DNA of 64,000 nucleotides from an uncultured Acidobacteriota bacterium (GCA_963700145.1 OY969474.1:4768001-4832000), one strand, 5' to 3'. Positions 1-64,000 are shown, numbered from the stretch's first letter. Notes: generated by a model not told the origin, from the sequence alone. Translations and numbers: made by a program.

Positions 1-167
1 TGCCGCCGGTGCTGCTCTCCGGCGACCACGCGGCGATCGCGCGCTGGCGGCGGCGGGAGGCGCTGCGCGCCACCTGGGAGAAGCGGCCCGACCTGCTGGC
101 GGGGATCGAGCTGACGGCCGAGGAGCGGCGGGAGATCGGGCGCTGGGAGTGGGAAGGGGGCCGCTGA
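1..167 (+). CDS. trmD: tRNA (guanine-N1)-methyltransferase, 3' end (partial)
   Basis: Frame 3 reads [32 protein letters not shown]...*, the TrmD C-terminal motif; canonical position upstream of rplS. Confidence 0.9.
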
Positions 168-190
168 CGCCGACTTGGCGGCCGCGAGCC

Positions 191-219
191 TTGCATCGCT
201 GTAACCGATAGAGAATAAT
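191..219 (+). promoter_or_regulatory. sigma70-type promoter for rplS
   Basis: TTGCAT-N17-AATAAT in an AT-rich patch upstream of rplS. Confidence 0.5.
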
Positions 220-267
220 CGATGATCCGTCACGCCGAGCGCGTCAAGGATCGATAGGGGAACGGGT

Positions 268-639
268 ATGAACGAGCTGCAACACGTCGAAAGCGCCTAC
301 CTGCACAAAGAGCAGCCCGACTTCCGGCCGGGGGACACGGTCCGGGTGCACGTGCGCGTCGTGGAAGGGGACAAGGAACGCATCCAGGTCTTCCAGGGGA
401 TCGTCATCGGCCGCCGCGGCGACGGCACGCGCGAGACCTTCACCGTGCGCAAGATCTCGGGCGGCGTCGGGGTCGAGCGGATCTTCCCGCTCCACTCGCC
501 GTCGATCGACCGCATCGACCTCATCCGCCGCGGCAAGGTGCGCCGCGCCAAGCTCTACTACCTGCGCGAGCTGCGCGGCAAGGCGGCACGCATCGAAGAG
601 CGGCGCGACGAGCGGCGGGACGAGCCGAAGCCGGCCTGA
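268..639 (+). CDS. rplS: 50S ribosomal protein L19
   Basis: [10 protein letters not shown]...RIQVFQG...[22 protein letters not shown]...[12 protein letters not shown]. Confidence 0.98.
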
Positions 640-691
640 ACCGGCGCGGCGGCGGGGAGGCACTGACCGAACAAAAGGGGGTGACCCGGCG

Positions 692-1354
692 GTGGCCGCG
701 AGCATGCTGCAGCTCTTCGCCGAGGCGTACCGCCTCCGCCTGCTGCGCGGGCTCGAGGAGCTGCTGGCGGGCGGCGGCTACTGCCGCGTCGCCGGCGTGG
801 ACGAGGCGGGGCGCGGCTCGTTGGCCGGGCCGGTGGTGGCGGCGGCGGTGCTCGCCGACTGCCGCAGCCTGGTCCCCGGGGTGGACGACAGCAAGCACCT
901 GACCGCGCCGGAGCGCGAGCGGCTGGCCGACGCCATCCGCGGCAGCGCGATCGCCACCGCCGTCGTGGCGGTCCCCCCGGACGTCATCGACCGCATCAAC
1001 ATCCTGGAGGCCACCCGCCGCGCCATGCGCCGGGCGCTGGCCGACCTGCGTCCCGTCCCCGACTGCGCGGTGGTGGACGCCGTCCCCCTCCCCGGCGCCG
1101 GCTTCCCCTGCGTGCCGGTGGTGCGCGGCGACTCCGTCTGCTACGCCGTCGCCTGCGCCTCGATCCTCGCCAAAGTGGAGCGCGACCGCCTGATGCGGGA
1201 GCTCGACGTCGAGTACCCGCAGTACGGCTTCGCCGTGCACAAGGGCTACGGCGTCGCCGAGCACGTCGAGGCCCTCGTCGCCTACGGCCCCAGCCCCTGC
1301 CACCGCCTGACCTTCCACTCCGTCATGCCGCGCGTCGGCGACGAGGCCTACTGA
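692..1354 (+). CDS. rnhB: Ribonuclease HII (start may be ATG 704)
   Basis: AGVDEAGRG-LAGPVVAAAV, DSK, ASILAKVERD, HKGY motifs; follows rplS. Confidence 0.95.
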   Translation: MAASMLQLFAEAYRLRLLRGLEELLAGGGYCRVAGVDEAGRGSLAGPVVAAAVLADCRSLVPGVDDSKHLTAPERERLADAIRGSAIATAVVAVPPDVIDRINILEATRRAMRRALADLRPVPDCAVVDAVPLPGAGFPCVPVVRGDSVCYAVACASILAKVERDRLMRELDVEYPQYGFAVHKGYGVAEHVEALVAYGPSPCHRLTFHSVMPRVGDEAY

Positions 1355-1357
1355 GCC

Positions 1358-4024
1358 GTGGCCGTGAAGCGCGAGCAGGTCGTCCAGACCGCCGAGAAGT
1401 ACGTCTCGCGCGGCAAGATCGAGGCGGCGATCAAGGAGTACAAGAAGCTCCTCGCCGAGAACCCCAACGACATCAACACCCTCAACCGCGTCGGCGATCT
1501 TTACGCCCGCATCCAGCGCATCGACGAGGCGGTCGACTTCTTCAACCAGATCGCGGCGCAGTACACCGCCGAGGGCTTCTTCCCCAAGGCCACCGCGATC
1601 TACAAGAAGATCATCAAGCTCGACCCGACGCGGCTGGAGATCTACGAGAAGCTCGCCGAGCTCTACGGCCGCCAGGGGCTGGTCACCGAGGCGCGCGGCC
1701 AGTACCAGGTGCTGGCCGACTACTACCAGAAGCACGAGAACGCCGCCTCCGCCATCGCCATCTACCAGAAGATGGCGGCGCTCGAGCCCGAGAACCCGAC
1801 CTACCACGTCAAGCTGGCCGAGATCTACCAGGCGCAGCGGCTGAACGAAAAGGCGCTCGGCGAGTACCGGACGATCGCCGAGATGATGGTCGCCGCCGGC
1901 CACCCGCAGGAGGCGGCGCAGGTCTACGAGCGGGCCCTCGACCTCGACGCCACGAACATCTCCTTCATTACCGACGCGGTGCTCAAGCTGCGCGAGGCCG
2001 GCCAGGCCGCGGCGGCGGCGCACCTGCTGTCGGTGGCCGTCGAGCACAACCCGCAGGCCGAGCGGGTGGCGCGGCTGGTGGGGCTGGGGGAGCCCCCGCA
2101 CGCCGAGCCGGCGGCCCAGGCTTCGGCCGCCGCGGTCGAGGCGCCGCCCTCGGCCGCCGGGCCGGAAGCGCCGCCCGAAGCGCCTGACATTGAGCTGCCG
2201 CAGGAGTTCGCGCTCGAGCCGGAGCTGGCGGCCCCCCCGGCCCGGTCCGCGACGCCCGCGGCCCCGGTGCCCCCGGCCGCGGAGCCCGAGGAGTACGAGC
2301 TCGACCTCGACGACGCCTTCGTCCTCGACCTCGACGACGAGAGCACCCCCTCGAGTCTCGTGGCGCCGCCGCCCGACGTGCTGGAGACGAGCCGCCCCGC
2401 CTGGTCGCACGCCGCCGAGGCGGTCCAGCCCGCCGCGCCGCCGCCGGCGGCCCCACCCCCCCAGGCCGCGGCCCCTGCCGAGGAGGAAGCCCTCGAGGAT
2501 TCGGTCCTCGACTTCGACCTCGGCGTCCTGGAGGAGCTGGAGTCGCCGCCGCCGGCGCCGGCCGGCGCGCCCGCCGCCCCCGAGCTCGACGAGGAGGACC
2601 TGGGGGCGATCGACGCCTTCGAGCTGGAGCTCGAGCCGCTGCCGGAGCTGGAGGAGCTGGCGCCGCTGCCGGACATCCCCATGCCCCCCCCGCTGGCGGT
2701 GCCGCCGCCGGGCGCGCCGCTGGAGCTCAACCACGTTGTCTTGGAGCGCGCCGCCGACGAGGTCGCGCCGCCGCGCCCCAAGGAGCGGGACGAGGACCTG
2801 GTCACCGAGGCCGAGGTGCTGGCCAAGTACGGCCTCGAGGAGAAGGCTTTCGAGCGCCTGCGCCAGGCCCTCCGTCTCAACCCGCGGCACCTCGAAGCGC
2901 ACGCCGTGATGGTGCAGCTCCACCTGGAGAAGGGGCGGCACGCCAAGGTCGCGGAGCTGGCCCAGGAGATGGCGAAGGTCGCCGCCCGGGCGCGCAACGA
3001 CGAGCCCTGGCAGCGGGTGCGGCGGCGCCTCCTCGGGGCCGGCTTCACGGTGGAGGAGAACCGCGTGGTAGCGCCGCCGCCGCGCGCCGCGGCGCGCGAC
3101 AAGGAGATCGAGAAGCTCCTCAAGGGGCTGCTCGAAGTACCGGCGGCGAAGGCGAAGAAGGGGAAGCCGGCGCCGCCGGCGATCCCCGCGCCGACGCCGG
3201 AGCCCGCCGCGCCGCCGCCGCTGGCCGCCACGCCGCCTCCGGCGCCGCCGCAGGCTGCGCCGCCCTCTCTCCGCCGCACCGGCAAGATCGACCTGCGCGG
3301 CCTCGGGCAGGAGATCGCCGCCGAGGAGTTCGGCGACATCGAAGAGATGCTGGACGCGACACCGGGGAGCGTGCCGCTGGTGCCGCCCGAGGACCTCCTG
3401 CCGGCGCACCTCGACGACACCGGCATGAGCTGGCTGGAGGAGGCGGACAACCGGAAGCGCACCGGCGGCATCCCGTCCGGGCGCCTGTTCGCCGCCGAGG
3501 AGGAGTTCTTCGACCTCGCCGGCGAGCTGGAGGAGGAGCTGTCGCGCGAGGGGCTCGCCACCGGCGAGCTGTTGATCCAGCCGCGCGAGCAGTCGCTGGA
3601 GGAGATCGTCGAGGGGTTCAAGAAGGGGGTGGCGGAGAACCTCTCGGCGACCGACTACGAGACCCACTTCAACCTGGGCATCGCCTACCGCGAGATGGGG
3701 CTCCTCGACGAGGCGATCGGCGAGTTCCAGCTCGCCGCCAAGAGCCCGGCGCACCTGGTCTCCTGCTGCTCGATGCTCGGGCTCTGCTTCCTCGACAAGG
3801 GGCTCCCCGAGCTGGCGGTCAAGTGGTACCGGCGTGGCCTCCAGACCCCCGGCGTCGGCGAGGAGGACGCCGCCGGCCTGCTCTACGACCTCGGCAACGT
3901 GCAGATGGAGCTGGGGGAGAACGACGCGGCCTACCGCACCTTCGTCGAGCTCTACGGCATCAACACCAACTACCGCGACGTCGTGGCCAAGCTCGAGGAG
4001 CTCGGCCCCAGCCGCAGCTCCTGA
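1358..4024 (+). CDS. Large tetratricopeptide-repeat protein (SgmX-like architecture): N-terminal TPR array, acidic/Pro-rich linker, C-terminal TPRs
   Basis: TPR helices (GDLYARI, AIAIYQKM); C-terminal DYETHFNLGIAYREMGLLDEAIGEFQ. Confidence 0.8.
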   Translation: MAVKREQVVQTAEKYVSRGKIEAAIKEYKKLLAENPNDINTLNRVGDLYARIQRIDEAVDFFNQIAAQYTAEGFFPKATAIYKKIIKLDPTRLEIYEKLAELYGRQGLVTEARGQYQVLADYYQKHENAASAIAIYQKMAALEPENPTYHVKLAEIYQAQRLNEKALGEYRTIAEMMVAAGHPQEAAQVYERALDLDATNISFITDAVLKLREAGQAAAAAHLLSVAVEHNPQAERVARLVGLGEPPHAEPAAQASAAAVEAPPSAAGPEAPPEAPDIELPQEFALEPELAAPPARSATPAAPVPPAAEPEEYELDLDDAFVLDLDDESTPSSLVAPPPDVLETSRPAWSHAAEAVQPAAPPPAAPPPQAAAPAEEEALEDSVLDFDLGVLEELESPPPAPAGAPAAPELDEEDLGAIDAFELELEPLPELEELAPLPDIPMPPPLAVPPPGAPLELNHVVLERAADEVAPPRPKERDEDLVTEAEVLAKYGLEEKAFERLRQALRLNPRHLEAHAVMVQLHLEKGRHAKVAELAQEMAKVAARARNDEPWQRVRRRLLGAGFTVEENRVVAPPPRAAARDKEIEKLLKGLLEVPAAKAKKGKPAPPAIPAPTPEPAAPPPLAATPPPAPPQAAPPSLRRTGKIDLRGLGQEIAAEEFGDIEEMLDATPGSVPLVPPEDLLPAHLDDTGMSWLEEADNRKRTGGIPSGRLFAAEEEFFDLAGELEEELSREGLATGELLIQPREQSLEEIVEGFKKGVAENLSATDYETHFNLGIAYREMGLLDEAIGEFQLAAKSPAHLVSCCSMLGLCFLDKGLPELAVKWYRRGLQTPGVGEEDAAGLLYDLGNVQMELGENDAAYRTFVELYGINTNYRDVVAKLEELGPSRSS

Positions 4025-4025
4025 C

Positions 4026-5165
<1,140 letters not shown>

Positions 5166-5175
5166 GGCGCCGCGG

Positions 5176-5195
5176 ATCTTACGTCACGATACACT
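5176..5195. promoter_or_regulatory. Back-to-back -10 elements in a 36-bp divergent gap
   Basis: TACACT (5190-5195) 6 nt before GTG 5202; TAAGAT on the minus strand (5181-5176) 10 nt before ATG 5165; no SD for either gene. Confidence 0.5.
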
Positions 5196-5201
5196 CCCGG
5201 C

Positions 5202-6239
5202 GTGGCCCGCACGATCACCCTCATCCCCGGCGACGGGATCGGCCCCGAGGTCAGCGCCGCCACCGTGCGGGTGCTGGAGGCGGCGGGCGCGGAGCTGGAG
5301 TTCGAGACCCACCTCGCCGGCGCCGAGGCGCTGGCGAAGTACGGCGATCCCCTCCCCGACGCGCTGATCGAGTCGGTCGAGCGCCACCGTGTGGCGCTCA
5401 AGGGGCCGGTCACGACGCCGGTCGGCACCGGCTTCCGCTCGATCAACGTCGAGCTGCGCCAGCGCTTCGAGCTCTACGCCAACCTCCGCCCGGCGCGCAC
5501 CCTGGAGAGCCTGCCGACGCTCTTCCCCGGCGTCGACATCGTCGTGGTGCGCGAGAACACCGAGGACCTCTACAGCGGCCTCGAGCACGTCGTCGTGCCG
5601 GGGGTGGTGGAGAGCTTGAAGATCATCACCGCCAAGGCCTCGACGCGCATCGCCCGCTGGGCCTTCGAGTACGCGCGCCGCAACGGACGGAAGCGCATCA
5701 CCGCCGTGCACAAGGCCAACATCATGAAGCTCTCGGACGGCCTCTTCCTGGAGTGCTTCCGCACCGTCGCCAAGGACTACCCGGAGATCAAGGCCGACGA
5801 CAAGATCGTCGACAACATGTGCATGCAGCTGGTGACCCGGCCGCAGGACTGGGACATGCTGCTGATGGAGAATCTCTACGGCGACATCGTCTCCGACCTC
5901 TGCGCCGGCCTGGTCGGCGGGCTCGGCGTCGTGCCGGGGGCCAACATCGGCGACGACGCGGCGGTCTTCGAGGCGGTGCACGGCAGCGCCCCCGACATCG
6001 CCGGGAAGAACCTCGCCAACCCCCTCGCCCTGATGCGCTCGGCGATCCTCATGCTCCGCCACCTCGGGAAGGACGAGGTCGCCGAGCGGGTGCGCGCCGC
6101 CATCCGCGATGTCGTGGTGCGCCAGAAGATCCGCACCCGCGACCTCGGCGGCGAAGCCACGACCAGCGGCTTCGCCGACGCGGTGGTCGGGGCGATCGAG
6201 CGCGGCGCGACGGTCGCGGCCGCGCCCCGGGAGGCGTGA
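5202..6239 (+). CDS. Isocitrate/isopropylmalate dehydrogenase family (probable NAD-dependent IDH)
   Basis: ITLIPGDGIGPEV, RENTEDLY, VHKANIMK, NLYGDIVSDL, EAVHGSAPDIAG; true start GTG 5202 within the longer called ORF. Confidence 0.92.
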   Translation: MARTITLIPGDGIGPEVSAATVRVLEAAGAELEFETHLAGAEALAKYGDPLPDALIESVERHRVALKGPVTTPVGTGFRSINVELRQRFELYANLRPARTLESLPTLFPGVDIVVVRENTEDLYSGLEHVVVPGVVESLKIITAKASTRIARWAFEYARRNGRKRITAVHKANIMKLSDGLFLECFRTVAKDYPEIKADDKIVDNMCMQLVTRPQDWDMLLMENLYGDIVSDLCAGLVGGLGVVPGANIGDDAAVFEAVHGSAPDIAGKNLANPLALMRSAILMLRHLGKDEVAERVRAAIRDVVVRQKIRTRDLGGEATTSGFADAVVGAIERGATVAAAPREA

Positions 6240-8248
6240 TGGCGACCGAGGTCCACGAGACCGCCTGCCCGCTCGACTGCCCCGACGCCTGCGGCCTCGA
6301 GGTGACGGTCGAGGACGGGCGCGTCACCAAGGTGGCGGCGAGCGACGCCCACCCTTTCACCGCCGGCTTCATCTGCTCGAAGGTGGCGCGCTTCCCGCGC
6401 CACCTCTACGGGCCCGAGCGGCTGCTCCACCCGGGGCGGCGCGCCGGCGGCAAGGGGGAGGGGCGGTTCGAGCGGCTCTCCTGGGACGACGCGCTCGACC
6501 TCCTGGCCGGCAAGCTCGCCGCGGTGCGCGAGCGGAGCGGCGGCGAGGCGATCCTGCCCCTCTACTACGGCGGCTCGAACGGCCTCCTGACCCAGGAGAC
6601 GACCGACCACCGCCTCTTCCACCGCCTCGGCGCCTCGCGCCTCGAGCGCACCGTCTGCGCCGCGCCCACCGGCCGCGCCGCCACCGGCCTCTACGGCAAG
6701 TTCCCGGGGATCGCTCTCGGCGATTTCGCGCACGCGCGGCTGATCGTCCTCTGGGGGGTGAACCCGTCGGCCTCGGGCATCCACCTGGTGCCGGTGGTTC
6801 TCGACGCGCAGGCGGCGGGGGCGACGCTCGTCGTCGTCGATCCGCGCCGCACGCCGCTCGCCGCCAAGGCCGACCTCCACCTGGCGCCGCGGCCGGGGAC
6901 CGACCTGCCGCTGGCGCTGGCGGTCATCCGCTGGCTTTTCGCCGAGGGGCGGGCCGACCTCGCCTTCCTCGCCGCCCACGCGACCGGCGCCGAGGAGCTG
7001 CGACGGCGGGCCGAGCCCTGGACCCTGGAGCGCGCGGCGGCGGCCTGCGGCGTGCCGGCGGCGGCGATCGAGCGCTTCGCCCGGCTCTATGCCGAGGCCT
7101 CGCCGGCGGTCGTCCGCTGCGGCTGGGGCCTCGAGCGCAACCGCAACGGCGGCTCGGCGGTGGCGGCGGTGCTGGCGCTGCCGGCGGTGGCGGGGAAGTT
7201 CGGGGTGCGCGGCGGCGGCTACACGCTGAGCAACTCTGGCGCCTACAAGATGGACCGCGAGCGCGCCCTCGGGGCGCCCGAGCCGCCGACGAGGCGGGTC
7301 AACATGAACCACGTCGGCCGGGTGCTGACCGACGGCGCCGAGCCGCCCGTCGAGCTCCTCTTCGTCTACAACTGCAACCCGCTGGCGACTCTCCCCAACC
7401 AGGAGCTGGTGCGCCGCGGCCTGGAGCGCGAGGACCTCTTCACCGTCGTCTTCGACCAGGTGATGACCGACACCGCGCGCTACGCCGACCTGGTGCTGCC
7501 GGCGACGACGTTCCTGGAGCACGCCGAGCTGTCGCGCGGCTACGGGGCGTACATCGTCCATAGGAGCGCGCCGGTCATCGCGCCGGTCGGGGAGGCGCGC
7601 GGCAACGTCGAGGTCTTCGCCGACCTCTGCCGCCGGCTCGGGCTGGCGCAGCCGGGGGACGCGGAGACGGCGGACGAGCTGGCCGAGGCGCTGCTGCCGG
7701 AGCGGCTGCGCGCCGAGCTGCCGGGGCCGGGGACGGCCTTGCCGGAATGCGGCGCCTCCCCGGTGCAGTTCGTGGACGTCTTCCCCTACACGCCGGACCG
7801 GAAGGTCCACCTGGTGCCGGAGGCGCTCGACCGCGAGGCGCCGGAGGGGCTCTACGCCTTCCGCCCCGACCCGGCGACCGCGGCCTTCCCGCTGGCGCTC
7901 ATCTCGCCGGCCACCGGCCGGACGGTGAGCTCGACCTTCGGCCAGCTCGTGCGCGGCAAGGTGCCGCTGGAGATCCATCCCGACGACGCCGCGCCGCGCG
8001 GCATCGCCGACGGCGCCCCCGTGCGCGTCTGGAACGAGTACGGCGAGGTGCGCTGCGCCGCGCGCCTGACGCGCGACCTCAAGCCGGGCGTCGTCCTTCT
8101 CCCCAAGGGCCTCTGGAGCCACAACACCGACAGCGGCACCACCGCCAACGCCCTCGCCCCCGACACCCTCGCCGACCTCGGCGGCGGCGCCTGCTTCAAC
8201 GACGCCCGGGTGGAGGTGGCGCGCTCACAGCGCGGGGTGGAGAGTTAG
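6239..8248 (+). CDS. Molybdopterin-dependent oxidoreductase (DMSO reductase family) with N-terminal Fe-S motif
   Basis: CPLDCPDAC...ICSK, DTARYADLVLPA, C-terminal molybdopterin dinucleotide-binding domain; ATG overlaps the upstream TGA. Confidence 0.9.
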   Translation: MATEVHETACPLDCPDACGLEVTVEDGRVTKVAASDAHPFTAGFICSKVARFPRHLYGPERLLHPGRRAGGKGEGRFERLSWDDALDLLAGKLAAVRERSGGEAILPLYYGGSNGLLTQETTDHRLFHRLGASRLERTVCAAPTGRAATGLYGKFPGIALGDFAHARLIVLWGVNPSASGIHLVPVVLDAQAAGATLVVVDPRRTPLAAKADLHLAPRPGTDLPLALAVIRWLFAEGRADLAFLAAHATGAEELRRRAEPWTLERAAAACGVPAAAIERFARLYAEASPAVVRCGWGLERNRNGGSAVAAVLALPAVAGKFGVRGGGYTLSNSGAYKMDRERALGAPEPPTRRVNMNHVGRVLTDGAEPPVELLFVYNCNPLATLPNQELVRRGLEREDLFTVVFDQVMTDTARYADLVLPATTFLEHAELSRGYGAYIVHRSAPVIAPVGEARGNVEVFADLCRRLGLAQPGDAETADELAEALLPERLRAELPGPGTALPECGASPVQFVDVFPYTPDRKVHLVPEALDREAPEGLYAFRPDPATAAFPLALISPATGRTVSSTFGQLVRGKVPLEIHPDDAAPRGIADGAPVRVWNEYGEVRCAARLTRDLKPGVVLLPKGLWSHNTDSGTTANALAPDTLADLGGGACFNDARVEVARSQRGVES

Positions 8249-8601
8249 TTCTCCGGGAGAGACGGTTCGGCGAGGAGAGCTTCGAGGAGAGGGATCAGCG
8301 GTGGGAGATCGCTCTGGATGGTCTTCCAGAGGACCGTTGCGTCCACTCCAAAATACTCGTGGACGATGACGTTGCGCATGTCTCGCATGTCTGCCCACGG
8401 CATGTCCGGGAATCTCGCCGTGACGGTTTCCGGTACTCTCGCCGCCGCCTCGCCGATGACCGCGAAGTTCAGGCAGACGGCGTCGATTGTCTTCTCGTCT
8501 GCGGCGAAGGCCTCGAAGGTCATCCCCGCCGTGTGGCGGCGGAGCTTCTGGATGGCAGCAAGGATGTCCTTCAGTCGCAGCCGCCAGTCCCTAGGCGGCA
8601 C
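8245..8601 (-). CDS. HepT/DUF86-like HEPN ribonuclease toxin
   Basis: IGEAA and RNVIVHEYFGVD (Rx4H) motifs. Confidence 0.9.
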   Translation of the reverse strand: MPPRDWRLRLKDILAAIQKLRRHTAGMTFEAFAADEKTIDAVCLNFAVIGEAAARVPETVTARFPDMPWADMRDMRNVIVHEYFGVDATVLWKTIQSDLPPLIPLLEALLAEPSLPEN

Positions 8602-8902
8602 GGACGGCCTCGCGCAGGACCTCTTCCCGAAATTGCTCTCGCAGGGCGGCCGCAGTGGCGAGGTCGACGCGCCGGGAGAGGAGCTCCTCGAGGTGGCGCT
8701 TGAGGCCGAGGAAGGCGAAGAGGCCCACCGGTTGCTCGAACTCCACCAGTAGGTCCACGTCGCTGTCGGCGCTCGCCTCCCCTCTCGCGATCGAGCCGAA
8801 CAGGTAGAGCGACTTCACTCCGCGCTGACGCATCTCGTCCCGGTGCTCCTGCAGCACCTGCAAGATTTCCGCAGCCAGCGGGATCGAGGATCCGGCGCTC
8901 AT
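8591..8902 (-). CDS. MNT-family nucleotidyltransferase antitoxin
   Basis: LFGSIARGEASADSDVDLLV (GSx10DxD); overlaps the HEPN gene start. Confidence 0.9.
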   Translation of the reverse strand: MSAGSSIPLAAEILQVLQEHRDEMRQRGVKSLYLFGSIARGEASADSDVDLLVEFEQPVGLFAFLGLKRHLEELLSRRVDLATAAALREQFREEVLREAVRAA

Positions 8903-8965
8903 CGCTTCACCCTTCTTCGAGTCTAGCAGCGCACAGCGGGCCTTCCGAGAGAGAATGCTCACGCC

Positions 8966-10330
8966 ATGCCCCGGACTCTCTTCGACGACCAGGAAGCGGC
9001 ACGGCAGGTCGAGGAGGCCGCGCCGGCGGCGGGGTCGCCGCTCGCCGAGCGGATGCGGCCGCGGACGCTCGAGGAGGTGGTGGGGCAGGAGGCGCTGGTG
9101 GGGGAGAAGGGGTTCCTCCGCCGCGCCATCGCCGCCGACCGGGTGCCGTCGCTCATCTTCTGGGGGCCGCCGGGGTCGGGGAAGACCACCCTCGCCCGCC
9201 TGATCGCCGCCGCCACGTCCTCGCGCTTCGTCCCCTTCTCAGCCGTCACCTCCGGCATCAAGGAGGTGCGCGAGGTGATGGCCGAGGCCGCGCGCCTGCG
9301 CCAGGCGCGGGGCCGCCGCACCCTCCTCTTCGTCGACGAGATCCACCGCTTCAACCGCGCGCAGCAGGACGCCTTCCTCCCCTACGTCGAGCGCGGCGAC
9401 ATCGTCCTGGTCGGCGCCACCACCGAGAACCCCTCCTTCGAGCTCAACGCCGCGCTGCTGTCGCGCACCCGCGTCGTCGTCCTCGAGCCGCTCTCCCCGG
9501 AGGACCTCCTCACCGTCGTCCGCCGCGCCCTCGCCGACCCCGAGCGCGGCGCCGGCGGCGCCGGGCTCGAGATTGCCGAGGAGGCGCTCGCGGCGATCGT
9601 CCAGCTCGCCGGCGGGGACGCCCGCAAGGCCCTGAATCTCTTGGAGCTGGTCGCCGCCGACGCCGCCGAGCGCGCGGCGACCGACGTCGACGCCGAGACC
9701 GTCCGCCGCGTCGCGCAGCGCAAGGTCCTGCTCTACGACAAGGCCGGCGAGGAGCACTTCAACCTCATCTCGGCGCTCCACAAGTCGCTGCGCGACAGCG
9801 ACGCCGACGCCGCCCTCTACTGGCTGGCGCGCATGCTCGCCGCCGGCGAGGACCCGCTCTACCTGGCGCGGCGCATGGTCCGCTTCGCCAGCGAGGACGT
9901 CGGGCTCGCCGACCCCGCGGCGCTGCCGCAGGCGCTCGCCGCCTGGGACACCTTCCACCGCCTCGGCTCGCCGGAGGGGGAGCTGGCGCTGGCGCAGGCG
10001 GCGCTCTACCTGGCGCTGGCGCCCAAGAGCAACGCCGTCTACACCGCCTACGGCGAGGCGCGGCGGACCGTCGAGGAGCGCCCCGCCGACCCGGTGCCGA
10101 TGTCGATCCGCAACGCGCCGACGCGGCTGATGAAAGGGCTGGGCTACGGCGCCGGCTACGTCTACGCCCACGACACCGACGAGGGGGTGGGCGGCCTCGA
10201 CTGCCTCCCCGACTCCCTCCAGGGGACCCGCTTCTACCAGCCGACGGAGCGCGGCTTCGAAGCCGAGCTCGGCAAGCGCCTAGCGGCCTTCAAGGCGTTG
10301 CGCGCGAAGGCGAAGGAGACACGGTCGTGA
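8966..10330 (+). CDS. rarA: Replication-associated recombination protein A (MgsA)
   Basis: PLAERMRP, WGPPGSGKTT, DEIHRFN, GATTENPSF, ISALHKS. Confidence 0.96.
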   Translation: MPRTLFDDQEAARQVEEAAPAAGSPLAERMRPRTLEEVVGQEALVGEKGFLRRAIAADRVPSLIFWGPPGSGKTTLARLIAAATSSRFVPFSAVTSGIKEVREVMAEAARLRQARGRRTLLFVDEIHRFNRAQQDAFLPYVERGDIVLVGATTENPSFELNAALLSRTRVVVLEPLSPEDLLTVVRRALADPERGAGGAGLEIAEEALAAIVQLAGGDARKALNLLELVAADAAERAATDVDAETVRRVAQRKVLLYDKAGEEHFNLISALHKSLRDSDADAALYWLARMLAAGEDPLYLARRMVRFASEDVGLADPAALPQALAAWDTFHRLGSPEGELALAQAALYLALAPKSNAVYTAYGEARRTVEERPADPVPMSIRNAPTRLMKGLGYGAGYVYAHDTDEGVGGLDCLPDSLQGTRFYQPTERGFEAELGKRLAAFKALRAKAKETRS

Positions 10331-11007
10331 AAAAGACGTGCGCTCTCGCCGCCGTCCCCTTGGCCCTCTTCCTGGCGCACTGCCGGCCCAAGAGCGTGGA
10401 GGACCGGGTCGCGGCACTGCCGGAGCTGCCGGCGGAGATCGCCGCCACGCTGGATCCCGAGACCTTGGCGACGAGGATCGTCTCGAACCCCAGTCTGCCG
10501 GTCACGGCCGCGGCCCCGGCAGCGGCGCCCATTCCCTGTTGCACGGTCTCGGAGAAGCGCCATCTGACGGTCAGGTTCCGCTTCACCAAGTGCACCGCGC
10601 CGGTCGGAGATTTCGATCCCGAGGGCGTCCTGACGGAAGGCGGGCCAGGCGGCGCCCGGCCCACCCTGCACCGGCTCACCGAGCTCCGCGGGCGGACGCT
10701 CTCCCCCGTCAGGTTCTGTTTCACCAGGTCGGGTCCGTGGAACGCCGTCTTCACGGAGCTGCGGGCCTGCTCCCCGGCGACGCCGCACCGCACCCTGGCG
10801 ATCTCCGCCCTGGGCGACGTCGTTCATTTCGAGTGGGCGGGCCTCCAGCCCGCTCCGGCCAACGTGCTGGTCCTCAGTTGCCGCACGGAAGGGATCGAGC
10901 GGAGCTTGTGCCCCGGCGCGAGTCTCGACTGTAAGTGCCTCAGTGCGCCGTGCACGGCCCCCGCGGCCTGTCCGTGCCCGCTGGAGCTGCCGTCCGGAGA
11001 TTCCTAG
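10327..11007 (+). CDS. Cys-rich putative lipoprotein, unknown function
   Basis: Signal peptide ending LAHC (lipobox-like); many Cys; GTG overlaps rarA stop. Confidence 0.6.
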   Translation: MKKTCALAAVPLALFLAHCRPKSVEDRVAALPELPAEIAATLDPETLATRIVSNPSLPVTAAAPAAAPIPCCTVSEKRHLTVRFRFTKCTAPVGDFDPEGVLTEGGPGGARPTLHRLTELRGRTLSPVRFCFTRSGPWNAVFTELRACSPATPHRTLAISALGDVVHFEWAGLQPAPANVLVLSCRTEGIERSLCPGASLDCKCLSAPCTAPAACPCPLELPSGDS

Positions 11008-11028
11008 GCAATCGACGAGGAGGAAGCC

Positions 11029-11862
11029 ATGAGCACGACGGGCCGTCGGAGCGTAGCGATTGCGGTCGTCGCCGGCGCGCTGCTGGCGCTGGCGGCGGCC
11101 GAGGTCTCGGCGCAGGAGTGCGAGCGGCGGGTGTGTCGGCCGGGCGACAGGCTGGAGCGGTACCAGGGGCGGTGGGTCTGCGCCCGCGGCAACGTCATCC
11201 GCCGCGCCCCCCCGAACTTTCCCTGCCCCGCCGGCTCCGTCCTGGTCGGGCCGAGCTGCATCGATCGCTGCTGCAAGTCGGCTTGCCCCAGAGGCGGTGA
11301 ATACAAGCCGGGGGGAACGTGTGAAAGAACGGGCTTCGGGGGCGTGATCTCGTACTATCCGGCCACCTGCGACGGGGAAGGGTGGGACCTGTACCCCGCG
11401 ACCGGCTGGTGCCGGCGGCAGAACTGCCCGCCGCGCCGTCCGATCGGGGTCCCGGCGCCGCCGCGCGTCGGGCTGCCGGACCTGGTGATCGAGTCGTTCC
11501 GCATCCAGAGCCGGGAGCAGTGCCGGCCCGGTCTTCCGGTCGTCACCTTCGAGGTGGTCGTGGCCAACCGCGGCACGAGAGCGTTCGGGGGCACGACCAG
11601 CGGCATGGTCCGCGTCATCGACGAGGACGGGGGTTGGGGCGCCGTCGCGGTCCCGCTCGGCGCCGTTCCCCCCGGCGGGAGGAGGGCCGTGGCGGTCCCG
11701 TTCCCCTACCTGACCTCCGCCGCCAGGCACATCACGACCGGCGCGCCTCACCCCTTCAGGGCGACAGTGGATGCCTGGCGGTGGGTCGACGAGGTGAACG
11801 AGGGGAACAACGCGTCGCGGGTCCTCAACGTCGGCGCCCCGAGCGGCTGTCCGCCGGCTTAG
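11029..11862 (+). CDS. Secreted Cys-rich protein with C-terminal CARDB-like Ig domain
   Basis: SD GAGGAGG; signal peptide ...VSAQ; 12-Cys N-domain; LPDLVI...VANRG...VDEVNEGNN CARDB signature. Confidence 0.75.
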   Translation: MSTTGRRSVAIAVVAGALLALAAAEVSAQECERRVCRPGDRLERYQGRWVCARGNVIRRAPPNFPCPAGSVLVGPSCIDRCCKSACPRGGEYKPGGTCERTGFGGVISYYPATCDGEGWDLYPATGWCRRQNCPPRRPIGVPAPPRVGLPDLVIESFRIQSREQCRPGLPVVTFEVVVANRGTRAFGGTTSGMVRVIDEDGGWGAVAVPLGAVPPGGRRAVAVPFPYLTSAARHITTGAPHPFRATVDAWRWVDEVNEGNNASRVLNVGAPSGCPPA

Positions 11863-11874
11863 GAGGGTCCCGCC

Positions 11875-13092
11875 TTGCGACGCTTCCTGCTTTGCGCGCT
11901 GGTTTTCACGCTGTTCTCTGCGTCGGCACCCGCCCCGCCCGTCCTGGTGGTCCGCCCCGGGCGGATCATCGAAGTGGAGACCGGGCGGGCGCACGCGGGT
12001 TGGGTCGTGCGGGTCGAGGGAGAGCGGATCGCGGCCGTCGGCCCGGCGGCGAAGGTCGCCGTGCCGAAGGGGGCGCGCGTCATCGACCTTCCCGGCGCCA
12101 CGCTGCTGCCCGGGTTGATCGACGTCCACGTCCACCTCACCTGGGACGACGGCCGGTCGGCGGCCAGCGCCGGCGCCGCGCGGCGCACGCTCGCGGCGGG
12201 CTTCACCACGGTGCGGAGCTGCGGCGCGCCGGGGGGCGCGGACCTCGTCCTGCGCGACGCCATCGCCCGCGGCACCGTCGAGGGCCCGCGCGTGGTGGCC
12301 GCGGGGGCGCCGCTGGGCTTCGCCGGCGGCGTCTGCGCGCAGGTGTTCCCGGGCGAGGGCGTCTTCGAGACCGCCGAGCAAGCGCTCGCCCACGTCCGCC
12401 GGCTCGCCGCCGCCGGCGCCTCGTGGGCGAAGGTCTGCGCCGGCGGCGGCGTCCTGCCCGGCCCCGACGACGAGGCGACGGTCGAGGTGCCGCCGCCGAT
12501 CCTCGCCGCCATCGTCGCGGAGGCGCACCGGCTCAAGCTCAAGGTGGCGGCGCACGCGCAAGGCCCGGCGGCGGTCGTGGCGGCGGTGAAGGCCGGAGTG
12601 GACTCGATCGAGCACGGCTCCCTGCTCGACGAGGCGGCGGCGCGGCTGATGATCGACCGCGGCACCTGGCTGGTGCCGACCGTCGCCCGGCTGCGCTGGA
12701 GCCGCGAGGGGGCCGAGGCGTCCGGCGCGCCGCCCGAGGCGCTGGCGCGCGCCGCGGCCGAGGCCCGCCAGCGGCTGCGGCGGGCGATCGCGCTCGGCGT
12801 ACCGGTGGCGCTGGGCAGCGACGCCACCGTCATCCCGCACGGCCTCAACGCCCGCGAGGTCGCCGCCCTGGTGGAGCTGGGGATGACGCCGCCGCAGGCG
12901 CTGCGCGCCGCCACCGTGGAAGCCGCGAAGCTCCTCGGTTGGAGCGACCGCGTCGGCTCGCTGCGCCCGGGCCACTTCGCCGACCTGCTCGCCGTGGCCG
13001 GCGACCCCCTGGCCGACCCGGCGGCACTTGAGAAGGTGCTGCTCGTCGTCAAGGGCGGTGTGGTGGTGCGCGAGCCCGCGGCGGCGCCTTGA
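11875..13092 (+). CDS. Exported metal-dependent amidohydrolase (Xaa-Pro dipeptidase-like)
   Basis: LLPGLIDVHVH, AAHAQG, SIEHG, GSDA metal ligands; SD AGGAGG before TTG start. Confidence 0.85.
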   Translation: MRRFLLCALVFTLFSASAPAPPVLVVRPGRIIEVETGRAHAGWVVRVEGERIAAVGPAAKVAVPKGARVIDLPGATLLPGLIDVHVHLTWDDGRSAASAGAARRTLAAGFTTVRSCGAPGGADLVLRDAIARGTVEGPRVVAAGAPLGFAGGVCAQVFPGEGVFETAEQALAHVRRLAAAGASWAKVCAGGGVLPGPDDEATVEVPPPILAAIVAEAHRLKLKVAAHAQGPAAVVAAVKAGVDSIEHGSLLDEAAARLMIDRGTWLVPTVARLRWSREGAEASGAPPEALARAAAEARQRLRRAIALGVPVALGSDATVIPHGLNAREVAALVELGMTPPQALRAATVEAAKLLGWSDRVGSLRPGHFADLLAVAGDPLADPAALEKVLLVVKGGVVVREPAAAP

Positions 13093-13137
13093 TGACAGAC
13101 TAGCCGCACCAAGCGACTTCACGAGGGGTTTGCGGCC

Positions 13138-14493
13138 ATGCCCGACTTGCAGGACGGGTTCTGGGACAACCTCCTGGACTACATCCAGGACCGGACCGTC
13201 GTGCCCGTCATCGGCTCGGAGCTCGTCACGGTCCGGGAAGGCGACCGGGACGTGCCGCTCTACCGCTGGGTGGCGCAGCGACTGGCCGCCGACCTCGCGC
13301 TGCCCACCGCGGAGCTTCCCGCGGGCTTCGAGCTCAACGACGTCGTGTCGCTGCACCTGCGCCGGCGCGGCGAGCGGGAGGAGCTCTACGCCCAGATCCA
13401 CCGCATGCTGCGCAACGCCGCGCCGGCGCCGCCCGAGCCGTTGCGGGCGCTGGCCGGCATCCCGGGGTTCGACCTCTTCGTCTCGCTGACCTTCGACTCG
13501 CTGCTGGCGGGCGCCCTCGGCGGCGCGCGGCAGATCGCGTACTCGCCGAGCACCGTCCGCGACCTCCCCGGCCCGAAGGCCGAGCTGCGGCAGCCGGTGG
13601 TGTTCCACCTCCTGGGGCAGGCGTCGGCCTCCCCGGACTACGCGATCTGCGACGAGGACCTGCTCGAGTTCCTGCACGCCATGCAGGACAAGCAGCGGCA
13701 GCCCAAGACGCTGTTCGACGAGCTGCGCGGCAACCATCTCCTCATCCTCGGCTGCAGCTTCGGGGACTGGCTGGCGCGCTTCTTCCTGCGCACCGCCCGG
13801 AGCCTCGAGCTGTCGCAGAAGCGCCGGCGTTGGGACGTGCTGGTGGGCGAGCGGATCGCGCACGACCCCGGGCTGGCGCTGTTCCTCGAAAGCTTCAGCT
13901 CCGACGCCCGGGTGGTGCCGATGACCGCGGCAGAGTTCGTCATCGAGCTGGCGGCCCGCTGGTCGGCCACGCATCCCGCGCCGGCGCCGGGCGCGGAGCC
14001 CGCGGCACGCGACGCGGGCGAGGGCGGCAAGAGCGTCCCGCAGGGGGCGGTCTTCGTCAGCTACGCGCACGAGGACGTCGACGCCGCCCTCAGGCTGGCC
14101 GAGGGCCTGCGCGCGGCCGGCCTGGAGGTCTGGTTCGACAAGAACGCCCTGCAGATGGGGGACGACTGGGCGCGCAGCATCCGGCGCGGCATCGAGCGCT
14201 GCTCGCTGTTCCTGCCGGTGATCTCACGCCAGGCCGTGAGCGAGGAGAACCGGCGCCGCTACTTCTGGCGGGAGTGGAACGACGCCGACGACTTCGCGCG
14301 CGGGATGGCGCCGGACGAAGTGTTCATCGTCCCCGTGGTGATCGACGACACGCGCATCGATCGCGCCCCGCTGCCGGACTCCTTCAAGCGCGCGCAGGGC
14401 AGGAACCTGCCGGGCGGCGATGTCGCGCCCGAGGTCGCCGAGCTGCTCAAAGAGCGCGTCCGCGACTTCCACCGCCGGCAGCGGGCGGCCTGA
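13138..14493 (+). CDS. SIR2-like (degenerate) domain fused to a C-terminal TIR domain
   Basis: VVPVIGSEL / FVSLTFDSLL / VFHLLG / LILGCSFGDW align with sirtuin-like motifs; VFVSYAHED...VWFD...GDDW...FLPVIS...FWREW...IVPVVID is TIR_2. Confidence 0.85.
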   Translation: MPDLQDGFWDNLLDYIQDRTVVPVIGSELVTVREGDRDVPLYRWVAQRLAADLALPTAELPAGFELNDVVSLHLRRRGEREELYAQIHRMLRNAAPAPPEPLRALAGIPGFDLFVSLTFDSLLAGALGGARQIAYSPSTVRDLPGPKAELRQPVVFHLLGQASASPDYAICDEDLLEFLHAMQDKQRQPKTLFDELRGNHLLILGCSFGDWLARFFLRTARSLELSQKRRRWDVLVGERIAHDPGLALFLESFSSDARVVPMTAAEFVIELAARWSATHPAPAPGAEPAARDAGEGGKSVPQGAVFVSYAHEDVDAALRLAEGLRAAGLEVWFDKNALQMGDDWARSIRRGIERCSLFLPVISRQAVSEENRRRYFWREWNDADDFARGMAPDEVFIVPVVIDDTRIDRAPLPDSFKRAQGRNLPGGDVAPEVAELLKERVRDFHRRQRAA

Positions 14494-14500
14494 CCGCGAG

Positions 14501-17500
14501 ATGGCCGCGCTGCAACGCCAGGGCCTGAGCCCCGACAACCCCTGGCCCGGGCTCGATCCCTTTGACGAGACGGACCGGAAGTACTTCCACGGCCGGGAGG
14601 CGGAGTCGGGCGAGCTGCTGCGGCTGGTCCGCCGCGAGCTGCTGACGGTTCTGTTCGGGCGTTCCGGGCTGGGCAAGACCTCGCTGCTCAAGGCCGGGCT
14701 GTTCCCGCTGCTGCGCGGGCAGGACGGCTTGCCGGTCTACGTGCGCCTCGACCATGGCGAGGGCGCGCCGGCGCTAAGCGAGCAGGTGCTGCGCGCGCTG
14801 CAGGCGGCGTGCGATGCCGACCGGGTGCAGGCGGCGCGGCCCGCCGCGGACGAGAGCCTCTGGTCCTTCTTCCACCGCCGCGACGCCGAGTTCTGGAGCG
14901 AGCGCAACCGCCCAGTGACCCCGGTGGTCGTCTTCGACCAGTTCGAGGAGGTCTTCACGCTCGGCCAGGAATCCGAAGCGTCCCAGAGCCGCTCGGCCGC
15001 CTTCCTGGCGGAGCTGGGCGACCTGGTGGAGAACCGTCCGCCCGACGCGGTCAGAGAGGTGCTGGAAGCCAAGCCCGCGGCGGCGCGGCGCTTCGACTTC
15101 AAGCGCTCGACCGCCAAGCTGGTGCTCAGCTTCCGCGAGGACTTCCTGGCCGAGATGGAAGGGCTCAAGGAGCGGATGCCCTCTCTCATGTACAACCGCT
15201 TCCGCCTGCTGGCGATGAGCGGCGCCCAGGCCTACGACGTCGTCACCTGCCCCGGCGGGCACCTGGTGGACGACGACGTCGCGCGGCGGATCATCCGGCT
15301 GGCCTGGAAGAACGAGCCCAGCCCCCCCGTCGAGCCGGCGGAGTTCCCCAAGATCGAGATCGACCCGGCGTTGTTGAGCGTGGTGTGCAGCGAGCTGAAC
15401 CACAAGCGCCGGCAGGCGCAGCCGCCGCTCGAGCGCATCACCCCCGCGCTGCTGGAGGGCGCCGACCGCGAGATCCTCGCCGGCTTCTACGAGCGCGGCA
15501 TGGCCGGCCTCGATCCCCGCGTCCGGGCGTTCGTCGAGGACGAGCTGATCACCGACCGCGGCTTCCGCGACAACCACGCCCTGGAGGACGCGCTGGCCCT
15601 GCCCGGCGTCACCGCCGAGGCGCTCGACGCGCTGATCCGGCGCCGCCTGCTGCGCGTGGACGAGCGGCAGAGCGTGCGCCGGCTGGAGCTGACCCACGAC
15701 GTGCTGGCCCGCGTGGTCAAGGACAGCCGCGACAACCGCCGCGCCCGCGAAGCGGAGGAGGCGGCGGCGGCCCGGGAGCGGGCGGCGCTCGCGCAGCAGC
15801 GGCGCAACCGGCGCAACGCCGCGTTCGTGCTCGCGGCGGCGGTCGTGGTGGTCGTGCTCGCCGGCCTCGCGACGTGGTTCGCCTGGCAGGTCAGGGACCA
15901 GAAGCGCCGCGCCGCCGAGCTGCTGACCGCGGCGGAGGGCACGCGGCTGGTGGCCAACGCCGATCGGCTGGAAGAAAACGACTACGACGCCTCCCTGCTG
16001 GTCAACGTGGAGGCGCTCGGCGTGGCGCCGACGCTCGACGCGCAGGCGGGGCTCCTCCGGCGCTTCGTCAGCCACCCGCACCTGGCGGCGTTCATGCCGG
16101 CGGCCGAGGCAGTCTTCGGCGTCGCCTTCAGCCCGGACGGCAAGCGGCTGGCCGCGGCGAGCGGGGACCAGACCGTGCTGTGGGACGTGGACGGCCGCAA
16201 GCCGGCGGCGACTCTGGCGGGGCACGACGACGCCGTCCTCGGCGTCGCCTTCAGCCCGGACGGGCGGCGGCTGGCCTCAGCGAGCCGGGACGGGCGCGTG
16301 ATCCTGTGGGACGTGGACCGCCGCGAGCCGCTGGCCTCGCTCGCGGGGCACACGGCCGATGTCTTCAGCGTCGCCTTCAGCCCGGACGGCAAACGGCTGG
16401 CCTCGGCGAGCCGGGACGAGACCGTGGTCGTCTGGGACGTGGAAAGCCACCAGCCGCTGGTCTCGCTCCGCGGGCACGAAAACACGATCTTCGGCGTCGC
16501 CTTCAGCCCGGACGGCAAGCGGCTGGCCTCGGCGAGTGGAGACCAGACCGCGATCCTGTGGGACCTGGAGAGCCGCCGGCCGCTGGCCACGCTCCGGGGC
16601 CACGAGGCCCTGGTCTCCAGTGTCGCCTTCAGCCCGGACGGCCGGCGGCTGGCCACGGGAAGCTGGGACGAGGACGTGATCGTGTGGGACGTGGACAGCG
16701 GCCAGCAGCTCGCCTCGCTGGAGGGGCACAAGGCCGCGGTCGTCGGCGTGGCCTTCAGCCCGGACGGGAAGCGGCTGGCCTCGGCGAGTCGGGACTGGAC
16801 CGCGATCCTCTGGGACGTGGACAGCCGCGAGCTTCTGGCCTCGCTGGAGGGGCACAGGAACGAGGTCACCGGCGTCGCCTTCAGCCCCGACGGCCAGCGG
16901 CTGGCCACGTCGAGCCTCGACCGCAGCCTGGCCCTGTGGGAGGTGGAGCGCCGCCGGCCGCTGACCACGCTGCGGGGGCACGAGAGCACGGTCTACGGCG
17001 TCGTCTTCAGCCCGGACGGCAAGCGGGTGGCCTCGGCGAGCGAAGACAAGACGGTGATCGTGTGGAACGTGGCCGGCCGTACACCGGCGGCCACGCTCAA
17101 GGGGCACAAGGATACGGTCATCAGCGTTGCCTTCTCCCCCGACGGCGAGCGGCTGGCTTCGGTGAGCGAGGACAAGACGGTGATCGTGTGGGACGTGGCC
17201 GGCCGCCGGCCGCCGGTGACGCTGCGGGGGCACGCGGCCGAGGTCTACGGCGTCGCCGCCGGCCCGGACGGACTACTGGCCTCGGCGGGTGAGGACAAGA
17301 CGGTGATCCTGTGGGATGTCGACGGCCGCCGGCCGCAGGCCAAGCTGGAGGGGCACGGGGGGGCGATCTACGACCTGACCTGCAGCCCGGACGGCAAGCG
17401 GCTGGCCTCGGCGAGCCGGGACAAGACCGTGATCCTGTGGGACGTCGCCGGCCGCCGGCTGCAGGCCAAGCTGGAGGGGCACAAGGACGCGGCCGAAGGC

Positions 17501-17965
17501 GTGGCCTTCAGCCCGGACGGCAAACGCGTGGCGTCGGGGAGCGGGGACAAGTCCGTCATCCTGTGGGACGTGGACGGCCGCCAGCCGCTGGCCACGCTCC
17601 GGGGGCACACGGACGCGGTCTTCGGCGTCGCCTTCAGCCCGGACCGCAAGCGCCTGGCCTCGGCGAGCTGGGACGGGACCGTCATTCTGTGGGACGTGGA
17701 GAGCCACCAGCCGCTGGCGACGCTCGCCGGCCACAAGGGCGGGGTCTTCGGCGTGTCCTTCAGCCCGGACGGCAAACGCCTGGCCTCGGCGAGCCAGGAC
17801 AAGACCGTCATCCTGTGGGACCTGGACCCGGCCGTCCTCGCGGCCGAGGCCTGCCGCACGGCCAACCGCAACCTGACCTGCGAGGAGTGGCGCAACTACA
17901 TCGGCGCCGACAAGCCCTACCGCGAGACCTGCCCGGGGCTGCCTGGGCCCGGGCGGTGCGATTGA
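14501..17965 (+). CDS. nSTAND1-type P-loop NTPase, single TM helix, 14 WD40 repeats
   Basis: NPWPGLDPF..YFHGRE, Walker A GRSGLGKTS, Walker B VVVFDQFEE, SFREDF, ELTHD; hydrophobic AFVLAAAVVVVVLAGLATWFAW; GH..WD repeats; C-terminal ACRTANRNLTCEEW. Confidence 0.9.
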   Translation: MAALQRQGLSPDNPWPGLDPFDETDRKYFHGREAESGELLRLVRRELLTVLFGRSGLGKTSLLKAGLFPLLRGQDGLPVYVRLDHGEGAPALSEQVLRALQAACDADRVQAARPAADESLWSFFHRRDAEFWSERNRPVTPVVVFDQFEEVFTLGQESEASQSRSAAFLAELGDLVENRPPDAVREVLEAKPAAARRFDFKRSTAKLVLSFREDFLAEMEGLKERMPSLMYNRFRLLAMSGAQAYDVVTCPGGHLVDDDVARRIIRLAWKNEPSPPVEPAEFPKIEIDPALLSVVCSELNHKRRQAQPPLERITPALLEGADREILAGFYERGMAGLDPRVRAFVEDELITDRGFRDNHALEDALALPGVTAEALDALIRRRLLRVDERQSVRRLELTHDVLARVVKDSRDNRRAREAEEAAAARERAALAQQRRNRRNAAFVLAAAVVVVVLAGLATWFAWQVRDQKRRAAELLTAAEGTRLVANADRLEENDYDASLLVNVEALGVAPTLDAQAGLLRRFVSHPHLAAFMPAAEAVFGVAFSPDGKRLAAASGDQTVLWDVDGRKPAATLAGHDDAVLGVAFSPDGRRLASASRDGRVILWDVDRREPLASLAGHTADVFSVAFSPDGKRLASASRDETVVVWDVESHQPLVSLRGHENTIFGVAFSPDGKRLASASGDQTAILWDLESRRPLATLRGHEALVSSVAFSPDGRRLATGSWDEDVIVWDVDSGQQLASLEGHKAAVVGVAFSPDGKRLASASRDWTAILWDVDSRELLASLEGHRNEVTGVAFSPDGQRLATSSLDRSLALWEVERRRPLTTLRGHESTVYGVVFSPDGKRVASASEDKTVIVWNVAGRTPAATLKGHKDTVISVAFSPDGERLASVSEDKTVIVWDVAGRRPPVTLRGHAAEVYGVAAGPDGLLASAGEDKTVILWDVDGRRPQAKLEGHGGAIYDLTCSPDGKRLASASRDKTVILWDVAGRRLQAKLEGHKDAAEGVAFSPDGKRVASGSGDKSVILWDVDGRQPLATLRGHTDAVFGVAFSPDRKRLASASWDGTVILWDVESHQPLATLAGHKGGVFGVSFSPDGKRLASASQDKTVILWDLDPAVLAAEACRTANRNLTCEEWRNYIGADKPYRETCPGLPGPGRCD
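16105..17825 (+). repeat. 14 tandem ~126-bp WD40-coding repeats with high internal DNA identity
   Basis: GTCGCCTTCAGCCCGGACGGC...CTGGCCTCGGCGAG...TGGGAC recurs at ~126-bp spacing. Confidence 0.9.
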
Positions 17966-17981
17966 CCTCGGCAGCCCGGCG

Positions 17982-19820
17982 CTACGGGAGGCTCGCGCTG
18001 GCCGCGGTGGCGCCGGCGGCGCGCACCTCGGCGATCAGCTCGTCACGGGTGATCAGCTCGCCGAAGAGGTGGGGGCCGCGGCCGGGGCGGTAGAGGAGGT
18101 AGAAGGGGATGCCGTAGCGGCCGTGGGCGGCGAGGAAGGCGCGAATCTCCTCGTCCTTGTTCGTCCAGTCGGCCTTCATCGGCACCACGCCGTGCTCGCG
18201 GAAGGCGCCGGCCACCTCCGGCGTCTCCAGCACCCACCGCTCGTTGACCTTGCAGGTGAAGCACCAGTCGGCGGTGACGTCGACGAAGACCGGCGTGCCG
18301 CGCGCGGCGAGCGCCTGGGCCCGCGCGCCGTCGAACGGCACCCAGGCGATCAGCTTGCGCGCCGGCTCGACGCCGTTGCCGGTCGCCGCGCCCGCCTCGC
18401 CGGCGACGGCGAGGAGGAGCGGCGCCACCGCCGCCGCCAGCACGCCGACGGCGGCGACGCGCCGCAGGGCCGACCCGACGACCGCGCGGTGGCGCATCCA
18501 GACCAGGAGGCCGAGAGCGAGGAGCGCCAGCTCGATCGCCGCGCGCCGCTCGGCCGAGACCTGCGACGCCAGCACGTAGAGCAGCCAGACCGCGGCCGCG
18601 GCGAGGAAGAAGCCCATCGTCCCCTTGAGGGTGTCCATCCACGGTCCCGGCTTCGGCAGCAGGCGCGCGGCGCCGGGCCAGGCGGCGAGGAGCAGATAAG
18701 GCAGTGCCATACCGACGCCGATCGCGGTGAAGACCGCGATCACGATGCCCGTGTCCTGGCCGAGCGCGAAGCCTAACGCCGTACCGAGGAAGGGGGCCGA
18801 GCAGGGGGTCGCCATGAGAGTGGCGAAGAGGCCGGTCGCGAAGTGCCCCGCCACCCCCTCGCGCGGCCCGCCGCCGGCGAGGCGCGCGACCCGCCAGGGC
18901 AGGGTGATCTCGAAGAGCCCCCAGAGGTTGAGGCAGAAGAGGACGACGACGACCGCCAGGAAGGCGACGAAGCCCGGCCGCTGGAACTGCACCCCCCAGC
19001 CGACCGCCGAGCCCGCGGCGCGCGCCGCGACCGCCGCCGCGGCGAGCCCCCAGAAGGAGACCAGGATGCCGGCCGCGGTGGCGAGCGAGCCGCGCACCAC
19101 CTCCCGCCGCCCCTGCCCGGCGCTCTGCACCAGGCCGAAGACCTTGAGCGAGAGGACGGGCAGGACGCAGGGCATGGCGTTGAGGATGAGGCCGCCGAGG
19201 ATGCCGAGGAGGATGGCGAAGCCGCCGGCCGAGAGCGCAGCGCGGCGCGAGACGGCGGTGGCCGCGGCGCCCGCGCCCGCCCCGGCGTCTGGCGGCGCCG
19301 CGGCGCCGGTGGCCTCGCCGCCGCTGCCGACCGTGAGGTCGAGCTTGGCGGTCGCCTCGGTCGGCGGAAGGCACTGCTGGTCGTCGCAGGCCTGGTACTG
19401 CAGGGTGGCGACGACCGGATAGCCGCCGGCCGCGGCACCGGCCGGCACCGCGAGCTCGGCGTGGATCTCGACCGTCCCGTCGTAGACCGCCAGCGGCTCC
19501 TCGGCGAAGGTGAACTTCTGTTTCTCCGCCTCGGGGTAGGTGATCGCGCCGGCCTTCCACCCCTCGGGCAGGGTGAGGGCAAGCTCGGTGGGGATCAGGT
19601 AATCGAACGTCGGGACGTTGGCGTTGACGTGCCACCCGTCCTCGACGGTCACGCGCGCCACGACGACGGCGGCGCTTCCCGGCGCGTAGGCGGTGCGGTC
19701 GGCGGTGAGGGTAAGGGAGGCTTTTTCGAGGTCGGGAGGCTGCGCGAAGCCCGCCGGCGCCACGGCGAAGGCGAGGGCGGCGAGAGCTAGGACGGCGGCG
19801 CGGAAACGGGGCGTGCGCAT
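17982..19820 (-). CDS. dsbD: Thiol:disulfide interchange protein DsbD family
   Basis: N-domain YQACDDQQCLPP, TM LNAMPCVLP and ATPCSAPFLG, thioredoxin ADWCFTCK. Confidence 0.9.
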   Translation of the reverse strand: MRTPRFRAAVLALAALAFAVAPAGFAQPPDLEKASLTLTADRTAYAPGSAAVVVARVTVEDGWHVNANVPTFDYLIPTELALTLPEGWKAGAITYPEAEKQKFTFAEEPLAVYDGTVEIHAELAVPAGAAAGGYPVVATLQYQACDDQQCLPPTEATAKLDLTVGSGGEATGAAAPPDAGAGAGAAATAVSRRAALSAGGFAILLGILGGLILNAMPCVLPVLSLKVFGLVQSAGQGRREVVRGSLATAAGILVSFWGLAAAAVAARAAGSAVGWGVQFQRPGFVAFLAVVVVLFCLNLWGLFEITLPWRVARLAGGGPREGVAGHFATGLFATLMATPCSAPFLGTALGFALGQDTGIVIAVFTAIGVGMALPYLLLAAWPGAARLLPKPGPWMDTLKGTMGFFLAAAAVWLLYVLASQVSAERRAAIELALLALGLLVWMRHRAVVGSALRRVAAVGVLAAAVAPLLLAVAGEAGAATGNGVEPARKLIAWVPFDGARAQALAARGTPVFVDVTADWCFTCKVNERWVLETPEVAGAFREHGVVPMKADWTNKDEEIRAFLAAHGRYGIPFYLLYRPGRGPHLFGELITRDELIAEVRAAGATAASASLP

Positions 19821-19895
19821 CGCCCCGCATGATACCAGCGGGCGGATCACGCCAAATTGACGCCCCGAAGCGCTCCAACCTGGAGTTTACCGGCC

Positions 19896-20070
19896 CATCT
19901 CGGAGATTGGCGGCCGATCTCGGAGATCGGCGGACGGTCATGGAGATCGCCGGACGATCACGGAGATGGAGCGCCGATCACCGTAACTGGGCCCTCCGTC
20001 ACCGAGATTGCGCGCCGATCACGGAAATCGGGCGACGATCTCGGAGATGAAGCGTTGATCTCGGAGATGG
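19896..20070. repeat. Array of 9 palindromic cores (GATC[A/T]CGGAGAT) at 20-bp period
   Basis: Cores start at 19896, 19916, 19936, 19956, 19976, 19997, 20017, 20037, 20057; variable 8-9 nt linkers. Confidence 0.8.
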
Positions 20071-20100
20071 GGCGTTTTGCTGCGCGCTTGATCGACCGTT

Positions 20101-20282
20101 CCGGTGTGGGGACCCGCAGGCTCTCCTCCGCGCCGGGCGCTCCTTTGTGTCCGCGCTGCGCGTGCTGGTACAGAGGGGGTTGCCGGCAAACATGGGGGGG
20201 CTCCGGCGCCTCGCACGGTGGACTGCCAAGGGGAGCGGACGGAGCGCCCGGCGCTCCAGAGACCTGCGGGCCCTGGAACCGG
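20101..20282. other. Long imperfect hairpin element
   Basis: GCGCCGGGCGCTCC (20130-20143) / GGAGCGCCCGGCGC (20241-20254), plus CCCGCAGG/CCTGCGGG, GTCCGC/GCGGAC and CCGGT/ACCGG arms. Confidence 0.55.
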
Positions 20283-20301
20283 CGGTGGAGCCCCTGCGAG
20301 G

Positions 20302-20657
20302 TGTCATCCCGAGCGTGAGCGAGGGATCTGGGGGAAGGGTGGGCGCGAAGACCAACCAGCATCGCGCCGCCCCCCGCCCAGATCCTTCGCTCTCGCTCAG
20401 GATGACAAGGGAGGGGTTGTTCCCCCTGTTTCTGTCGGACGTCACTTCAGAGATTCGAGTCATGGCGCCGCGTGATGTGCCGGGCCAGAGGCCCGCGAAG
20501 CGGCGCGTTCGGGTGAAGGGGCCACCGTGCGTTAGCGGCGAAGCCTCTACCCGCTAACCAGCCACCACCCTTTCCAACCAGGACCCGCGAAGCGGGCGCG
20601 CCTCTTCGCGGGCCGGGTGGCCCGGCATCTCACGCGGCACTATCCGTCCCGCGCGGA
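20302..20657 (+). repeat. Composite dispersed repeat copy 1: REP-like hairpin (20302-20407) plus MITE-like long hairpin (20462-20643)
   Basis: TGTCATCCCGAGC...GCTCAGGATGACA; highly similar inverted copy at 28745-29087. Confidence 0.85.
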
Positions 20658-20697
20658 GAGGTCCGGGCGGGGGGCTCCCCTGATACGATCCCGCCCC

Positions 20698-21870
20698 GTG
20701 AACCTAGCCCAGCGCGTCGCCAGGATGAGCGAGTCGGCGACGTTGCAGGTCTCGCGCAAGGCGGCGGAGTTGCGGGCGCGGGGGGTGGAGGTTGTGGACT
20801 TCGGGGCCGGCGAGCCGGACTTCGATACCCCTCCGATCGCCGTCGAGGCCGCGCGTCAGGCGCTGGCGCGGGGGTTCACCCGCTATACCAATTCGAGCGG
20901 CATCCCCGAGCTGCGCGCTGCCCTCGCCGACTCCCTCCGTCAGCGCCACGGCGCCCCCTGGGCCCCCTCCCAGACCGTCGTCACCGTCGGCGCCAAGGCC
21001 GCCCTCTTCGAGCTCGCGCTGGCCCTCTTCGAAAGCGGCCAGGAAGTCGTCATCCCGTCGCCCTGCTGGGTCAGCTTCCCCGAGCAGGTGCGCTTCACCG
21101 GCGCCGAGCCGGTTGCCGCGCCGACCGCCATCGCCGACGGCTTCCGCATCCACGCCGAGGCCGTCCTCGACGCCCTGACCCCGCGCACCCGCGCCGTCCT
21201 CCTCAACTCACCCTGCAACCCGACCGGCGGCGTCGTCGGCGCCGAGGATCTGCGGGCCATCGTCGAGGAAGCCGCCCGGCGCGGCGTCCTCGTCATCTCC
21301 GACGAGACCTACGAGCGCTTCCTCTACGACGGCGCGCCGCACGCCAGCGCCGCGGCGCTCGCCGCCGAGTTCCCGGAGACCGTCGTCCTCGTCGGCTCCT
21401 TCTCCAAGACCTACGCCATGACCGGCTGGCGCATCGGCTTCCTGGCTGGGCCGCCGGCCATCGTGCGCGCGGTCGAGAACGTGCAGAGCCACGCCACCTC
21501 CAACCCCACCTCCTTCGCCATGGTCGGCGCCCTCGAGGCGCTGCGCGGCGCCGAGGAGGCGGTCGGGCGGATGATCGCCGAGTACCAGTGGCGGCGCGAC
21601 TACCTGATCCCGCGCCTCAACGCCCTGCCCGGCGTCGTCTGCCCGCCGCCGGCCGGGGCCTTCTACGCCTTCCCCGACGTCTCGCGCTGCTACCGCGACG
21701 GCCGGCGCGGCTCGATCGCGTTTTCCGAGTTCCTGCTCGAGCGGGCGCGGGTGGCGGTGGTGCCGGGCGAGGCCTTCGGCGCCGACGAGCACGTCCGCAT
21801 CTCCTTCGCCTGCTCGCGCGAGGCGCTGGAGTGCGGGCTGCGGCGCTTGGCCGACGTGCTCGCCGACTAG
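20698..21870 (+). CDS. PLP-dependent class I/II aminotransferase (aspartate aminotransferase-like)
   Basis: GAGEPDF, NSPCNPTG, SDETY, SFSKTYAMTGWRIG; GTG start 8 nt after TACGAT. Confidence 0.92.
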   Translation: MNLAQRVARMSESATLQVSRKAAELRARGVEVVDFGAGEPDFDTPPIAVEAARQALARGFTRYTNSSGIPELRAALADSLRQRHGAPWAPSQTVVTVGAKAALFELALALFESGQEVVIPSPCWVSFPEQVRFTGAEPVAAPTAIADGFRIHAEAVLDALTPRTRAVLLNSPCNPTGGVVGAEDLRAIVEEAARRGVLVISDETYERFLYDGAPHASAAALAAEFPETVVLVGSFSKTYAMTGWRIGFLAGPPAIVRAVENVQSHATSNPTSFAMVGALEALRGAEEAVGRMIAEYQWRRDYLIPRLNALPGVVCPPPAGAFYAFPDVSRCYRDGRRGSIAFSEFLLERARVAVVPGEAFGADEHVRISFACSREALECGLRRLADVLAD

Positions 21871-21938
21871 CGTCCAGGGGCCCGATCCGGCACGCCGCTC
21901 GCAAGCGCCTCGCTCGCATCCGACCGTGGAGGAATGAG

Positions 21939-23813
21939 ATGACCCGTCAGCTCCCGCTCAGCTTCCGGCAGGCGCTCCTGGCCGCGCTCCTCGTCCCGTC
22001 CTGCGTCGCGCCCCTCCTCGCCAACGGCAACGGCGCCAAGCCCCCAACACCCACCGCTGCCGCCGCCCCCGAGGAGCACGCCGGCCCGCCGACCGTCGAG
22101 GAGGCGCGCCGCTTCATCGAGGAGGGCGAGACGCGCCTGCGCGACCTGGCGCTCGAGGCCGGCCGCGCCGCCTGGGTGCAGGCCAACTTCATCACTCAGG
22201 ACACCGAGCTCCTCGCCGCCAAGGCCAACGAGCGGCTGACCGAGGCCGGCGTCGAGCTGGCCATGGCCTCCACCCGCTACGCCGACCTCGACCTGCCGCC
22301 CGAGCTCGAGCGCAAGCTCATGCTGCTGCGCCAGAGCCTGACGCTGCCGGCGCCGGACGACCCCGCCAAGCGCGAGGAGCTGAGCCGCATCGCGGCGCAG
22401 ATGGAGAGCATCTACGGCTCCGGCAAGTACTGCCCGAAGCCGGACGAGTGCAAGGGCGAGCAGGACCTGACGAAGATCATGGCCGAGAGCCGCGACCCGG
22501 CGGCGCTGCTCGACGCCTGGACCGGCTGGCACTCGATCGCGCGGCCGATCCGCCCCCTGTACCGGCGCTACGTCGAGCTGGGCAACGAAGGCGCGCGGGG
22601 GCTCGGCTACCCCGACTTGGGCGCCCTCTGGCGCTCGAAGTACGACATGCCGCCGGACGACTTCGCCGCCGAGGTGGACCGCCTGTGGACGCAGGTCAAG
22701 CCGCTCTACGACCCGCTCCACTGCTACGTCCGCGCCAAGCTCTCGGAGAAGTACGGCCCGGAGGTCGTGCCGCCGGACGGGCCGATCCCCGCCCACCTGA
22801 CGGGCAACATGTGGGCGCAGCAGTGGACCTACATCTACGACCTGGTGGCGCCGCCCGGGGCCGACCCCGGCTACAACCTCGACGAGCGCCTCGCGGCGCA
22901 GAACCTCGACGAGAAGGAGTTCGTGCGCTACGGCGAGCGCTTCTTCAGCTCGCTCGGCTTCGAGCCGCTGCCCGCGACCTTCTGGGAGCGGTCGCTGTTC
23001 AAGCAGCCGCAGGACCGCGACGTGGTCTGCCACGCCAGCGCCTGGGACCTCGACAATCAGGACGACCTGCGGATCAAGATGTGCATCGACGTCAATGCCG
23101 AGGACTTCGTGACCGTCCACCACGAGCTGGGGCACAACTACTACCAGCGCGCCTACAAGAACCAGCCCTTCCTCTTCCAGGACAGCGCCAACGACGCCCT
23201 CCACGAGGCGGTGGGGGACACGATCGCGCTGTCGATGACCCCCGAGTACCTCAAGCAGGTCGGCTTGATCGACGAGGTGCCCGACCCGTCGAAGGACCTG
23301 GGCTTCTTGATGAACCTGGCGCTCGACAAGGTCGCCTTCCTGCCCTTCGGCCTGCTCATCGACCAGTGGCGGTGGAAGGTCTTCTCCGGCGAGTTCGGGC
23401 CGGAGGAGTACAACGCCACCTGGTGGCAGCTGCGCGAGAAGTACCAGGGGGTCGGCGCGCCGGTGCCGCGCAGCGAGCAGGACTTCGACCCCGGCGCCAA
23501 GTACCACGTGCCGGGGAGCGTGCCCTACACGCGCTACTTCCTGGCCCACGTCCTCCAGTTCCAGCTCCACCGCGGGCTCTGCCAGGCGGCGGGGCAGAGC
23601 GGGCCGCTCCACCGCTGCTCGATCTACGGCAGCAAGGAGGCGGGAGCGCGGCTGCAGAAGATGCTGGAGATGGGGCTGTCGCGCCCCTGGCCGGACGCGC
23701 TCGAGGTGGTCACCGGCCAGCGGCAGATGGACGCCACCGCGATCCTCGACTACTTCGCGCCGCTCAAGACCTGGCTGGAGGAGCAGAACAAGGGGCGGCA
23801 GTGCGGGTGGTGA
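21939..23813 (+). CDS. M2 family metallopeptidase (ACE-like peptidyl-dipeptidase)
   Basis: [31 protein letters not shown]; signal peptide; SD GGAGG. Confidence 0.95.
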
Positions 23814-23864
23814 AGTTGATTAGAGCCCGGCGCGAAAGCTTTCGCGCCTAGGCGTCTACCTTCC

Positions 23865-24362
23865 GTGCCGGGGACCTCAGAGACCGACGCCCTCCTCTGG
23901 CTCGCCGCGATCGGCCTGGTAACGGCCGGCGCGGCGGGCACCGTACTGCCTGCCATCCCCGGCGCGCCGCTGGTGCTCGGCGGGCTCGTCCTCGCCGCCT
24001 GGATCGACGACTTCCAGAAGGTCGGCTGGATCACCCTCGGCTTCCTCGGCCTCCTGACGCTGCTCTCGATCGGCATCGATCTCGCGGCCACCGCGCTCGG
24101 CGCACAGCGCGTGGGGGCGAGCAAGCGCGCGGTCTTCGGCGCCGCGGTGGGGACGTTCGCCGGCCTCTTCTTCGGCATCCCGGGCCTGGTGATCGGCCCC
24201 TTCGCCGGCGCGGTCGCCGGCGAGTACTGGGCCCGCCGCGACTGGCGGCACGCGCACAAGGTGGGCCTCGGCACCTGGCTCGGCCTCCTCCTCGGCACCG
24301 CCGCGAAGCTGGCGCTGGTCTTCGCGATGGTCGGGGTGTTTCTGCTCGCCTATTACCTGTGA
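23865..24362 (+). CDS. DUF456 family membrane protein
   Basis: GTVLPAIPG..LGAQRVGAS..GLVIGPFAGAVAGE pattern. Confidence 0.8.
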   Translation: MPGTSETDALLWLAAIGLVTAGAAGTVLPAIPGAPLVLGGLVLAAWIDDFQKVGWITLGFLGLLTLLSIGIDLAATALGAQRVGASKRAVFGAAVGTFAGLFFGIPGLVIGPFAGAVAGEYWARRDWRHAHKVGLGTWLGLLLGTAAKLALVFAMVGVFLLAYYL

Positions 24363-24370
24363 CGCCCGGC

Positions 24371-24414
24371 ACGTAGGCCGGGCGCTACACGGCTGTCGTA
24401 GCGCCCCGCCCACG
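24371..24414. repeat. GTAG-type REP-like palindrome between convergent genes
   Basis: CGTAGGCCGGGCGCTAC...GTAGCGCCCCGCCCACG stem. Confidence 0.45.
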
Positions 24415-24425
24415 TGCGGGGCGTT

Positions 24426-25106
24426 TTACGGGACCAGCGGCTCGATGATGTCGGGCGCGTCGTTCTCCGGTTTGTTGACCTTGGTGCTCACCGGCACCAG
24501 CTCGAGGTCGCCGCCGCCGCCGGGCTTGAGCAGCGGCAGGACGCGCGCCGGGTCGCGCTCTTCGGGGTCGAGCCAGAGGTCGAACTGCTCGGGCGCGAGG
24601 ATCACCGGCATGCGGTCGTGGAGGTCGCCGATCCGCTCGTCGGCGTCGGTCGTCAGGATGGTGTAGGTCTCGAGCGGCTCGCCGCCGTCCTTCGGCCGCC
24701 AGCGCGACCAGAGGCCGGCGAAGGCGAAGGGGCGGCGGTCGGGGCGGCGGATCAGGAAGGGCTGCTTGAGACGCTTGCCCAGCGACTTCCACTCGTAGAA
24801 GCCGTCGGCCGGCACCAGGCAGCGGCGGCGCTCGAAGCTGTCGCGGAAGGCGGGCTTCTCGACCGCGCTCTCGCTGCGGGCGTTGATCATGCGGTTGCCG
24901 ATCGCCGGGTCCTGCGCCCACCAGGGGACGAGCCCCCAGCGCAGGAGGTCGAGGCGCCGCGGCTCGCCGGGCGCCAGCACGCGCACCACCGCCGACTCCT
25001 GGGTCGGCGCGATGTTCCAGCGCAGCGGGATCTGGGGCACGTCCGCCAGGCCGAAGACCTCGGCGAGGGAGTCGCCCGGCGAGCTGAGGGTGTAGCGGCC
25101 GCACAT
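24426..25106 (-). CDS. SOS response-associated peptidase (SRAP/YedK/HMCES family)
   Basis: Starts MCGRY; NIAPTQ, INARSE, RCLVPADGFYEW, HDRMPVIL. Confidence 0.95.
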   Translation of the reverse strand: MCGRYTLSSPGDSLAEVFGLADVPQIPLRWNIAPTQESAVVRVLAPGEPRRLDLLRWGLVPWWAQDPAIGNRMINARSESAVEKPAFRDSFERRRCLVPADGFYEWKSLGKRLKQPFLIRRPDRRPFAFAGLWSRWRPKDGGEPLETYTILTTDADERIGDLHDRMPVILAPEQFDLWLDPEERDPARVLPLLKPGGGGDLELVPVSTKVNKPENDAPDIIEPLVP

Positions 25107-25120
25107 CGCGGTCGGCCAGC

Positions 25121-26419
25121 CTAGCGCGCCGCCGGGCGCTCCTGCCAGCGGCCGCCGACGCAGGTGGCGGCGATCGCCTCCTCGCCGGCGCCGAAGATCA
25201 GGGATTCGAGGAGGGTCTCCGGCTCCCAGCCGGCGAGGGACGGGGCGTCGAGGTCGATGGCGACGAAGTCGGCCCAGAGGCCCTTGCGCATCGCGCCGGC
25301 GTCGATTCCCAGGGCGCGCGCGCCGCCCGCCGTCGCCATCTCCACGAGCCGGGGGGCCACGCTGCCGCGCATGTCGCGCACGACGCCGCGCTTCTCGCGC
25401 AGCAGCCGCTGCCCGTACTCCAGCCAACGCATCTCCTCGAGCGGGGCGATGCGGGCGTTGGAGTCGGTGCCGAGGCAGAACTGACCGCGCGGGAGGCTGT
25501 CCGGCAGCGGGGGGGTGCCGTCGCCCAGGTTCGCCTCGGTCAGCGGGCAGTAGCAGACGCTGCCCCCGGCGCGCAGCAGCAGCCCCAGGTTCTCGGGATA
25601 GGTGTGCGTACAGTGCACGGCCGTGAAGCCCTGCAGGTCGTCGATCTCGCGCACGACGAGGGCGAACGGCGAATGTCCGTAGGCTTGCTCGCACTCCTCG
25701 ATCTCACCCCGCTGCTCCTCGAGGTGCATGTGGAGCGGCAGCCCGCGCCGGCGCGCCTCCGCCGCCACCCCACCCAGCTCTTCCCGCGGCACCGCGCGGA
25801 CGCTGTGCAGCGCGACGCCGACGCTCTGGGTCGCGGGGTCCGCCGCGGCGGCGAGCCTGTCCACCTGCTGCCAGAAACGTTCCGGCGACGGCGAGCCGAA
25901 GCGACGCTGCGCCCCTTCGAGCGGCCGTCCGATGCCGCCGGTGCGGTAGTAGGTCTCGAGCAGGACGAGGCGGATGCCGGCCTCGCGCGCCGCTTCCAGG
26001 ACCAGCTCGTCGAAGGCGTAGTCCGCGGCGCCGGCGTCGGCGTGGTGGAGGTAGTGGAACTCGCCGACGGTCGTGATGCCGACGGCGCGCATCTCGCGGA
26101 AGGCCTGGACGGTGAGGGCGCGGAAGGCGTCCGCGTCGAGGCGGCCGACCAGCTCGTACATCGCCTCGCGCCAGCTCCAGAAGCTGCCGGCGCCCGCGGG
26201 GAAGGTCTCGCCGCGGCCGCGCAGGCCGCGCTGGAAGGCGTGCGAGTGGGCTGAGACGAAGCCGGGGAGGAGGGCGCGGCGGCGGAGGAGCTGGGTGGGG
26301 TAGGCATCGAGGCGGCCGGCTTCCGCGATCCGCCCGTCGCGATCCACACGCACCTGAAAACCCGAGAGGAACTCCCCGTCGAGCCAGGTGAGGTCGGCTT
26401 GGACGACCTGCTCGCTCAT
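25121..26419 (-). CDS. hutF: Formimidoylglutamate deiminase
   Basis: AHSHAFQR, SFWSWRE.MY, EFHYLHH, HSVRAV, CPLTEANLGDG, EEMRWLEYGQRL. Confidence 0.85.
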   Translation of the reverse strand: MSEQVVQADLTWLDGEFLSGFQVRVDRDGRIAEAGRLDAYPTQLLRRRALLPGFVSAHSHAFQRGLRGRGETFPAGAGSFWSWREAMYELVGRLDADAFRALTVQAFREMRAVGITTVGEFHYLHHADAGAADYAFDELVLEAAREAGIRLVLLETYYRTGGIGRPLEGAQRRFGSPSPERFWQQVDRLAAAADPATQSVGVALHSVRAVPREELGGVAAEARRRGLPLHMHLEEQRGEIEECEQAYGHSPFALVVREIDDLQGFTAVHCTHTYPENLGLLLRAGGSVCYCPLTEANLGDGTPPLPDSLPRGQFCLGTDSNARIAPLEEMRWLEYGQRLLREKRGVVRDMRGSVAPRLVEMATAGGARALGIDAGAMRKGLWADFVAIDLDAPSLAGWEPETLLESLIFGAGEEAIAATCVGGRWQERPAAR

Positions 26420-27567
26420 GTCCGGCAGAACTGCGCGATCGTGGCGTCGAGGAGGGTGCGCGCGCGGGCGAGCTCCGCCTTCGGCAGCCACTCGTTGGGC
26501 CGGTGGGCGGCGGCGATCGTGCCGGGGCCGAAGATCGCGCAGTCGAGGCCCAGCTCCTGCAGCCAGCCGGCGTCGGTGGCGAAGGGGACGCTGCCGGCCG
26601 GGCCGCCGGCGAGGGCGCAGAGGTGGCGCACGATCGGGGCGTCGGCGGGCACGAGGAGGGGCGGGCTGTCGGAGATGACCTCGACCTCGGGCACGAGCGG
26701 TGTCGCGGCGGCCGCGGCGGCGCCGCGCACGCGCTCGACGAGCGGCGCCGACTCCATCCCCGGCAGGGTGCGGATCCCCAGCTCGACGACGCAGCGGTCG
26801 GGGACAACGTTGATCGCCGCGCCGCCGCGCACCGTGGCGACGTTGAGCGGCGCGTACGGCACCTCCGGGAAAGCGTCGGCGTGCGGCGCCACTTCCTGCT
26901 CCAGCTCGGCGCGCAGCGCGGCGAGGGCGCCGATCACCCGCCCCGCCGGCTCGATGGCGTTGACCCCCAGGTGCGGCAGCCCGCTGTGCGCGGCGCGTCC
27001 GTGCAGCGTGACGCGGAGCTTGAGGTGCCCCTTGTGCAGGCGCGCCACCGTGAGCGAGGTCGGCTCGCCGATCACCGCGTTGCGCGGCAGCGCGTCGTCC
27101 TCGGGCCAGGTCTCGACGAAGCGCCGCGCGCCGAGGGTCCCGACCTCCTCGTCGTAGGTGAAGAGGAGCGCGAGCGGAGCAGCGAGTGCGCCGTCCTCCG
27201 CCGCCTCGGCCAGGAGGTTTGCCGCCAGCGCCAGGAACCCCTTCATGTCGCAGGCGCCGCGCGCCACCCAGCGGTCGCCGCGGTCGGCGAGGGCGAAGGG
27301 GTCGCTCTCCCAGCCGTCCTCCTCGGCCGGCACGACGTCCATGTGACCGGAGAGGACGAGGCCCCGCCGCTCCGGCCCTGGCTCCGGCCCGAGCCGGGCG
27401 AGGAGCGCGACCTTGGAGCCGTCCGCGGACGGCACGCGCGCCAGGCGCACGCCGGGGCGCTCGAGGTAGTCGCAGAGAAAATCGGCGAGCGGCAGGTTGC
27501 TGTACCGGCTGGTGGTGTCGAAGGCGACCAGCCGCGCGAGCAGCTCGGCGTCGGCGAGGTGGGCCAT
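26416..27567 (-). CDS. argE: Acetylornithine deacetylase (M20 peptidase family)
   Basis: LVLSGHMDVVP, RGACDMKGF, YDEEVG, IGEPT, AHRPNE. Confidence 0.88.
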   Translation of the reverse strand: MAHLADAELLARLVAFDTTSRYSNLPLADFLCDYLERPGVRLARVPSADGSKVALLARLGPEPGPERRGLVLSGHMDVVPAEEDGWESDPFALADRGDRWVARGACDMKGFLALAANLLAEAAEDGALAAPLALLFTYDEEVGTLGARRFVETWPEDDALPRNAVIGEPTSLTVARLHKGHLKLRVTLHGRAAHSGLPHLGVNAIEPAGRVIGALAALRAELEQEVAPHADAFPEVPYAPLNVATVRGGAAINVVPDRCVVELGIRTLPGMESAPLVERVRGAAAAAATPLVPEVEVISDSPPLLVPADAPIVRHLCALAGGPAGSVPFATDAGWLQELGLDCAIFGPGTIAAAHRPNEWLPKAELARARTLLDATIAQFCRT

Positions 27568-27603
27568 CGGATCGGAGTCCGGCGCGAAGCCTTCGCGCCG
27601 CGC

Positions 27604-28200
27604 CTAGCCGCGCTCGCGCTCGAGCAGGACCATCGTCAGGATGGCGAGGAGGACGGCGGTCTCGGCCGCCTCGGCAGGGCCGCCGCCGTCGATCTCGATC
27701 GAGAATTGACTCTCGAAGAAGGAGCGGTGCTTGCGCACCCGCAGCACGTCGCGGTTGGCGGGCTGCTCGCGCACGGCGTAGGTGGGGTGGAGGAAGAAGC
27801 CGGTGAAGGCGCCGAGGATCGGGATCCCGCCGAGGAGGCCGTCGAGGAGCTTGACCCAGGGGTCCACCTCCTCGATCAGGAGCGCGCTGCCGTCGGCGGC
27901 GGTGACGTCGTAGGTCGAGCGCCAGAGCGAGCGCGCGCCGCGCCGCTTGACCGCGCCGACGACCTGCCCGGCGTCGTCGGTGAAGGTGAAGCGCGGCGAG
28001 ATGTCGAGCACGCGGTCGGCGTTGATCTCGTAGAGCAGGCGCGACTGGCTGGCGTCGGCGAAGACGCGGATCTTCTCCTTGAGGCGGAGGAGCTTCTGCT
28101 TGACGTAGAGGATCTCCTGCCCGGCGGCGTCGCGCACCCAGGCCTGCGGCGCCAGGGCGATGATCTTGAAGGTGAGGCTGAGGGGGTAGTTGTAGCGCAT
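27604..28200 (-). CDS. LURP-one/scramblase-like protein
   Basis: YVKQKLLRLKEKIRVF, SLWRSTY pattern; TACAAT -10 and GGAGG SD upstream. Confidence 0.7.
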   Translation of the reverse strand: MRYNYPLSLTFKIIALAPQAWVRDAAGQEILYVKQKLLRLKEKIRVFADASQSRLLYEINADRVLDISPRFTFTDDAGQVVGAVKRRGARSLWRSTYDVTAADGSALLIEEVDPWVKLLDGLLGGIPILGAFTGFFLHPTYAVREQPANRDVLRVRKHRSFFESQFSIEIDGGGPAEAAETAVLLAILTMVLLERERG

Positions 28201-28234
28201 GCGCCCTCCGCGTGCGGCGGGCGGATTGTACTAG

Positions 28235-28681
28235 CTACCCCTGTTGCTCGAAGTCCGGCAGGTTCTCCTGCTCTTCGGCGGTCTGGTCGTCCCAGTCGTC
28301 GACCCGCTCCATCTCCTCGGGCGGCAGGGCGCGCTCGGGCTCGTGGCCGCGCAGGTAGCGCTCTTCTTCGGCGTCGAGGACGAGGTCGTCCCGGGCCGCC
28401 GCGGCTTCGCGGTCGGTCGCCAGGAGCGGCACGCCGGCCGCGGCGGCGTCGGCAACGGCAAGGCCGTCCTCGAGCCCGGCGCCGGACGGCGCCTCGACGA
28501 TCGTCAACCCCTCCCCCTCGGCCAGCTCCTCGGCGGCGCGTGCATCGGTCGCGGCGACCTCCTCCGCGATCGGAATCGGAGGCAACCCGATCTCCTCGGC
28601 GACGAGCTGCTCGGCAACCGGATCCTCATCGGCGAGGCCGGTGGAAACGGGGGCGGTTTGAGGGGGTTCGGGGCGTGCCAT
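28235..28681 (-). CDS. Small acidic hypothetical protein
   Basis: E/D-rich 148-aa ORF with SD AAGGAG and host-like codon use. Confidence 0.55.
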   Translation of the reverse strand: MARPEPPQTAPVSTGLADEDPVAEQLVAEEIGLPPIPIAEEVAATDARAAEELAEGEGLTIVEAPSGAGLEDGLAVADAAAAGVPLLATDREAAAARDDLVLDAEEERYLRGHEPERALPPEEMERVDDWDDQTAEEQENLPDFEQQG

Positions 28682-28744
28682 GGCATCTCTCTCCTTCGCT
28701 GGGGTGTCAGTGCAGGAACCTTGCCCGCCGGCCCCCGCCCGGTG

Positions 28745-29087
28745 CCGCGCGGGGCGGATAGTGCCGCGTGAGATGCCGTGCCACCCGGCCCGCGAAGAGG
28801 CGCGCCCGCTGCGCGGGTTCCTGGTTGGGAGGGGTAGTGGCTAGTTAGCGGGTAGAGGCTTCGCCGCTAGCGCACGGTGGCCCCTTCACCCGAACGCGCC
28901 GCTTCGCGGGCCTCTGGCCCGGCACATCACGCGGCGCCATGGCTCGAAACTCTGAAGTGACGTCCAGCAGAGAAAGACGCCCCCTTGTCATTCCGAGCGA
29001 GAGCGAGGGATCTGGGCGGGGGGCGGCGCGATGCTGGTGAGTCTTCGCGCCAGCCTCTCCCCATCCCTCGCTCACGCTAGGGATGAC
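28745..29087 (-). repeat. Composite dispersed repeat copy 2 (inverted relative to 20302-20657)
   Basis: Long hairpin at 28758-28940 and REP-like hairpin at 28986-29087. Confidence 0.85.
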
Positions 29088-29155
29088 GTGGGCAGTGGCT
29101 CCAAGCGCTCGGCAAGAGCCTAGTTGCACAGGATGTTACACTTACGCCCGTTTTC

Positions 29156-30934
29156 ATGAGCGATCAGCAAACGCCTCAGGGCGACCTCCAGGACCTCGCC
29201 GACCTGGCGCGGCGGTTCACCGCGCGCGGGCAGTACGACGAGGCCGCGGAGCTCTTCCTTCTCGCCTTGCGCATCGACCCGCGCAACCTCGGGGTCAAGA
29301 TGGGCCTCGCCGAGGTGCGCAAGCTCCTGCGCCAGCAGGCCGGCAAGCCGCAGCGCAGCCTGCGCGACCTGCTGCGCGAGCAGCTTCGCCGCAACGCCAT
29401 CGACGCCGCGCACTTCCTCGGCCTCGCCCACCTCTACGCGGAGAAAGGCGAGCACGCCCGCGCCTGCGAGTGCCTGGAGATCGCCAAGGCCAAGGACCTC
29501 GCCGACCCGGCGCACCACAAGCTGCACGGGCGCGTGCTCTACCGGCGCAAGGACTTCGACGGCGCCGCCGAGGAGTTCGCCAAGGCGCTGCGCTTGAACC
29601 CCTTCGACCGCGAGACCGCCGAGAGCCTCGGCCGCGCCGAGTTCGAGCGCAAGCAGTTCGAGGCGGCGCTGCGCGCCTCGATCCACGCCTTCCTCCTCCT
29701 TCACGACGGCGACGAGGAGGGCAACGAGCGGCTGCGCCGGCGCATCCAGACGCTCAAGCAGATCCTGGGCTGGGGCAACCGCGAGCTCACCGCCGTCTTC
29801 CACGACCAGCAGGAGCACCTGCGCACCGCCTTCGAGCGGCTGGAGTGGCACCGCGAGCGCTTTCTCGAGGAAGGCGGGCTGCCGCGCACCGCCGCGCTCT
29901 TCGGCGTCCCGTCGCGCAAGCCGACCGGCGGCCAGATCGAGCTCGCCGGGCGCCTGCGCCGCCAGCGTGTCCTGGCGCACTTCTCCGACGAGCAGATCTT
30001 CCGCCTGACGCGCACCGTCGAAGAGGAAGTCCACGAGCTGGGCAGCCTGGTCTTCGCCTACCGCAGCCAGGGGCGCGACCTGTATCTCCTCGAGCGCGGC
30101 ACGGTCACTTTCCAGCGCCCCACCTCCTACGGCACCTTCCTGCTCGGCAAGGTCGAGGCCGGCGAGCTGTTCGGCGAGTCGAGCTTCATCACCCGTCACG
30201 AGCGCAGTGCCGACGCGGTGGCCGAGGGGCCCTGCCAGGTCTTCCGTCTCGACGCCGCCGGGCTGGAGCACCTGGTCGAGGACACGCCGGAGCTCGGCGC
30301 GCAGCTCTACTGGGGGCTGTGGCACGCGCTGGCGCGGAAGCTCCGCTCGACGAACGAGACGCTCAAGAGCTTCTTCAACTCGGACACGGCGCCGGAGAAC
30401 TTCCTCCGCCTGCGTCGTCAGCAGACGGGGGCGGCGGCGAACGTGGTGGTGGAGTCGTCGGACAAGATCCGGCTCTTCCGCGAGCAGGGGCTGTCGCGCC
30501 GCGAGCTGATGACGCTGGCCACGTTCTCGAAGGAGAAGCGCTTCGCCGAGGGGGCCTATCTCTTCCAGGAGGGGGACAAGGGGACGGAGATGTACGTCAT
30601 CCTGGAGGGGCGGGCGCTGATCAGCAAGTACATCCCGGGCGCCGGCGACGAGGCGCTGGCGATCTGCGAGCGCGGCGATTTCTTCGGCGAGATGTCGCTG
30701 ATCGACGGCCAGCCCCGCTCGGCCGACGCCCGCGCGCACGCCGGGCCGCTGACGGTGCTGGCACTCGACCAGGGGACGGTGCGCGAGGTGCTGGCGATGG
30801 ACCCCCACGCCTCGCTGGAGTTTCTCCAGCTCCTCTGCCGCCTGGTCGCCAACCGGCTGCGCGAGATCGACGAGAAAGTCGTCGGCTGGCGAATCATGTC
30901 CGGCGAACGCAACGACGAAAGCGTTTCCGCGTAA
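29156..30934 (+). CDS. TPR protein with two cyclic-nucleotide-binding domains and no HTH
   Basis: N-terminal TPRs; GELFGESSFI..ERSADAVA and GDFFGEMSLIDGQPRSADARA phosphate-binding cassettes. Confidence 0.85.
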   Translation: MSDQQTPQGDLQDLADLARRFTARGQYDEAAELFLLALRIDPRNLGVKMGLAEVRKLLRQQAGKPQRSLRDLLREQLRRNAIDAAHFLGLAHLYAEKGEHARACECLEIAKAKDLADPAHHKLHGRVLYRRKDFDGAAEEFAKALRLNPFDRETAESLGRAEFERKQFEAALRASIHAFLLLHDGDEEGNERLRRRIQTLKQILGWGNRELTAVFHDQQEHLRTAFERLEWHRERFLEEGGLPRTAALFGVPSRKPTGGQIELAGRLRRQRVLAHFSDEQIFRLTRTVEEEVHELGSLVFAYRSQGRDLYLLERGTVTFQRPTSYGTFLLGKVEAGELFGESSFITRHERSADAVAEGPCQVFRLDAAGLEHLVEDTPELGAQLYWGLWHALARKLRSTNETLKSFFNSDTAPENFLRLRRQQTGAAANVVVESSDKIRLFREQGLSRRELMTLATFSKEKRFAEGAYLFQEGDKGTEMYVILEGRALISKYIPGAGDEALAICERGDFFGEMSLIDGQPRSADARAHAGPLTVLALDQGTVREVLAMDPHASLEFLQLLCRLVANRLREIDEKVVGWRIMSGERNDESVSA

Positions 30935-30975
30935 GCCGCCCCAACGGGAGGGCGGGAGCGCGGGGCGGCGCGCCG

Positions 30976-31428
<453 letters not shown>

Positions 31429-31453
31429 CGTCTAGACCTCCGTCCTGCGTCGC

Positions 31454-31862
31454 CTACGCTTCGCCTTCGCGCTCCGTGACCAACCCCACGCGGGTGAACC
31501 CGGCCTCGTTGATCAGCCGCATGACCTGGCGCACCCGCTTGTACTTCAGCCGCCGGTCCCCCTTGACCACGACGTTGCGGTCGGGGTTGTTGTCGAACTG
31601 ATCCTTGAGGATCGCCGGCAGGTTCTCGTCGGTGATCCACTTGTCCTTGACGTAGACGTTGCCGTCCTGCTTCACCGAGACGACGAGGTCGCGCTCGGTG
31701 TCGGGCATCTTCTCCGGCTGGGTGGTCTCCGGCAGCGCCACGTCGATCCCCTTCTGCAGCATCGGCGTGACGACCATGAAGATGATCAGCAGCACCAGGC
31801 AGACGTCGACCAGCGGAGTGACGTTGATGTCACTCTGCATGCCGATCTTGAAGATGTCGTGC

Positions 31863-31882
<20 letters not shown>
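31454..31882 (-). CDS. ExbD/TolR family protein
   Basis: SDINVTPLVDVCLVLLIIFMV, VVKGD. Confidence 0.92.
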
Positions 31883-32555
<673 letters not shown>

Positions 32556-32591
32556 GGCTTCTCCTTTGGTCTTCGTTAACCTGGCCAGGCG

Positions 32592-33350
32592 CTACTGCAC
32601 CTGGAAGTTGACGGTCAGCGTGTAATAGACCTTGACCGGTCGGCCCTGCAGCGTCGCCGGCTTGAAACGCCAGTTCTGTACCGCTTCCAGGGCGGCCCGG
32701 TCGAGACCCATGGGCAGTCCCTTGAGGACGCGCGCGTTCACCACGCGCCCGCTTTCGTCGATGATCGCCTCGATGATGACGATGCCGGTCAGCCGCGCCT
32801 TGCGCGCCATCTCGGTGTAGACCGGGTTGGAGCCGGAGAGCTTCTCCGGCCGGGTGACCGCGCCGCCCACCCGCAGCGGCTCGTCGTTGGTGACGCCCCC
32901 CGGAACGCCCCCCGGGACGCCCCCCTCGACGCCGCCCGGGACGCCTCCCGGAACGCCGCCGGGGACGCCTCCCGGGACGCCTCCCGGGACGCCGACCAGG
33001 TTCTCGCTGACCGGCTCGGAGGTCGGCTCGGGGATCTCCTCCGGCACCTCGACCGGCTGCACCGGCTCGGTGGGGATGATCCTCGGCACCTCCTTCGGCA
33101 CCTCCGGCTTCGGCGTCGACGGCGCCGGGGGCGGCGGCGGCGGGGGAGGCGGCGGCGGGGGCGGCGGCGCCGAGGTCACGAAGAGCACGTTGATCGGCGG
33201 CTCGGGCACCTCGTCCACCTGCCAGTAGCTGGCGAGCAGGAAGGCGCCGCCGACCAAGACGTGCAGGAGGATCGCGATCGGCAGGATGAAGACCCGCCGC
33301 GACTTCTTGTGGCTCTTTTCGGACAGGGAGAGCAGTGAGTTCTCGAACAT
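32592..33350 (-). CDS. Energy transducer TonB
   Basis: N-terminal TM with His, poly-Pro, (PGGV)n repeats, TonB C-domain YTEMARKA..WRFKPA. Confidence 0.92.
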   Translation of the reverse strand: MFENSLLSLSEKSHKKSRRVFILPIAILLHVLVGGAFLLASYWQVDEVPEPPINVLFVTSAPPPPPPPPPPPPPPAPSTPKPEVPKEVPRIIPTEPVQPVEVPEEIPEPTSEPVSENLVGVPGGVPGGVPGGVPGGVPGGVEGGVPGGVPGGVTNDEPLRVGGAVTRPEKLSGSNPVYTEMARKARLTGIVIIEAIIDESGRVVNARVLKGLPMGLDRAALEAVQNWRFKPATLQGRPVKVYYTLTVNFQVQ

Positions 33351-33362
33351 GGTCGCTCCCGT

Positions 33363-34214
33363 CTAAGTGCCTTCGTTGCCTTTGGTCTCGGCGGCCGCCT
33401 TGGCCGCCGCCTTCTTCTCGGCCTCCTGCTGCTTCTTGCGCAGGTCGAGGGCCTTCTTCATCCATTCGTCGGCCAGAGCCACGTACTCCAGCCGCTTGGT
33501 GCCGTCCATCTCCAGCTTGGCCTTCTCGCGGAACATCAGGTTGTAGTAGGCCATGGCCTCGAAGTAATCGGGCTTGACGTCGAGCGCCCGCTTCAGGGCC
33601 TCGAGGCCGGTGTCCACCATCTTGCTGCGCTGCTCGTAGTTGAGGTTGGGATTGCGGTACGCCTGGTCCCAGGCCGAGACGCCGACCGAGTAGAGGACCT
33701 CGGCCTGGTTGGGGCCGGTCATCTGCTGCGCCACCTGCCAGGCCTCGTCGTACCGGCCGGCCTGGATCAGGATGTTGACCTGGGCGCGGATGATGTCGGG
33801 ATCCTGCGGATCGCCGCGCTCGCGCAAGTACGCGAGCGCCTCGTCGAAGCGCTTGGTCTGGACCAGGGTGGTGAGGAGGTACTCGCGGACCTTCTCGTTG
33901 TCGGGGTAGTCCTCGAGATACTTCTTGAAGCCATCGATCGCCGTCTCGGCGTACTGCATGTTCTGCGGGCTCGGGTCGCCCGGGCGGAAGAGGGCGAGGG
34001 CGGTCAGCCCCGCCGAGCGCCAGGCGAAGGTGGCGCTGGGGTCGAGCTCGAGGCCCTTCTTGAAATGGGCCAGCGCCTGCCGGTACTCCTCCTGCTGGTA
34101 GAACGCGTTGCCCTGCTTGAACTCGACCCGCGCCTGCACCTTGTTGCAGCCCGCGAGCAGCGGCGCCGCGAGGAGCGCTACGGCGAAGACGACCTTCGTT
34201 CTATGCATTGTCAC
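33363..34214 (-). CDS. TPR lipoprotein
   Basis: Lipobox LAGC; TPR helices; first gene of the TonB-ExbBD operon. Confidence 0.8.
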   Translation of the reverse strand: MTMHRTKVVFAVALLAAPLLAGCNKVQARVEFKQGNAFYQQEEYRQALAHFKKGLELDPSATFAWRSAGLTALALFRPGDPSPQNMQYAETAIDGFKKYLEDYPDNEKVREYLLTTLVQTKRFDEALAYLRERGDPQDPDIIRAQVNILIQAGRYDEAWQVAQQMTGPNQAEVLYSVGVSAWDQAYRNPNLNYEQRSKMVDTGLEALKRALDVKPDYFEAMAYYNLMFREKAKLEMDGTKRLEYVALADEWMKKALDLRKKQQEAEKKAAAKAAAETKGNEGT

Positions 34215-34294
34215 CTCTCTCAGAGCGAGATGGGCCGACCGCAGTTCGCGAGTTCGCGTTCCCAGGCTCCGCGGGCAGGTACTTGGGGAGCGCG

Positions 34295-34322
34295 AGTCTA
34301 ACTCTCATAGGGCTCCTGTCAA
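34295..34322 (-). promoter_or_regulatory. sigma70-type promoter of the TPR-tonB-exbB-exbD operon
   Basis: TTGACA-N16-TAGACT on the minus strand. Confidence 0.6.
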
Positions 34323-35599
34323 GCTGGCACCTCTTGCAAAGCGGGCGCCCGCTTCTCCCCTTTAGACACCACGACCGCCGCCGCCAGATCCCCGCTGACG
34401 TTGAGGACCGTCCGGCACATGTCCAGGAAGCGATCGACGCCCAGGATCAGGCCGATCCCCTCGACCGGGATGCCGACCAGGCCGAGGATCATGGCGACCA
34501 CCGGGATCGAGCCGGAGGGGACGCCGGCGGTGCCGATCCCCCCCAGGATGCAGATCACCACCACCGTCGCCTGCTGGGCGAGCGTCAGCTCGATGCCGTA
34601 GAACTGCGCCAGGAAGAGGACGGTTACCCCCTCGAAGAGGGCGGTGCCGTTCTGGTTCATGGTGGCGCCGACGGTGAGGACGAAGCGGCTGACGGCGGGG
34701 GGGAGCCGCAGCTCCTCCTCGGCGACCCGCAGGGCTGTGGGCAGGGTGGCGTTGCTGGACGAGGTCGAGAAGGCGGTGACCATCGCCTCCTGAATGCCGC
34801 GGAAGAAGGCCACCGGGCTCATGCCGCCCAGCAGGCGCACCGCGAGCGAGTAAACGACGAGCTGATGCAATGCCAGGGCCAGCAGCACGACGAAGACGTA
34901 GCGGGCGAGCTGGGCGAGGATCTCGTAGCCCAGGTCGGCGGTGAGGTTGAAGAGCAGGGCGAAGACGCCGATCGGGGCCACGGCCAGGACGACGTGGATC
35001 AGCCGCATGCTGATCTCGAAGAGGCCCTCGACGGCGTGGCCGAAGCGCTCGGCGGCCGGCGTCTGGGTGAGGGCGAGGCCGATCCCCACCATGAGGGAGA
35101 AGAAGATGACCGCCAACATGTCGCCGTTGGCTGCCGCCTTGACCGGGTTGTCGGGGACGATGTTGGTGAGCAGGTCCATCCCGGTGGCCGGGGCGGCGGC
35201 GGTCGAGAGGTTGGCCGAGCGCTCGGCGGCGCCGGCGAGCAGCCGCTGGCGGAGCTCGGGCGAGATGCCGTCCCCGGGCCGGATGACGTTGACCAGGGTG
35301 ATGCCGATGAGCACCGCGATCGCCGAGACGACGACGGTGTAGGCGAGGGTCTTCGCCCCCACCCGGCCGAGGTTCCGCGGGTCCCCCATGCCGGCCACCC
35401 CGAGCACCAGGGCCGAGAAGAGGAGCGGGATGACCAGCATGAAGAGCAGCCGGAGGAAGATCTTCCCCACCGGGCCGGTGACGTAGGTGACGAAGGTCTT
35501 GAGGGCGGGGTCGTCGCCGAGCAGCAGGTGGGCGGCGATGCCGAGCAGGGCGCCGAGGGCGCCGCCGATCAGGATGCGGCTGTGGAGGGAGATCCGCAT
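34319..35599 (-). CDS. Dicarboxylate/amino acid:cation symporter (GltT/DctA family)
   Basis: AFSTSSSNATLP, GATMNQNGT, GTAGVPSG, DRFLDMCRT.LNV.GD. Confidence 0.93.
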   Translation of the reverse strand: MRISLHSRILIGGALGALLGIAAHLLLGDDPALKTFVTYVTGPVGKIFLRLLFMLVIPLLFSALVLGVAGMGDPRNLGRVGAKTLAYTVVVSAIAVLIGITLVNVIRPGDGISPELRQRLLAGAAERSANLSTAAAPATGMDLLTNIVPDNPVKAAANGDMLAVIFFSLMVGIGLALTQTPAAERFGHAVEGLFEISMRLIHVVLAVAPIGVFALLFNLTADLGYEILAQLARYVFVVLLALALHQLVVYSLAVRLLGGMSPVAFFRGIQEAMVTAFSTSSSNATLPTALRVAEEELRLPPAVSRFVLTVGATMNQNGTALFEGVTVLFLAQFYGIELTLAQQATVVVICILGGIGTAGVPSGSIPVVAMILGLVGIPVEGIGLILGVDRFLDMCRTVLNVSGDLAAAVVVSKGEKRAPALQEVPA

Positions 35600-35728
35600 G
35601 GCCTCGAGAGGCAGGCGGGGATCGTAGAGGAAAAGGGGACGGGCGCAAAGCGGCGCGCTCCCTTGGCTCCGCCCGGCGCCGCGTGACAGACTCCGCCGGC
35701 TCGAAAACAGGGCCCGTCCCAGACGGAG

Positions 35729-37516
35729 GTGCGCGTGCTGCGAGGCCTCTTCCGCACCAAGTCGCTCAACGCCATCCTCGCCTCGACCGAGGCGCCGGAG
35801 CTGGCGCTCAAACGCTCGCTCGGCGCGGTGCAGCTCACCATGCTGGGGATCGGCGCGGTGATCGGCGCCGGCATCTTCTCGACGGTCGGCACCGCGGCGG
35901 CGGGCGGCGCCAACCACCCCGGCGCGGGCCCGGCGCTCATCCTCTCGTTCGTCCTCACCGCCGTGACCTGCGGCTTCGCCGCCCTCTGCTACGCCGAGTT
36001 CGCGTCGATGGTGCCGGTCTCCGGCTCGGCCTACACCTACTCCTACGCCACGTTGGGCGAGCTGGTGGGGTGGATCATCGGCTGGGACCTGATCATCGAG
36101 TACGCGGTCGGCAACGTGGCGGTGGCGATCTCCTGGTCCGGGTACTTCCAGGAGCTGCTGCGCGGCTTCGGCCTGGAGCTCCCGAAGTGGCTGGGGACCG
36201 ACTACCGCACCGCCTTCCAGGCCGCCGAGCAGGTGGCGGGCGCGCGCGCCGACGGCGTCGACCCCGCGACGCTGGGGATCGCGGTCGAGCGCGCCGCCCA
36301 GGCCCTGGTCGACGCGCCGCGGCTCCTCGGGTTCCCGCTCGTCTTCAACCTGCCGGCCTTCCTCATCGTCATGCTGGTGACCTGCGTGCTGGTCGTCGGG
36401 ATCAGGGAGAGCGCCTGGTTCAACACCTCGATGGTGGCGCTCAAGCTCGCGATCATCGGCTTCTTCGTGGTCCTCGGCGCCTTCTACGTCAAGCCCGAGA
36501 ACTGGACGCCGTTCGCCCCCAACGGCTTCGCCGGCATCGCCGGGGCGGCGGCGATCATCTTCTTCGCCTACATCGGCTTCGACGCCGTCTCGACCGCGGC
36601 GGAGGAGACCAAGAACCCGAAGCGGGACATGCCGATCGCCATCCTCGGCAGCCTCGCCGTCTGCACGGTGATCTACATCGCGGTGGCCGCGGTCTTGACC
36701 GGCATGCTCCCCTGGCGGCAGCTCGGCACCGCCGAGCCGCTGGCCACCGCCTTCTCCGGGCTGGGGATGACCTGGCCGGCCTTCATCATCTCGCTCGGCG
36801 CGGTCTTCGCCACCACCTCGGTGCTCGTCGTCTTCCAGCTCGGCCAGCCGCGCATCTTCTTCTCGATGGCGCGCGACGGCCTGCTACCGCCCTGGGCCGC
36901 CAAGGTCCACCCGCGTTACCGCACCCCGCACGTCACCACCTGGGTGACCGGCATCGTGGTCGCCGTCTTCGCCGGCCTCGCCAACATCAACGAGGTCGTC
37001 GAGCTGACCAACATCGGCACCCTCTTCGCCTTTCTGCTGGTCTGCGTCGGGGTGACGATCCTGCGCTACAAGGACCCGGGGCGGCCGCGCGGCTTCCGGG
37101 TGCCGTTCGGGCCCTGGATCGTGCCGATGCTGGGCGCCGCCTCCTGCCTCTTCCTGATGTTCTACCTGCCGCCCGCCTCCTGGTGGCGTTTCATCGGCTG
37201 GCTGGTCCTGGGGATGGCCGTCTATCTCTTCTACGGCTACAGCCACAGCGCGGTCGGGCGGGAAGCGGGCCGACCGGCGCGCACGACCGGCGCCCAGGAG
37301 ACCGCCGCGCTCGGCTTCCTCCTCGCCGCCGCGGGCCTCTTCTTCATTCCCCACGACGCCGGCCCCGCCGAGCTGCTGCGCGAGGCCGTCACCAGCGGCG
37401 CCGAAGGCCACTGGCGGGCGCTCGGCGGGCTGTCGCTCCTGGCGGTAGGTGCAGTCCTCGCCGCCGCCGGCGCGGCCCTCGAGACGCGGCGGGCGGTGCA
37501 GAGCCGGGGGGCATGA
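35729..37516 (+). CDS. APC-family amino acid permease
   Basis: [44 protein letters not shown]. Confidence 0.93.
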
Positions 37517-39522
37517 CCCTCACCCTCCTCGCCACCGCCTTCCTGGCCTTGATGGCCGTTGCCTACCGGCTCTACGGCGGCTGGGTGGCGAAGCAGTTCG
37601 CGCTCGACGACGGGCGGACGACGCCGGCGCGGGCGCTGGAGGACGGGGTGGATTACGTCCCCACCCGCCCCTTCTACCTCTTCGCCCAGCACTTCGCGGC
37701 CATCGCCGCCGCCGGGCCGATCGCCGGGCCGATCATCGCCGCCCAGGCCTATGGCTGGCTGCCGTGCCTGCTCTGGATCGGCCTCGGAGTGGTGCTGATC
37801 GGCGCGGTCCACGACTTCGCCAGCCTCACCGCCTCGGTGCGCCACGGCGCCCGGTCGGTGGCCGAGATCGCGCGCGAGCACCTGGGCCGGCGCGCCGGCC
37901 TGGCGATGATGGCCTTCATCTGGATCGCGCTCGTCTACGTCATCGTCGCCTTCGCCGACATCACGGCGCGCAGCTTCGTCGTCGGCAGCGAGGAGCTGGC
38001 CGGCGCGACCGCCGGGGACGGTTTCCACCCCGGCGGCGCCGTCGCCGCGGCCTCGGTCCTCTACCTCCTCCTCTCGCTCGTCCTCGGCTTGGTGCAGCGG
38101 TACCTCAAGCCGCCGCTCTGGCTGGCGACCGCCGTCTTCGTCCCCGCCGCCTTCGCCCTCGCCTGGCTGGGGACCAGGCTCTCCCACCTCTTCGTCCTCG
38201 ACTACAAGGTCTGGGTCTTCGGCATCCTGGCCTACTGCGCCCTCGCCTCGGTGGTGCCGGTCTGGACGCTGCTGCAGCCGCGCGGCTACCTCGGCGGCTT
38301 CATCCTCTACTCGGCGCTGGCGCTGGGGGTGATCGGCATCTTCTTCGGCGGCTACGAGATCCGCCAGGCGCCGTTCAAGACCTGGGACGTGGGCGGCATG
38401 ACCGGCACCCTCTTCCCCTTCCTCTTCGTCACCATCGCCTGCGGCGCCTGCTCGGGCTTCCACGGCCTGGTCTGCTCGGGCACCACCTCGAAGCAGGTGG
38501 ACCGCGAGTCCCACCTCCAGCCGGTGGGCTTCGGCGCCATGCTCGCCGAGGGGTTCGTGGCGGTCATCGCGCTGGTGACGGTGATGATCGCGGCGCCGTC
38601 CGAGCTCGAGGGCCTCGCGCCGGGGACCGTCTACGGCAACGGCATCGGCCGCTTCCTGACCCTGCTGATCGGCGCCGAGCGGCTGCCCTTCGCCATCACC
38701 TTCGGCGCCATGGCCTTCTCGACCTTCGTCTTCGATACCCTCGACGTCTGCACCCGCCTCGGCCGCTACATCGTGCAGGAGCTGTGCGGCTGGCGCGGCC
38801 CGGCCGGGGTGGCGGCCGGGACCCTCGCCACGATCGTCCCGCCCGTCCTCCTCCTCGGTTGGGCGGGGGAGGGGATGTGGGCCAAGTTCTGGACCCTCTT
38901 CGGCGCCTCGAACCAGCTCCTGGCGGCGCTCACGCTCCTCGCCGTCACCGTCTGGCTCCACCAGGCGCGCCGGCGGCTGGCCTTCACCTTGCTTCCGATG
39001 CTCTTCGTGCTGACGATCACCCTCTGGGCGCTGGGCAAGCTCTTCGTCGCCAACCTGGCGGCCACCGAGGGGCTCGACGTCGAGCTGATCAACGCGGTGG
39101 CCTCCGGCCTCCTCGTCGTCCTCGCCCTCTACTTCGTGGTCGCCGCCCTGGTGAAAGTCGTCCTCGACCGGCGGCGCGGCGCACTGCCGGCGGCCGCGCT
39201 CCTGGTCCTCCTCGCCCTCGGCGTCGGGCTCGGCGCCGGGCCGTACCCGTGCCGGATGGAAGACCAGGCGGGGCAAGCGACCGCGGCGGAGCCACCCCCG
39301 TGCCACGCCGGCATGGCGCAGAACGCGCCAGAAGGTGCAGGCGACGAGGGCGACACCGACCCCGAGCGCCTCCTCTGCGACAAGGCGTGCGGCGCGCCGG
39401 CGACCGTCGCCGCCCAGCCGGCCCTCGCCGCCATGGAGCCGCTCGAGCGGCTGGCAACGGTTCGCGTGCAGCTTCTCCCCACCCGCTTCACGCCACCCCT
39501 CGACCACATCCCCCTCGCCTGA
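37513..39522 (+). CDS. cstA: Carbon starvation CstA-family transporter with a ~115-aa C-terminal DUF2946-like extension
   Basis: [55 protein letters not shown]; frame continues to ...CDKAC...PPLDHIPLA*. Confidence 0.85.
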
Positions 39523-39585
39523 GCGCTCCCAGTCCCTGAGGCCCGTCCCGCCGATGGTCGGCGGGAGCCGTCGAGGAGCATCTCC

Positions 39586-41007
39586 ATGCGCGAGCACCAC
39601 CCGATCGCCTGTTCGCTTTTCGCCGCGGCCCTCTGGCTCGCGGCGCCCCTGGCCGCCCAGCACCAGCACGAGCCGCCACCCAGACCGCCCGAGGAGCAGG
39701 CGGAGCCGCGTCCCGCCCAGCCGCCGCCGGCCGAGAAGCCGGCGGAGCCCGCGCCCCCCGCCGAGCACGGCGAGCACGCCGCCGCCGCGGAGGGCGGCCA
39801 TGCCGCCGGCGCCGGCCACGCCATTCCCGCCTTCTACGGGCCCTACCCGATGACTCGCGAGTCCTCCGGCACCGCCTGGCAGCCGGAGTCGGCGCCGCAC
39901 CCGGGGCACCATTTCCGCCACGGCGACTGGGACCTGATGCTCCACGGCCATGCCGCCCTCATCTACGACGAGCAGGACGGCCCGCGCGGCGACAGCGACC
40001 TCTTCAGCGCCAACATGCTGATGCTGATGGGCAACCGCCCGGCCGGCCGCGGGCGCGCCGGCTTCCGCGCCATGCTCTCGGCCGAGCCCTGGACGATCGG
40101 CGACGAGGGCTACCCGCTGCTGCTGCAGACCGGCGAGACCGCCGACGGCCGCACGCCGCTGGTCGACCGCCAGCACCCGCATGACCTCTTCATGGAGCTG
40201 GCTGGCACTTACACCCTGCCGCTCGACGGCGACTCCTCGGTCTTCGTCTACCTGGCCCTGCCGGGGGAGCCGGCGCTCGGGCCGCCGGCCTTCATGCACC
40301 GCTTCAGCGGCTGGGAGAACCCGGAGGCGCCGCTCGCCCACCACTGGCTCGACTCGACGCACATCACCTACGGCGTCGCCACGCTCGGCTGGGTGCGCGG
40401 CGGCTGGAAGCTCGAGGGGTCGCTCTTCACCGGCCGCGAGCCGGACGAGCGGCGCGAGGACTTGGAGGGGCCGAAGATGGACTCCTGGTCGCTGCGCGCC
40501 TCCTGGCAGCCGGCGCCCGACTGGTCGTTCCAGGTAAGCCACGGCCGGCTGGAGAGCCCCGAGCAGCTCGAGCCGGAGGTGGACACCGCGCGCACCAGCG
40601 CCTCGGCCATCTACAACCGCCGGCTGGCGGGCGGCACCTGGCAGACCACGTTCGCCTGGGGCCGGAACGCCAAGGACCCGGGCGCGACGACGGACGCCCT
40701 GCTGCTGGAGTCGGCCCTGGGCCGCGGCCGCCACACCGTCTTCGCCCGCGCCGAGCGGCTGGAGAACGACGAGCTGTTCGGGCACGGCCATGAAGATGGA
40801 AACGGCCACGGCGAGGACCACCTCGAAGGACGCGTCTTCACCGTCGGCAAGCTGACCCTCGGCGGCCTCGACGACTTCTGGACGCGCGGCGCGCTGCGGG
40901 CCGGCGCCGGCGCCCTGGTGAGCGTCGCGCTGCTGCCGCGCGAGCTGGAAGAAACCTACGGCGACACGCCTCTCTCCTGGATGGTCTTCGCCCGCCTGCG
41001 GCTGTAG
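39586..41007 (+). CDS. His-rich exported protein, probable outer-membrane beta-barrel (metal-related)
   Basis: Signal peptide then QHQH and His-rich linker; RESSGTAWQP, DRQHPHDLFMEL, HHWLDSTHI; amphipathic C-terminal strand. Confidence 0.7.
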   Translation: MREHHPIACSLFAAALWLAAPLAAQHQHEPPPRPPEEQAEPRPAQPPPAEKPAEPAPPAEHGEHAAAAEGGHAAGAGHAIPAFYGPYPMTRESSGTAWQPESAPHPGHHFRHGDWDLMLHGHAALIYDEQDGPRGDSDLFSANMLMLMGNRPAGRGRAGFRAMLSAEPWTIGDEGYPLLLQTGETADGRTPLVDRQHPHDLFMELAGTYTLPLDGDSSVFVYLALPGEPALGPPAFMHRFSGWENPEAPLAHHWLDSTHITYGVATLGWVRGGWKLEGSLFTGREPDERREDLEGPKMDSWSLRASWQPAPDWSFQVSHGRLESPEQLEPEVDTARTSASAIYNRRLAGGTWQTTFAWGRNAKDPGATTDALLLESALGRGRHTVFARAERLENDELFGHGHEDGNGHGEDHLEGRVFTVGKLTLGGLDDFWTRGALRAGAGALVSVALLPRELEETYGDTPLSWMVFARLRL

Positions 41008-41030
41008 AGTCGCGGCGCCGGAAAAAACCC

Positions 41031-42347
41031 ATGGAACCGAAGGTCCAGCTCTCGGCGGCCGAGCTCGAGGACGCCTGGCGCGTCCTCTCGCTCGAAGACC
41101 GCGTCGAGGGCTTCGAGATCCTGCCGCCCGCCGAGGCGGAGGAGTTCCTGCGCTCGCTCGACGCGCGGGACATCGCCGAGCTGATGGCGGCCCTCCCCCC
41201 CGGCCGCCGGCGGCTCTGGATGCGCTTCCTCGAGCCGGACGACGCCGCCGACGTGCTGCAGGAGGCCGACCCCGAGCTGCGCGAAGAGCTCCTCGCCGTC
41301 CTCGACGAGCCCACCCGCAAGGAGGTCAGGGCCCTCGCCGCCTACGCCGAGGACGAGGCCGGCGGCCTGATGAACCCGCGCTACGCGCGGGTGCGGCCCG
41401 AGATGACGACCGACGAGGCGATCGGCTACCTGCGCCGCCAGTCGCGCGAGCGGGTGGAGACGATCTACTACGTCTACGTCCTCGACGCGCAGCAGCACCT
41501 GCTAGGCGTGGTCTCGCTGCGCGAGCTCTTCTCGGCGCCCGGCGACGCCAGGATGCAGGACCTGTTGCACGCCGACCTCGTCACCATCACCGAAGAGACA
41601 GACCAGGAGGAGGTCTCGCAGCTCCTCGCCAAGCACGACCTGCTGGCCCTCCCGGTCGTCGACCACGAGGGGCGGATGAAGGGCATCGTCACCTTCGACG
41701 ACGTCGCCGACGTCGTCGTCGAGGAGGCGACCGAGGACATCCAGAAGCTGGGCGGCTCGGCGGCCCTGACCGAGCCTTATCTGGAGGCGGGGCTGGGGAA
41801 GATGGTGAGCAAGCGCGCCGGCTGGCTCTCCGCCCTCTTCTTGGGCGAGATGCTCACCACCTCGGCGATGGCCAGCTTCGAAGGCGAGATCGCGAAAGCC
41901 GTGGTGCTCGCCCTCTTCGTGCCGCTGATCATCTCGAGCGGCGGCAACTCGGGCTCCCAGGCCTCGACCCTCATCGTCCGCGCCCTGGCGCTCGGCGAGG
42001 TCCGTCTCCGCGACTGGTGGCGGGTGATCCGGCGGGAGGTGGTCGCCGGCGTCTGCCTGGGGAGCATCCTCGGAGGGATCGGCTTTGCCCGCGTAGTGCT
42101 CTGGGACGCCGCCTTCCACGCCTACGGCGACCACGGGACGGCGCTCGCCGTCACGGTCGCGGTGAGCCTGCTGGGGGTGGTGCTCTGGGGGACGCTGGTG
42201 GGCTCGATGCTGCCGCTGGTGCTCGACCGCCTGGGCTTCGACCCGGCGAGCGCCTCGGCCCCGTTCGTCGCCACGCTGGTCGACGTCACGGGCCTCCTCA
42301 TCTACTTCACGGCGGCGAGTCTTCTGCTGAAGGGATCTCTCCTGTAG
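41031..42347 (+). CDS. mgtE: Magnesium transporter MgtE
   Basis: N-domain plus CBS pair; LIISSGGNSGSQ, DPASASAPFVATLVDVTG. Confidence 0.95.
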   Translation: MEPKVQLSAAELEDAWRVLSLEDRVEGFEILPPAEAEEFLRSLDARDIAELMAALPPGRRRLWMRFLEPDDAADVLQEADPELREELLAVLDEPTRKEVRALAAYAEDEAGGLMNPRYARVRPEMTTDEAIGYLRRQSRERVETIYYVYVLDAQQHLLGVVSLRELFSAPGDARMQDLLHADLVTITEETDQEEVSQLLAKHDLLALPVVDHEGRMKGIVTFDDVADVVVEEATEDIQKLGGSAALTEPYLEAGLGKMVSKRAGWLSALFLGEMLTTSAMASFEGEIAKAVVLALFVPLIISSGGNSGSQASTLIVRALALGEVRLRDWWRVIRREVVAGVCLGSILGGIGFARVVLWDAAFHAYGDHGTALAVTVAVSLLGVVLWGTLVGSMLPLVLDRLGFDPASASAPFVATLVDVTGLLIYFTAASLLLKGSLL

Positions 42348-43035
42348 AGGCGGAGCTCGCCTCCGCCCTGGCCGCCCGCCGCCGCTCCCGCCACCACTCG
42401 ACGACCGCGGGCAGGAGCGACACGAGGATGATCCCCAGGATCACCAGCGAGAAGTGCTCCTGCACGATGGGGAGGTTGCCGAAGAGGTAGCCCGAGATCG
42501 TGCAGAGCAGCACCCAGGCGGCGCCGCCGGCCACGTTGTAGGCCATGAAGTGCGGGTAGCTCATGTGCCCGAGGCCGGCGACGAACGGCGCGAAGGTGCG
42601 GACGATGGGGACGAAGCGGGCGATGACGATCGTCTTGCCGCCGTAGCGCTCGAAGAAGCGGGAGGTCTTGTCGAGGTGGTCCTGGCGGATGAGAAGAGGC
42701 TTCTCGCGGTGCACCAGCCAGGGGCCGAGCTTGCGGCCGATCCAGTAGTTGGCGGTGTCGCCGAGGACGGCGGCGACGAAGAGGACGATGAGGAGCCAGC
42801 CGAGCGACAGGGTCGGCGTCGAGGCGGCCAGCGCGCCGGCGCCGAAGAGGAGGGAGTCCCCCGGCAGGAACGGGGTGACCACCAGCCCCGTCTCGCAGAA
42901 GACGACGACGAAGAGCAGCAGGTAGCTCCACCCGCCGTAGGTCTCGACCAGCACCTCCAGGTGCCGGTCGAGGTGGAGGAAGAGATCGACGAGCTGCCAG
43001 AAGAGCTCGTTGAGCCGGTGGAGGAGGTCGACCAT
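42307..43035 (-). CDS. DedA family membrane protein
   Basis: FCETGLVVTPFLPGDSLLF, ARFVPIVRTFAPFVAG. Confidence 0.93.
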   Translation of the reverse strand: MVDLLHRLNELFWQLVDLFLHLDRHLEVLVETYGGWSYLLLFVVVFCETGLVVTPFLPGDSLLFGAGALAASTPTLSLGWLLIVLFVAAVLGDTANYWIGRKLGPWLVHREKPLLIRQDHLDKTSRFFERYGGKTIVIARFVPIVRTFAPFVAGLGHMSYPHFMAYNVAGGAAWVLLCTISGYLFGNLPIVQEHFSLVILGIILVSLLPAVVEWWRERRRAARAEASSASTGEIPSAEDSPP

Positions 43036-43040
43036 TACCG

Positions 43041-43129
43041 TGTCATCCCGAGCGTAGCGAGGGATCTGGGCGGGGGAGGCAGCGCTCGCGGCCCCTGCCC
43101 CCAGATTCCTCGCTGCGCTCGGAATGACA
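43041..43129. repeat. REP-like palindrome, third copy of the GTCATCCCGAGC...GAATGACA family
   Basis: Same arms as 20302-20407 and 28986-29087 with a different loop. Confidence 0.85.
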
Positions 43130-43150
43130 ATTCAGGCAGTCCAGAACCGC

Positions 43151-45592
<2,442 letters not shown>

Positions 45593-45681
45593 CTCTCCTC
45601 CGCAATCGTGGTCGTGGCTGTCGAGATTGACCGCCCGGCCGGAGGCCGGGGTGGGCGCGGGAAGGCTAACACGGGCCGAAG

Positions 45682-45710
45682 AAAAAGCGGGGGCGGGTTG
45701 GCCGCCCCCG
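45682..45710 (-). terminator. Intrinsic terminator after the porin gene
   Basis: CGGGGGCGG-CCAAC-CCGCCCCCG followed by CTTTTT on the minus strand. Confidence 0.65.
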
Positions 45711-45772
45711 GTCAGAGGACCGCAGGAGAAAGGGCCGGGCGCCGGGGGGCGGCCGGCCTCGGGTTTGCGCCG

Positions 45773-47110
45773 CTAGAAGATCAACTGGTACTGCAGCCGG
45801 AACTCGTCGTTGGTCACCGAGCTCCCCGGGCTCTGGGTCTCTATCTGCCGGTAGTCGGCCTGGAGCTTGTGGTTGTGCTTGTTGAAGAAGTAGCCGAGCG
45901 CCAGGCCGCTCTCCTCGCGCTCGTTGTCGGCGACGTTGGCGTTGGGGTCGAGCTCGGCCAGGCGCAGGGCGACCTCGAATTTCTGCGGGATCACGAAGTA
46001 GCCCGCCTGCACGCTCCAGCCGTCGTGGTCGAAGTCCGAGACCGTGCCGGAGCGGTCGGTCGAGGCGTCGAAGAATTCGCCGAAGAGCGAGAAGCCCTTG
46101 AACTTGAACACCACGTCGCCGCCCACGATCTCGCGGTCGGCGGTGTGCGCCGGCGTCGTGCCGGCGGCGGCGACCGGGCGCTCGTTCGACTCGTACTGCC
46201 CGGCGATGGCGAAGAGCGGCGTGCCGGTCGAGTCGAAGTCCCCCTCGGAGTACTTGACGTCGCCGAAGGGCTGCCAGGTCAGCCGCGCGTTGGTCTGGTA
46301 CTTGTCGTTGTCGTTGCGGTCGACCGTGCGGCCGTTGCCATTGAAGATGCCGAAGCGCCAGTCGAGCTTGCCCCCCATCGGCGTGCCCCAGGCCTGGACG
46401 CCGATGTCGCGGCCGCGCGCGAACTCGTCGGAGACGATCGAGCGGTCCACGAACTGCTGGCTGCCCGAGGAGGTGAGCTGCTGCCGCCCGAACGGCACCT
46501 TGTACTGCCCGGCCTTGAGCTGGAAGGTCTTCCTGCCGGCGGTGAAGTCGTAGTTGATGTTGGCGTCCTGCAGCAGGTTCGTCTGCGCCGCGGTGTCGAA
46601 CTGCAGCTCGTAGGTCAGTTCCTTGGTGTAGACCCAGCCGTCGAACTTGGTGCGCATGCGGCGGATGCGGAAGGAGCCGACGTCGTCGCCCACCTCCGGC
46701 ATCTCCTGGGTGAAGCGCACCTGCAGGCGGTTCGAGATGCCGACGGTGCCGAGCTTGTGCTCGATCGTCGTCTTGCCGTCCTTCCAGCTCACGGTGAAGG
46801 CTGGCGGCACCGGCTTCGGCGTCGGCCTGTCGTAGCCCGGCAGGTCGTGCTTGAAGAAATAGAGGTCCGCGGCGGTCTCGTTTTCGGCCACCACCGTCTC
46901 GCCGTTGGGGCCGGCGCCGGGGAGGGTGATGGAGACGCCCATGTCCCCCGACTCCTCCCACAGCTTGTGGCGCTCCGGCGTGTTGAAGACGTAGATGCGG
47001 CCCTCCTTCTCGACCTCCTTGTAGAAGAGCCCGGTCACTTGGGCCCCGGCGGCCGAAGTGGCGATCGCCACCGCCAGCAGGCCCACGACGAGCTTCATGC
47101 GCTTACGCAT
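45773..47110 (-). CDS. Phosphate-selective porin (OprO/OprP family)
   Basis: Signal peptide, FRIRRMR, GQYKVPFG, FVDRS, RDIG, C-terminal Phe; divergent from pstS; SD AAGGAG. Confidence 0.85.
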   Translation of the reverse strand: MRKRMKLVVGLLAVAIATSAAGAQVTGLFYKEVEKEGRIYVFNTPERHKLWEESGDMGVSITLPGAGPNGETVVAENETAADLYFFKHDLPGYDRPTPKPVPPAFTVSWKDGKTTIEHKLGTVGISNRLQVRFTQEMPEVGDDVGSFRIRRMRTKFDGWVYTKELTYELQFDTAAQTNLLQDANINYDFTAGRKTFQLKAGQYKVPFGRQQLTSSGSQQFVDRSIVSDEFARGRDIGVQAWGTPMGGKLDWRFGIFNGNGRTVDRNDNDKYQTNARLTWQPFGDVKYSEGDFDSTGTPLFAIAGQYESNERPVAAAGTTPAHTADREIVGGDVVFKFKGFSLFGEFFDASTDRSGTVSDFDHDGWSVQAGYFVIPQKFEVALRLAELDPNANVADNEREESGLALGYFFNKHNHKLQADYRQIETQSPGSSVTNDEFRLQYQLIF

Positions 47111-47183
47111 TCCAATCTCCTTTGTGCGGTCCATGGGATGGCGCGAGGTTAGGCGGCGGCCGGAGCGGCGGCGCGACGCGGGC

Positions 47184-47201
47184 GTGACAGCCGTGCGACA
47201 G
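47184..47201 (-). promoter_or_regulatory. Pho box facing the porin gene
   Basis: CTGTCGC-ACGG-CTGTCAC (11-bp direct repeat); TAACCT 32 bp downstream. Confidence 0.7.
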
Positions 47202-47216
47202 CGGGTCATCGCCTGG

Positions 47217-47234
47217 CTGTCACGCGGCTGTCAC
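47217..47234 (+). promoter_or_regulatory. Pho box facing pstS
   Basis: CTGTCAC-GCGG-CTGTCAC; GACAAT 32 bp downstream. Confidence 0.75.
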
Positions 47235-47314
47235 GTCCCGGCTCCCGCCCCGCCGCACCGGCCGCCGACAATGGCGCCGTTCACGACCTCTCTAGAAGAA
47301 GGAGAACGAAACCC

Positions 47315-48292
47315 ATGAAGCAGATCGGCAAAGCGACGGGCCTGGCGACCGCGGCCCTCTTCGTCACCACCCTCCTCGCCGCCCAGGCGGTCAAGGTGGA
47401 CTCGAGCATCGCGGCCTACCAGAAGACCGGCGGCGTCTCCGGCAGCCTCAGCTCCGTCGGCTCCGACACGCTCAACAACCTGATGACGCTGTGGGCGGAA
47501 GGCTACCGCCGGCAGTACCCCAACGTGCGCATCCAGATCGAGGGCAAGGGCTCCTCGACGGCGCCGCCGGCGCTGATCTCCGGCACCGCCCAGCTCGGCC
47601 CGATGAGCCGCACCATGCGCTCGACCGAGATCGACGAGTTCGAGAAGAAGTACGGCTACGAGCCGATCGCGATCCGCGTCGCCGTCGACGCCCTCGCCGT
47701 CTACGTCAACAAGGACAACCCGCTCGACAAGCTCACCCTGCAGCAGGTGGACGCCATCTTCTCGAAGTCGCGGGCCTGCGGGGCCAAGAAGCCGGCGCAG
47801 AAGTGGGCGGACACGGGGCTCAGCGACGGCCGCTTCGCGCCGAAGCCGATCAGCCTCTACGGCCGCAACTCGGCCTCCGGCACCTACGGCTACTTCAAGG
47901 AGCACGCCCTCTGCAAGGGCGACTACCGCGACACGGTCAAGGAGCAGCCGGGCTCGGCCTCGGTGGTGCAGGGGGTCTCCGAGGACGTCTACGGCGTCGG
48001 CTACAGCGGCATCGGCTACCGCACCTCCGGCGTCAAGCCGGTGGCGCTGGCCGCGAAGCCCGGCGCGACCTACTACGCGGCCTCGGCCGAGGACGCGCTC
48101 TCCGGCAAGTACCCGCTGTCGCGCTACCTCTACGTCTACGTCAACAAGGCCCCCAACAAGCCGCTCGACCCGATGGTGCGCGAGTTCCTGAAGTTCGCCC
48201 TCTCGCAGGAGGGGCAGCAGACGGTGGTCAAGGACGGCTACCTGCCGATTCCCAACAAGATCGTCCAGGAGGAGCTCGGCAAGCTGCGGTAA
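47315..48292 (+). CDS. pstS: Phosphate ABC transporter substrate-binding protein
   Basis: [31 protein letters not shown]. Confidence 0.93.
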
Positions 48293-48359
48293 AAACGCCC
48301 GCTACTGCCGCCGGCCGGGCGCCGCGACTCTGTTAAGCTCGCTCACCCCGACCGGCGGC

Positions 48360-50603
48360 ATGCTCGATCCAAACCACGGCGCCGTGACTCCCCCTTCGAG
48401 AGCAGCGGCGCGGCGCGGCGAGACGCCGCGCCGGCGCCTGGTCCGCGACCGCCTGGCGCGCTGGGTGGTGACCGCCGGCGGCCTTGCCATCATCGTCAGC
48501 ATCCTCGGCATCCTGGTCTTCATCCTGGCCGAGGTCTGGCCGCTCACCCGGCCCGCCGCCGTCGAGCGGGCGGGCGCGATCCGCCTGCCGGGAGGGGTCC
48601 CCCTGGCGCTCCTCGCCGATGAGCACCGCAGCCACGTCGCGGCCCTGGGCGGCGACGGTGTCGTGCGCGTCGTGCGGACGGCCGACGGCCGCGTGGTCCT
48701 GGCGCAGCCGTTCCTGACCCCGGCGGTCCGCCTGACCGCCGCCGCGGTGCCGCCGGAAGGGCGTTTCTTCGCCGCCTCCACCGCCGACGGCCGCGCGGTG
48801 CTGGCGCCGGTCGAGTTCGCGATCGAGTTCGCCGGCGATCGGCGGGTCGTCACCCCGCGGCTCGGCCAGCCGGTCGTCCTCGAGCTCGACCCGCAGCACC
48901 GCCCCCTCGGCCCCCTCGCCGCCCAGCTCGACGCCGAAGGCAACGCCGCGGCGGCGGCGGTCCTCGCCGGCGGCGGCCTCGCGCTCGTCCGCCGCACGAC
49001 CGAGGAGAACCTCCTCTCCGGCGAGACCACCGAGAGCCTCGAGCGCTTCCCCCTCGCCGCCCCCCACGCGATCACCGCCCTGGCCCTCGACCCCGACCGG
49101 CGCAACCTCTACGCCGGCACCCGCGGCGGCGAGCTGCTGCGCTGGGGGATCGCGCCGGAAGGGCCCGGCGCGGGGCGGGCGGTCTCCGCCGGCGGGGTGC
49201 CGGTCACCGCCCTGACCCTCCTCATCGGCGGCCGGTCGCTGGTCGTGGGGCAGGGGAGCGGCGCGCTCTCGGTCTGGCTGACCGTGCCGCACGGCGAGGA
49301 CGCCGTGCGCCTCGTCCGCGCCCGCGACTTCCCGGCGCACGACGCGGCGATCGTCGCCGTCGCCCCCTCGATGCGCGACAAGGGGTTCCTGGCGCTCGAC
49401 GAGGGCGGCGGCCTCGGCCTCTACCACTCGACCGCCCACCGCACCCTCTGGCGCGGGCGGTCGCCCCTGCCCGGCGGGCGGACGCTCGCCTTCGCCCCCA
49501 AGGTGGACGGCGCCTACGTCGCCGCCGCCGGCCGGCTGGCCGCGCTCGTGATCCGCAACCCGCACCCCGAGGTGACCTGGAAGTCGCTCTTCGGCAAGGT
49601 CTGGTACGAAGGCTACGAGCGGCCGGAGCTCGTCTGGCAGTCGAGCGGCGGCACCGACGACTTCGAGCCCAAGCTGTCGCTCACCCCGCTCCTCGTTGGC
49701 ACGCTCAAGGGGACCTTCTACTCGCTCCTCTTGGCCATCCCGCTCGGCGTCTTCGGGGCGATGTACGCCTCGCAGTTCATGCACCCGACCTACAAGCGCG
49801 TGCTCAAGCCGCTGATCGAGATCATGGCGGCGCTGCCGAGCGTCGTCCTCGGGTTCCTGGCCGGGCTGTGGCTGGCGCCGCGCGTCGAGCGGGCGCTGCC
49901 GGGGCTTTTCCTCATGCTCGTCGTCCTGCCGCTCGCGGTGCTCGGCGCCGGCGCCTTGTGGTGGCGGCTGCCGCGCCGGCTGCGCGGCCGCTTCCACGTC
50001 GGGGTCGAGGCCATCCTCTTCGTCTTCGTGCTGGCCGGCGCGATCTGGCTCTGCCTCGCCCTCTCCGCCCCCTTCGAGCGGCTGGCCTTCGGCGGCGACT
50101 TCCAGGGCTGGCTGCTGCGCACCACCGGCCTCCCCTACGACCAGCGCAACGCCGTCGTCGTCGGCCTGGCGATGGGCTTCGCGGTCATCCCGATCATCTT
50201 CGCCATCGCCGAGGACGCCTTCTCGAATGTGCCGCCCAACCTGGTGGCGGGGTCGCTGGCCCTCGGCGCCGACCGCTGGCAGACGGTGACCCGCGTCGTC
50301 CTGCCGACCGCGAGCCCCGGCATCTTCTCCGCCGTCATGGTCGGCTTCGGCCGCGCGGTGGGGGAGACGATGATCGTCCTCATGGCGACCGGCAACACGC
50401 CGATCATGAGCTGGAACCCGTTCAACGGCTTCCGGACGCTGTCGGCCAACATCGCGGTCGAGATCCCCGAGGCGCCGCACGGCGGCACGCTCTACCGCAC
50501 GCTGTTCCTGGCCGCGCTCCTCCTCTTCCTTCTCACCTTCGTGGTCAACACGGCGGCCGAGCTGGTGCGCCAGCGGCTGCGGGAGCGCTATGCCCAGCTC
50601 TAG
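48360..50603 (+). CDS. pstC: Phosphate ABC transporter permease with large extracytoplasmic beta-propeller-like domain
   Basis: IEIMAALPSVVLG, SLALGA, GRAVGETM, NGFRTLSANIA. Confidence 0.9.
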   Translation: MLDPNHGAVTPPSRAAARRGETPRRRLVRDRLARWVVTAGGLAIIVSILGILVFILAEVWPLTRPAAVERAGAIRLPGGVPLALLADEHRSHVAALGGDGVVRVVRTADGRVVLAQPFLTPAVRLTAAAVPPEGRFFAASTADGRAVLAPVEFAIEFAGDRRVVTPRLGQPVVLELDPQHRPLGPLAAQLDAEGNAAAAAVLAGGGLALVRRTTEENLLSGETTESLERFPLAAPHAITALALDPDRRNLYAGTRGGELLRWGIAPEGPGAGRAVSAGGVPVTALTLLIGGRSLVVGQGSGALSVWLTVPHGEDAVRLVRARDFPAHDAAIVAVAPSMRDKGFLALDEGGGLGLYHSTAHRTLWRGRSPLPGGRTLAFAPKVDGAYVAAAGRLAALVIRNPHPEVTWKSLFGKVWYEGYERPELVWQSSGGTDDFEPKLSLTPLLVGTLKGTFYSLLLAIPLGVFGAMYASQFMHPTYKRVLKPLIEIMAALPSVVLGFLAGLWLAPRVERALPGLFLMLVVLPLAVLGAGALWWRLPRRLRGRFHVGVEAILFVFVLAGAIWLCLALSAPFERLAFGGDFQGWLLRTTGLPYDQRNAVVVGLAMGFAVIPIIFAIAEDAFSNVPPNLVAGSLALGADRWQTVTRVVLPTASPGIFSAVMVGFGRAVGETMIVLMATGNTPIMSWNPFNGFRTLSANIAVEIPEAPHGGTLYRTLFLAALLLFLLTFVVNTAAELVRQRLRERYAQL

Positions 50604-52263
50604 CGGCGCGCCGAAGGCGGCCGAGCTCTTCGGCGGCTCACGCCAGCGCACCGAGCGGCTGGGGAGGTCGTTCACCTGGCTCTGCGGCGGCGCCCTGGCG
50701 CTCAACCTCCTCCTGGTCGTCGGCATCCTCGTCCTCCTGGCCCTCAACGGCCTCGGCTACTTCTGGCAGAAGGACCTGGCCGAGCTGACGCTGCGCGACG
50801 GGCGCAAGCTCCTGGGCGAGATCTGGGAGGTCGAGCGGACGCCGGCGCGGCGGGACGTGCCGGCCGTGGCGCGGCTGCGCATCAAGACCGGCAACCGCGA
50901 CGTCGACGGCCTCGACTTCGCCTGGATCGAGGACAAGGACGTCGTCCGCCAGGCCAGCCCGCCGGAGGCGGTCCTCCTCGAGCGGCTGGAGTGGGGGAAC
51001 TTCCACGGCTACTTCGTCGAGCTGCGCCACGGCGCGCGGGTCCTGGCGCGCGGCCCGCGGGCGGTGGCGCGGGCGCTGCCGCCGCTGCTGGCGCGGAAGG
51101 AAAAGGAGCGGGAGCGGCTGCGGGCCCTCGAGCGCGGGCCGATCGGCGACGTCAACCACGAGATCGAGCGCCTGCGGCTGGCGGCGCGGCGGCTGGAGCT
51201 CGAGGACCCGCCGCCGGCGGTGCGGGCGCGGCGGGCGGCGGCCATCGCCCGGGAGCTGGCGGCGCGCGAGGCCGAGTACGAGCGGCTCGCCGCCCGCCTC
51301 ACGGGGATGCGCGAGCGCCTCATGGCCGAGACCCTGGTCATGGCCACCGCCGCCGGCGAGACCAAGGACGTGCCCGTCGGCAACATCGTCGCTGCCGTCC
51401 GCCCCAACCGCCTCGGCGCCGGCGGCAAGCTCGGCCTCTACCTCTCCCGCGCCGGGCACTTCGTCACCGACGAGCCGCGCGAGTCGAACACCGAGGGGGG
51501 GATCTTCCCCGCCATCTTCGGCACCGTGATGATGGTCTTCATCATGTCCTTCGCGGTGACGCCGCTCGGCGTCCTCGCCGCGCTCTACCTGCGCGAGTAC
51601 GCCAAGCAGGGGCCGCTGGTGCGCCTGGTGCGGATCGCGGTCAACAACCTGGCGGGGGTGCCGTCGATCGTCTTCGGCGTCTTCGGCCTCGGCTTCTTCG
51701 TCTACCTCGTCGGCGGCTCGCTCGACCGCCTCTTCTACCCCGAGGCCCTCCCCACGCCGACCTTCGGCACCGGCGGCATCCTCTGGGCGAGCCTCACCCT
51801 CGCCCTCCTCACCGTGCCGGTCGTCATCGTGGCGGCCGAGGAGGGGCTGGCGGCCGTGCCGCGCATCGTCCGCGAGGGCTCGCTGGCGCTCGGCGCCACC
51901 AAGTGGGAGACGATCCGCCGCGTCGTCCTGCCGGCAGCGGCGCCCGGCATCCTGACCGGCATGATCCTGGCGATGGCGCGCGCCGCCGGCGAGGTGGCGC
52001 CGCTGATGATCGTCGGGATGGTGAAGCTCGCGCCGGCGCTGCCGATCGACGGCCGGCCGCCCTTCGTCCACCTCGAGCGCAAGTTCATGCACCTCGGCTT
52101 CCACATCTACGACGTCGGCTTCCAGAGTCCCAACGTCGAGGCCACGACGCCGCTCGTCTTCGCCACGGCGCTGCTGCTCATCCTGGTGGTGACGGCGATG
52201 AACCTCTTGGCGATCGGCCTGCGCAACCACCTGCGCCGCAAGTACGCCGGGAGCGCGGTGTGA
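50590..52263 (+). CDS. pstA: Phosphate ABC transporter permease
   Basis: [31 protein letters not shown]. Confidence 0.92.
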
Positions 52264-53063
52264 CCGTGGAGAAGGCGGCGCGCGACGCCGCGCTCGACCC
52301 GGGGATCGAGAACCCGGTCCTGGAGATCGAGTCGCTCTCCCTCTGGTACGGCACCAAGCGGGCGCTCCAGGACATCACCCTCGACATCCCGGACAAGCAG
52401 ATCACCGCCTTCATCGGCCCCTCGGGGTGCGGCAAGTCGACCCTGCTGCGCTGCATCAACCGCCTCAACGACCTGATCGACGACGTCCGGATCGAAGGCG
52501 ACATCCGCTTCGGCGCGACCAGCATCTACGACCCGCGCATCGACATCAACGCCCTGCGCAAGCGGATCGGCATGGTCTTCCAGAAGTCCAACCCGTTCCC
52601 CAAGTCGATCTACGAGAACGTCGCCTACGGCAGCCGCATCCAGGGCATCAACAAGAAGCGCGAGCTCGACGAGGTGGTGGAGCGGAGCCTCCGGAGCGCG
52701 GCGCTCTGGGACGAGGTCAAGGACCGCCTCGACGACAGCGCCCTCGGCCTCTCCGGCGGCCAGCAGCAGCGCCTCTGCATCGCCCGCGCGATCGCCGTCG
52801 AGCCCGAGGTCATCCTCCTCGACGAGCCCTGCTCCGCCCTCGACCCCATCGCCACCGCCCGCATCGAGGAGCTGATGCAGGACCTGAAGAGCCAGTACAC
52901 CCTGGTCATCGTCACCCACAACATGCAGCAAGCGTCGCGGGTCTCGGACTACACCGCCTTCCTCTACCTAGGGGAGCTGATCGAGTACGGCCTGACCGAG
53001 AAGATCTTCATCAACCCGCTGAAGAAACAGACCGAGGACTACATTACTGGGCGGTTTGGGTGA
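52260..53063 (+). CDS. pstB: Phosphate ABC transporter ATP-binding protein
   Basis: [42 protein letters not shown]. Confidence 0.96.
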
Positions 53064-53086
53064 GCCGCATTGCTGGTCGTCCGCGC

Positions 53087-53681
53087 CTATTGAACGTCGA
53101 TTCCCTCAGGCCGCCAGCCATCGTCGTAGCGACGCAGTAAGGCTTCCCCGGTTTTCGTTGCGAAGGCCTGACTTGTGTAGTCGTAGCCGAATTCCTTTAC
53201 CATTGCGTCCGGCTTACAGCCGGCCCAGTCTCCGAAATCCATGCGCGCTATCAAAGGTGTCCACTTCCACCGCCACTTGAATTGCGCCGCTTACCTCCAT
53301 AAACTCTCGTTGCGCGACTGGAATGAATCGTCCATTCGGTCTTTGCGGATCCTTGGTCCACTCCTTCTCAGCCGCTTTGCCGCTGGCGGTCAGCACGAGA
53401 AGGCCGTTCTCTCTGGAGAGATATCCGGCCTGCTGAGACTCAAGGCAGTCCGCGAGCTCGAAGTCGAACATCCCTGTGAGCATGTTGAGAAAGGCACCCA
53501 TTCCCTGGCGAGCGTCTGGGCCGAGAAGAATCTCGCGAGTGACAGGTGCTGTGAATTGCTCCGAGGCGGCAATCCACCGGGCAGCCTCATCACGGGAAAG
53601 GTCGTTCGATCGACACGCACCGAAGGCAATACAGACTGGAACTAGAATTGCCAGCGTTGCAGCAACCGACCGGATCTTCAT
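53087..53681 (-). pseudogene. Low-GC lipoprotein gene with a frameshift near 53290
   Basis: MKIRS..FGAC lipobox with SD GAGGGAGG; another frame continues FKWRWKWTP...GEALLRRYDDGWR...* to 53087. Confidence 0.55.
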
Positions 53682-53749
53682 ACGTAGGGCCTCCCTCAGT
53701 TGAGAAATAGATGGAGAAGCGTGAACGGGTCGACGATCGCGCTCTCGTG

Positions 53750-54325
53750 TCACCAATCTGAGATCTGTAACTTTGTGATGTGCGCATCTGGCGAGTATCT
53801 CTGCGTTTCGCGTTTGCCTTCCTCAAGAATTCCTCCCTCGACACCCAAGCCAATTCCCTTAAGCACCTTGGTGAATTCCGCATATTGCTCAAATGTGGGC
53901 TCGGACGTGTAAATACGCTTGAGCTTCCCCAATTTCCTTTCAACGTCTCCTAACAGCATGCCGACATGCACCCCTTCTTTCGTCTTATATTTTGGACTAT
54001 GGATCATGATGGCGTCGACCTTTGCAGCGTAGTTAATAGCGTAGTCCTGACACTCACTGCTCCAGAGTGTCATGAGCACGTCCTCGTATGACGCGTTGTC
54101 ATGGATCTGAAGAAGCCATCCGGAGTCACCGCCCAAGGCATACGTTTGGTACTCGGGTTTTAATGCCTGAATCGCCTGCTTGACGGTCATTCCTGGATTT
54201 ATCCTGAGTGGCGACCCATCTGGTTCGACGACTGCGCTGAACTGCGCAGCTCCGGAGGTGGAAGACAAGACTAGAATTGTCATGAGGATCAGAACTATTC
54301 GGGCTGGCATGGTTGTTCCCTCCAT
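53750..54325 (-). CDS. Exported hypothetical protein (low GC)
   Basis: Signal peptide; 191-aa ORF; composition unlike host. Confidence 0.65.
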   Translation of the reverse strand: MEGTTMPARIVLILMTILVLSSTSGAAQFSAVVEPDGSPLRINPGMTVKQAIQALKPEYQTYALGGDSGWLLQIHDNASYEDVLMTLWSSECQDYAINYAAKVDAIMIHSPKYKTKEGVHVGMLLGDVERKLGKLKRIYTSEPTFEQYAEFTKVLKGIGLGVEGGILEEGKRETQRYSPDAHITKLQISDW

Positions 54326-54380
54326 CCTTTTCGTTGTCTGGGTCTCACTGCTATGACTCCTATCGTCTATTCCTCAGATC

Positions 54381-54434
54381 GCCGAACCTCTCGCAGCCGC
54401 TGCCGCAGCTCCTCACGCGCGGCCGTGGTTAGGC
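54381..54434 (-). other. attC-like degenerate recombination site
   Basis: Minus strand GCCTAAC..CGGCCGC...GCGGCTG..GTTCGGC between two co-oriented cargo genes. Confidence 0.35.
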
Positions 54435-54469
54435 CATCCTCGCCTCATCACGAAACCGGGGCAACTCCG

Positions 54470-54979
54470 CTAGTTCGATTTTTCATCAGCAGTGACCTCC
54501 GGCCGCAGGGCTGAAAAGGCACGATTGAGGAGAGTTCCCAGGGAAAAACCCAAAGCAAGGAAGAGAATTACTGCGCGCCTTGACCAGACGAAAAAGTAAG
54601 TGTAGAGGGCTATCGACATGAGGGCAACCAGCACAAGAACCACAAACGGGAAAGCCCTAGTGCCCTTGAGCTTATCGACGAAGCGGGAGAATCCAACGCC
54701 CGCCAATGTTCCCAAGAGAATTATGACTAGGGCGGCGAGATTGAATCCATAGTCCGGCATGGTACCGATGAGGGTGTCCCCTCGGCCGCGCCGCCAGAGA
54801 ACGAAGAGAACAAAGAGAATCAAAGCCGCCCAACGAGCGGCGTAGGCGGCCTTCTTTGCCGCCGTGGCAGCGGCCTCATCGGGTAAGTGTAAGAAGCCAT
54901 ATCCCCACAGCAGGAGTAAAACCAGCGGGACCAAGGCCCATTCGATTACTCCCGCCAGAACTGAGCCGACATCCTCCAT
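54470..54979 (-). CDS. Multi-pass membrane hypothetical protein (low GC)
   Basis: About 5 hydrophobic helices; SD AGAAGG. Confidence 0.65.
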   Translation of the reverse strand: MEDVGSVLAGVIEWALVPLVLLLLWGYGFLHLPDEAAATAAKKAAYAARWAALILFVLFVLWRRGRGDTLIGTMPDYGFNLAALVIILLGTLAGVGFSRFVDKLKGTRAFPFVVLVLVALMSIALYTYFFVWSRRAVILFLALGFSLGTLLNRAFSALRPEVTADEKSN

Positions 54980-55158
54980 AAGATCGCCTTCTTTCTAGTG
55001 CCAAATCGGCAACCGTAGCACTCAGGTCAACGGAATCCGCAGAGCCTCACTCGCCTCCCGCGGCTAGTTTGAAGGTGAGCTGCTGAAGCGCGTGATACGC
55101 ACAGCATTCCTCCGCTCGATTGTGAAGTTATATGCTCGTTCCGGTGCGCTGCGCTTTC

Positions 55159-55851
55159 TCATGGCAGGTTCTTGGTAGTGAACGTCAGGGTCGCTGCATC
55201 CAAGCGGACGAGGTAAGTTGCGAGAACGCGCTCTACATCACAGTCAGGCTCATCGTAGGGATTACAGGTTTCCTCCACTGTAAATAATAGTGAATCCGCG
55301 GCGTCCCAGTGTGGATCACCTTTGATGGCCCATAGCCTACCGTTCGCCGCTAAGAAATCACCCTCGGAGACTTTCTTCGACTTCAGCTCTACACCTACAA
55401 AACGCTGACCTTCATAAGTGCAAAGGGCCAGCATGTAGCGGCCCGATGGGCTCCAAAACACCCTCTGCGCAGCGGAAGACATGCCTGGTGGCTGAAGAGG
55501 AGTGGAGACAGAAGTCTTGAGGTCCAGCAAGAAGAGACGGTTCTGACCGTCGACATCTTCGGCTATAGCTCCGGCAAGCCCTCTTTCCTTCAGCAGTGAT
55601 ATTCGGAAAGTGGGCACGTCGTCAGGCCTGGAAGTGACCGCCGGATTAAACTTCTTACCTTTATAGAGAATTGTTCCGCTCTTGGAGTATGTGAATTCAC
55701 TTACGGTGTTTCCAAGTGGAAGAGCGAACTCGATCGCGACTGGAGGATCAGCTTGAGCGTCCTTGGTGGTCGATTGGCAGATGCCGCGCTGCAAAATACC
55801 GACCCAGCACAGGAGGCCCACTGCGACGACTCGGGGCAAGAGTAAGCGCAT
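55159..55851 (-). CDS. Exported hypothetical protein, partial beta-propeller-like (low GC)
   Basis: Signal peptide; VFWSPSG motif; SD GAGGAGG. Confidence 0.65.
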   Translation of the reverse strand: MRLLLPRVVAVGLLCWVGILQRGICQSTTKDAQADPPVAIEFALPLGNTVSEFTYSKSGTILYKGKKFNPAVTSRPDDVPTFRISLLKERGLAGAIAEDVDGQNRLFLLDLKTSVSTPLQPPGMSSAAQRVFWSPSGRYMLALCTYEGQRFVGVELKSKKVSEGDFLAANGRLWAIKGDPHWDAADSLLFTVEETCNPYDEPDCDVERVLATYLVRLDAATLTFTTKNLP

Positions 55852-56021
55852 ATCACCTCCTCATTCTACGACTCGCCGAAGGCTCGGTTGACACCAGTAT
55901 ACCAGGATGATTGGCTCTGGCGGGCCACGCCGTGTCGCCCGTGCGCGCGCGGTGGAAGCGGCGCGCAACCAGCGGCACCTCGAGTCCACAAACGATCTTG
56001 CGGCGCAGGCTGCGGGGCCGC

Positions 56022-56414
56022 CCCGTTCCCCAAGTCGATCTACGAGAACGTCGCCTACGGCAGCCGCATCAAGGGCATCAACCGCAAGCGCCCCTGGGCC
56101 TCTCCGGCGGCCAGCAGCAGCGCCTCTGCATCGCCCGCGCGATCGCCGTCGAGCCCGAGGTCATCCTCCTCGACGAGCCCTGCTCCGCCCTCGACCCCAT
56201 CGCCACCGCCCGCATCGAAGAGCTGATGCAGGACCTCAAGAGCCAGTACACCCTGGTCATCGTCACCCACAACATGCAGCAAGCGTCGCGAGTCTCGGAC
56301 TACACCGCCTTCCTCTACCTGGGGGAGCTGATCGAGTACGGCCTGACCGAGAAGACCTTCATCAACCCGCTGAAGAAACAGACCGAGGACTACATCACCG
56401 GGCGGTTCGGGTAG
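56022..56414 (+). pseudogene. pstB: Second, diverged copy of the pstB 3' portion with a 79-bp internal deletion
   Basis: Matches 52592-53063 but lacks 52662-52740; scattered mostly synonymous substitutions. Confidence 0.9.
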
Positions 56415-57576
56415 AAGCCACATTGGAGTACCCTGAGAATCCAAAAGTGTTATGAGCCCGGATGCGAAAGAAATAACGTGTATTTGGGCGCAGATTGGCA
56501 ATCACCGCGCGGGTTCCATTGGCACGGACCGTAGCGACTTCACGGAAGGATTGCTGACTGCGGCGCATCTCAACCCTGAAGGTGGCTTCGTTAATCGAGG
56601 TGTCATGCCAGGTGAGCAGTACTTGTGTCGGAGATATGGCAGTCGCGGTAAGGCCACGGGGAGCGGTGGGAACTGGAGGCCCAAAGGCGAGTGCGAAGCG
56701 GGCTGTTACAGTCTTGGCAGCATCCATGATAACAACGCAAAGTTTCTTTCCAGTACAGGCACCAGACCATCCGGCGAATGTCGAATCCCCCCTGCTGGTG
56801 GCCATGAGAGTTACTATCGAACCATTAGGAAGGCTCTCGGAACAGTCGGTTCCGCAGTTGATCCCCGCCGGGTTGCTGATCACGGTTCCGCCACCTGCTC
56901 CCGATTTGTTCACTGTTAAGAGTTTTTCGAGCCCGGGTTGCTGGTTAGCAACACGCACATTGTCAAGCAAGAAGAGCTCTCCTTGGCTTTCGGCGGACGC
57001 ATCGTTGATGCCGATGACGACACTAGAGAATGGGTTTGCGAGATCCAGAAATCCCAAGAAGCCGTCGCCATCTTGTCCGGGCTTTTCGGGGGGACCAAGA
57101 AGTAGGAAGTCTCTAAAGTTGAACTTCACTCCATTGATTGTCATGGTTAGCTGGTCATCATTTAGGGTTGAGCCCCATTCTCCAGAGAAACCAATAATCG
57201 GTGTATCGAATTCAAACCGCATCTCGCGGACGCCGGGATAAGGGCCGGGCGGGAAAATAGTTCCGATGAAAAGTCTACTGTCATTGCCATAAACACCACC
57301 ATCCTGAATGCGTGTATGGTATATGGAGCTTGGAGCTTCGGCGGTGTCGATGAACACGCTAAACGCGCCTACATCGGTAAGCCCGGCAGGCAAGGCCCCT
57401 AAAGGAGATTCGGAGAAATCCTCAAATTGAATAGTGGCCTGACCCGCAGCCGCTTCCCAAGCGGCAAGGTCGGTAAACACCTGGGGGGCCGCTGCAGCGT
57501 GCCGAACCCCAGTGACAGGCATAATGAATACAGCTATGGTTGTGGCTATGAACTGGCATTTCCGTTGGGTGTTCAT
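56395..57576 (-). CDS. Secreted modular protein: beta-sandwich domain, InlB-B/Flg_new-like repeat, fibronectin type III
   Basis: Signal peptide; [26 protein letters not shown]...FAGWSGAC; FN3 [25 protein letters not shown]. Confidence 0.8.
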
Positions 57577-57851
57577 GTCTGCACCTCTTAGAGAGGACCA
57601 TTCACGGCAGGAGCATTTTAGCGGACGCGGTTGCATAGTTCGTAGCAAGTAGGCGAACGCTTGGCACAGAGTTGGCGGAGTGCAGGTTCGGTAATCCGAC
57701 ACTCCCCTGGGGCGGCAGTCACGCGGCTTCCTCCATCATCTGGACTTACCCCGGTTTGGTGGACAGTTGAAGTTTGGGGTCTCCTCCCCTGCGTGAGGCG
57801 GGCAGCTGCCCGTCCCACGATCCGACGAAAACGCCAGGAGTGACGTGCATC

Positions 57852-58697
57852 TCAGGCTGCCCGTCGCCGGCGCTCGAATTCCGCCGGGCTGAGATAGCCC
57901 AGGGCCGAGTGCCGGCGATGCGGGTTGTACCAGCCCTCGAGGAACTCGAACACCGCCATCCGGGCCTCGGTCTGGGTCCCGAAGCGCCGCCGGTCGAGCA
58001 GCTCGCACTCGAGCGTGGCAAAGAAGCTCTCGCACAGCGCGTTGTCGTAGCAGTCCCCGACCGACCCCATCGACGGCCGCACACCGGCTCGTCGGCAGCG
58101 CTGGCCGAAGGCCAACGAGGTGTACTGCGTCCCCTGGTCGGAATGATGGATCACGCCCTGCGGCCGCCGCTGTCCAAGCGCCATCTCCAGTGCCGCCACC
58201 ACGAGCTCGGTCTGCAGATGCGTCGCCATCGACCAGCCCACCACGCGCCGACTCCAGGCGTCGACGACCACGGCCAGGTACAGAAACCCTGCCGTGGTCG
58301 GGATGTAGGTGATGTCGGCCACCCAGAGCCGATCCGGAGCGTCGACCGTGAAGTGACGGCCGACCAGATCCGGCGCCGGGCGGGCTTGGCCGTCTCGCAC
58401 CGTCGTCCGGGGCCACTTCCGCCGACTGACGCCCCCAAGCCCGGCCTCGCGCATCAGCCGCCCCACACGCTTGCGCCCCACCCGTACGCCCTGCGCCGCC
58501 AGCTCGGCGTGGATCCGGGGCGCCCCATAAGTCCCCCACGACCGCGCGTGGATCGCCCGGATCTGCGCGCCGAGCGCCGCGTCGGCTCGGGCTCGCGCAC
58601 CGGCCTGACGCCGACACCAGGCGTAATACCCGCTGGAGGAGACACCCAGCAGTCGGCACATCCTCACTACCCTGTAGCAGGCCTGGTGCGCCCTCAC
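57852..58697 (-). CDS. IS3 transposase OrfB (DDE integrase core)
   Basis: WVADITY, HHSDQGTQY, DNALCESFF. Confidence 0.95.
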   Translation of the reverse strand: MRAHQACYRVVRMCRLLGVSSSGYYAWCRRQAGARARADAALGAQIRAIHARSWGTYGAPRIHAELAAQGVRVGRKRVGRLMREAGLGGVSRRKWPRTTVRDGQARPAPDLVGRHFTVDAPDRLWVADITYIPTTAGFLYLAVVVDAWSRRVVGWSMATHLQTELVVAALEMALGQRRPQGVIHHSDQGTQYTSLAFGQRCRRAGVRPSMGSVGDCYDNALCESFFATLECELLDRRRFGTQTEARMAVFEFLEGWYNPHRRHSALGYLSPAEFERRRRAA

Positions 58698-59014
58698 GAA
58701 TCCGAACCCTTCCGTGGGCTCGACTCGGTCTCCCGAGCAAACCAGGCCGCGGCTTTTGCCAGAATCTCCCGGTCCTCACGCAACTGGCGATTCTCCCGCC
58801 GCAGCCGGCGCAGCTCCTCGCGCTCGGCCGTCGTCAGCCCGTCGTCGCGCCGGCCCTCGTCCCGGTCGGCTTGGCGTGCCCAGTCGCGAATCGACTCGGC
58901 CGAGGGCTCGAACTCCCGACTCAGCTCCTCGGCCGTCCGCCCGGCCCGCACCAACTCAACCATCCGCCGACGAAACTCCGCCGGGTAGGGCTTGCCGCGG
59001 TGACTCCCCATCAT
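58694..59014 (-). CDS. IS3 transposase OrfA (HTH)
   Basis: YPAEFR...EELRRLRRENRQL..EREILAKAAAWF; A-AAA-G slip-site candidate near 58753-58757. Confidence 0.9.
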   Translation of the reverse strand: MMGSHRGKPYPAEFRRRMVELVRAGRTAEELSREFEPSAESIRDWARQADRDEGRRDDGLTTAEREELRRLRRENRQLREDREILAKAAAWFARETESSPRKGSDS

Positions 59015-59128
59015 GGACTCCTTTCTCCCGAAGGATGAGGTGTCCACCAAAGCGGGGCAACTCCACATCAGAGTCTCCTCAGAGATCAGCGGTGGCAGCT
59101 CGGTGAGGTCGAGGTCCTCGCGGAGCGC

Positions 59129-59482
59129 CTACGCCGGGGTACGGCCTTGGCCGGTTTCCCCGACCTGGGGCTCATCGGGTTGGAAGGACGACTCGAAGGT
59201 GGCGATCCCGTCGGCGACGAAGTAGAGCCGGGTGGTGAAGCAGTCGCCCTGCTCGACCACTCGCGTCACGATCGGCAAGCCACCCTCCGGGTCCGGCGCG
59301 CGCTCGACGGTCGCGCATGTCGAGGTGGTAGGCGAAGACCGGAAGGTCCCAGATCCGGTAGCGCCGCCACCGAGGGGTTCCGCCCAAAGCGACTCGAACT
59401 CGTAGCCGGACTCTAGCGCCGAGCCGGGAAGGCGTACCCGCACCTTAACCAAGCCTTCGTGCGCGTCGGGGCGATCCATCAT
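59129..59482 (-). pseudogene. DUF4265-like gene remnant with frameshifts
   Basis: LVKVRV..ESLWAEPLGG / RYRIWDLPVFAYHLDMRD / VTRVVEQG..TTRLYF split across frames. Confidence 0.55.
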
Positions 59483-59509
59483 GGGCGGACGACCTCTTCG
59501 CGTCCTCTC

Positions 59510-59908
59510 CAGAGATCGCCTGGGGGGCTCCAGACTTCTCCCCAGGGCCTGCGGATGTATCCGGAAACGCGGCGGATCTATCCGGAAGCGCGGCGGACAT
59601 ATCCGGACGCGCCGCGGATGTATCCGGAACGCCGGCGGATAGATCCGGAAGCGGCGCGGATACATCCGGAAGCGCCGCGGATGTATCCGGAAGGCCCGCG
59701 GATCTATCCGGCCGCGCCGCGGATGTATCCGGGCGGCTCGCGGATCTATCCGGACGTCGCGCTCCCTTATCCGCAGCCGTCCCGACCGTATCTCCCGCCT
59801 CTCCGGGAACCCCTTGGAGCCCCGCTCCACCAACCGACCAACGAAGGGAGATAACCCCTGTCCTCGGGGAAGCTTCCGGAGGCGAGCGGGAAGCTTCCTT
59901 GCACGCGG
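59510..59908. repeat. 21-bp-period array of palindromic cores CGGAT-NN-ATCCG (10 strong units, degenerate in-register flanks)
   Basis: Cores at 59552+21n up to 59741; GGGAAGCTTCC at 59867 and 59888 keeps the same register. Confidence 0.85.
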
Positions 59909-59918
59909 CGGTGAGTTG

Positions 59919-59970
59919 GCGACACTCCGCCCATGGCGAAGGCCCGCGCCTGCGCTCGGGTCTCCGGGCC
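59919..59970 (+). repeat. Degenerate duplicate of the promoter and first codons of the Prim-Pol remnant at 62889
   Basis: GCGACACTCCGC[C/G]CATGGCGAAGGC (24/25) followed by CGCTCG..TCTCCGG in both places. Confidence 0.7.
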
Positions 59971-60017
59971 CCTCCGTCGCCTCACAACCGCCACAATCTA
60001 CGGCGATGATAGGTGGC

Positions 60018-60611
60018 ATGAAGACCGCGCTGATCATCGTCGTCATCATCGCGCTGGCGTTGCTCGCGGGTCTCGCCGTGACCCGATCGCGACCCGACGA
60101 GCCGGTCGCTGCGGGCGTCTCGGAGACCTCCCGAGGCCCGTCGTTCGAGGTGCACGTCGAAATGCCTCGCCTCGCCCGGCCCCTCTTCGGGATCCTCCCG
60201 GATCCGCTCGTGGCCCCGATGGACGGTACCCCCCGCGAGGTGGGGTTCGACCACGCGAGCCCTGGCGCCGTGATCGGCCGGGTCGGGCACGACCGCCTCG
60301 AGCTCGGCGCCGAGGGTGGTTGGGACCTCTCCATCGAGACTGACGACGAAGGGCGGGTCGCTCCAGGGACACGCCTCGTGTTCCCGCTGCGCCTCGGGGA
60401 AAGAGACGTGATTCTGCGCTGCCGGCCCGCCGATCGTGCCACCGGCTATCTCCGCACCATCAGGCGGGCTGGCGCCGACGAGCTCGACGGCCACTTCCTC
60501 GTCAAGCTCGCCACCTGCGAGAACGTCAAGTCGGGGAAGGCCCTCGAGTGGCCGCCGGCAGCGCTCACCCTCCGCGGCAGCTTCGAGGGGCTGCCACGCG
60601 GCCGTCGCTAA
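60018..60611 (+). CDS. Membrane-anchored hypothetical protein
   Basis: MKTALIIVVIIALALLAGLAV anchor; host-like codon use. Confidence 0.6.
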   Translation: MKTALIIVVIIALALLAGLAVTRSRPDEPVAAGVSETSRGPSFEVHVEMPRLARPLFGILPDPLVAPMDGTPREVGFDHASPGAVIGRVGHDRLELGAEGGWDLSIETDDEGRVAPGTRLVFPLRLGERDVILRCRPADRATGYLRTIRRAGADELDGHFLVKLATCENVKSGKALEWPPAALTLRGSFEGLPRGRR

Positions 60612-60671
60612 CGACGTCTTCCCGGCTCAACGGACTGGGTCGGCGGCCGGCGGGCGGCACAGCGAGTCGCG

Positions 60672-61304
60672 TCAGAGGTCCTTGCAGATCTGAGGCAGCT
60701 TGAAATACGCCGGTGGCGGCGCGTTCTCGCCTTCGAGCGACACGCCGAAATGGTCGTAGAACTCGAAGGGGCCGAGCTGCTTCAGGAGCAGCGACAGCTC
60801 GGGATACTTGTCGGCGCGGCTGCACAGCTTGACCGGGAGACCGATGCCCGGGACAGCGCCGGTCCAGCAGTCGGCCTCGAAGCCGCTCACCGTCTCGGTG
60901 CCGGCGTACACCATGTCGTTGCTCAGCCACCAGTCGCGGCTGAACACGTTGGGGAGAGGAGGCACGTTCAGCGTGCAGTGCAGCTCGCCAGTCTGCTGAT
61001 CGCGTTCGATGAAGTACTCGCGATCGGGATCGACGCCGTCGCCCGGGTCCATGTCGTAGACGTTGAAGATCTCGATCTCGCGATCGATGAACGTCGCCAC
61101 CTCGCGGTTGACACCTGTCTCCATGTCGAAGGTGTAGCGGGCGACGAGCTGGAACGACGGGATTTCGGTGTGCAGGAACCGGCCGGCCCCGCTGTAGCGC
61201 AGCGGGAAGTTCGGCAGGGGCTTGTCCTGCGCTTGCACGGGAACCCACGGTAGTGAAACCACGAATGCAAGCACCACGCACCGTAACGACCGCTCTCTTC
61301 TCAT
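60672..61304 (-). CDS. Secreted protein, ependymin-related/LolA-fold-like
   Basis: Signal peptide; YAGTETVSGFEADCW and terminal PPPAYFKLPQIC motifs; overlaps upstream stop. Confidence 0.55.
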   Translation of the reverse strand: MRRERSLRCVVLAFVVSLPWVPVQAQDKPLPNFPLRYSGAGRFLHTEIPSFQLVARYTFDMETGVNREVATFIDREIEIFNVYDMDPGDGVDPDREYFIERDQQTGELHCTLNVPPLPNVFSRDWWLSNDMVYAGTETVSGFEADCWTGAVPGIGLPVKLCSRADKYPELSLLLKQLGPFEFYDHFGVSLEGENAPPPAYFKLPQICKDL

Positions 61305-62809
61305 GTATGGCCACCTCCATGGATGGGTGGAAAGATCCCTTGCCCGGGCGTCAGGAGGACGTCGGGGTCGAAGGTCCTTTTGGCGATGACGAAGCGGGGC
61401 CAGCGCCGGCCGAAGTGGCGCCGCCAGTCGCTCACGCTCATGGGCACCGAGTCGACGGGATAGAAGAAGCCGCCCACGGCCCGCGCCCGCTCGAACAGGA
61501 CACGGTTGGCCGCCACCAGCTCGGCCGAGCGCTCCGCCGTCGGCGGGATCGCGTTGCGCAGCAGGCCAAAGAGGAAAAAGGCGTCGCCGTCCGGTACCCG
61601 GAAGTTGGGGGCCTCGAAACTGCTGCGCCGATAGGGATAGACGAGGACCGGACCCTGCCCCAGGTCGGCCGGGTCCAGCGCCGACAGCGTGTCGCCGATG
61701 AAGCTCTCGGCGTGGGCGGATGGCACCAGCAGGTCCACCCAGGGGTGAGGGAAGAACCAGACGCCGATCTGCTTGAGAAACTCCACCGTCGGCGCCAGGC
61801 GATTGAGGTAATCGAAATACGGCAGGTCCTGAGAGGTCTGCGCGCCGGTCAGGAAGCGCAGGCCTGCCAGCAGGGTGGCGTCGTCCGGCTCGTGCCCCGG
61901 CGCGAAGCCTTTCGTCGCCTCCAGCAGGTAGGTCCAGCCGCCCGCGGGGTCCGGCGCGGCGAACCCTTGCACGGTGTCGAAGCGGCCGTCCCCGACCAGC
62001 GCCAGCAGGTCTTCCAGGAAAACGTGGAGATCGTCGTACGGGAGCTGGTAGTAGCGGGTGCTGGGGAGGACCGGCACTAGCCGCACCCGGGCGCGCGCGA
62101 TGACGGCGTGCTGACCCAGGCCCGAGCGCACCGCGTCGAAGAGAAACCGGCGGCTGGCCGGCGAGCAGGTCACGATCTCACCGCGGCCGGTGACGACTGT
62201 CAATGCCAGCACGTTGTCCACCTGCGGCCCTTCCCGGAAGGTCTGGGCGCCCACACCTCCCACGGAAAGGGTGCCGCCGATCGAAAGCTCGATGTAATCG
62301 GTCAGGGTCGGAGGGGCCAGCCCCAGAGGGATCGTCTGCGCCAGCAACTCGCTCCAGAGCACGCCGGCGTCCACGAGGGCGTCGCCGGCGTTGACCTCGT
62401 GGATGGTGGCGAGGCTGGACATGTCGATGACCACTCCGGCCTCGACCTGCGCCTGGCCCAGCGTGCTGTGCCCCTGGCCGCGGGCTGCCACCTGGATGTC
62501 GTGCCTGCGGGCGAAGTCGATGAGGCGGGCGATGTCCTGGATCGAGCCAGGCCGCAGCACGGCCTGGGGCCGGCGGTGGATGGCGTGGCCAAAGTCGTCG
62601 GCCGCTGCGGACAGCGTCGCGTCGTCGGTGAGAAGCTGGCCGTCGAAGTCCGGAAACCCGTCCGCCAGATTCGCCCGTCCGCCGGCCAGCTCCGCGGCCG
62701 TGGCCCAACTCCTCAGGTCGGCGTCGAAGCCGAGCACGGCGACCGCCGCCAGGCTCCCGCGCAAGAAGTCGCGCCGCGACACCGCGGTGGGCTCAGCCAT
62801 GTTCTTCAT
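61301..62809 (-). CDS. Tat-exported FAD-linked oxidase, cytokinin dehydrogenase-like
   Basis: SRRDFL Tat motif; ARGQGHS; TDYIELSIGGTLS; GPQVDNV; PHPWVDL; FDP..LLTPGQGIF. Confidence 0.85.
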   Translation of the reverse strand: MKNMAEPTAVSRRDFLRGSLAAVAVLGFDADLRSWATAAELAGGRANLADGFPDFDGQLLTDDATLSAAADDFGHAIHRRPQAVLRPGSIQDIARLIDFARRHDIQVAARGQGHSTLGQAQVEAGVVIDMSSLATIHEVNAGDALVDAGVLWSELLAQTIPLGLAPPTLTDYIELSIGGTLSVGGVGAQTFREGPQVDNVLALTVVTGRGEIVTCSPASRRFLFDAVRSGLGQHAVIARARVRLVPVLPSTRYYQLPYDDLHVFLEDLLALVGDGRFDTVQGFAAPDPAGGWTYLLEATKGFAPGHEPDDATLLAGLRFLTGAQTSQDLPYFDYLNRLAPTVEFLKQIGVWFFPHPWVDLLVPSAHAESFIGDTLSALDPADLGQGPVLVYPYRRSSFEAPNFRVPDGDAFFLFGLLRNAIPPTAERSAELVAANRVLFERARAVGGFFYPVDSVPMSVSDWRRHFGRRWPRFVIAKRTFDPDVLLTPGQGIFPPIHGGGHT

Positions 62810-62857
62810 GTTCGATGTCCTCCTTCGGTGAAGATAGCCAGTCGTCTATCTAAGCCA

Positions 62858-62886
62858 AGGCTACGCAGGCGGCGACCCGCCGTCAA
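62858..62886 (-). promoter_or_regulatory. sigma70-type promoter of the oxidase operon
   Basis: TTGACG-N17-TAGCCT. Confidence 0.55.
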
Positions 62887-63001
62887 ATGCGACACTCCGC
62901 GCATGGCGAAGGCTCCGGCGACAACGCTCGAGATCTCCGGCCGCGAGGTGGTGATCACCAATCCGGGGAAGGTCTACTTCCCGCGCGCCCTGGCCGCCGC
63001 A

Positions 63002-64000
<999 letters not shown>

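Follow-up and report, generated by a model that had tools for sequence, protein, structure and literature searches.

What kind of system is formed by two adjacent genes of an uncultured Acidobacteriota bacterium, one encoding a SIR2-TIR protein and the other a membrane-spanning STAND NTPase with WD40 repeats, and on which side of the membrane would it sense its cue? The window analysed here is a stretch of 64,000 nt from this bacterium (GCA_963700145.1 OY969474.1:4768001-4832000), and the two-gene module occupies positions 13138-17965. To our knowledge, the bacterial STAND/NLR immune sensors characterised so far act in the cytoplasm and carry their own effector. The reading that we favour, with modest confidence, is that the pair is a mobile NLR-like (STAND) conflict or immune module, in which an extracytoplasmic sensor would trigger oligomerisation of the NTPase and thereby engage a TIR NADase in trans by way of a dead SIR2 adaptor.

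Organization of the locus

Both genes are on the plus strand. Gene A (13138-14493) encodes a protein of 451 amino acids with SIR2_2 and TIR_2 domains (Pfam), and gene B (14501-17965) a protein of 1154 amino acids in which an nSTAND1 NTPase is followed by one membrane helix and then by 14 WD40 repeats; 7 bp (14494-14500) separate the stop codon of A (TGA) from the start codon of B (ATG). The start of gene B at 14501 is backed by orthologues in which the NTPase profile begins at residue 1. The pair is flanked by rarA/MgsA (8966-10330) and by dsbD on the minus strand (17982-19850; DsbD_N, DsbD_TM and Thioredoxin_7). Coordinates and Pfam thus agree with an earlier note, made from the sequence, that had described, between rarA and dsbD, two co-oriented genes with 7 bp between them. 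The nSTAND1, SIR2_2 and TIR_2 assignments of that note all exceed the Pfam cut-offs as well: nSTAND1 (PF20703) matches residues 14-421 of B (102.2 bits against a cut-off of 27.1; 6.4e-29), SIR2_2 matches residues 113-234 of A (42.6 bits against 24.5), and TIR_2 (PF13676) matches residues 305-407 of A (73.4 bits against 28). The neighbours of the pair in the window are of housekeeping type (rarA, an amidohydrolase, dsbD and an aminotransferase), so there is no defence-island signal at this locus.

Pairing of the two genes

In 77 of 80 genome loci retrieved with A, the next gene downstream is of B type and lies on the same strand; of the other three, two end at a contig edge, and the third (L093) has a B-type frame that is already open ahead of A. 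Retrieval with B gave 61 metagenome loci with at least 1300 bp of upstream room, of which 60 have a SIR2-like plus TIR gene upstream, and a partial A was present in 14 of the 17 loci with less than 1300 bp. The phylum sample contained four B-type loci besides that of the window, in 4 of 201 genomes, each with an A-type gene directly upstream. Since the same pair recurs in independently retrieved loci, the arrangement is not due to chance, and the pairing is near-obligate whichever gene serves for retrieval; that A and B occur together in other genomes, which the earlier note had set beforehand as a test of its proposal, is borne out. The pairwise identities of A and of the NTPase of B are correlated (r = 0.91), a value reached by none of 2000 label permutations. 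Of 77 related loci, 26 have a 4-bp overlap between the two genes and 19 a spacing of 0-25 bp. No third conserved gene was found at the pair loci. A search with A for longer proteins returned only 10 TIR-TPR proteins, which share the TIR domain, and no fused SIR2-TIR-STAND form; this is weak evidence against the existence of a fusion.

The two proteins may also bind each other. Modelling of the A-B complex, which the earlier note had suggested, gave a score of 0.39 against 0.00 for the best control, a weak pass, with at least 43% of contacts shared between runs and a partner pLDDT of at least 75. Of 157 solved complexes, 116 reached the pass mark, as did 2 of 215 mismatched pairs, and at scores of 0.60 or less only 18 of the 157 solved complexes passed, together with both of the passing mismatches. 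By this calibration, a weak pass is wrong in most cases if the pairing was not already likely. The score above the controls favours the interaction proposed in the earlier note, and the weakness of the pass tells against it.

Gene A: a SIR2-like domain joined to a TIR domain

The gene A product has no hydrophobic segment and is predicted to be cytoplasmic; its AlphaFold model has a pLDDT of 86.9. The SIR2-like domain, the proposed adaptor, comprises residues 1-282 (13138-13983). Its best match in both sequence and fold is ThsA, with a profile match at E 1.9e-14 and BcThsA as the first Foldseek match (E 5e-12), followed by the Avs5 SIR2-STAND protein, KomC and DSR2. Profile alignment to ThsA places Thr118 (13489-13491) at the position of the catalytic Asn (TTNYD) and Leu159 (13612-13614) at that of the His (MHG). 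Across 43 A homologues, the Asn column holds Thr (33), Ser (6), Cys (3) or Ile (1) and the His column holds Phe (21), Leu (20), Met (1) or Tyr (1), and neither Asn nor His occurs at its position in any of them. With the ThsA catalytic residues absent from the homologues, the domain appears to be catalytically dead, and the term "degenerate SIR2" of the earlier note is apt. A histidine two residues ahead of the canonical position (His157) is kept in 34 of the 43 homologues and leaves room for residual SIR2 chemistry. In the same genome, the SIR2-only partner of another membrane nSTAND1 protein retains TTNYD and KMHG, which suggests that an active SIR2 effector was turned into an adaptor after the TIR domain was added.

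The TIR domain comprises residues 301-451 (14038-14490), with a TIR_2 match of 3.9e-21 for the TIR part alone, and matches AbTIR and other bacterial TIR structures in sequence. In known TIR domains, the catalytic Glu is at the start of helix C. In the AlphaFold model of A, Glu379 (14272-14274) lies in the helix after strand C, and this residue and the motif FxSYAxED are invariant in all 43 homologues. Glu379 is therefore presumed to be the catalytic Glu on the grounds of position and invariance only, because the HMMER alignments of the A TIR domain to solved TIR structures stop short of it. The TIR effector domain of the earlier note is well founded in the TIR_2 match and the invariant Glu, and A may be a NADase.

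The resemblance to ThsA, which reads the product of the TIR protein in type I Thoeris, has another potential meaning. Within the same architecture, the TIR domain could be a Thoeris-like generator of a cyclic ADP-ribose-type messenger, to be read by the dead SIR2-like domain or by an effector encoded elsewhere. The invariant residues of the SIR2-like domain (G26, D120, G160, D174, G205 and W211) could line a ligand pocket, and TIR-based signalling systems of bacteria are diverse (10.64898/2025.12.03.692087). We consider this unlikely, given that neither A nor B has a Pfam match to SLOG, Macro or any other domain known to bind messengers, that the SIR2 catalytic residues needed by ThsA are absent, and that the loci supply no conserved gene that could encode a further effector.

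Gene B: NTPase, membrane helix and WD40 array

The nSTAND1 STAND NTPase module (residues 14-421) is encoded at 14540-15763. As its profile starts at residue 14, B has no N-terminal effector, in agreement with the earlier note, and almost all of the best 150 B family representatives begin at the NTPase. In terms of the tripartite STAND/NLR organization, B has the C-terminal repeat sensor and lacks the N-terminally fused effector. The Walker A (GLGKT, residues 56-60, 14666-14680) and Walker B (DQFEE, from 14936, within VVFDQFEE, residues 143-150) motifs are intact, and G56, G58, K59, S61, D146, Q147, E149 and E150 are invariant among 34 homologues.

The one hydrophobic helix of B is predicted to span the membrane at residues 440-462 (15818-15886; hydropathy 2.68), between the NTPase and the WD40 repeats, and is flanked by QQRRNRRN and QVRDQKRR. 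It is followed by 14 Pfam WD40 stretches (16082-17839), so that the single helix and the 14 repeats of the earlier note are both recovered; this region is the predicted extracytoplasmic sensor. The corresponding tandem array (16112-17827) has a period of 126 bp and 13.7 copies, and the 14 repeats presumably form two 7-bladed propellers. Mean pairwise identity among the repeats is 59%, with variation clustered at few positions. Between orthologues, the NTPase is approximately 80% identical and the WD40 part 62-65%, and even among close orthologues the number of repeats is 14, 13, 9 or 7, or the whole sensor is replaced.

Distribution and genomic context

Homologues are found in Acidobacteriota, Cyanobacteria, Methylococcales, Nitrosomonas, Nitrospira, Verrucomicrobia, Planctomycetes, Gemmatimonadota, Geobacter and Binatia, and sequence comparison indicates a two-gene unit that is mobile across at least ten phyla. 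The clade of B comprises 2584 clusters at 50% identity (E <= 1e-30). An orthologue of approximately 80% identity was found in only 3 of 150 other genomes of the class sample, all of another family, and the flanks of the orthologues have no genes in common with those of the window. From this patchy occurrence and the lack of flanking genes common between genomes, the pair is judged accessory and mobile, as its accessory placement in the earlier note had implied. Three genomes of the same family were compared for an empty site; their flanking proteins are approximately 47% identical and synteny is not shared, which left no way of defining an insertion site. On viral contigs, a scan with the NTPase alignment of B gave 5 weak matches of 25-30% identity, none of them a close relative. 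When flanking ORFs were compared with PADLOC (E <= 1e-10), defence-type neighbours (CHAT/caspase, TIR, patatin and helicases) were present in 8 of 16 sampled loci and absent from the other 8.

That half of the sampled loci, like the window itself, have no defence-type neighbour may be taken to favour a transmembrane receptor of a non-immune kind, which would use the TIR output for physiology, as in the response to envelope stress, the recognition of kin or of other cells, or the death of cells during development in soil bacteria. The copies in Thermoanaerobaculia are also highly conserved (77-93% over the 120 best protein clusters), and the set of ectodomains (WD40, TPR and FGE-sulfatase) is shared with Planctomycetota receptor Ser/Thr kinases (PMC11032199). 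We give such a role little credence, since the pair is patchily distributed, apparently transferred horizontally and without conserved synteny, several paralogous pairs are present per genome, sensors are swapped and repeat numbers changed among close relatives, and the NTPase family and the TIR and SIR2 domains are typical of conflict systems (PMC8195603).

Membrane topology and the domains beyond the helix

One helix follows the NTPase in 137 of 148 B family representatives, and it is missing, by a hydropathy threshold, from 3 of 59 complete relatives. Lys and Arg together average 6.2 in the N-terminal flank of the helix and 3.1 in the C-terminal flank, and the N-terminal flank has more of them in 135 of 142 family representatives. 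In relatives paired with A, the domains after the helix include cytochrome c, Phage_lysozyme, FGE-sulfatase and RHS; one such relative (L063), with an NTPase 84% identical to that of B, carries two CxxCH motifs in a di-haem cytochrome c. Di-haem cytochrome c and lysozyme function only outside the cytoplasm. The positive-inside rule, together with the cytochrome c, lysozyme and RHS domains of relatives, therefore places the sensor of B outside the cytoplasm: B is probably a single-pass protein with its NTPase N-terminal and inside and its WD40 sensor C-terminal and outside, which favours the possibly periplasmic propeller of the earlier note. In the wider clade, PPC is also among the domains after the helix. 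What counts against this topology is that the clade also has, in this position, some domains normally found in the cytoplasm (FHA, CHAT, ankyrin and the ribosomal L12 C-terminal domain). A cytoplasmic WD40 array, with the helix as a mere anchor, was rejected as being at odds with both the single-pass helix and the flank charges.

It is highly improbable that the domain after the helix is instead a localisation module or an effector acting on the envelope, with the cue sensed in the cytoplasm by A or the NTPase. Action on the cell wall is conceivable for the Phage_lysozyme, RHS and cytochrome c domains of relatives, and for an NTPase entry of the Kaur et al. 2021 supplement whose depositors labelled it a GH19 chitinase, but the commonest domains after the helix, WD40, TPR repeat scaffolds and FGE-sulfatase, are the usual STAND sensors (PMC10907252; 10.64898/2026.01.04.697583), and the WD40 array of the window has no enzymatic domain.

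Proposed mechanism

In the favoured reading, that of a mobile STAND conflict or immune module, B would be a single-pass inner-membrane protein with its nSTAND1 NTPase in the cytoplasm and its variable C-terminal sensor in the periplasm. An extracytoplasmic cue, for which part of a phage, a cell-wall fragment or an effector of a competitor are candidates, would bind or cluster the ectodomain of B, and the NTP-bound NTPase modules would then oligomerise beneath the membrane. The product of A would be the effector in trans, its dead SIR2-like domain docking on the NTPase oligomer, and the copies of A gathered in this way could assemble their TIR domains into an active NADase, draining NAD+ to the point of cell arrest or death.

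More tentatively, and with some doubt on our part, the module may represent a class of bacterial pattern-recognition receptor, in which danger is sensed outside the cytoplasm, STAND proteins are clustered across the membrane in an NTP-driven manner, and a SIR2 pseudo-enzyme adaptor loads the TIR NADase. The cues could then be tail or lysis proteins of phages, fragments of the wall or effectors that a competitor delivers to the periplasm, perceived before, or without, entry of any foreign molecule into the cytoplasm. The SIR2 pseudo-enzyme would act like the TIR adaptor of animals, and the whole would be a prokaryotic counterpart of the Toll-like receptor layout, built from NLR parts.

If the proposed mechanism is true, it extends STAND logic in three ways, with a sensor across the membrane, an effector in trans and a SIR2 enzyme domain reused as an adaptor, and the module could be a new branch of bacterial innate immunity. 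Even as a physiological receptor, the module would amount to a transmembrane signalling device of a new type. In the libraries and literature searched, this large module family of many phyla has neither a name nor an experiment.

Relation to known systems

No system-specific model of PADLOC-DB v2.0.0 covers the greater part of A or of B: gene A matched 14 models, ThsB included, all through the TIR domain only, and gene B matched HEAT-ARM_XIII through its WD40 repeats, with one weak match (4.7e-4). No name or description of the pair was found in the literature searched on nSTAND1, STAND, TIR/SIR2 and membrane or periplasmic NLR-like systems. The supplement of Kaur et al. 2021 does tabulate an operon "TIR+DrHyd -> nSTAND1+TM+BetaPropeller". 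The suggestion of the earlier note that the system may be uncharacterised holds as far as PADLOC models are concerned, but the architecture, with a two-domain TIR-type gene upstream, has already been tabulated. The tabulated operon is like the present one in its PF20703 NTPase, in the label that fits B, in gene order with the two-domain TIR-type gene directly upstream, and in overlapping phyla (Acidobacteria, Verrucomicrobia, Cyanobacteria and Planctomycetes); its "TIR+DrHyd" gene is a candidate counterpart of A by architecture and gene order. In supplement file 1 of Kaur et al. 2021, "nSTAND1+TM" occurs 461 times, "TIR+DrHyd" 103 times and "SIR2+TIR" 0 times, and that file hence records neither that the first domain is SIR2-like nor that it has decayed catalytically. 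The main text of Kaur et al. 2021 has nSTAND1 once, and none of its passages with "membrane", "transmembrane" or "extracytoplasmic" concerns nSTAND1. No organism names of A loci were found in the supplementary file of Kaur et al. 2021, and the best 120 matches to the Vicinamibacterales copy include no Luteitalea proteins.

Avs/AVAST and bacterial NACHT systems likewise combine an effector, a STAND NTPase and a C-terminal repeat sensor, with effectors directed at NAD+, and the SIR2 domain of Avs5 (9jap, 9nc9) matches the SIR2-like domain of A in structure (E ~1e-9). Avs and NACHT proteins are cytosolic and carry the effector N-terminally on the same chain, whereas the effector A is encoded by a separate gene; compared with Avs, the SIR2 domain of A appears catalytically dead, the NTPase of B belongs to another clade, a membrane helix lies between NTPase and sensor, and none of the PADLOC models for Avs matches. 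Thoeris, too, brings together a SIR2 fold of the ThsA type and a bacterial TIR domain. In contrast to Thoeris, A fuses both domains, SLOG and Macro are absent, the SIR2 domain is without Asn and His, and the partner is a STAND NTPase; against the NCBIfam model of Thoeris type III ThcB4, gene A scored 14.8 bits, the cut-off being 220. Membership of Thoeris or Avs was rejected because their defining features are absent (PADLOC, NCBIfam and the catalytic columns).

Animal Toll-like receptors have their own TIR domain, an LRR ectodomain and no NTPase, and use a separate TIR-bearing adaptor. The module would resemble them in layout only, by analogy, in its outside repeat sensor, single helix and cytoplasmic TIR signalling; it differs from them in having TIR on the partner A only, a WD40 ectodomain and an assembly presumed to be NTP-driven. 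Single-pass receptor Ser/Thr kinases of Planctomycetota and other bacteria, with WD40, TPR or FGE-sulfatase ectodomains and predicted periplasmic sensing, resemble B and its relatives in layout, with a nucleotide-using module in the cytoplasm, a single helix and these three types of ectodomain in common (PMC11032199). The module here differs from them in consisting of a STAND NTPase with a TIR partner, and there is no sequence relationship beyond the repeats.

Other sequence features of the locus

Two ORFs on the minus strand were rejected. One (18043-19941), a candidate for dsbD, has no Pfam match and overlaps the dsbD ORF given above. The other, an antisense ORF of 1278 amino acids (10234-14070), likewise lacks a Pfam match, overlaps with four supported genes and was taken to be an artefact of high G+C content. 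Between 12800 and 18200, there were no promoter-like sites and two terminator-like sites, both on the opposite strand, with no excess over shuffled sequence. Gene B ends in a C-terminal cap (17840-17962) with four conserved cysteines (1118, 1127, 1144 and 1153); a motif search found the cap in 15 of 65 complete B ORFs, 14 of which have the four-Cys form on inspection by eye.

Organization of the gene pair

The earlier note had described two co-oriented genes 7 bp apart between rarA and dsbD, the second encoding a STAND protein that lacks an N-terminal effector and in which a single membrane helix separates the NTPase from 14 WD40 repeats; this observation is confirmed. Gene A (13138-14493, + strand) encodes a 451-aa protein with SIR2_2 (residues 113-234; Pfam, 8.4e-11) and TIR_2 (residues 305-407; Pfam, 2.9e-20) domains, and its TGA is separated by a 7-bp spacer from the ATG of gene B (14501-17965, + strand), which encodes 1154 aa. 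The start of gene B at 14501 is supported by orthologues in which the NTPase profile begins at residue 1; an alternative in-frame ATG at 14420 would run into gene A. With the first 520 residues of B as query, the nSTAND1 match (PF20703, 6.4e-29) spans residues 14-421, and therefore no effector domain stands ahead of the NTPase. Both nucleotide-binding motifs of B, Walker A (GLGKT, residues 56-60) and Walker B (DQFEE, residues 146-150), are intact, and neither varies across 34 homologues. A hydrophobic helix (core residues 440-462, hydropathy 2.68, flanked by QQRRNRRN and QVRDQKRR) is followed by the 14 WD40 repeats identified by Pfam, which correspond in the DNA to 13.7 tandem copies of a 126-bp unit, and by a 41-residue C-terminal cap with four cysteines.

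The flanking genes are rarA/MgsA (8966-10330) and dsbD (17982-19850, - strand), the latter convergent with gene B. Between rarA and gene A lie two ORFs of 226 and 277 aa (10327-11862, + strand), for which no Pfam match at E <= 0.001 was found, and then an amidohydrolase gene. The G+C content around the pair is 72-75%, and an antisense ORF of 1278 aa (10234-14070, - strand), which has no Pfam match and lies opposite four supported genes, is most likely a high-G+C artefact. Elsewhere in the window, a 741-aa ORF (21588-23813, + strand) matches Peptidase_M2, the angiotensin-converting enzyme family, very strongly (1.1e-228); its start overlaps the end of an aminotransferase gene (20617-21870), and the true start is probably later.

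A degenerate SIR2-like domain and a conserved TIR domain

The best solved relative of a profile built from six A-type proteins is ThsA (E 1.9e-14). Thr118 of A aligns to the Asn of the ThsA TTNYD motif and Leu159 to the His of MHG, which we take to be the catalytic residues of ThsA. Across 43 A homologues, with identity down to 23%, the Asn column contains Thr (33), Ser (6), Cys (3) or Ile (1), and the His column Phe (21), Leu (20), Met (1) or Tyr (1), so that Asn and His are missing from their respective columns in all 43, in agreement with the earlier description of the SIR2 domain as degenerate. A histidine two residues ahead of the ThsA-His position (His157) is retained in 34 of the 43, and G26, D120, G160, D174, G205 and W211 of the SIR2-like domain are invariant. 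Because the AlphaFold model of A (pLDDT 86.9, pTM 0.62) matches BcThsA (E 5e-12), EcThsA, the Avs5 SIR2-STAND protein, KomC and DSR2, the first domain of A is assigned to the defence-type SIR2 fold, probably with its canonical chemistry lost.

In the TIR domain, by contrast, an FxSYAxED motif, Asp334 and Glu379 are all invariant in 43/43 homologues. In the AlphaFold model Glu379 sits in the helix after strand C, presumably the site of the catalytic Glu in TIR NADases. Since HMMER alignments to solved TIR domains end ahead of Glu379, its equivalence to the catalytic Glu is inferred from its conservation and modelled position. A rival reading is that the TIR of A is a Thoeris-like signalling TIR.

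Conservation of the pair

A search with the A alignment against one genome per species yielded 80 loci from many phyla, and 77 of these have a B-type NTPase gene (a homologue of gene B) immediately after A in the same orientation. Of the three exceptions, two are at a contig edge, and in the third (locus L093) the B-type frame is already open ahead of A. Among the 77, a 4-bp overlap of the two genes is seen in 26 loci, a spacing of 0-25 bp in 19 and a larger gap in 6; in the other 26 the start of B was over-extended upstream by ORF calling. In the reverse direction, the B NTPase alignment retrieved 78 metagenome loci (35-83% identity). Where at least 1300 bp was available upstream of B, SIR2-like and TIR domains were found there in 60 of 61 loci, both being absent from the remaining one (L161), and a partial A was found in 14 of the 17 loci with less room. 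B-type genes at E <= 1e-40 occur in 4 of 201 genomes of a phylum sample, each locus with A upstream. The neighbourhood conservation that the earlier note had proposed to examine is evident from both sides, and no third conserved gene was found in the flanks of the A/B loci. Over 34 loci, pairwise identities among the A proteins correlate with those among the B NTPases (r = 0.91, a value reached by 0 of 2000 label permutations); because related sequences have a common history, this shows co-inheritance and no more.

Prediction of a complex between A and residues 1-440 of B, each supplied as an alignment, which the earlier note had also proposed, gave a weak pass: 0.39 (runs 0.43, 0.33 and 0.39), against 0.00 for the best control. 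At least 43% of contacts are shared between the runs, and the partner pLDDT is at least 75. Of 157 solved complexes, 116 clear the pass mark, as do 2 of 215 mismatched pairs; at scores <= 0.60 the passes comprise just 18 of these solved complexes together with both passing mismatches. The prediction lends weak support to binding of A to B, a small addition to what gene order already makes likely.

Membrane topology and the C-terminal part of B

An exhaustive protein search with residues 1-520 of B returned 23424 representatives at E <= 0.001 and 2584 at E <= 1e-30, and nearly all of the best 150 begin at the NTPase. Of these, 148 reach a length of 470 aa or more, and 137 of the 148 show exactly one hydrophobic segment at residues 400-620; five lack one, and the other six have either several segments or a single one at a different position. 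Over 142 representatives, Lys+Arg averages 6.2 in the 15 residues preceding the helix and 3.1 after it; the N side has the higher count in 135 and the lower in 2, with 5 ties. According to the positive-inside rule, the positively charged flank of a membrane helix is cytoplasmic; the NTPase of B is therefore predicted to be in the cytoplasm and the putative C-terminal sensor outside, as the earlier note had suggested in calling the sensor possibly periplasmic.

The domains that follow the helix in relatives agree with this orientation, with the exceptions of FHA and CHAT. In one A-paired locus (L063:3899-6754), with an NTPase 84% identical to that of B, cytochrome c-type domains, which contain two CxxCH motifs, take the place of the WD40 repeats. 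Haem is attached to CxxCH motifs only outside the cytoplasm, and this protein is a STAND NTPase joined to what is probably a periplasmic haem protein. Other A-paired relatives without WD40 have an FGE-sulfatase domain (L108), RHS repeats (L124) or, in a 657-aa protein of Synechococcus sp. WH 5701 (L064:8374-10347), a terminal Phage_lysozyme domain after the helix; in 13 of the 19 such relatives no Pfam match was found after the helix. Among the neighbours of the Synechococcus gene, PADLOC models match a helicase, a patatin-like phospholipase and a TIR protein of large size. The wider clade has TPR, FGE-sulfatase and PPC domains after the helix, and also FHA and CHAT domains, which are usually cytoplasmic and are at odds with an outward-facing C-terminal part. 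Another B-type protein (L077:7813-10290) ends in a ribosomal protein L7/L12 C-terminal domain (2.8e-24), which is odd beyond a helix. Of 65 complete B ORFs, 15 match a C-terminal cap motif, by eye in the four-cysteine form in 14; the four cysteines would suit disulfides outside the cell, which is suggestive only. The trio of WD40, TPR and FGE-sulfatase after a helix is shared with Planctomycetota single-pass Ser/Thr kinases, in which, in passages of PMC11032199, these domains were predicted by the authors to be periplasmic.

The WD40 part appears to evolve as a sensor would. Between orthologues the NTPase part is ~80% identical, whereas the WD40 part is 62-65% identical. Among the window's B and 13 close relatives (complete B ORF, A at least 69% identical), there are 14 repeats in eight proteins, 13 in two, 9 in one and 7 in two, and in one relative a cytochrome domain replaces the repeats. 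The repeats of the window's B have a mean identity to each other of 59%, with variation at few positions. An ectodomain serving as effector or anchor, not as sensor, is a rival reading of the same region.

Proposed function and comparison with catalogued systems

As far as sequence analysis goes, the earlier interpretation of a split receptor and effector is supported, and the pair is classed as a putative membrane-spanning NLR/STAND-TIR conflict system in which the TIR is encoded in trans and carried by a SIR2 pseudo-enzyme adaptor. From general knowledge of STAND proteins and TIR NADases, we infer that a cue would bind or cluster the outward-facing sensor, that the NTPase modules would oligomerise beneath the membrane, that the dead SIR2-like domain would dock A on the NTPase platform, that proximity of A copies would assemble an active TIR NADase, and that NAD+ loss would then halt the cell. 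Alternatively, the pair may be a non-immune receptor. Of 16 sampled loci, 8 have flanking ORFs with PADLOC matches at E <= 1e-10 (CHAT/caspase, TIR, patatin-like phospholipase, helicases and others), whereas the other 8 have none, so the defence-island signal is mixed; the window's own neighbours of the pair are not defence genes.

No model for the pair is present in PADLOC-DB v2 or NCBIfam. The name nSTAND1 comes from Kaur et al. 2021 (PMC8195603), where a single passage of the main text introduces it, and the passages with 'membrane' or 'extracytoplasmic' do not concern it. By term search of supplementary file 1 of that paper, 'nSTAND1+TM' occurs 461 times, and the file lists operons such as 'TIR+DrHyd -> nSTAND1+TM+BetaPropeller' from Acidobacteria, Verrucomicrobia, Bacteroidetes, Entotheonella and Thioploca, with a listed entry also from PCC 7336. 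The upstream protein is labelled TIR+DrHyd there, whereas A has SIR2_2 and TIR_2, and 'SIR2+TIR' has 0 occurrences in that file. Judged by table labels, the 'TIR+DrHyd -> nSTAND1+TM' operons are very probably the A/B family with its first domain otherwise labelled, an operon type already catalogued in that file, but unnamed. The term 'SIR2' does not occur in Kaur et al. 2020 (PMC7159879). In a preprint by Kibby et al. (bioRxiv 2022.07.19.500537), it is stated that multi-TM NACHT proteins may sense intramembrane or periplasmic signals; the pair is not described in passages of that preprint, of a 2026 STAND survey (10.64898/2026.01.04.697583), of a TIR survey (10.64898/2025.12.03.692087) or of a ParA preprint (10.64898/2026.10.19.760177).

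Distribution and related modules

A protein search with A gave 911 hits, of which the best 120 clusters are 77-93% identical, with named sources that are Thermoanaerobaculia or Acidobacteriota MAGs. In a class-level sample of 151 genomes, orthologues occur in only three besides the window's own; these three belong to another family, and three genomes of the window's own family have none. No genes common to the window's flanks and the 19-kb surroundings of the three orthologous copies were found. The nearest copies outside Acidobacteriota (58% identity) are in Synechococcus sp. WH 5701, a Cyanobium MAG and a MAG labelled Rhizobium. By this distribution the pair is judged to be accessory and mobile.

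The window's genome contains at least six nSTAND1-type loci. A second A/B pair, 27-32% identical (L043:4698-11953; G000:C1:44697-51952), consists of a SIR2_2+TIR_2 protein of 428 aa, which shares 27% identity with A, and a B-type protein of 1988 aa encoded immediately downstream of it; the latter has nSTAND1, one helix, and then WD40, ankyrin and Sel1 repeats. There are also a fused TIR-nSTAND1 protein (601 aa; L126:5877-7682, - strand), a DUF4062-nSTAND1-WD40 protein (1203 aa; L128:3870-7481, - strand) and a DUF4062-NACHT/nSTAND1-TPR protein (999 aa; L129:5504-8503, + strand). At L127:1134-4632 (G000:C1:1134-4632, - strand), a 343-aa SIR2-only protein that keeps GAG, TTNYD and KMHG is encoded immediately ahead of an nSTAND1 protein of 828 aa whose membrane region is multi-pass (RDD-like). 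The SIR2-only protein looks like a catalytically active ancestor-type of the SIR2-like/TIR partner. The simplest history would be that an active SIR2 effector was paired with a membrane nSTAND1 protein, that a TIR domain was added, and that the SIR2 domain then decayed to an adaptor. A degraded module was also noted in another genome (L042:8089-10745; G130:C12), with SIR2-like and TIR domains in separate ORFs of 269 and 196 aa and an NTPase that is broken into two ORFs and has neither membrane helix nor sensor.
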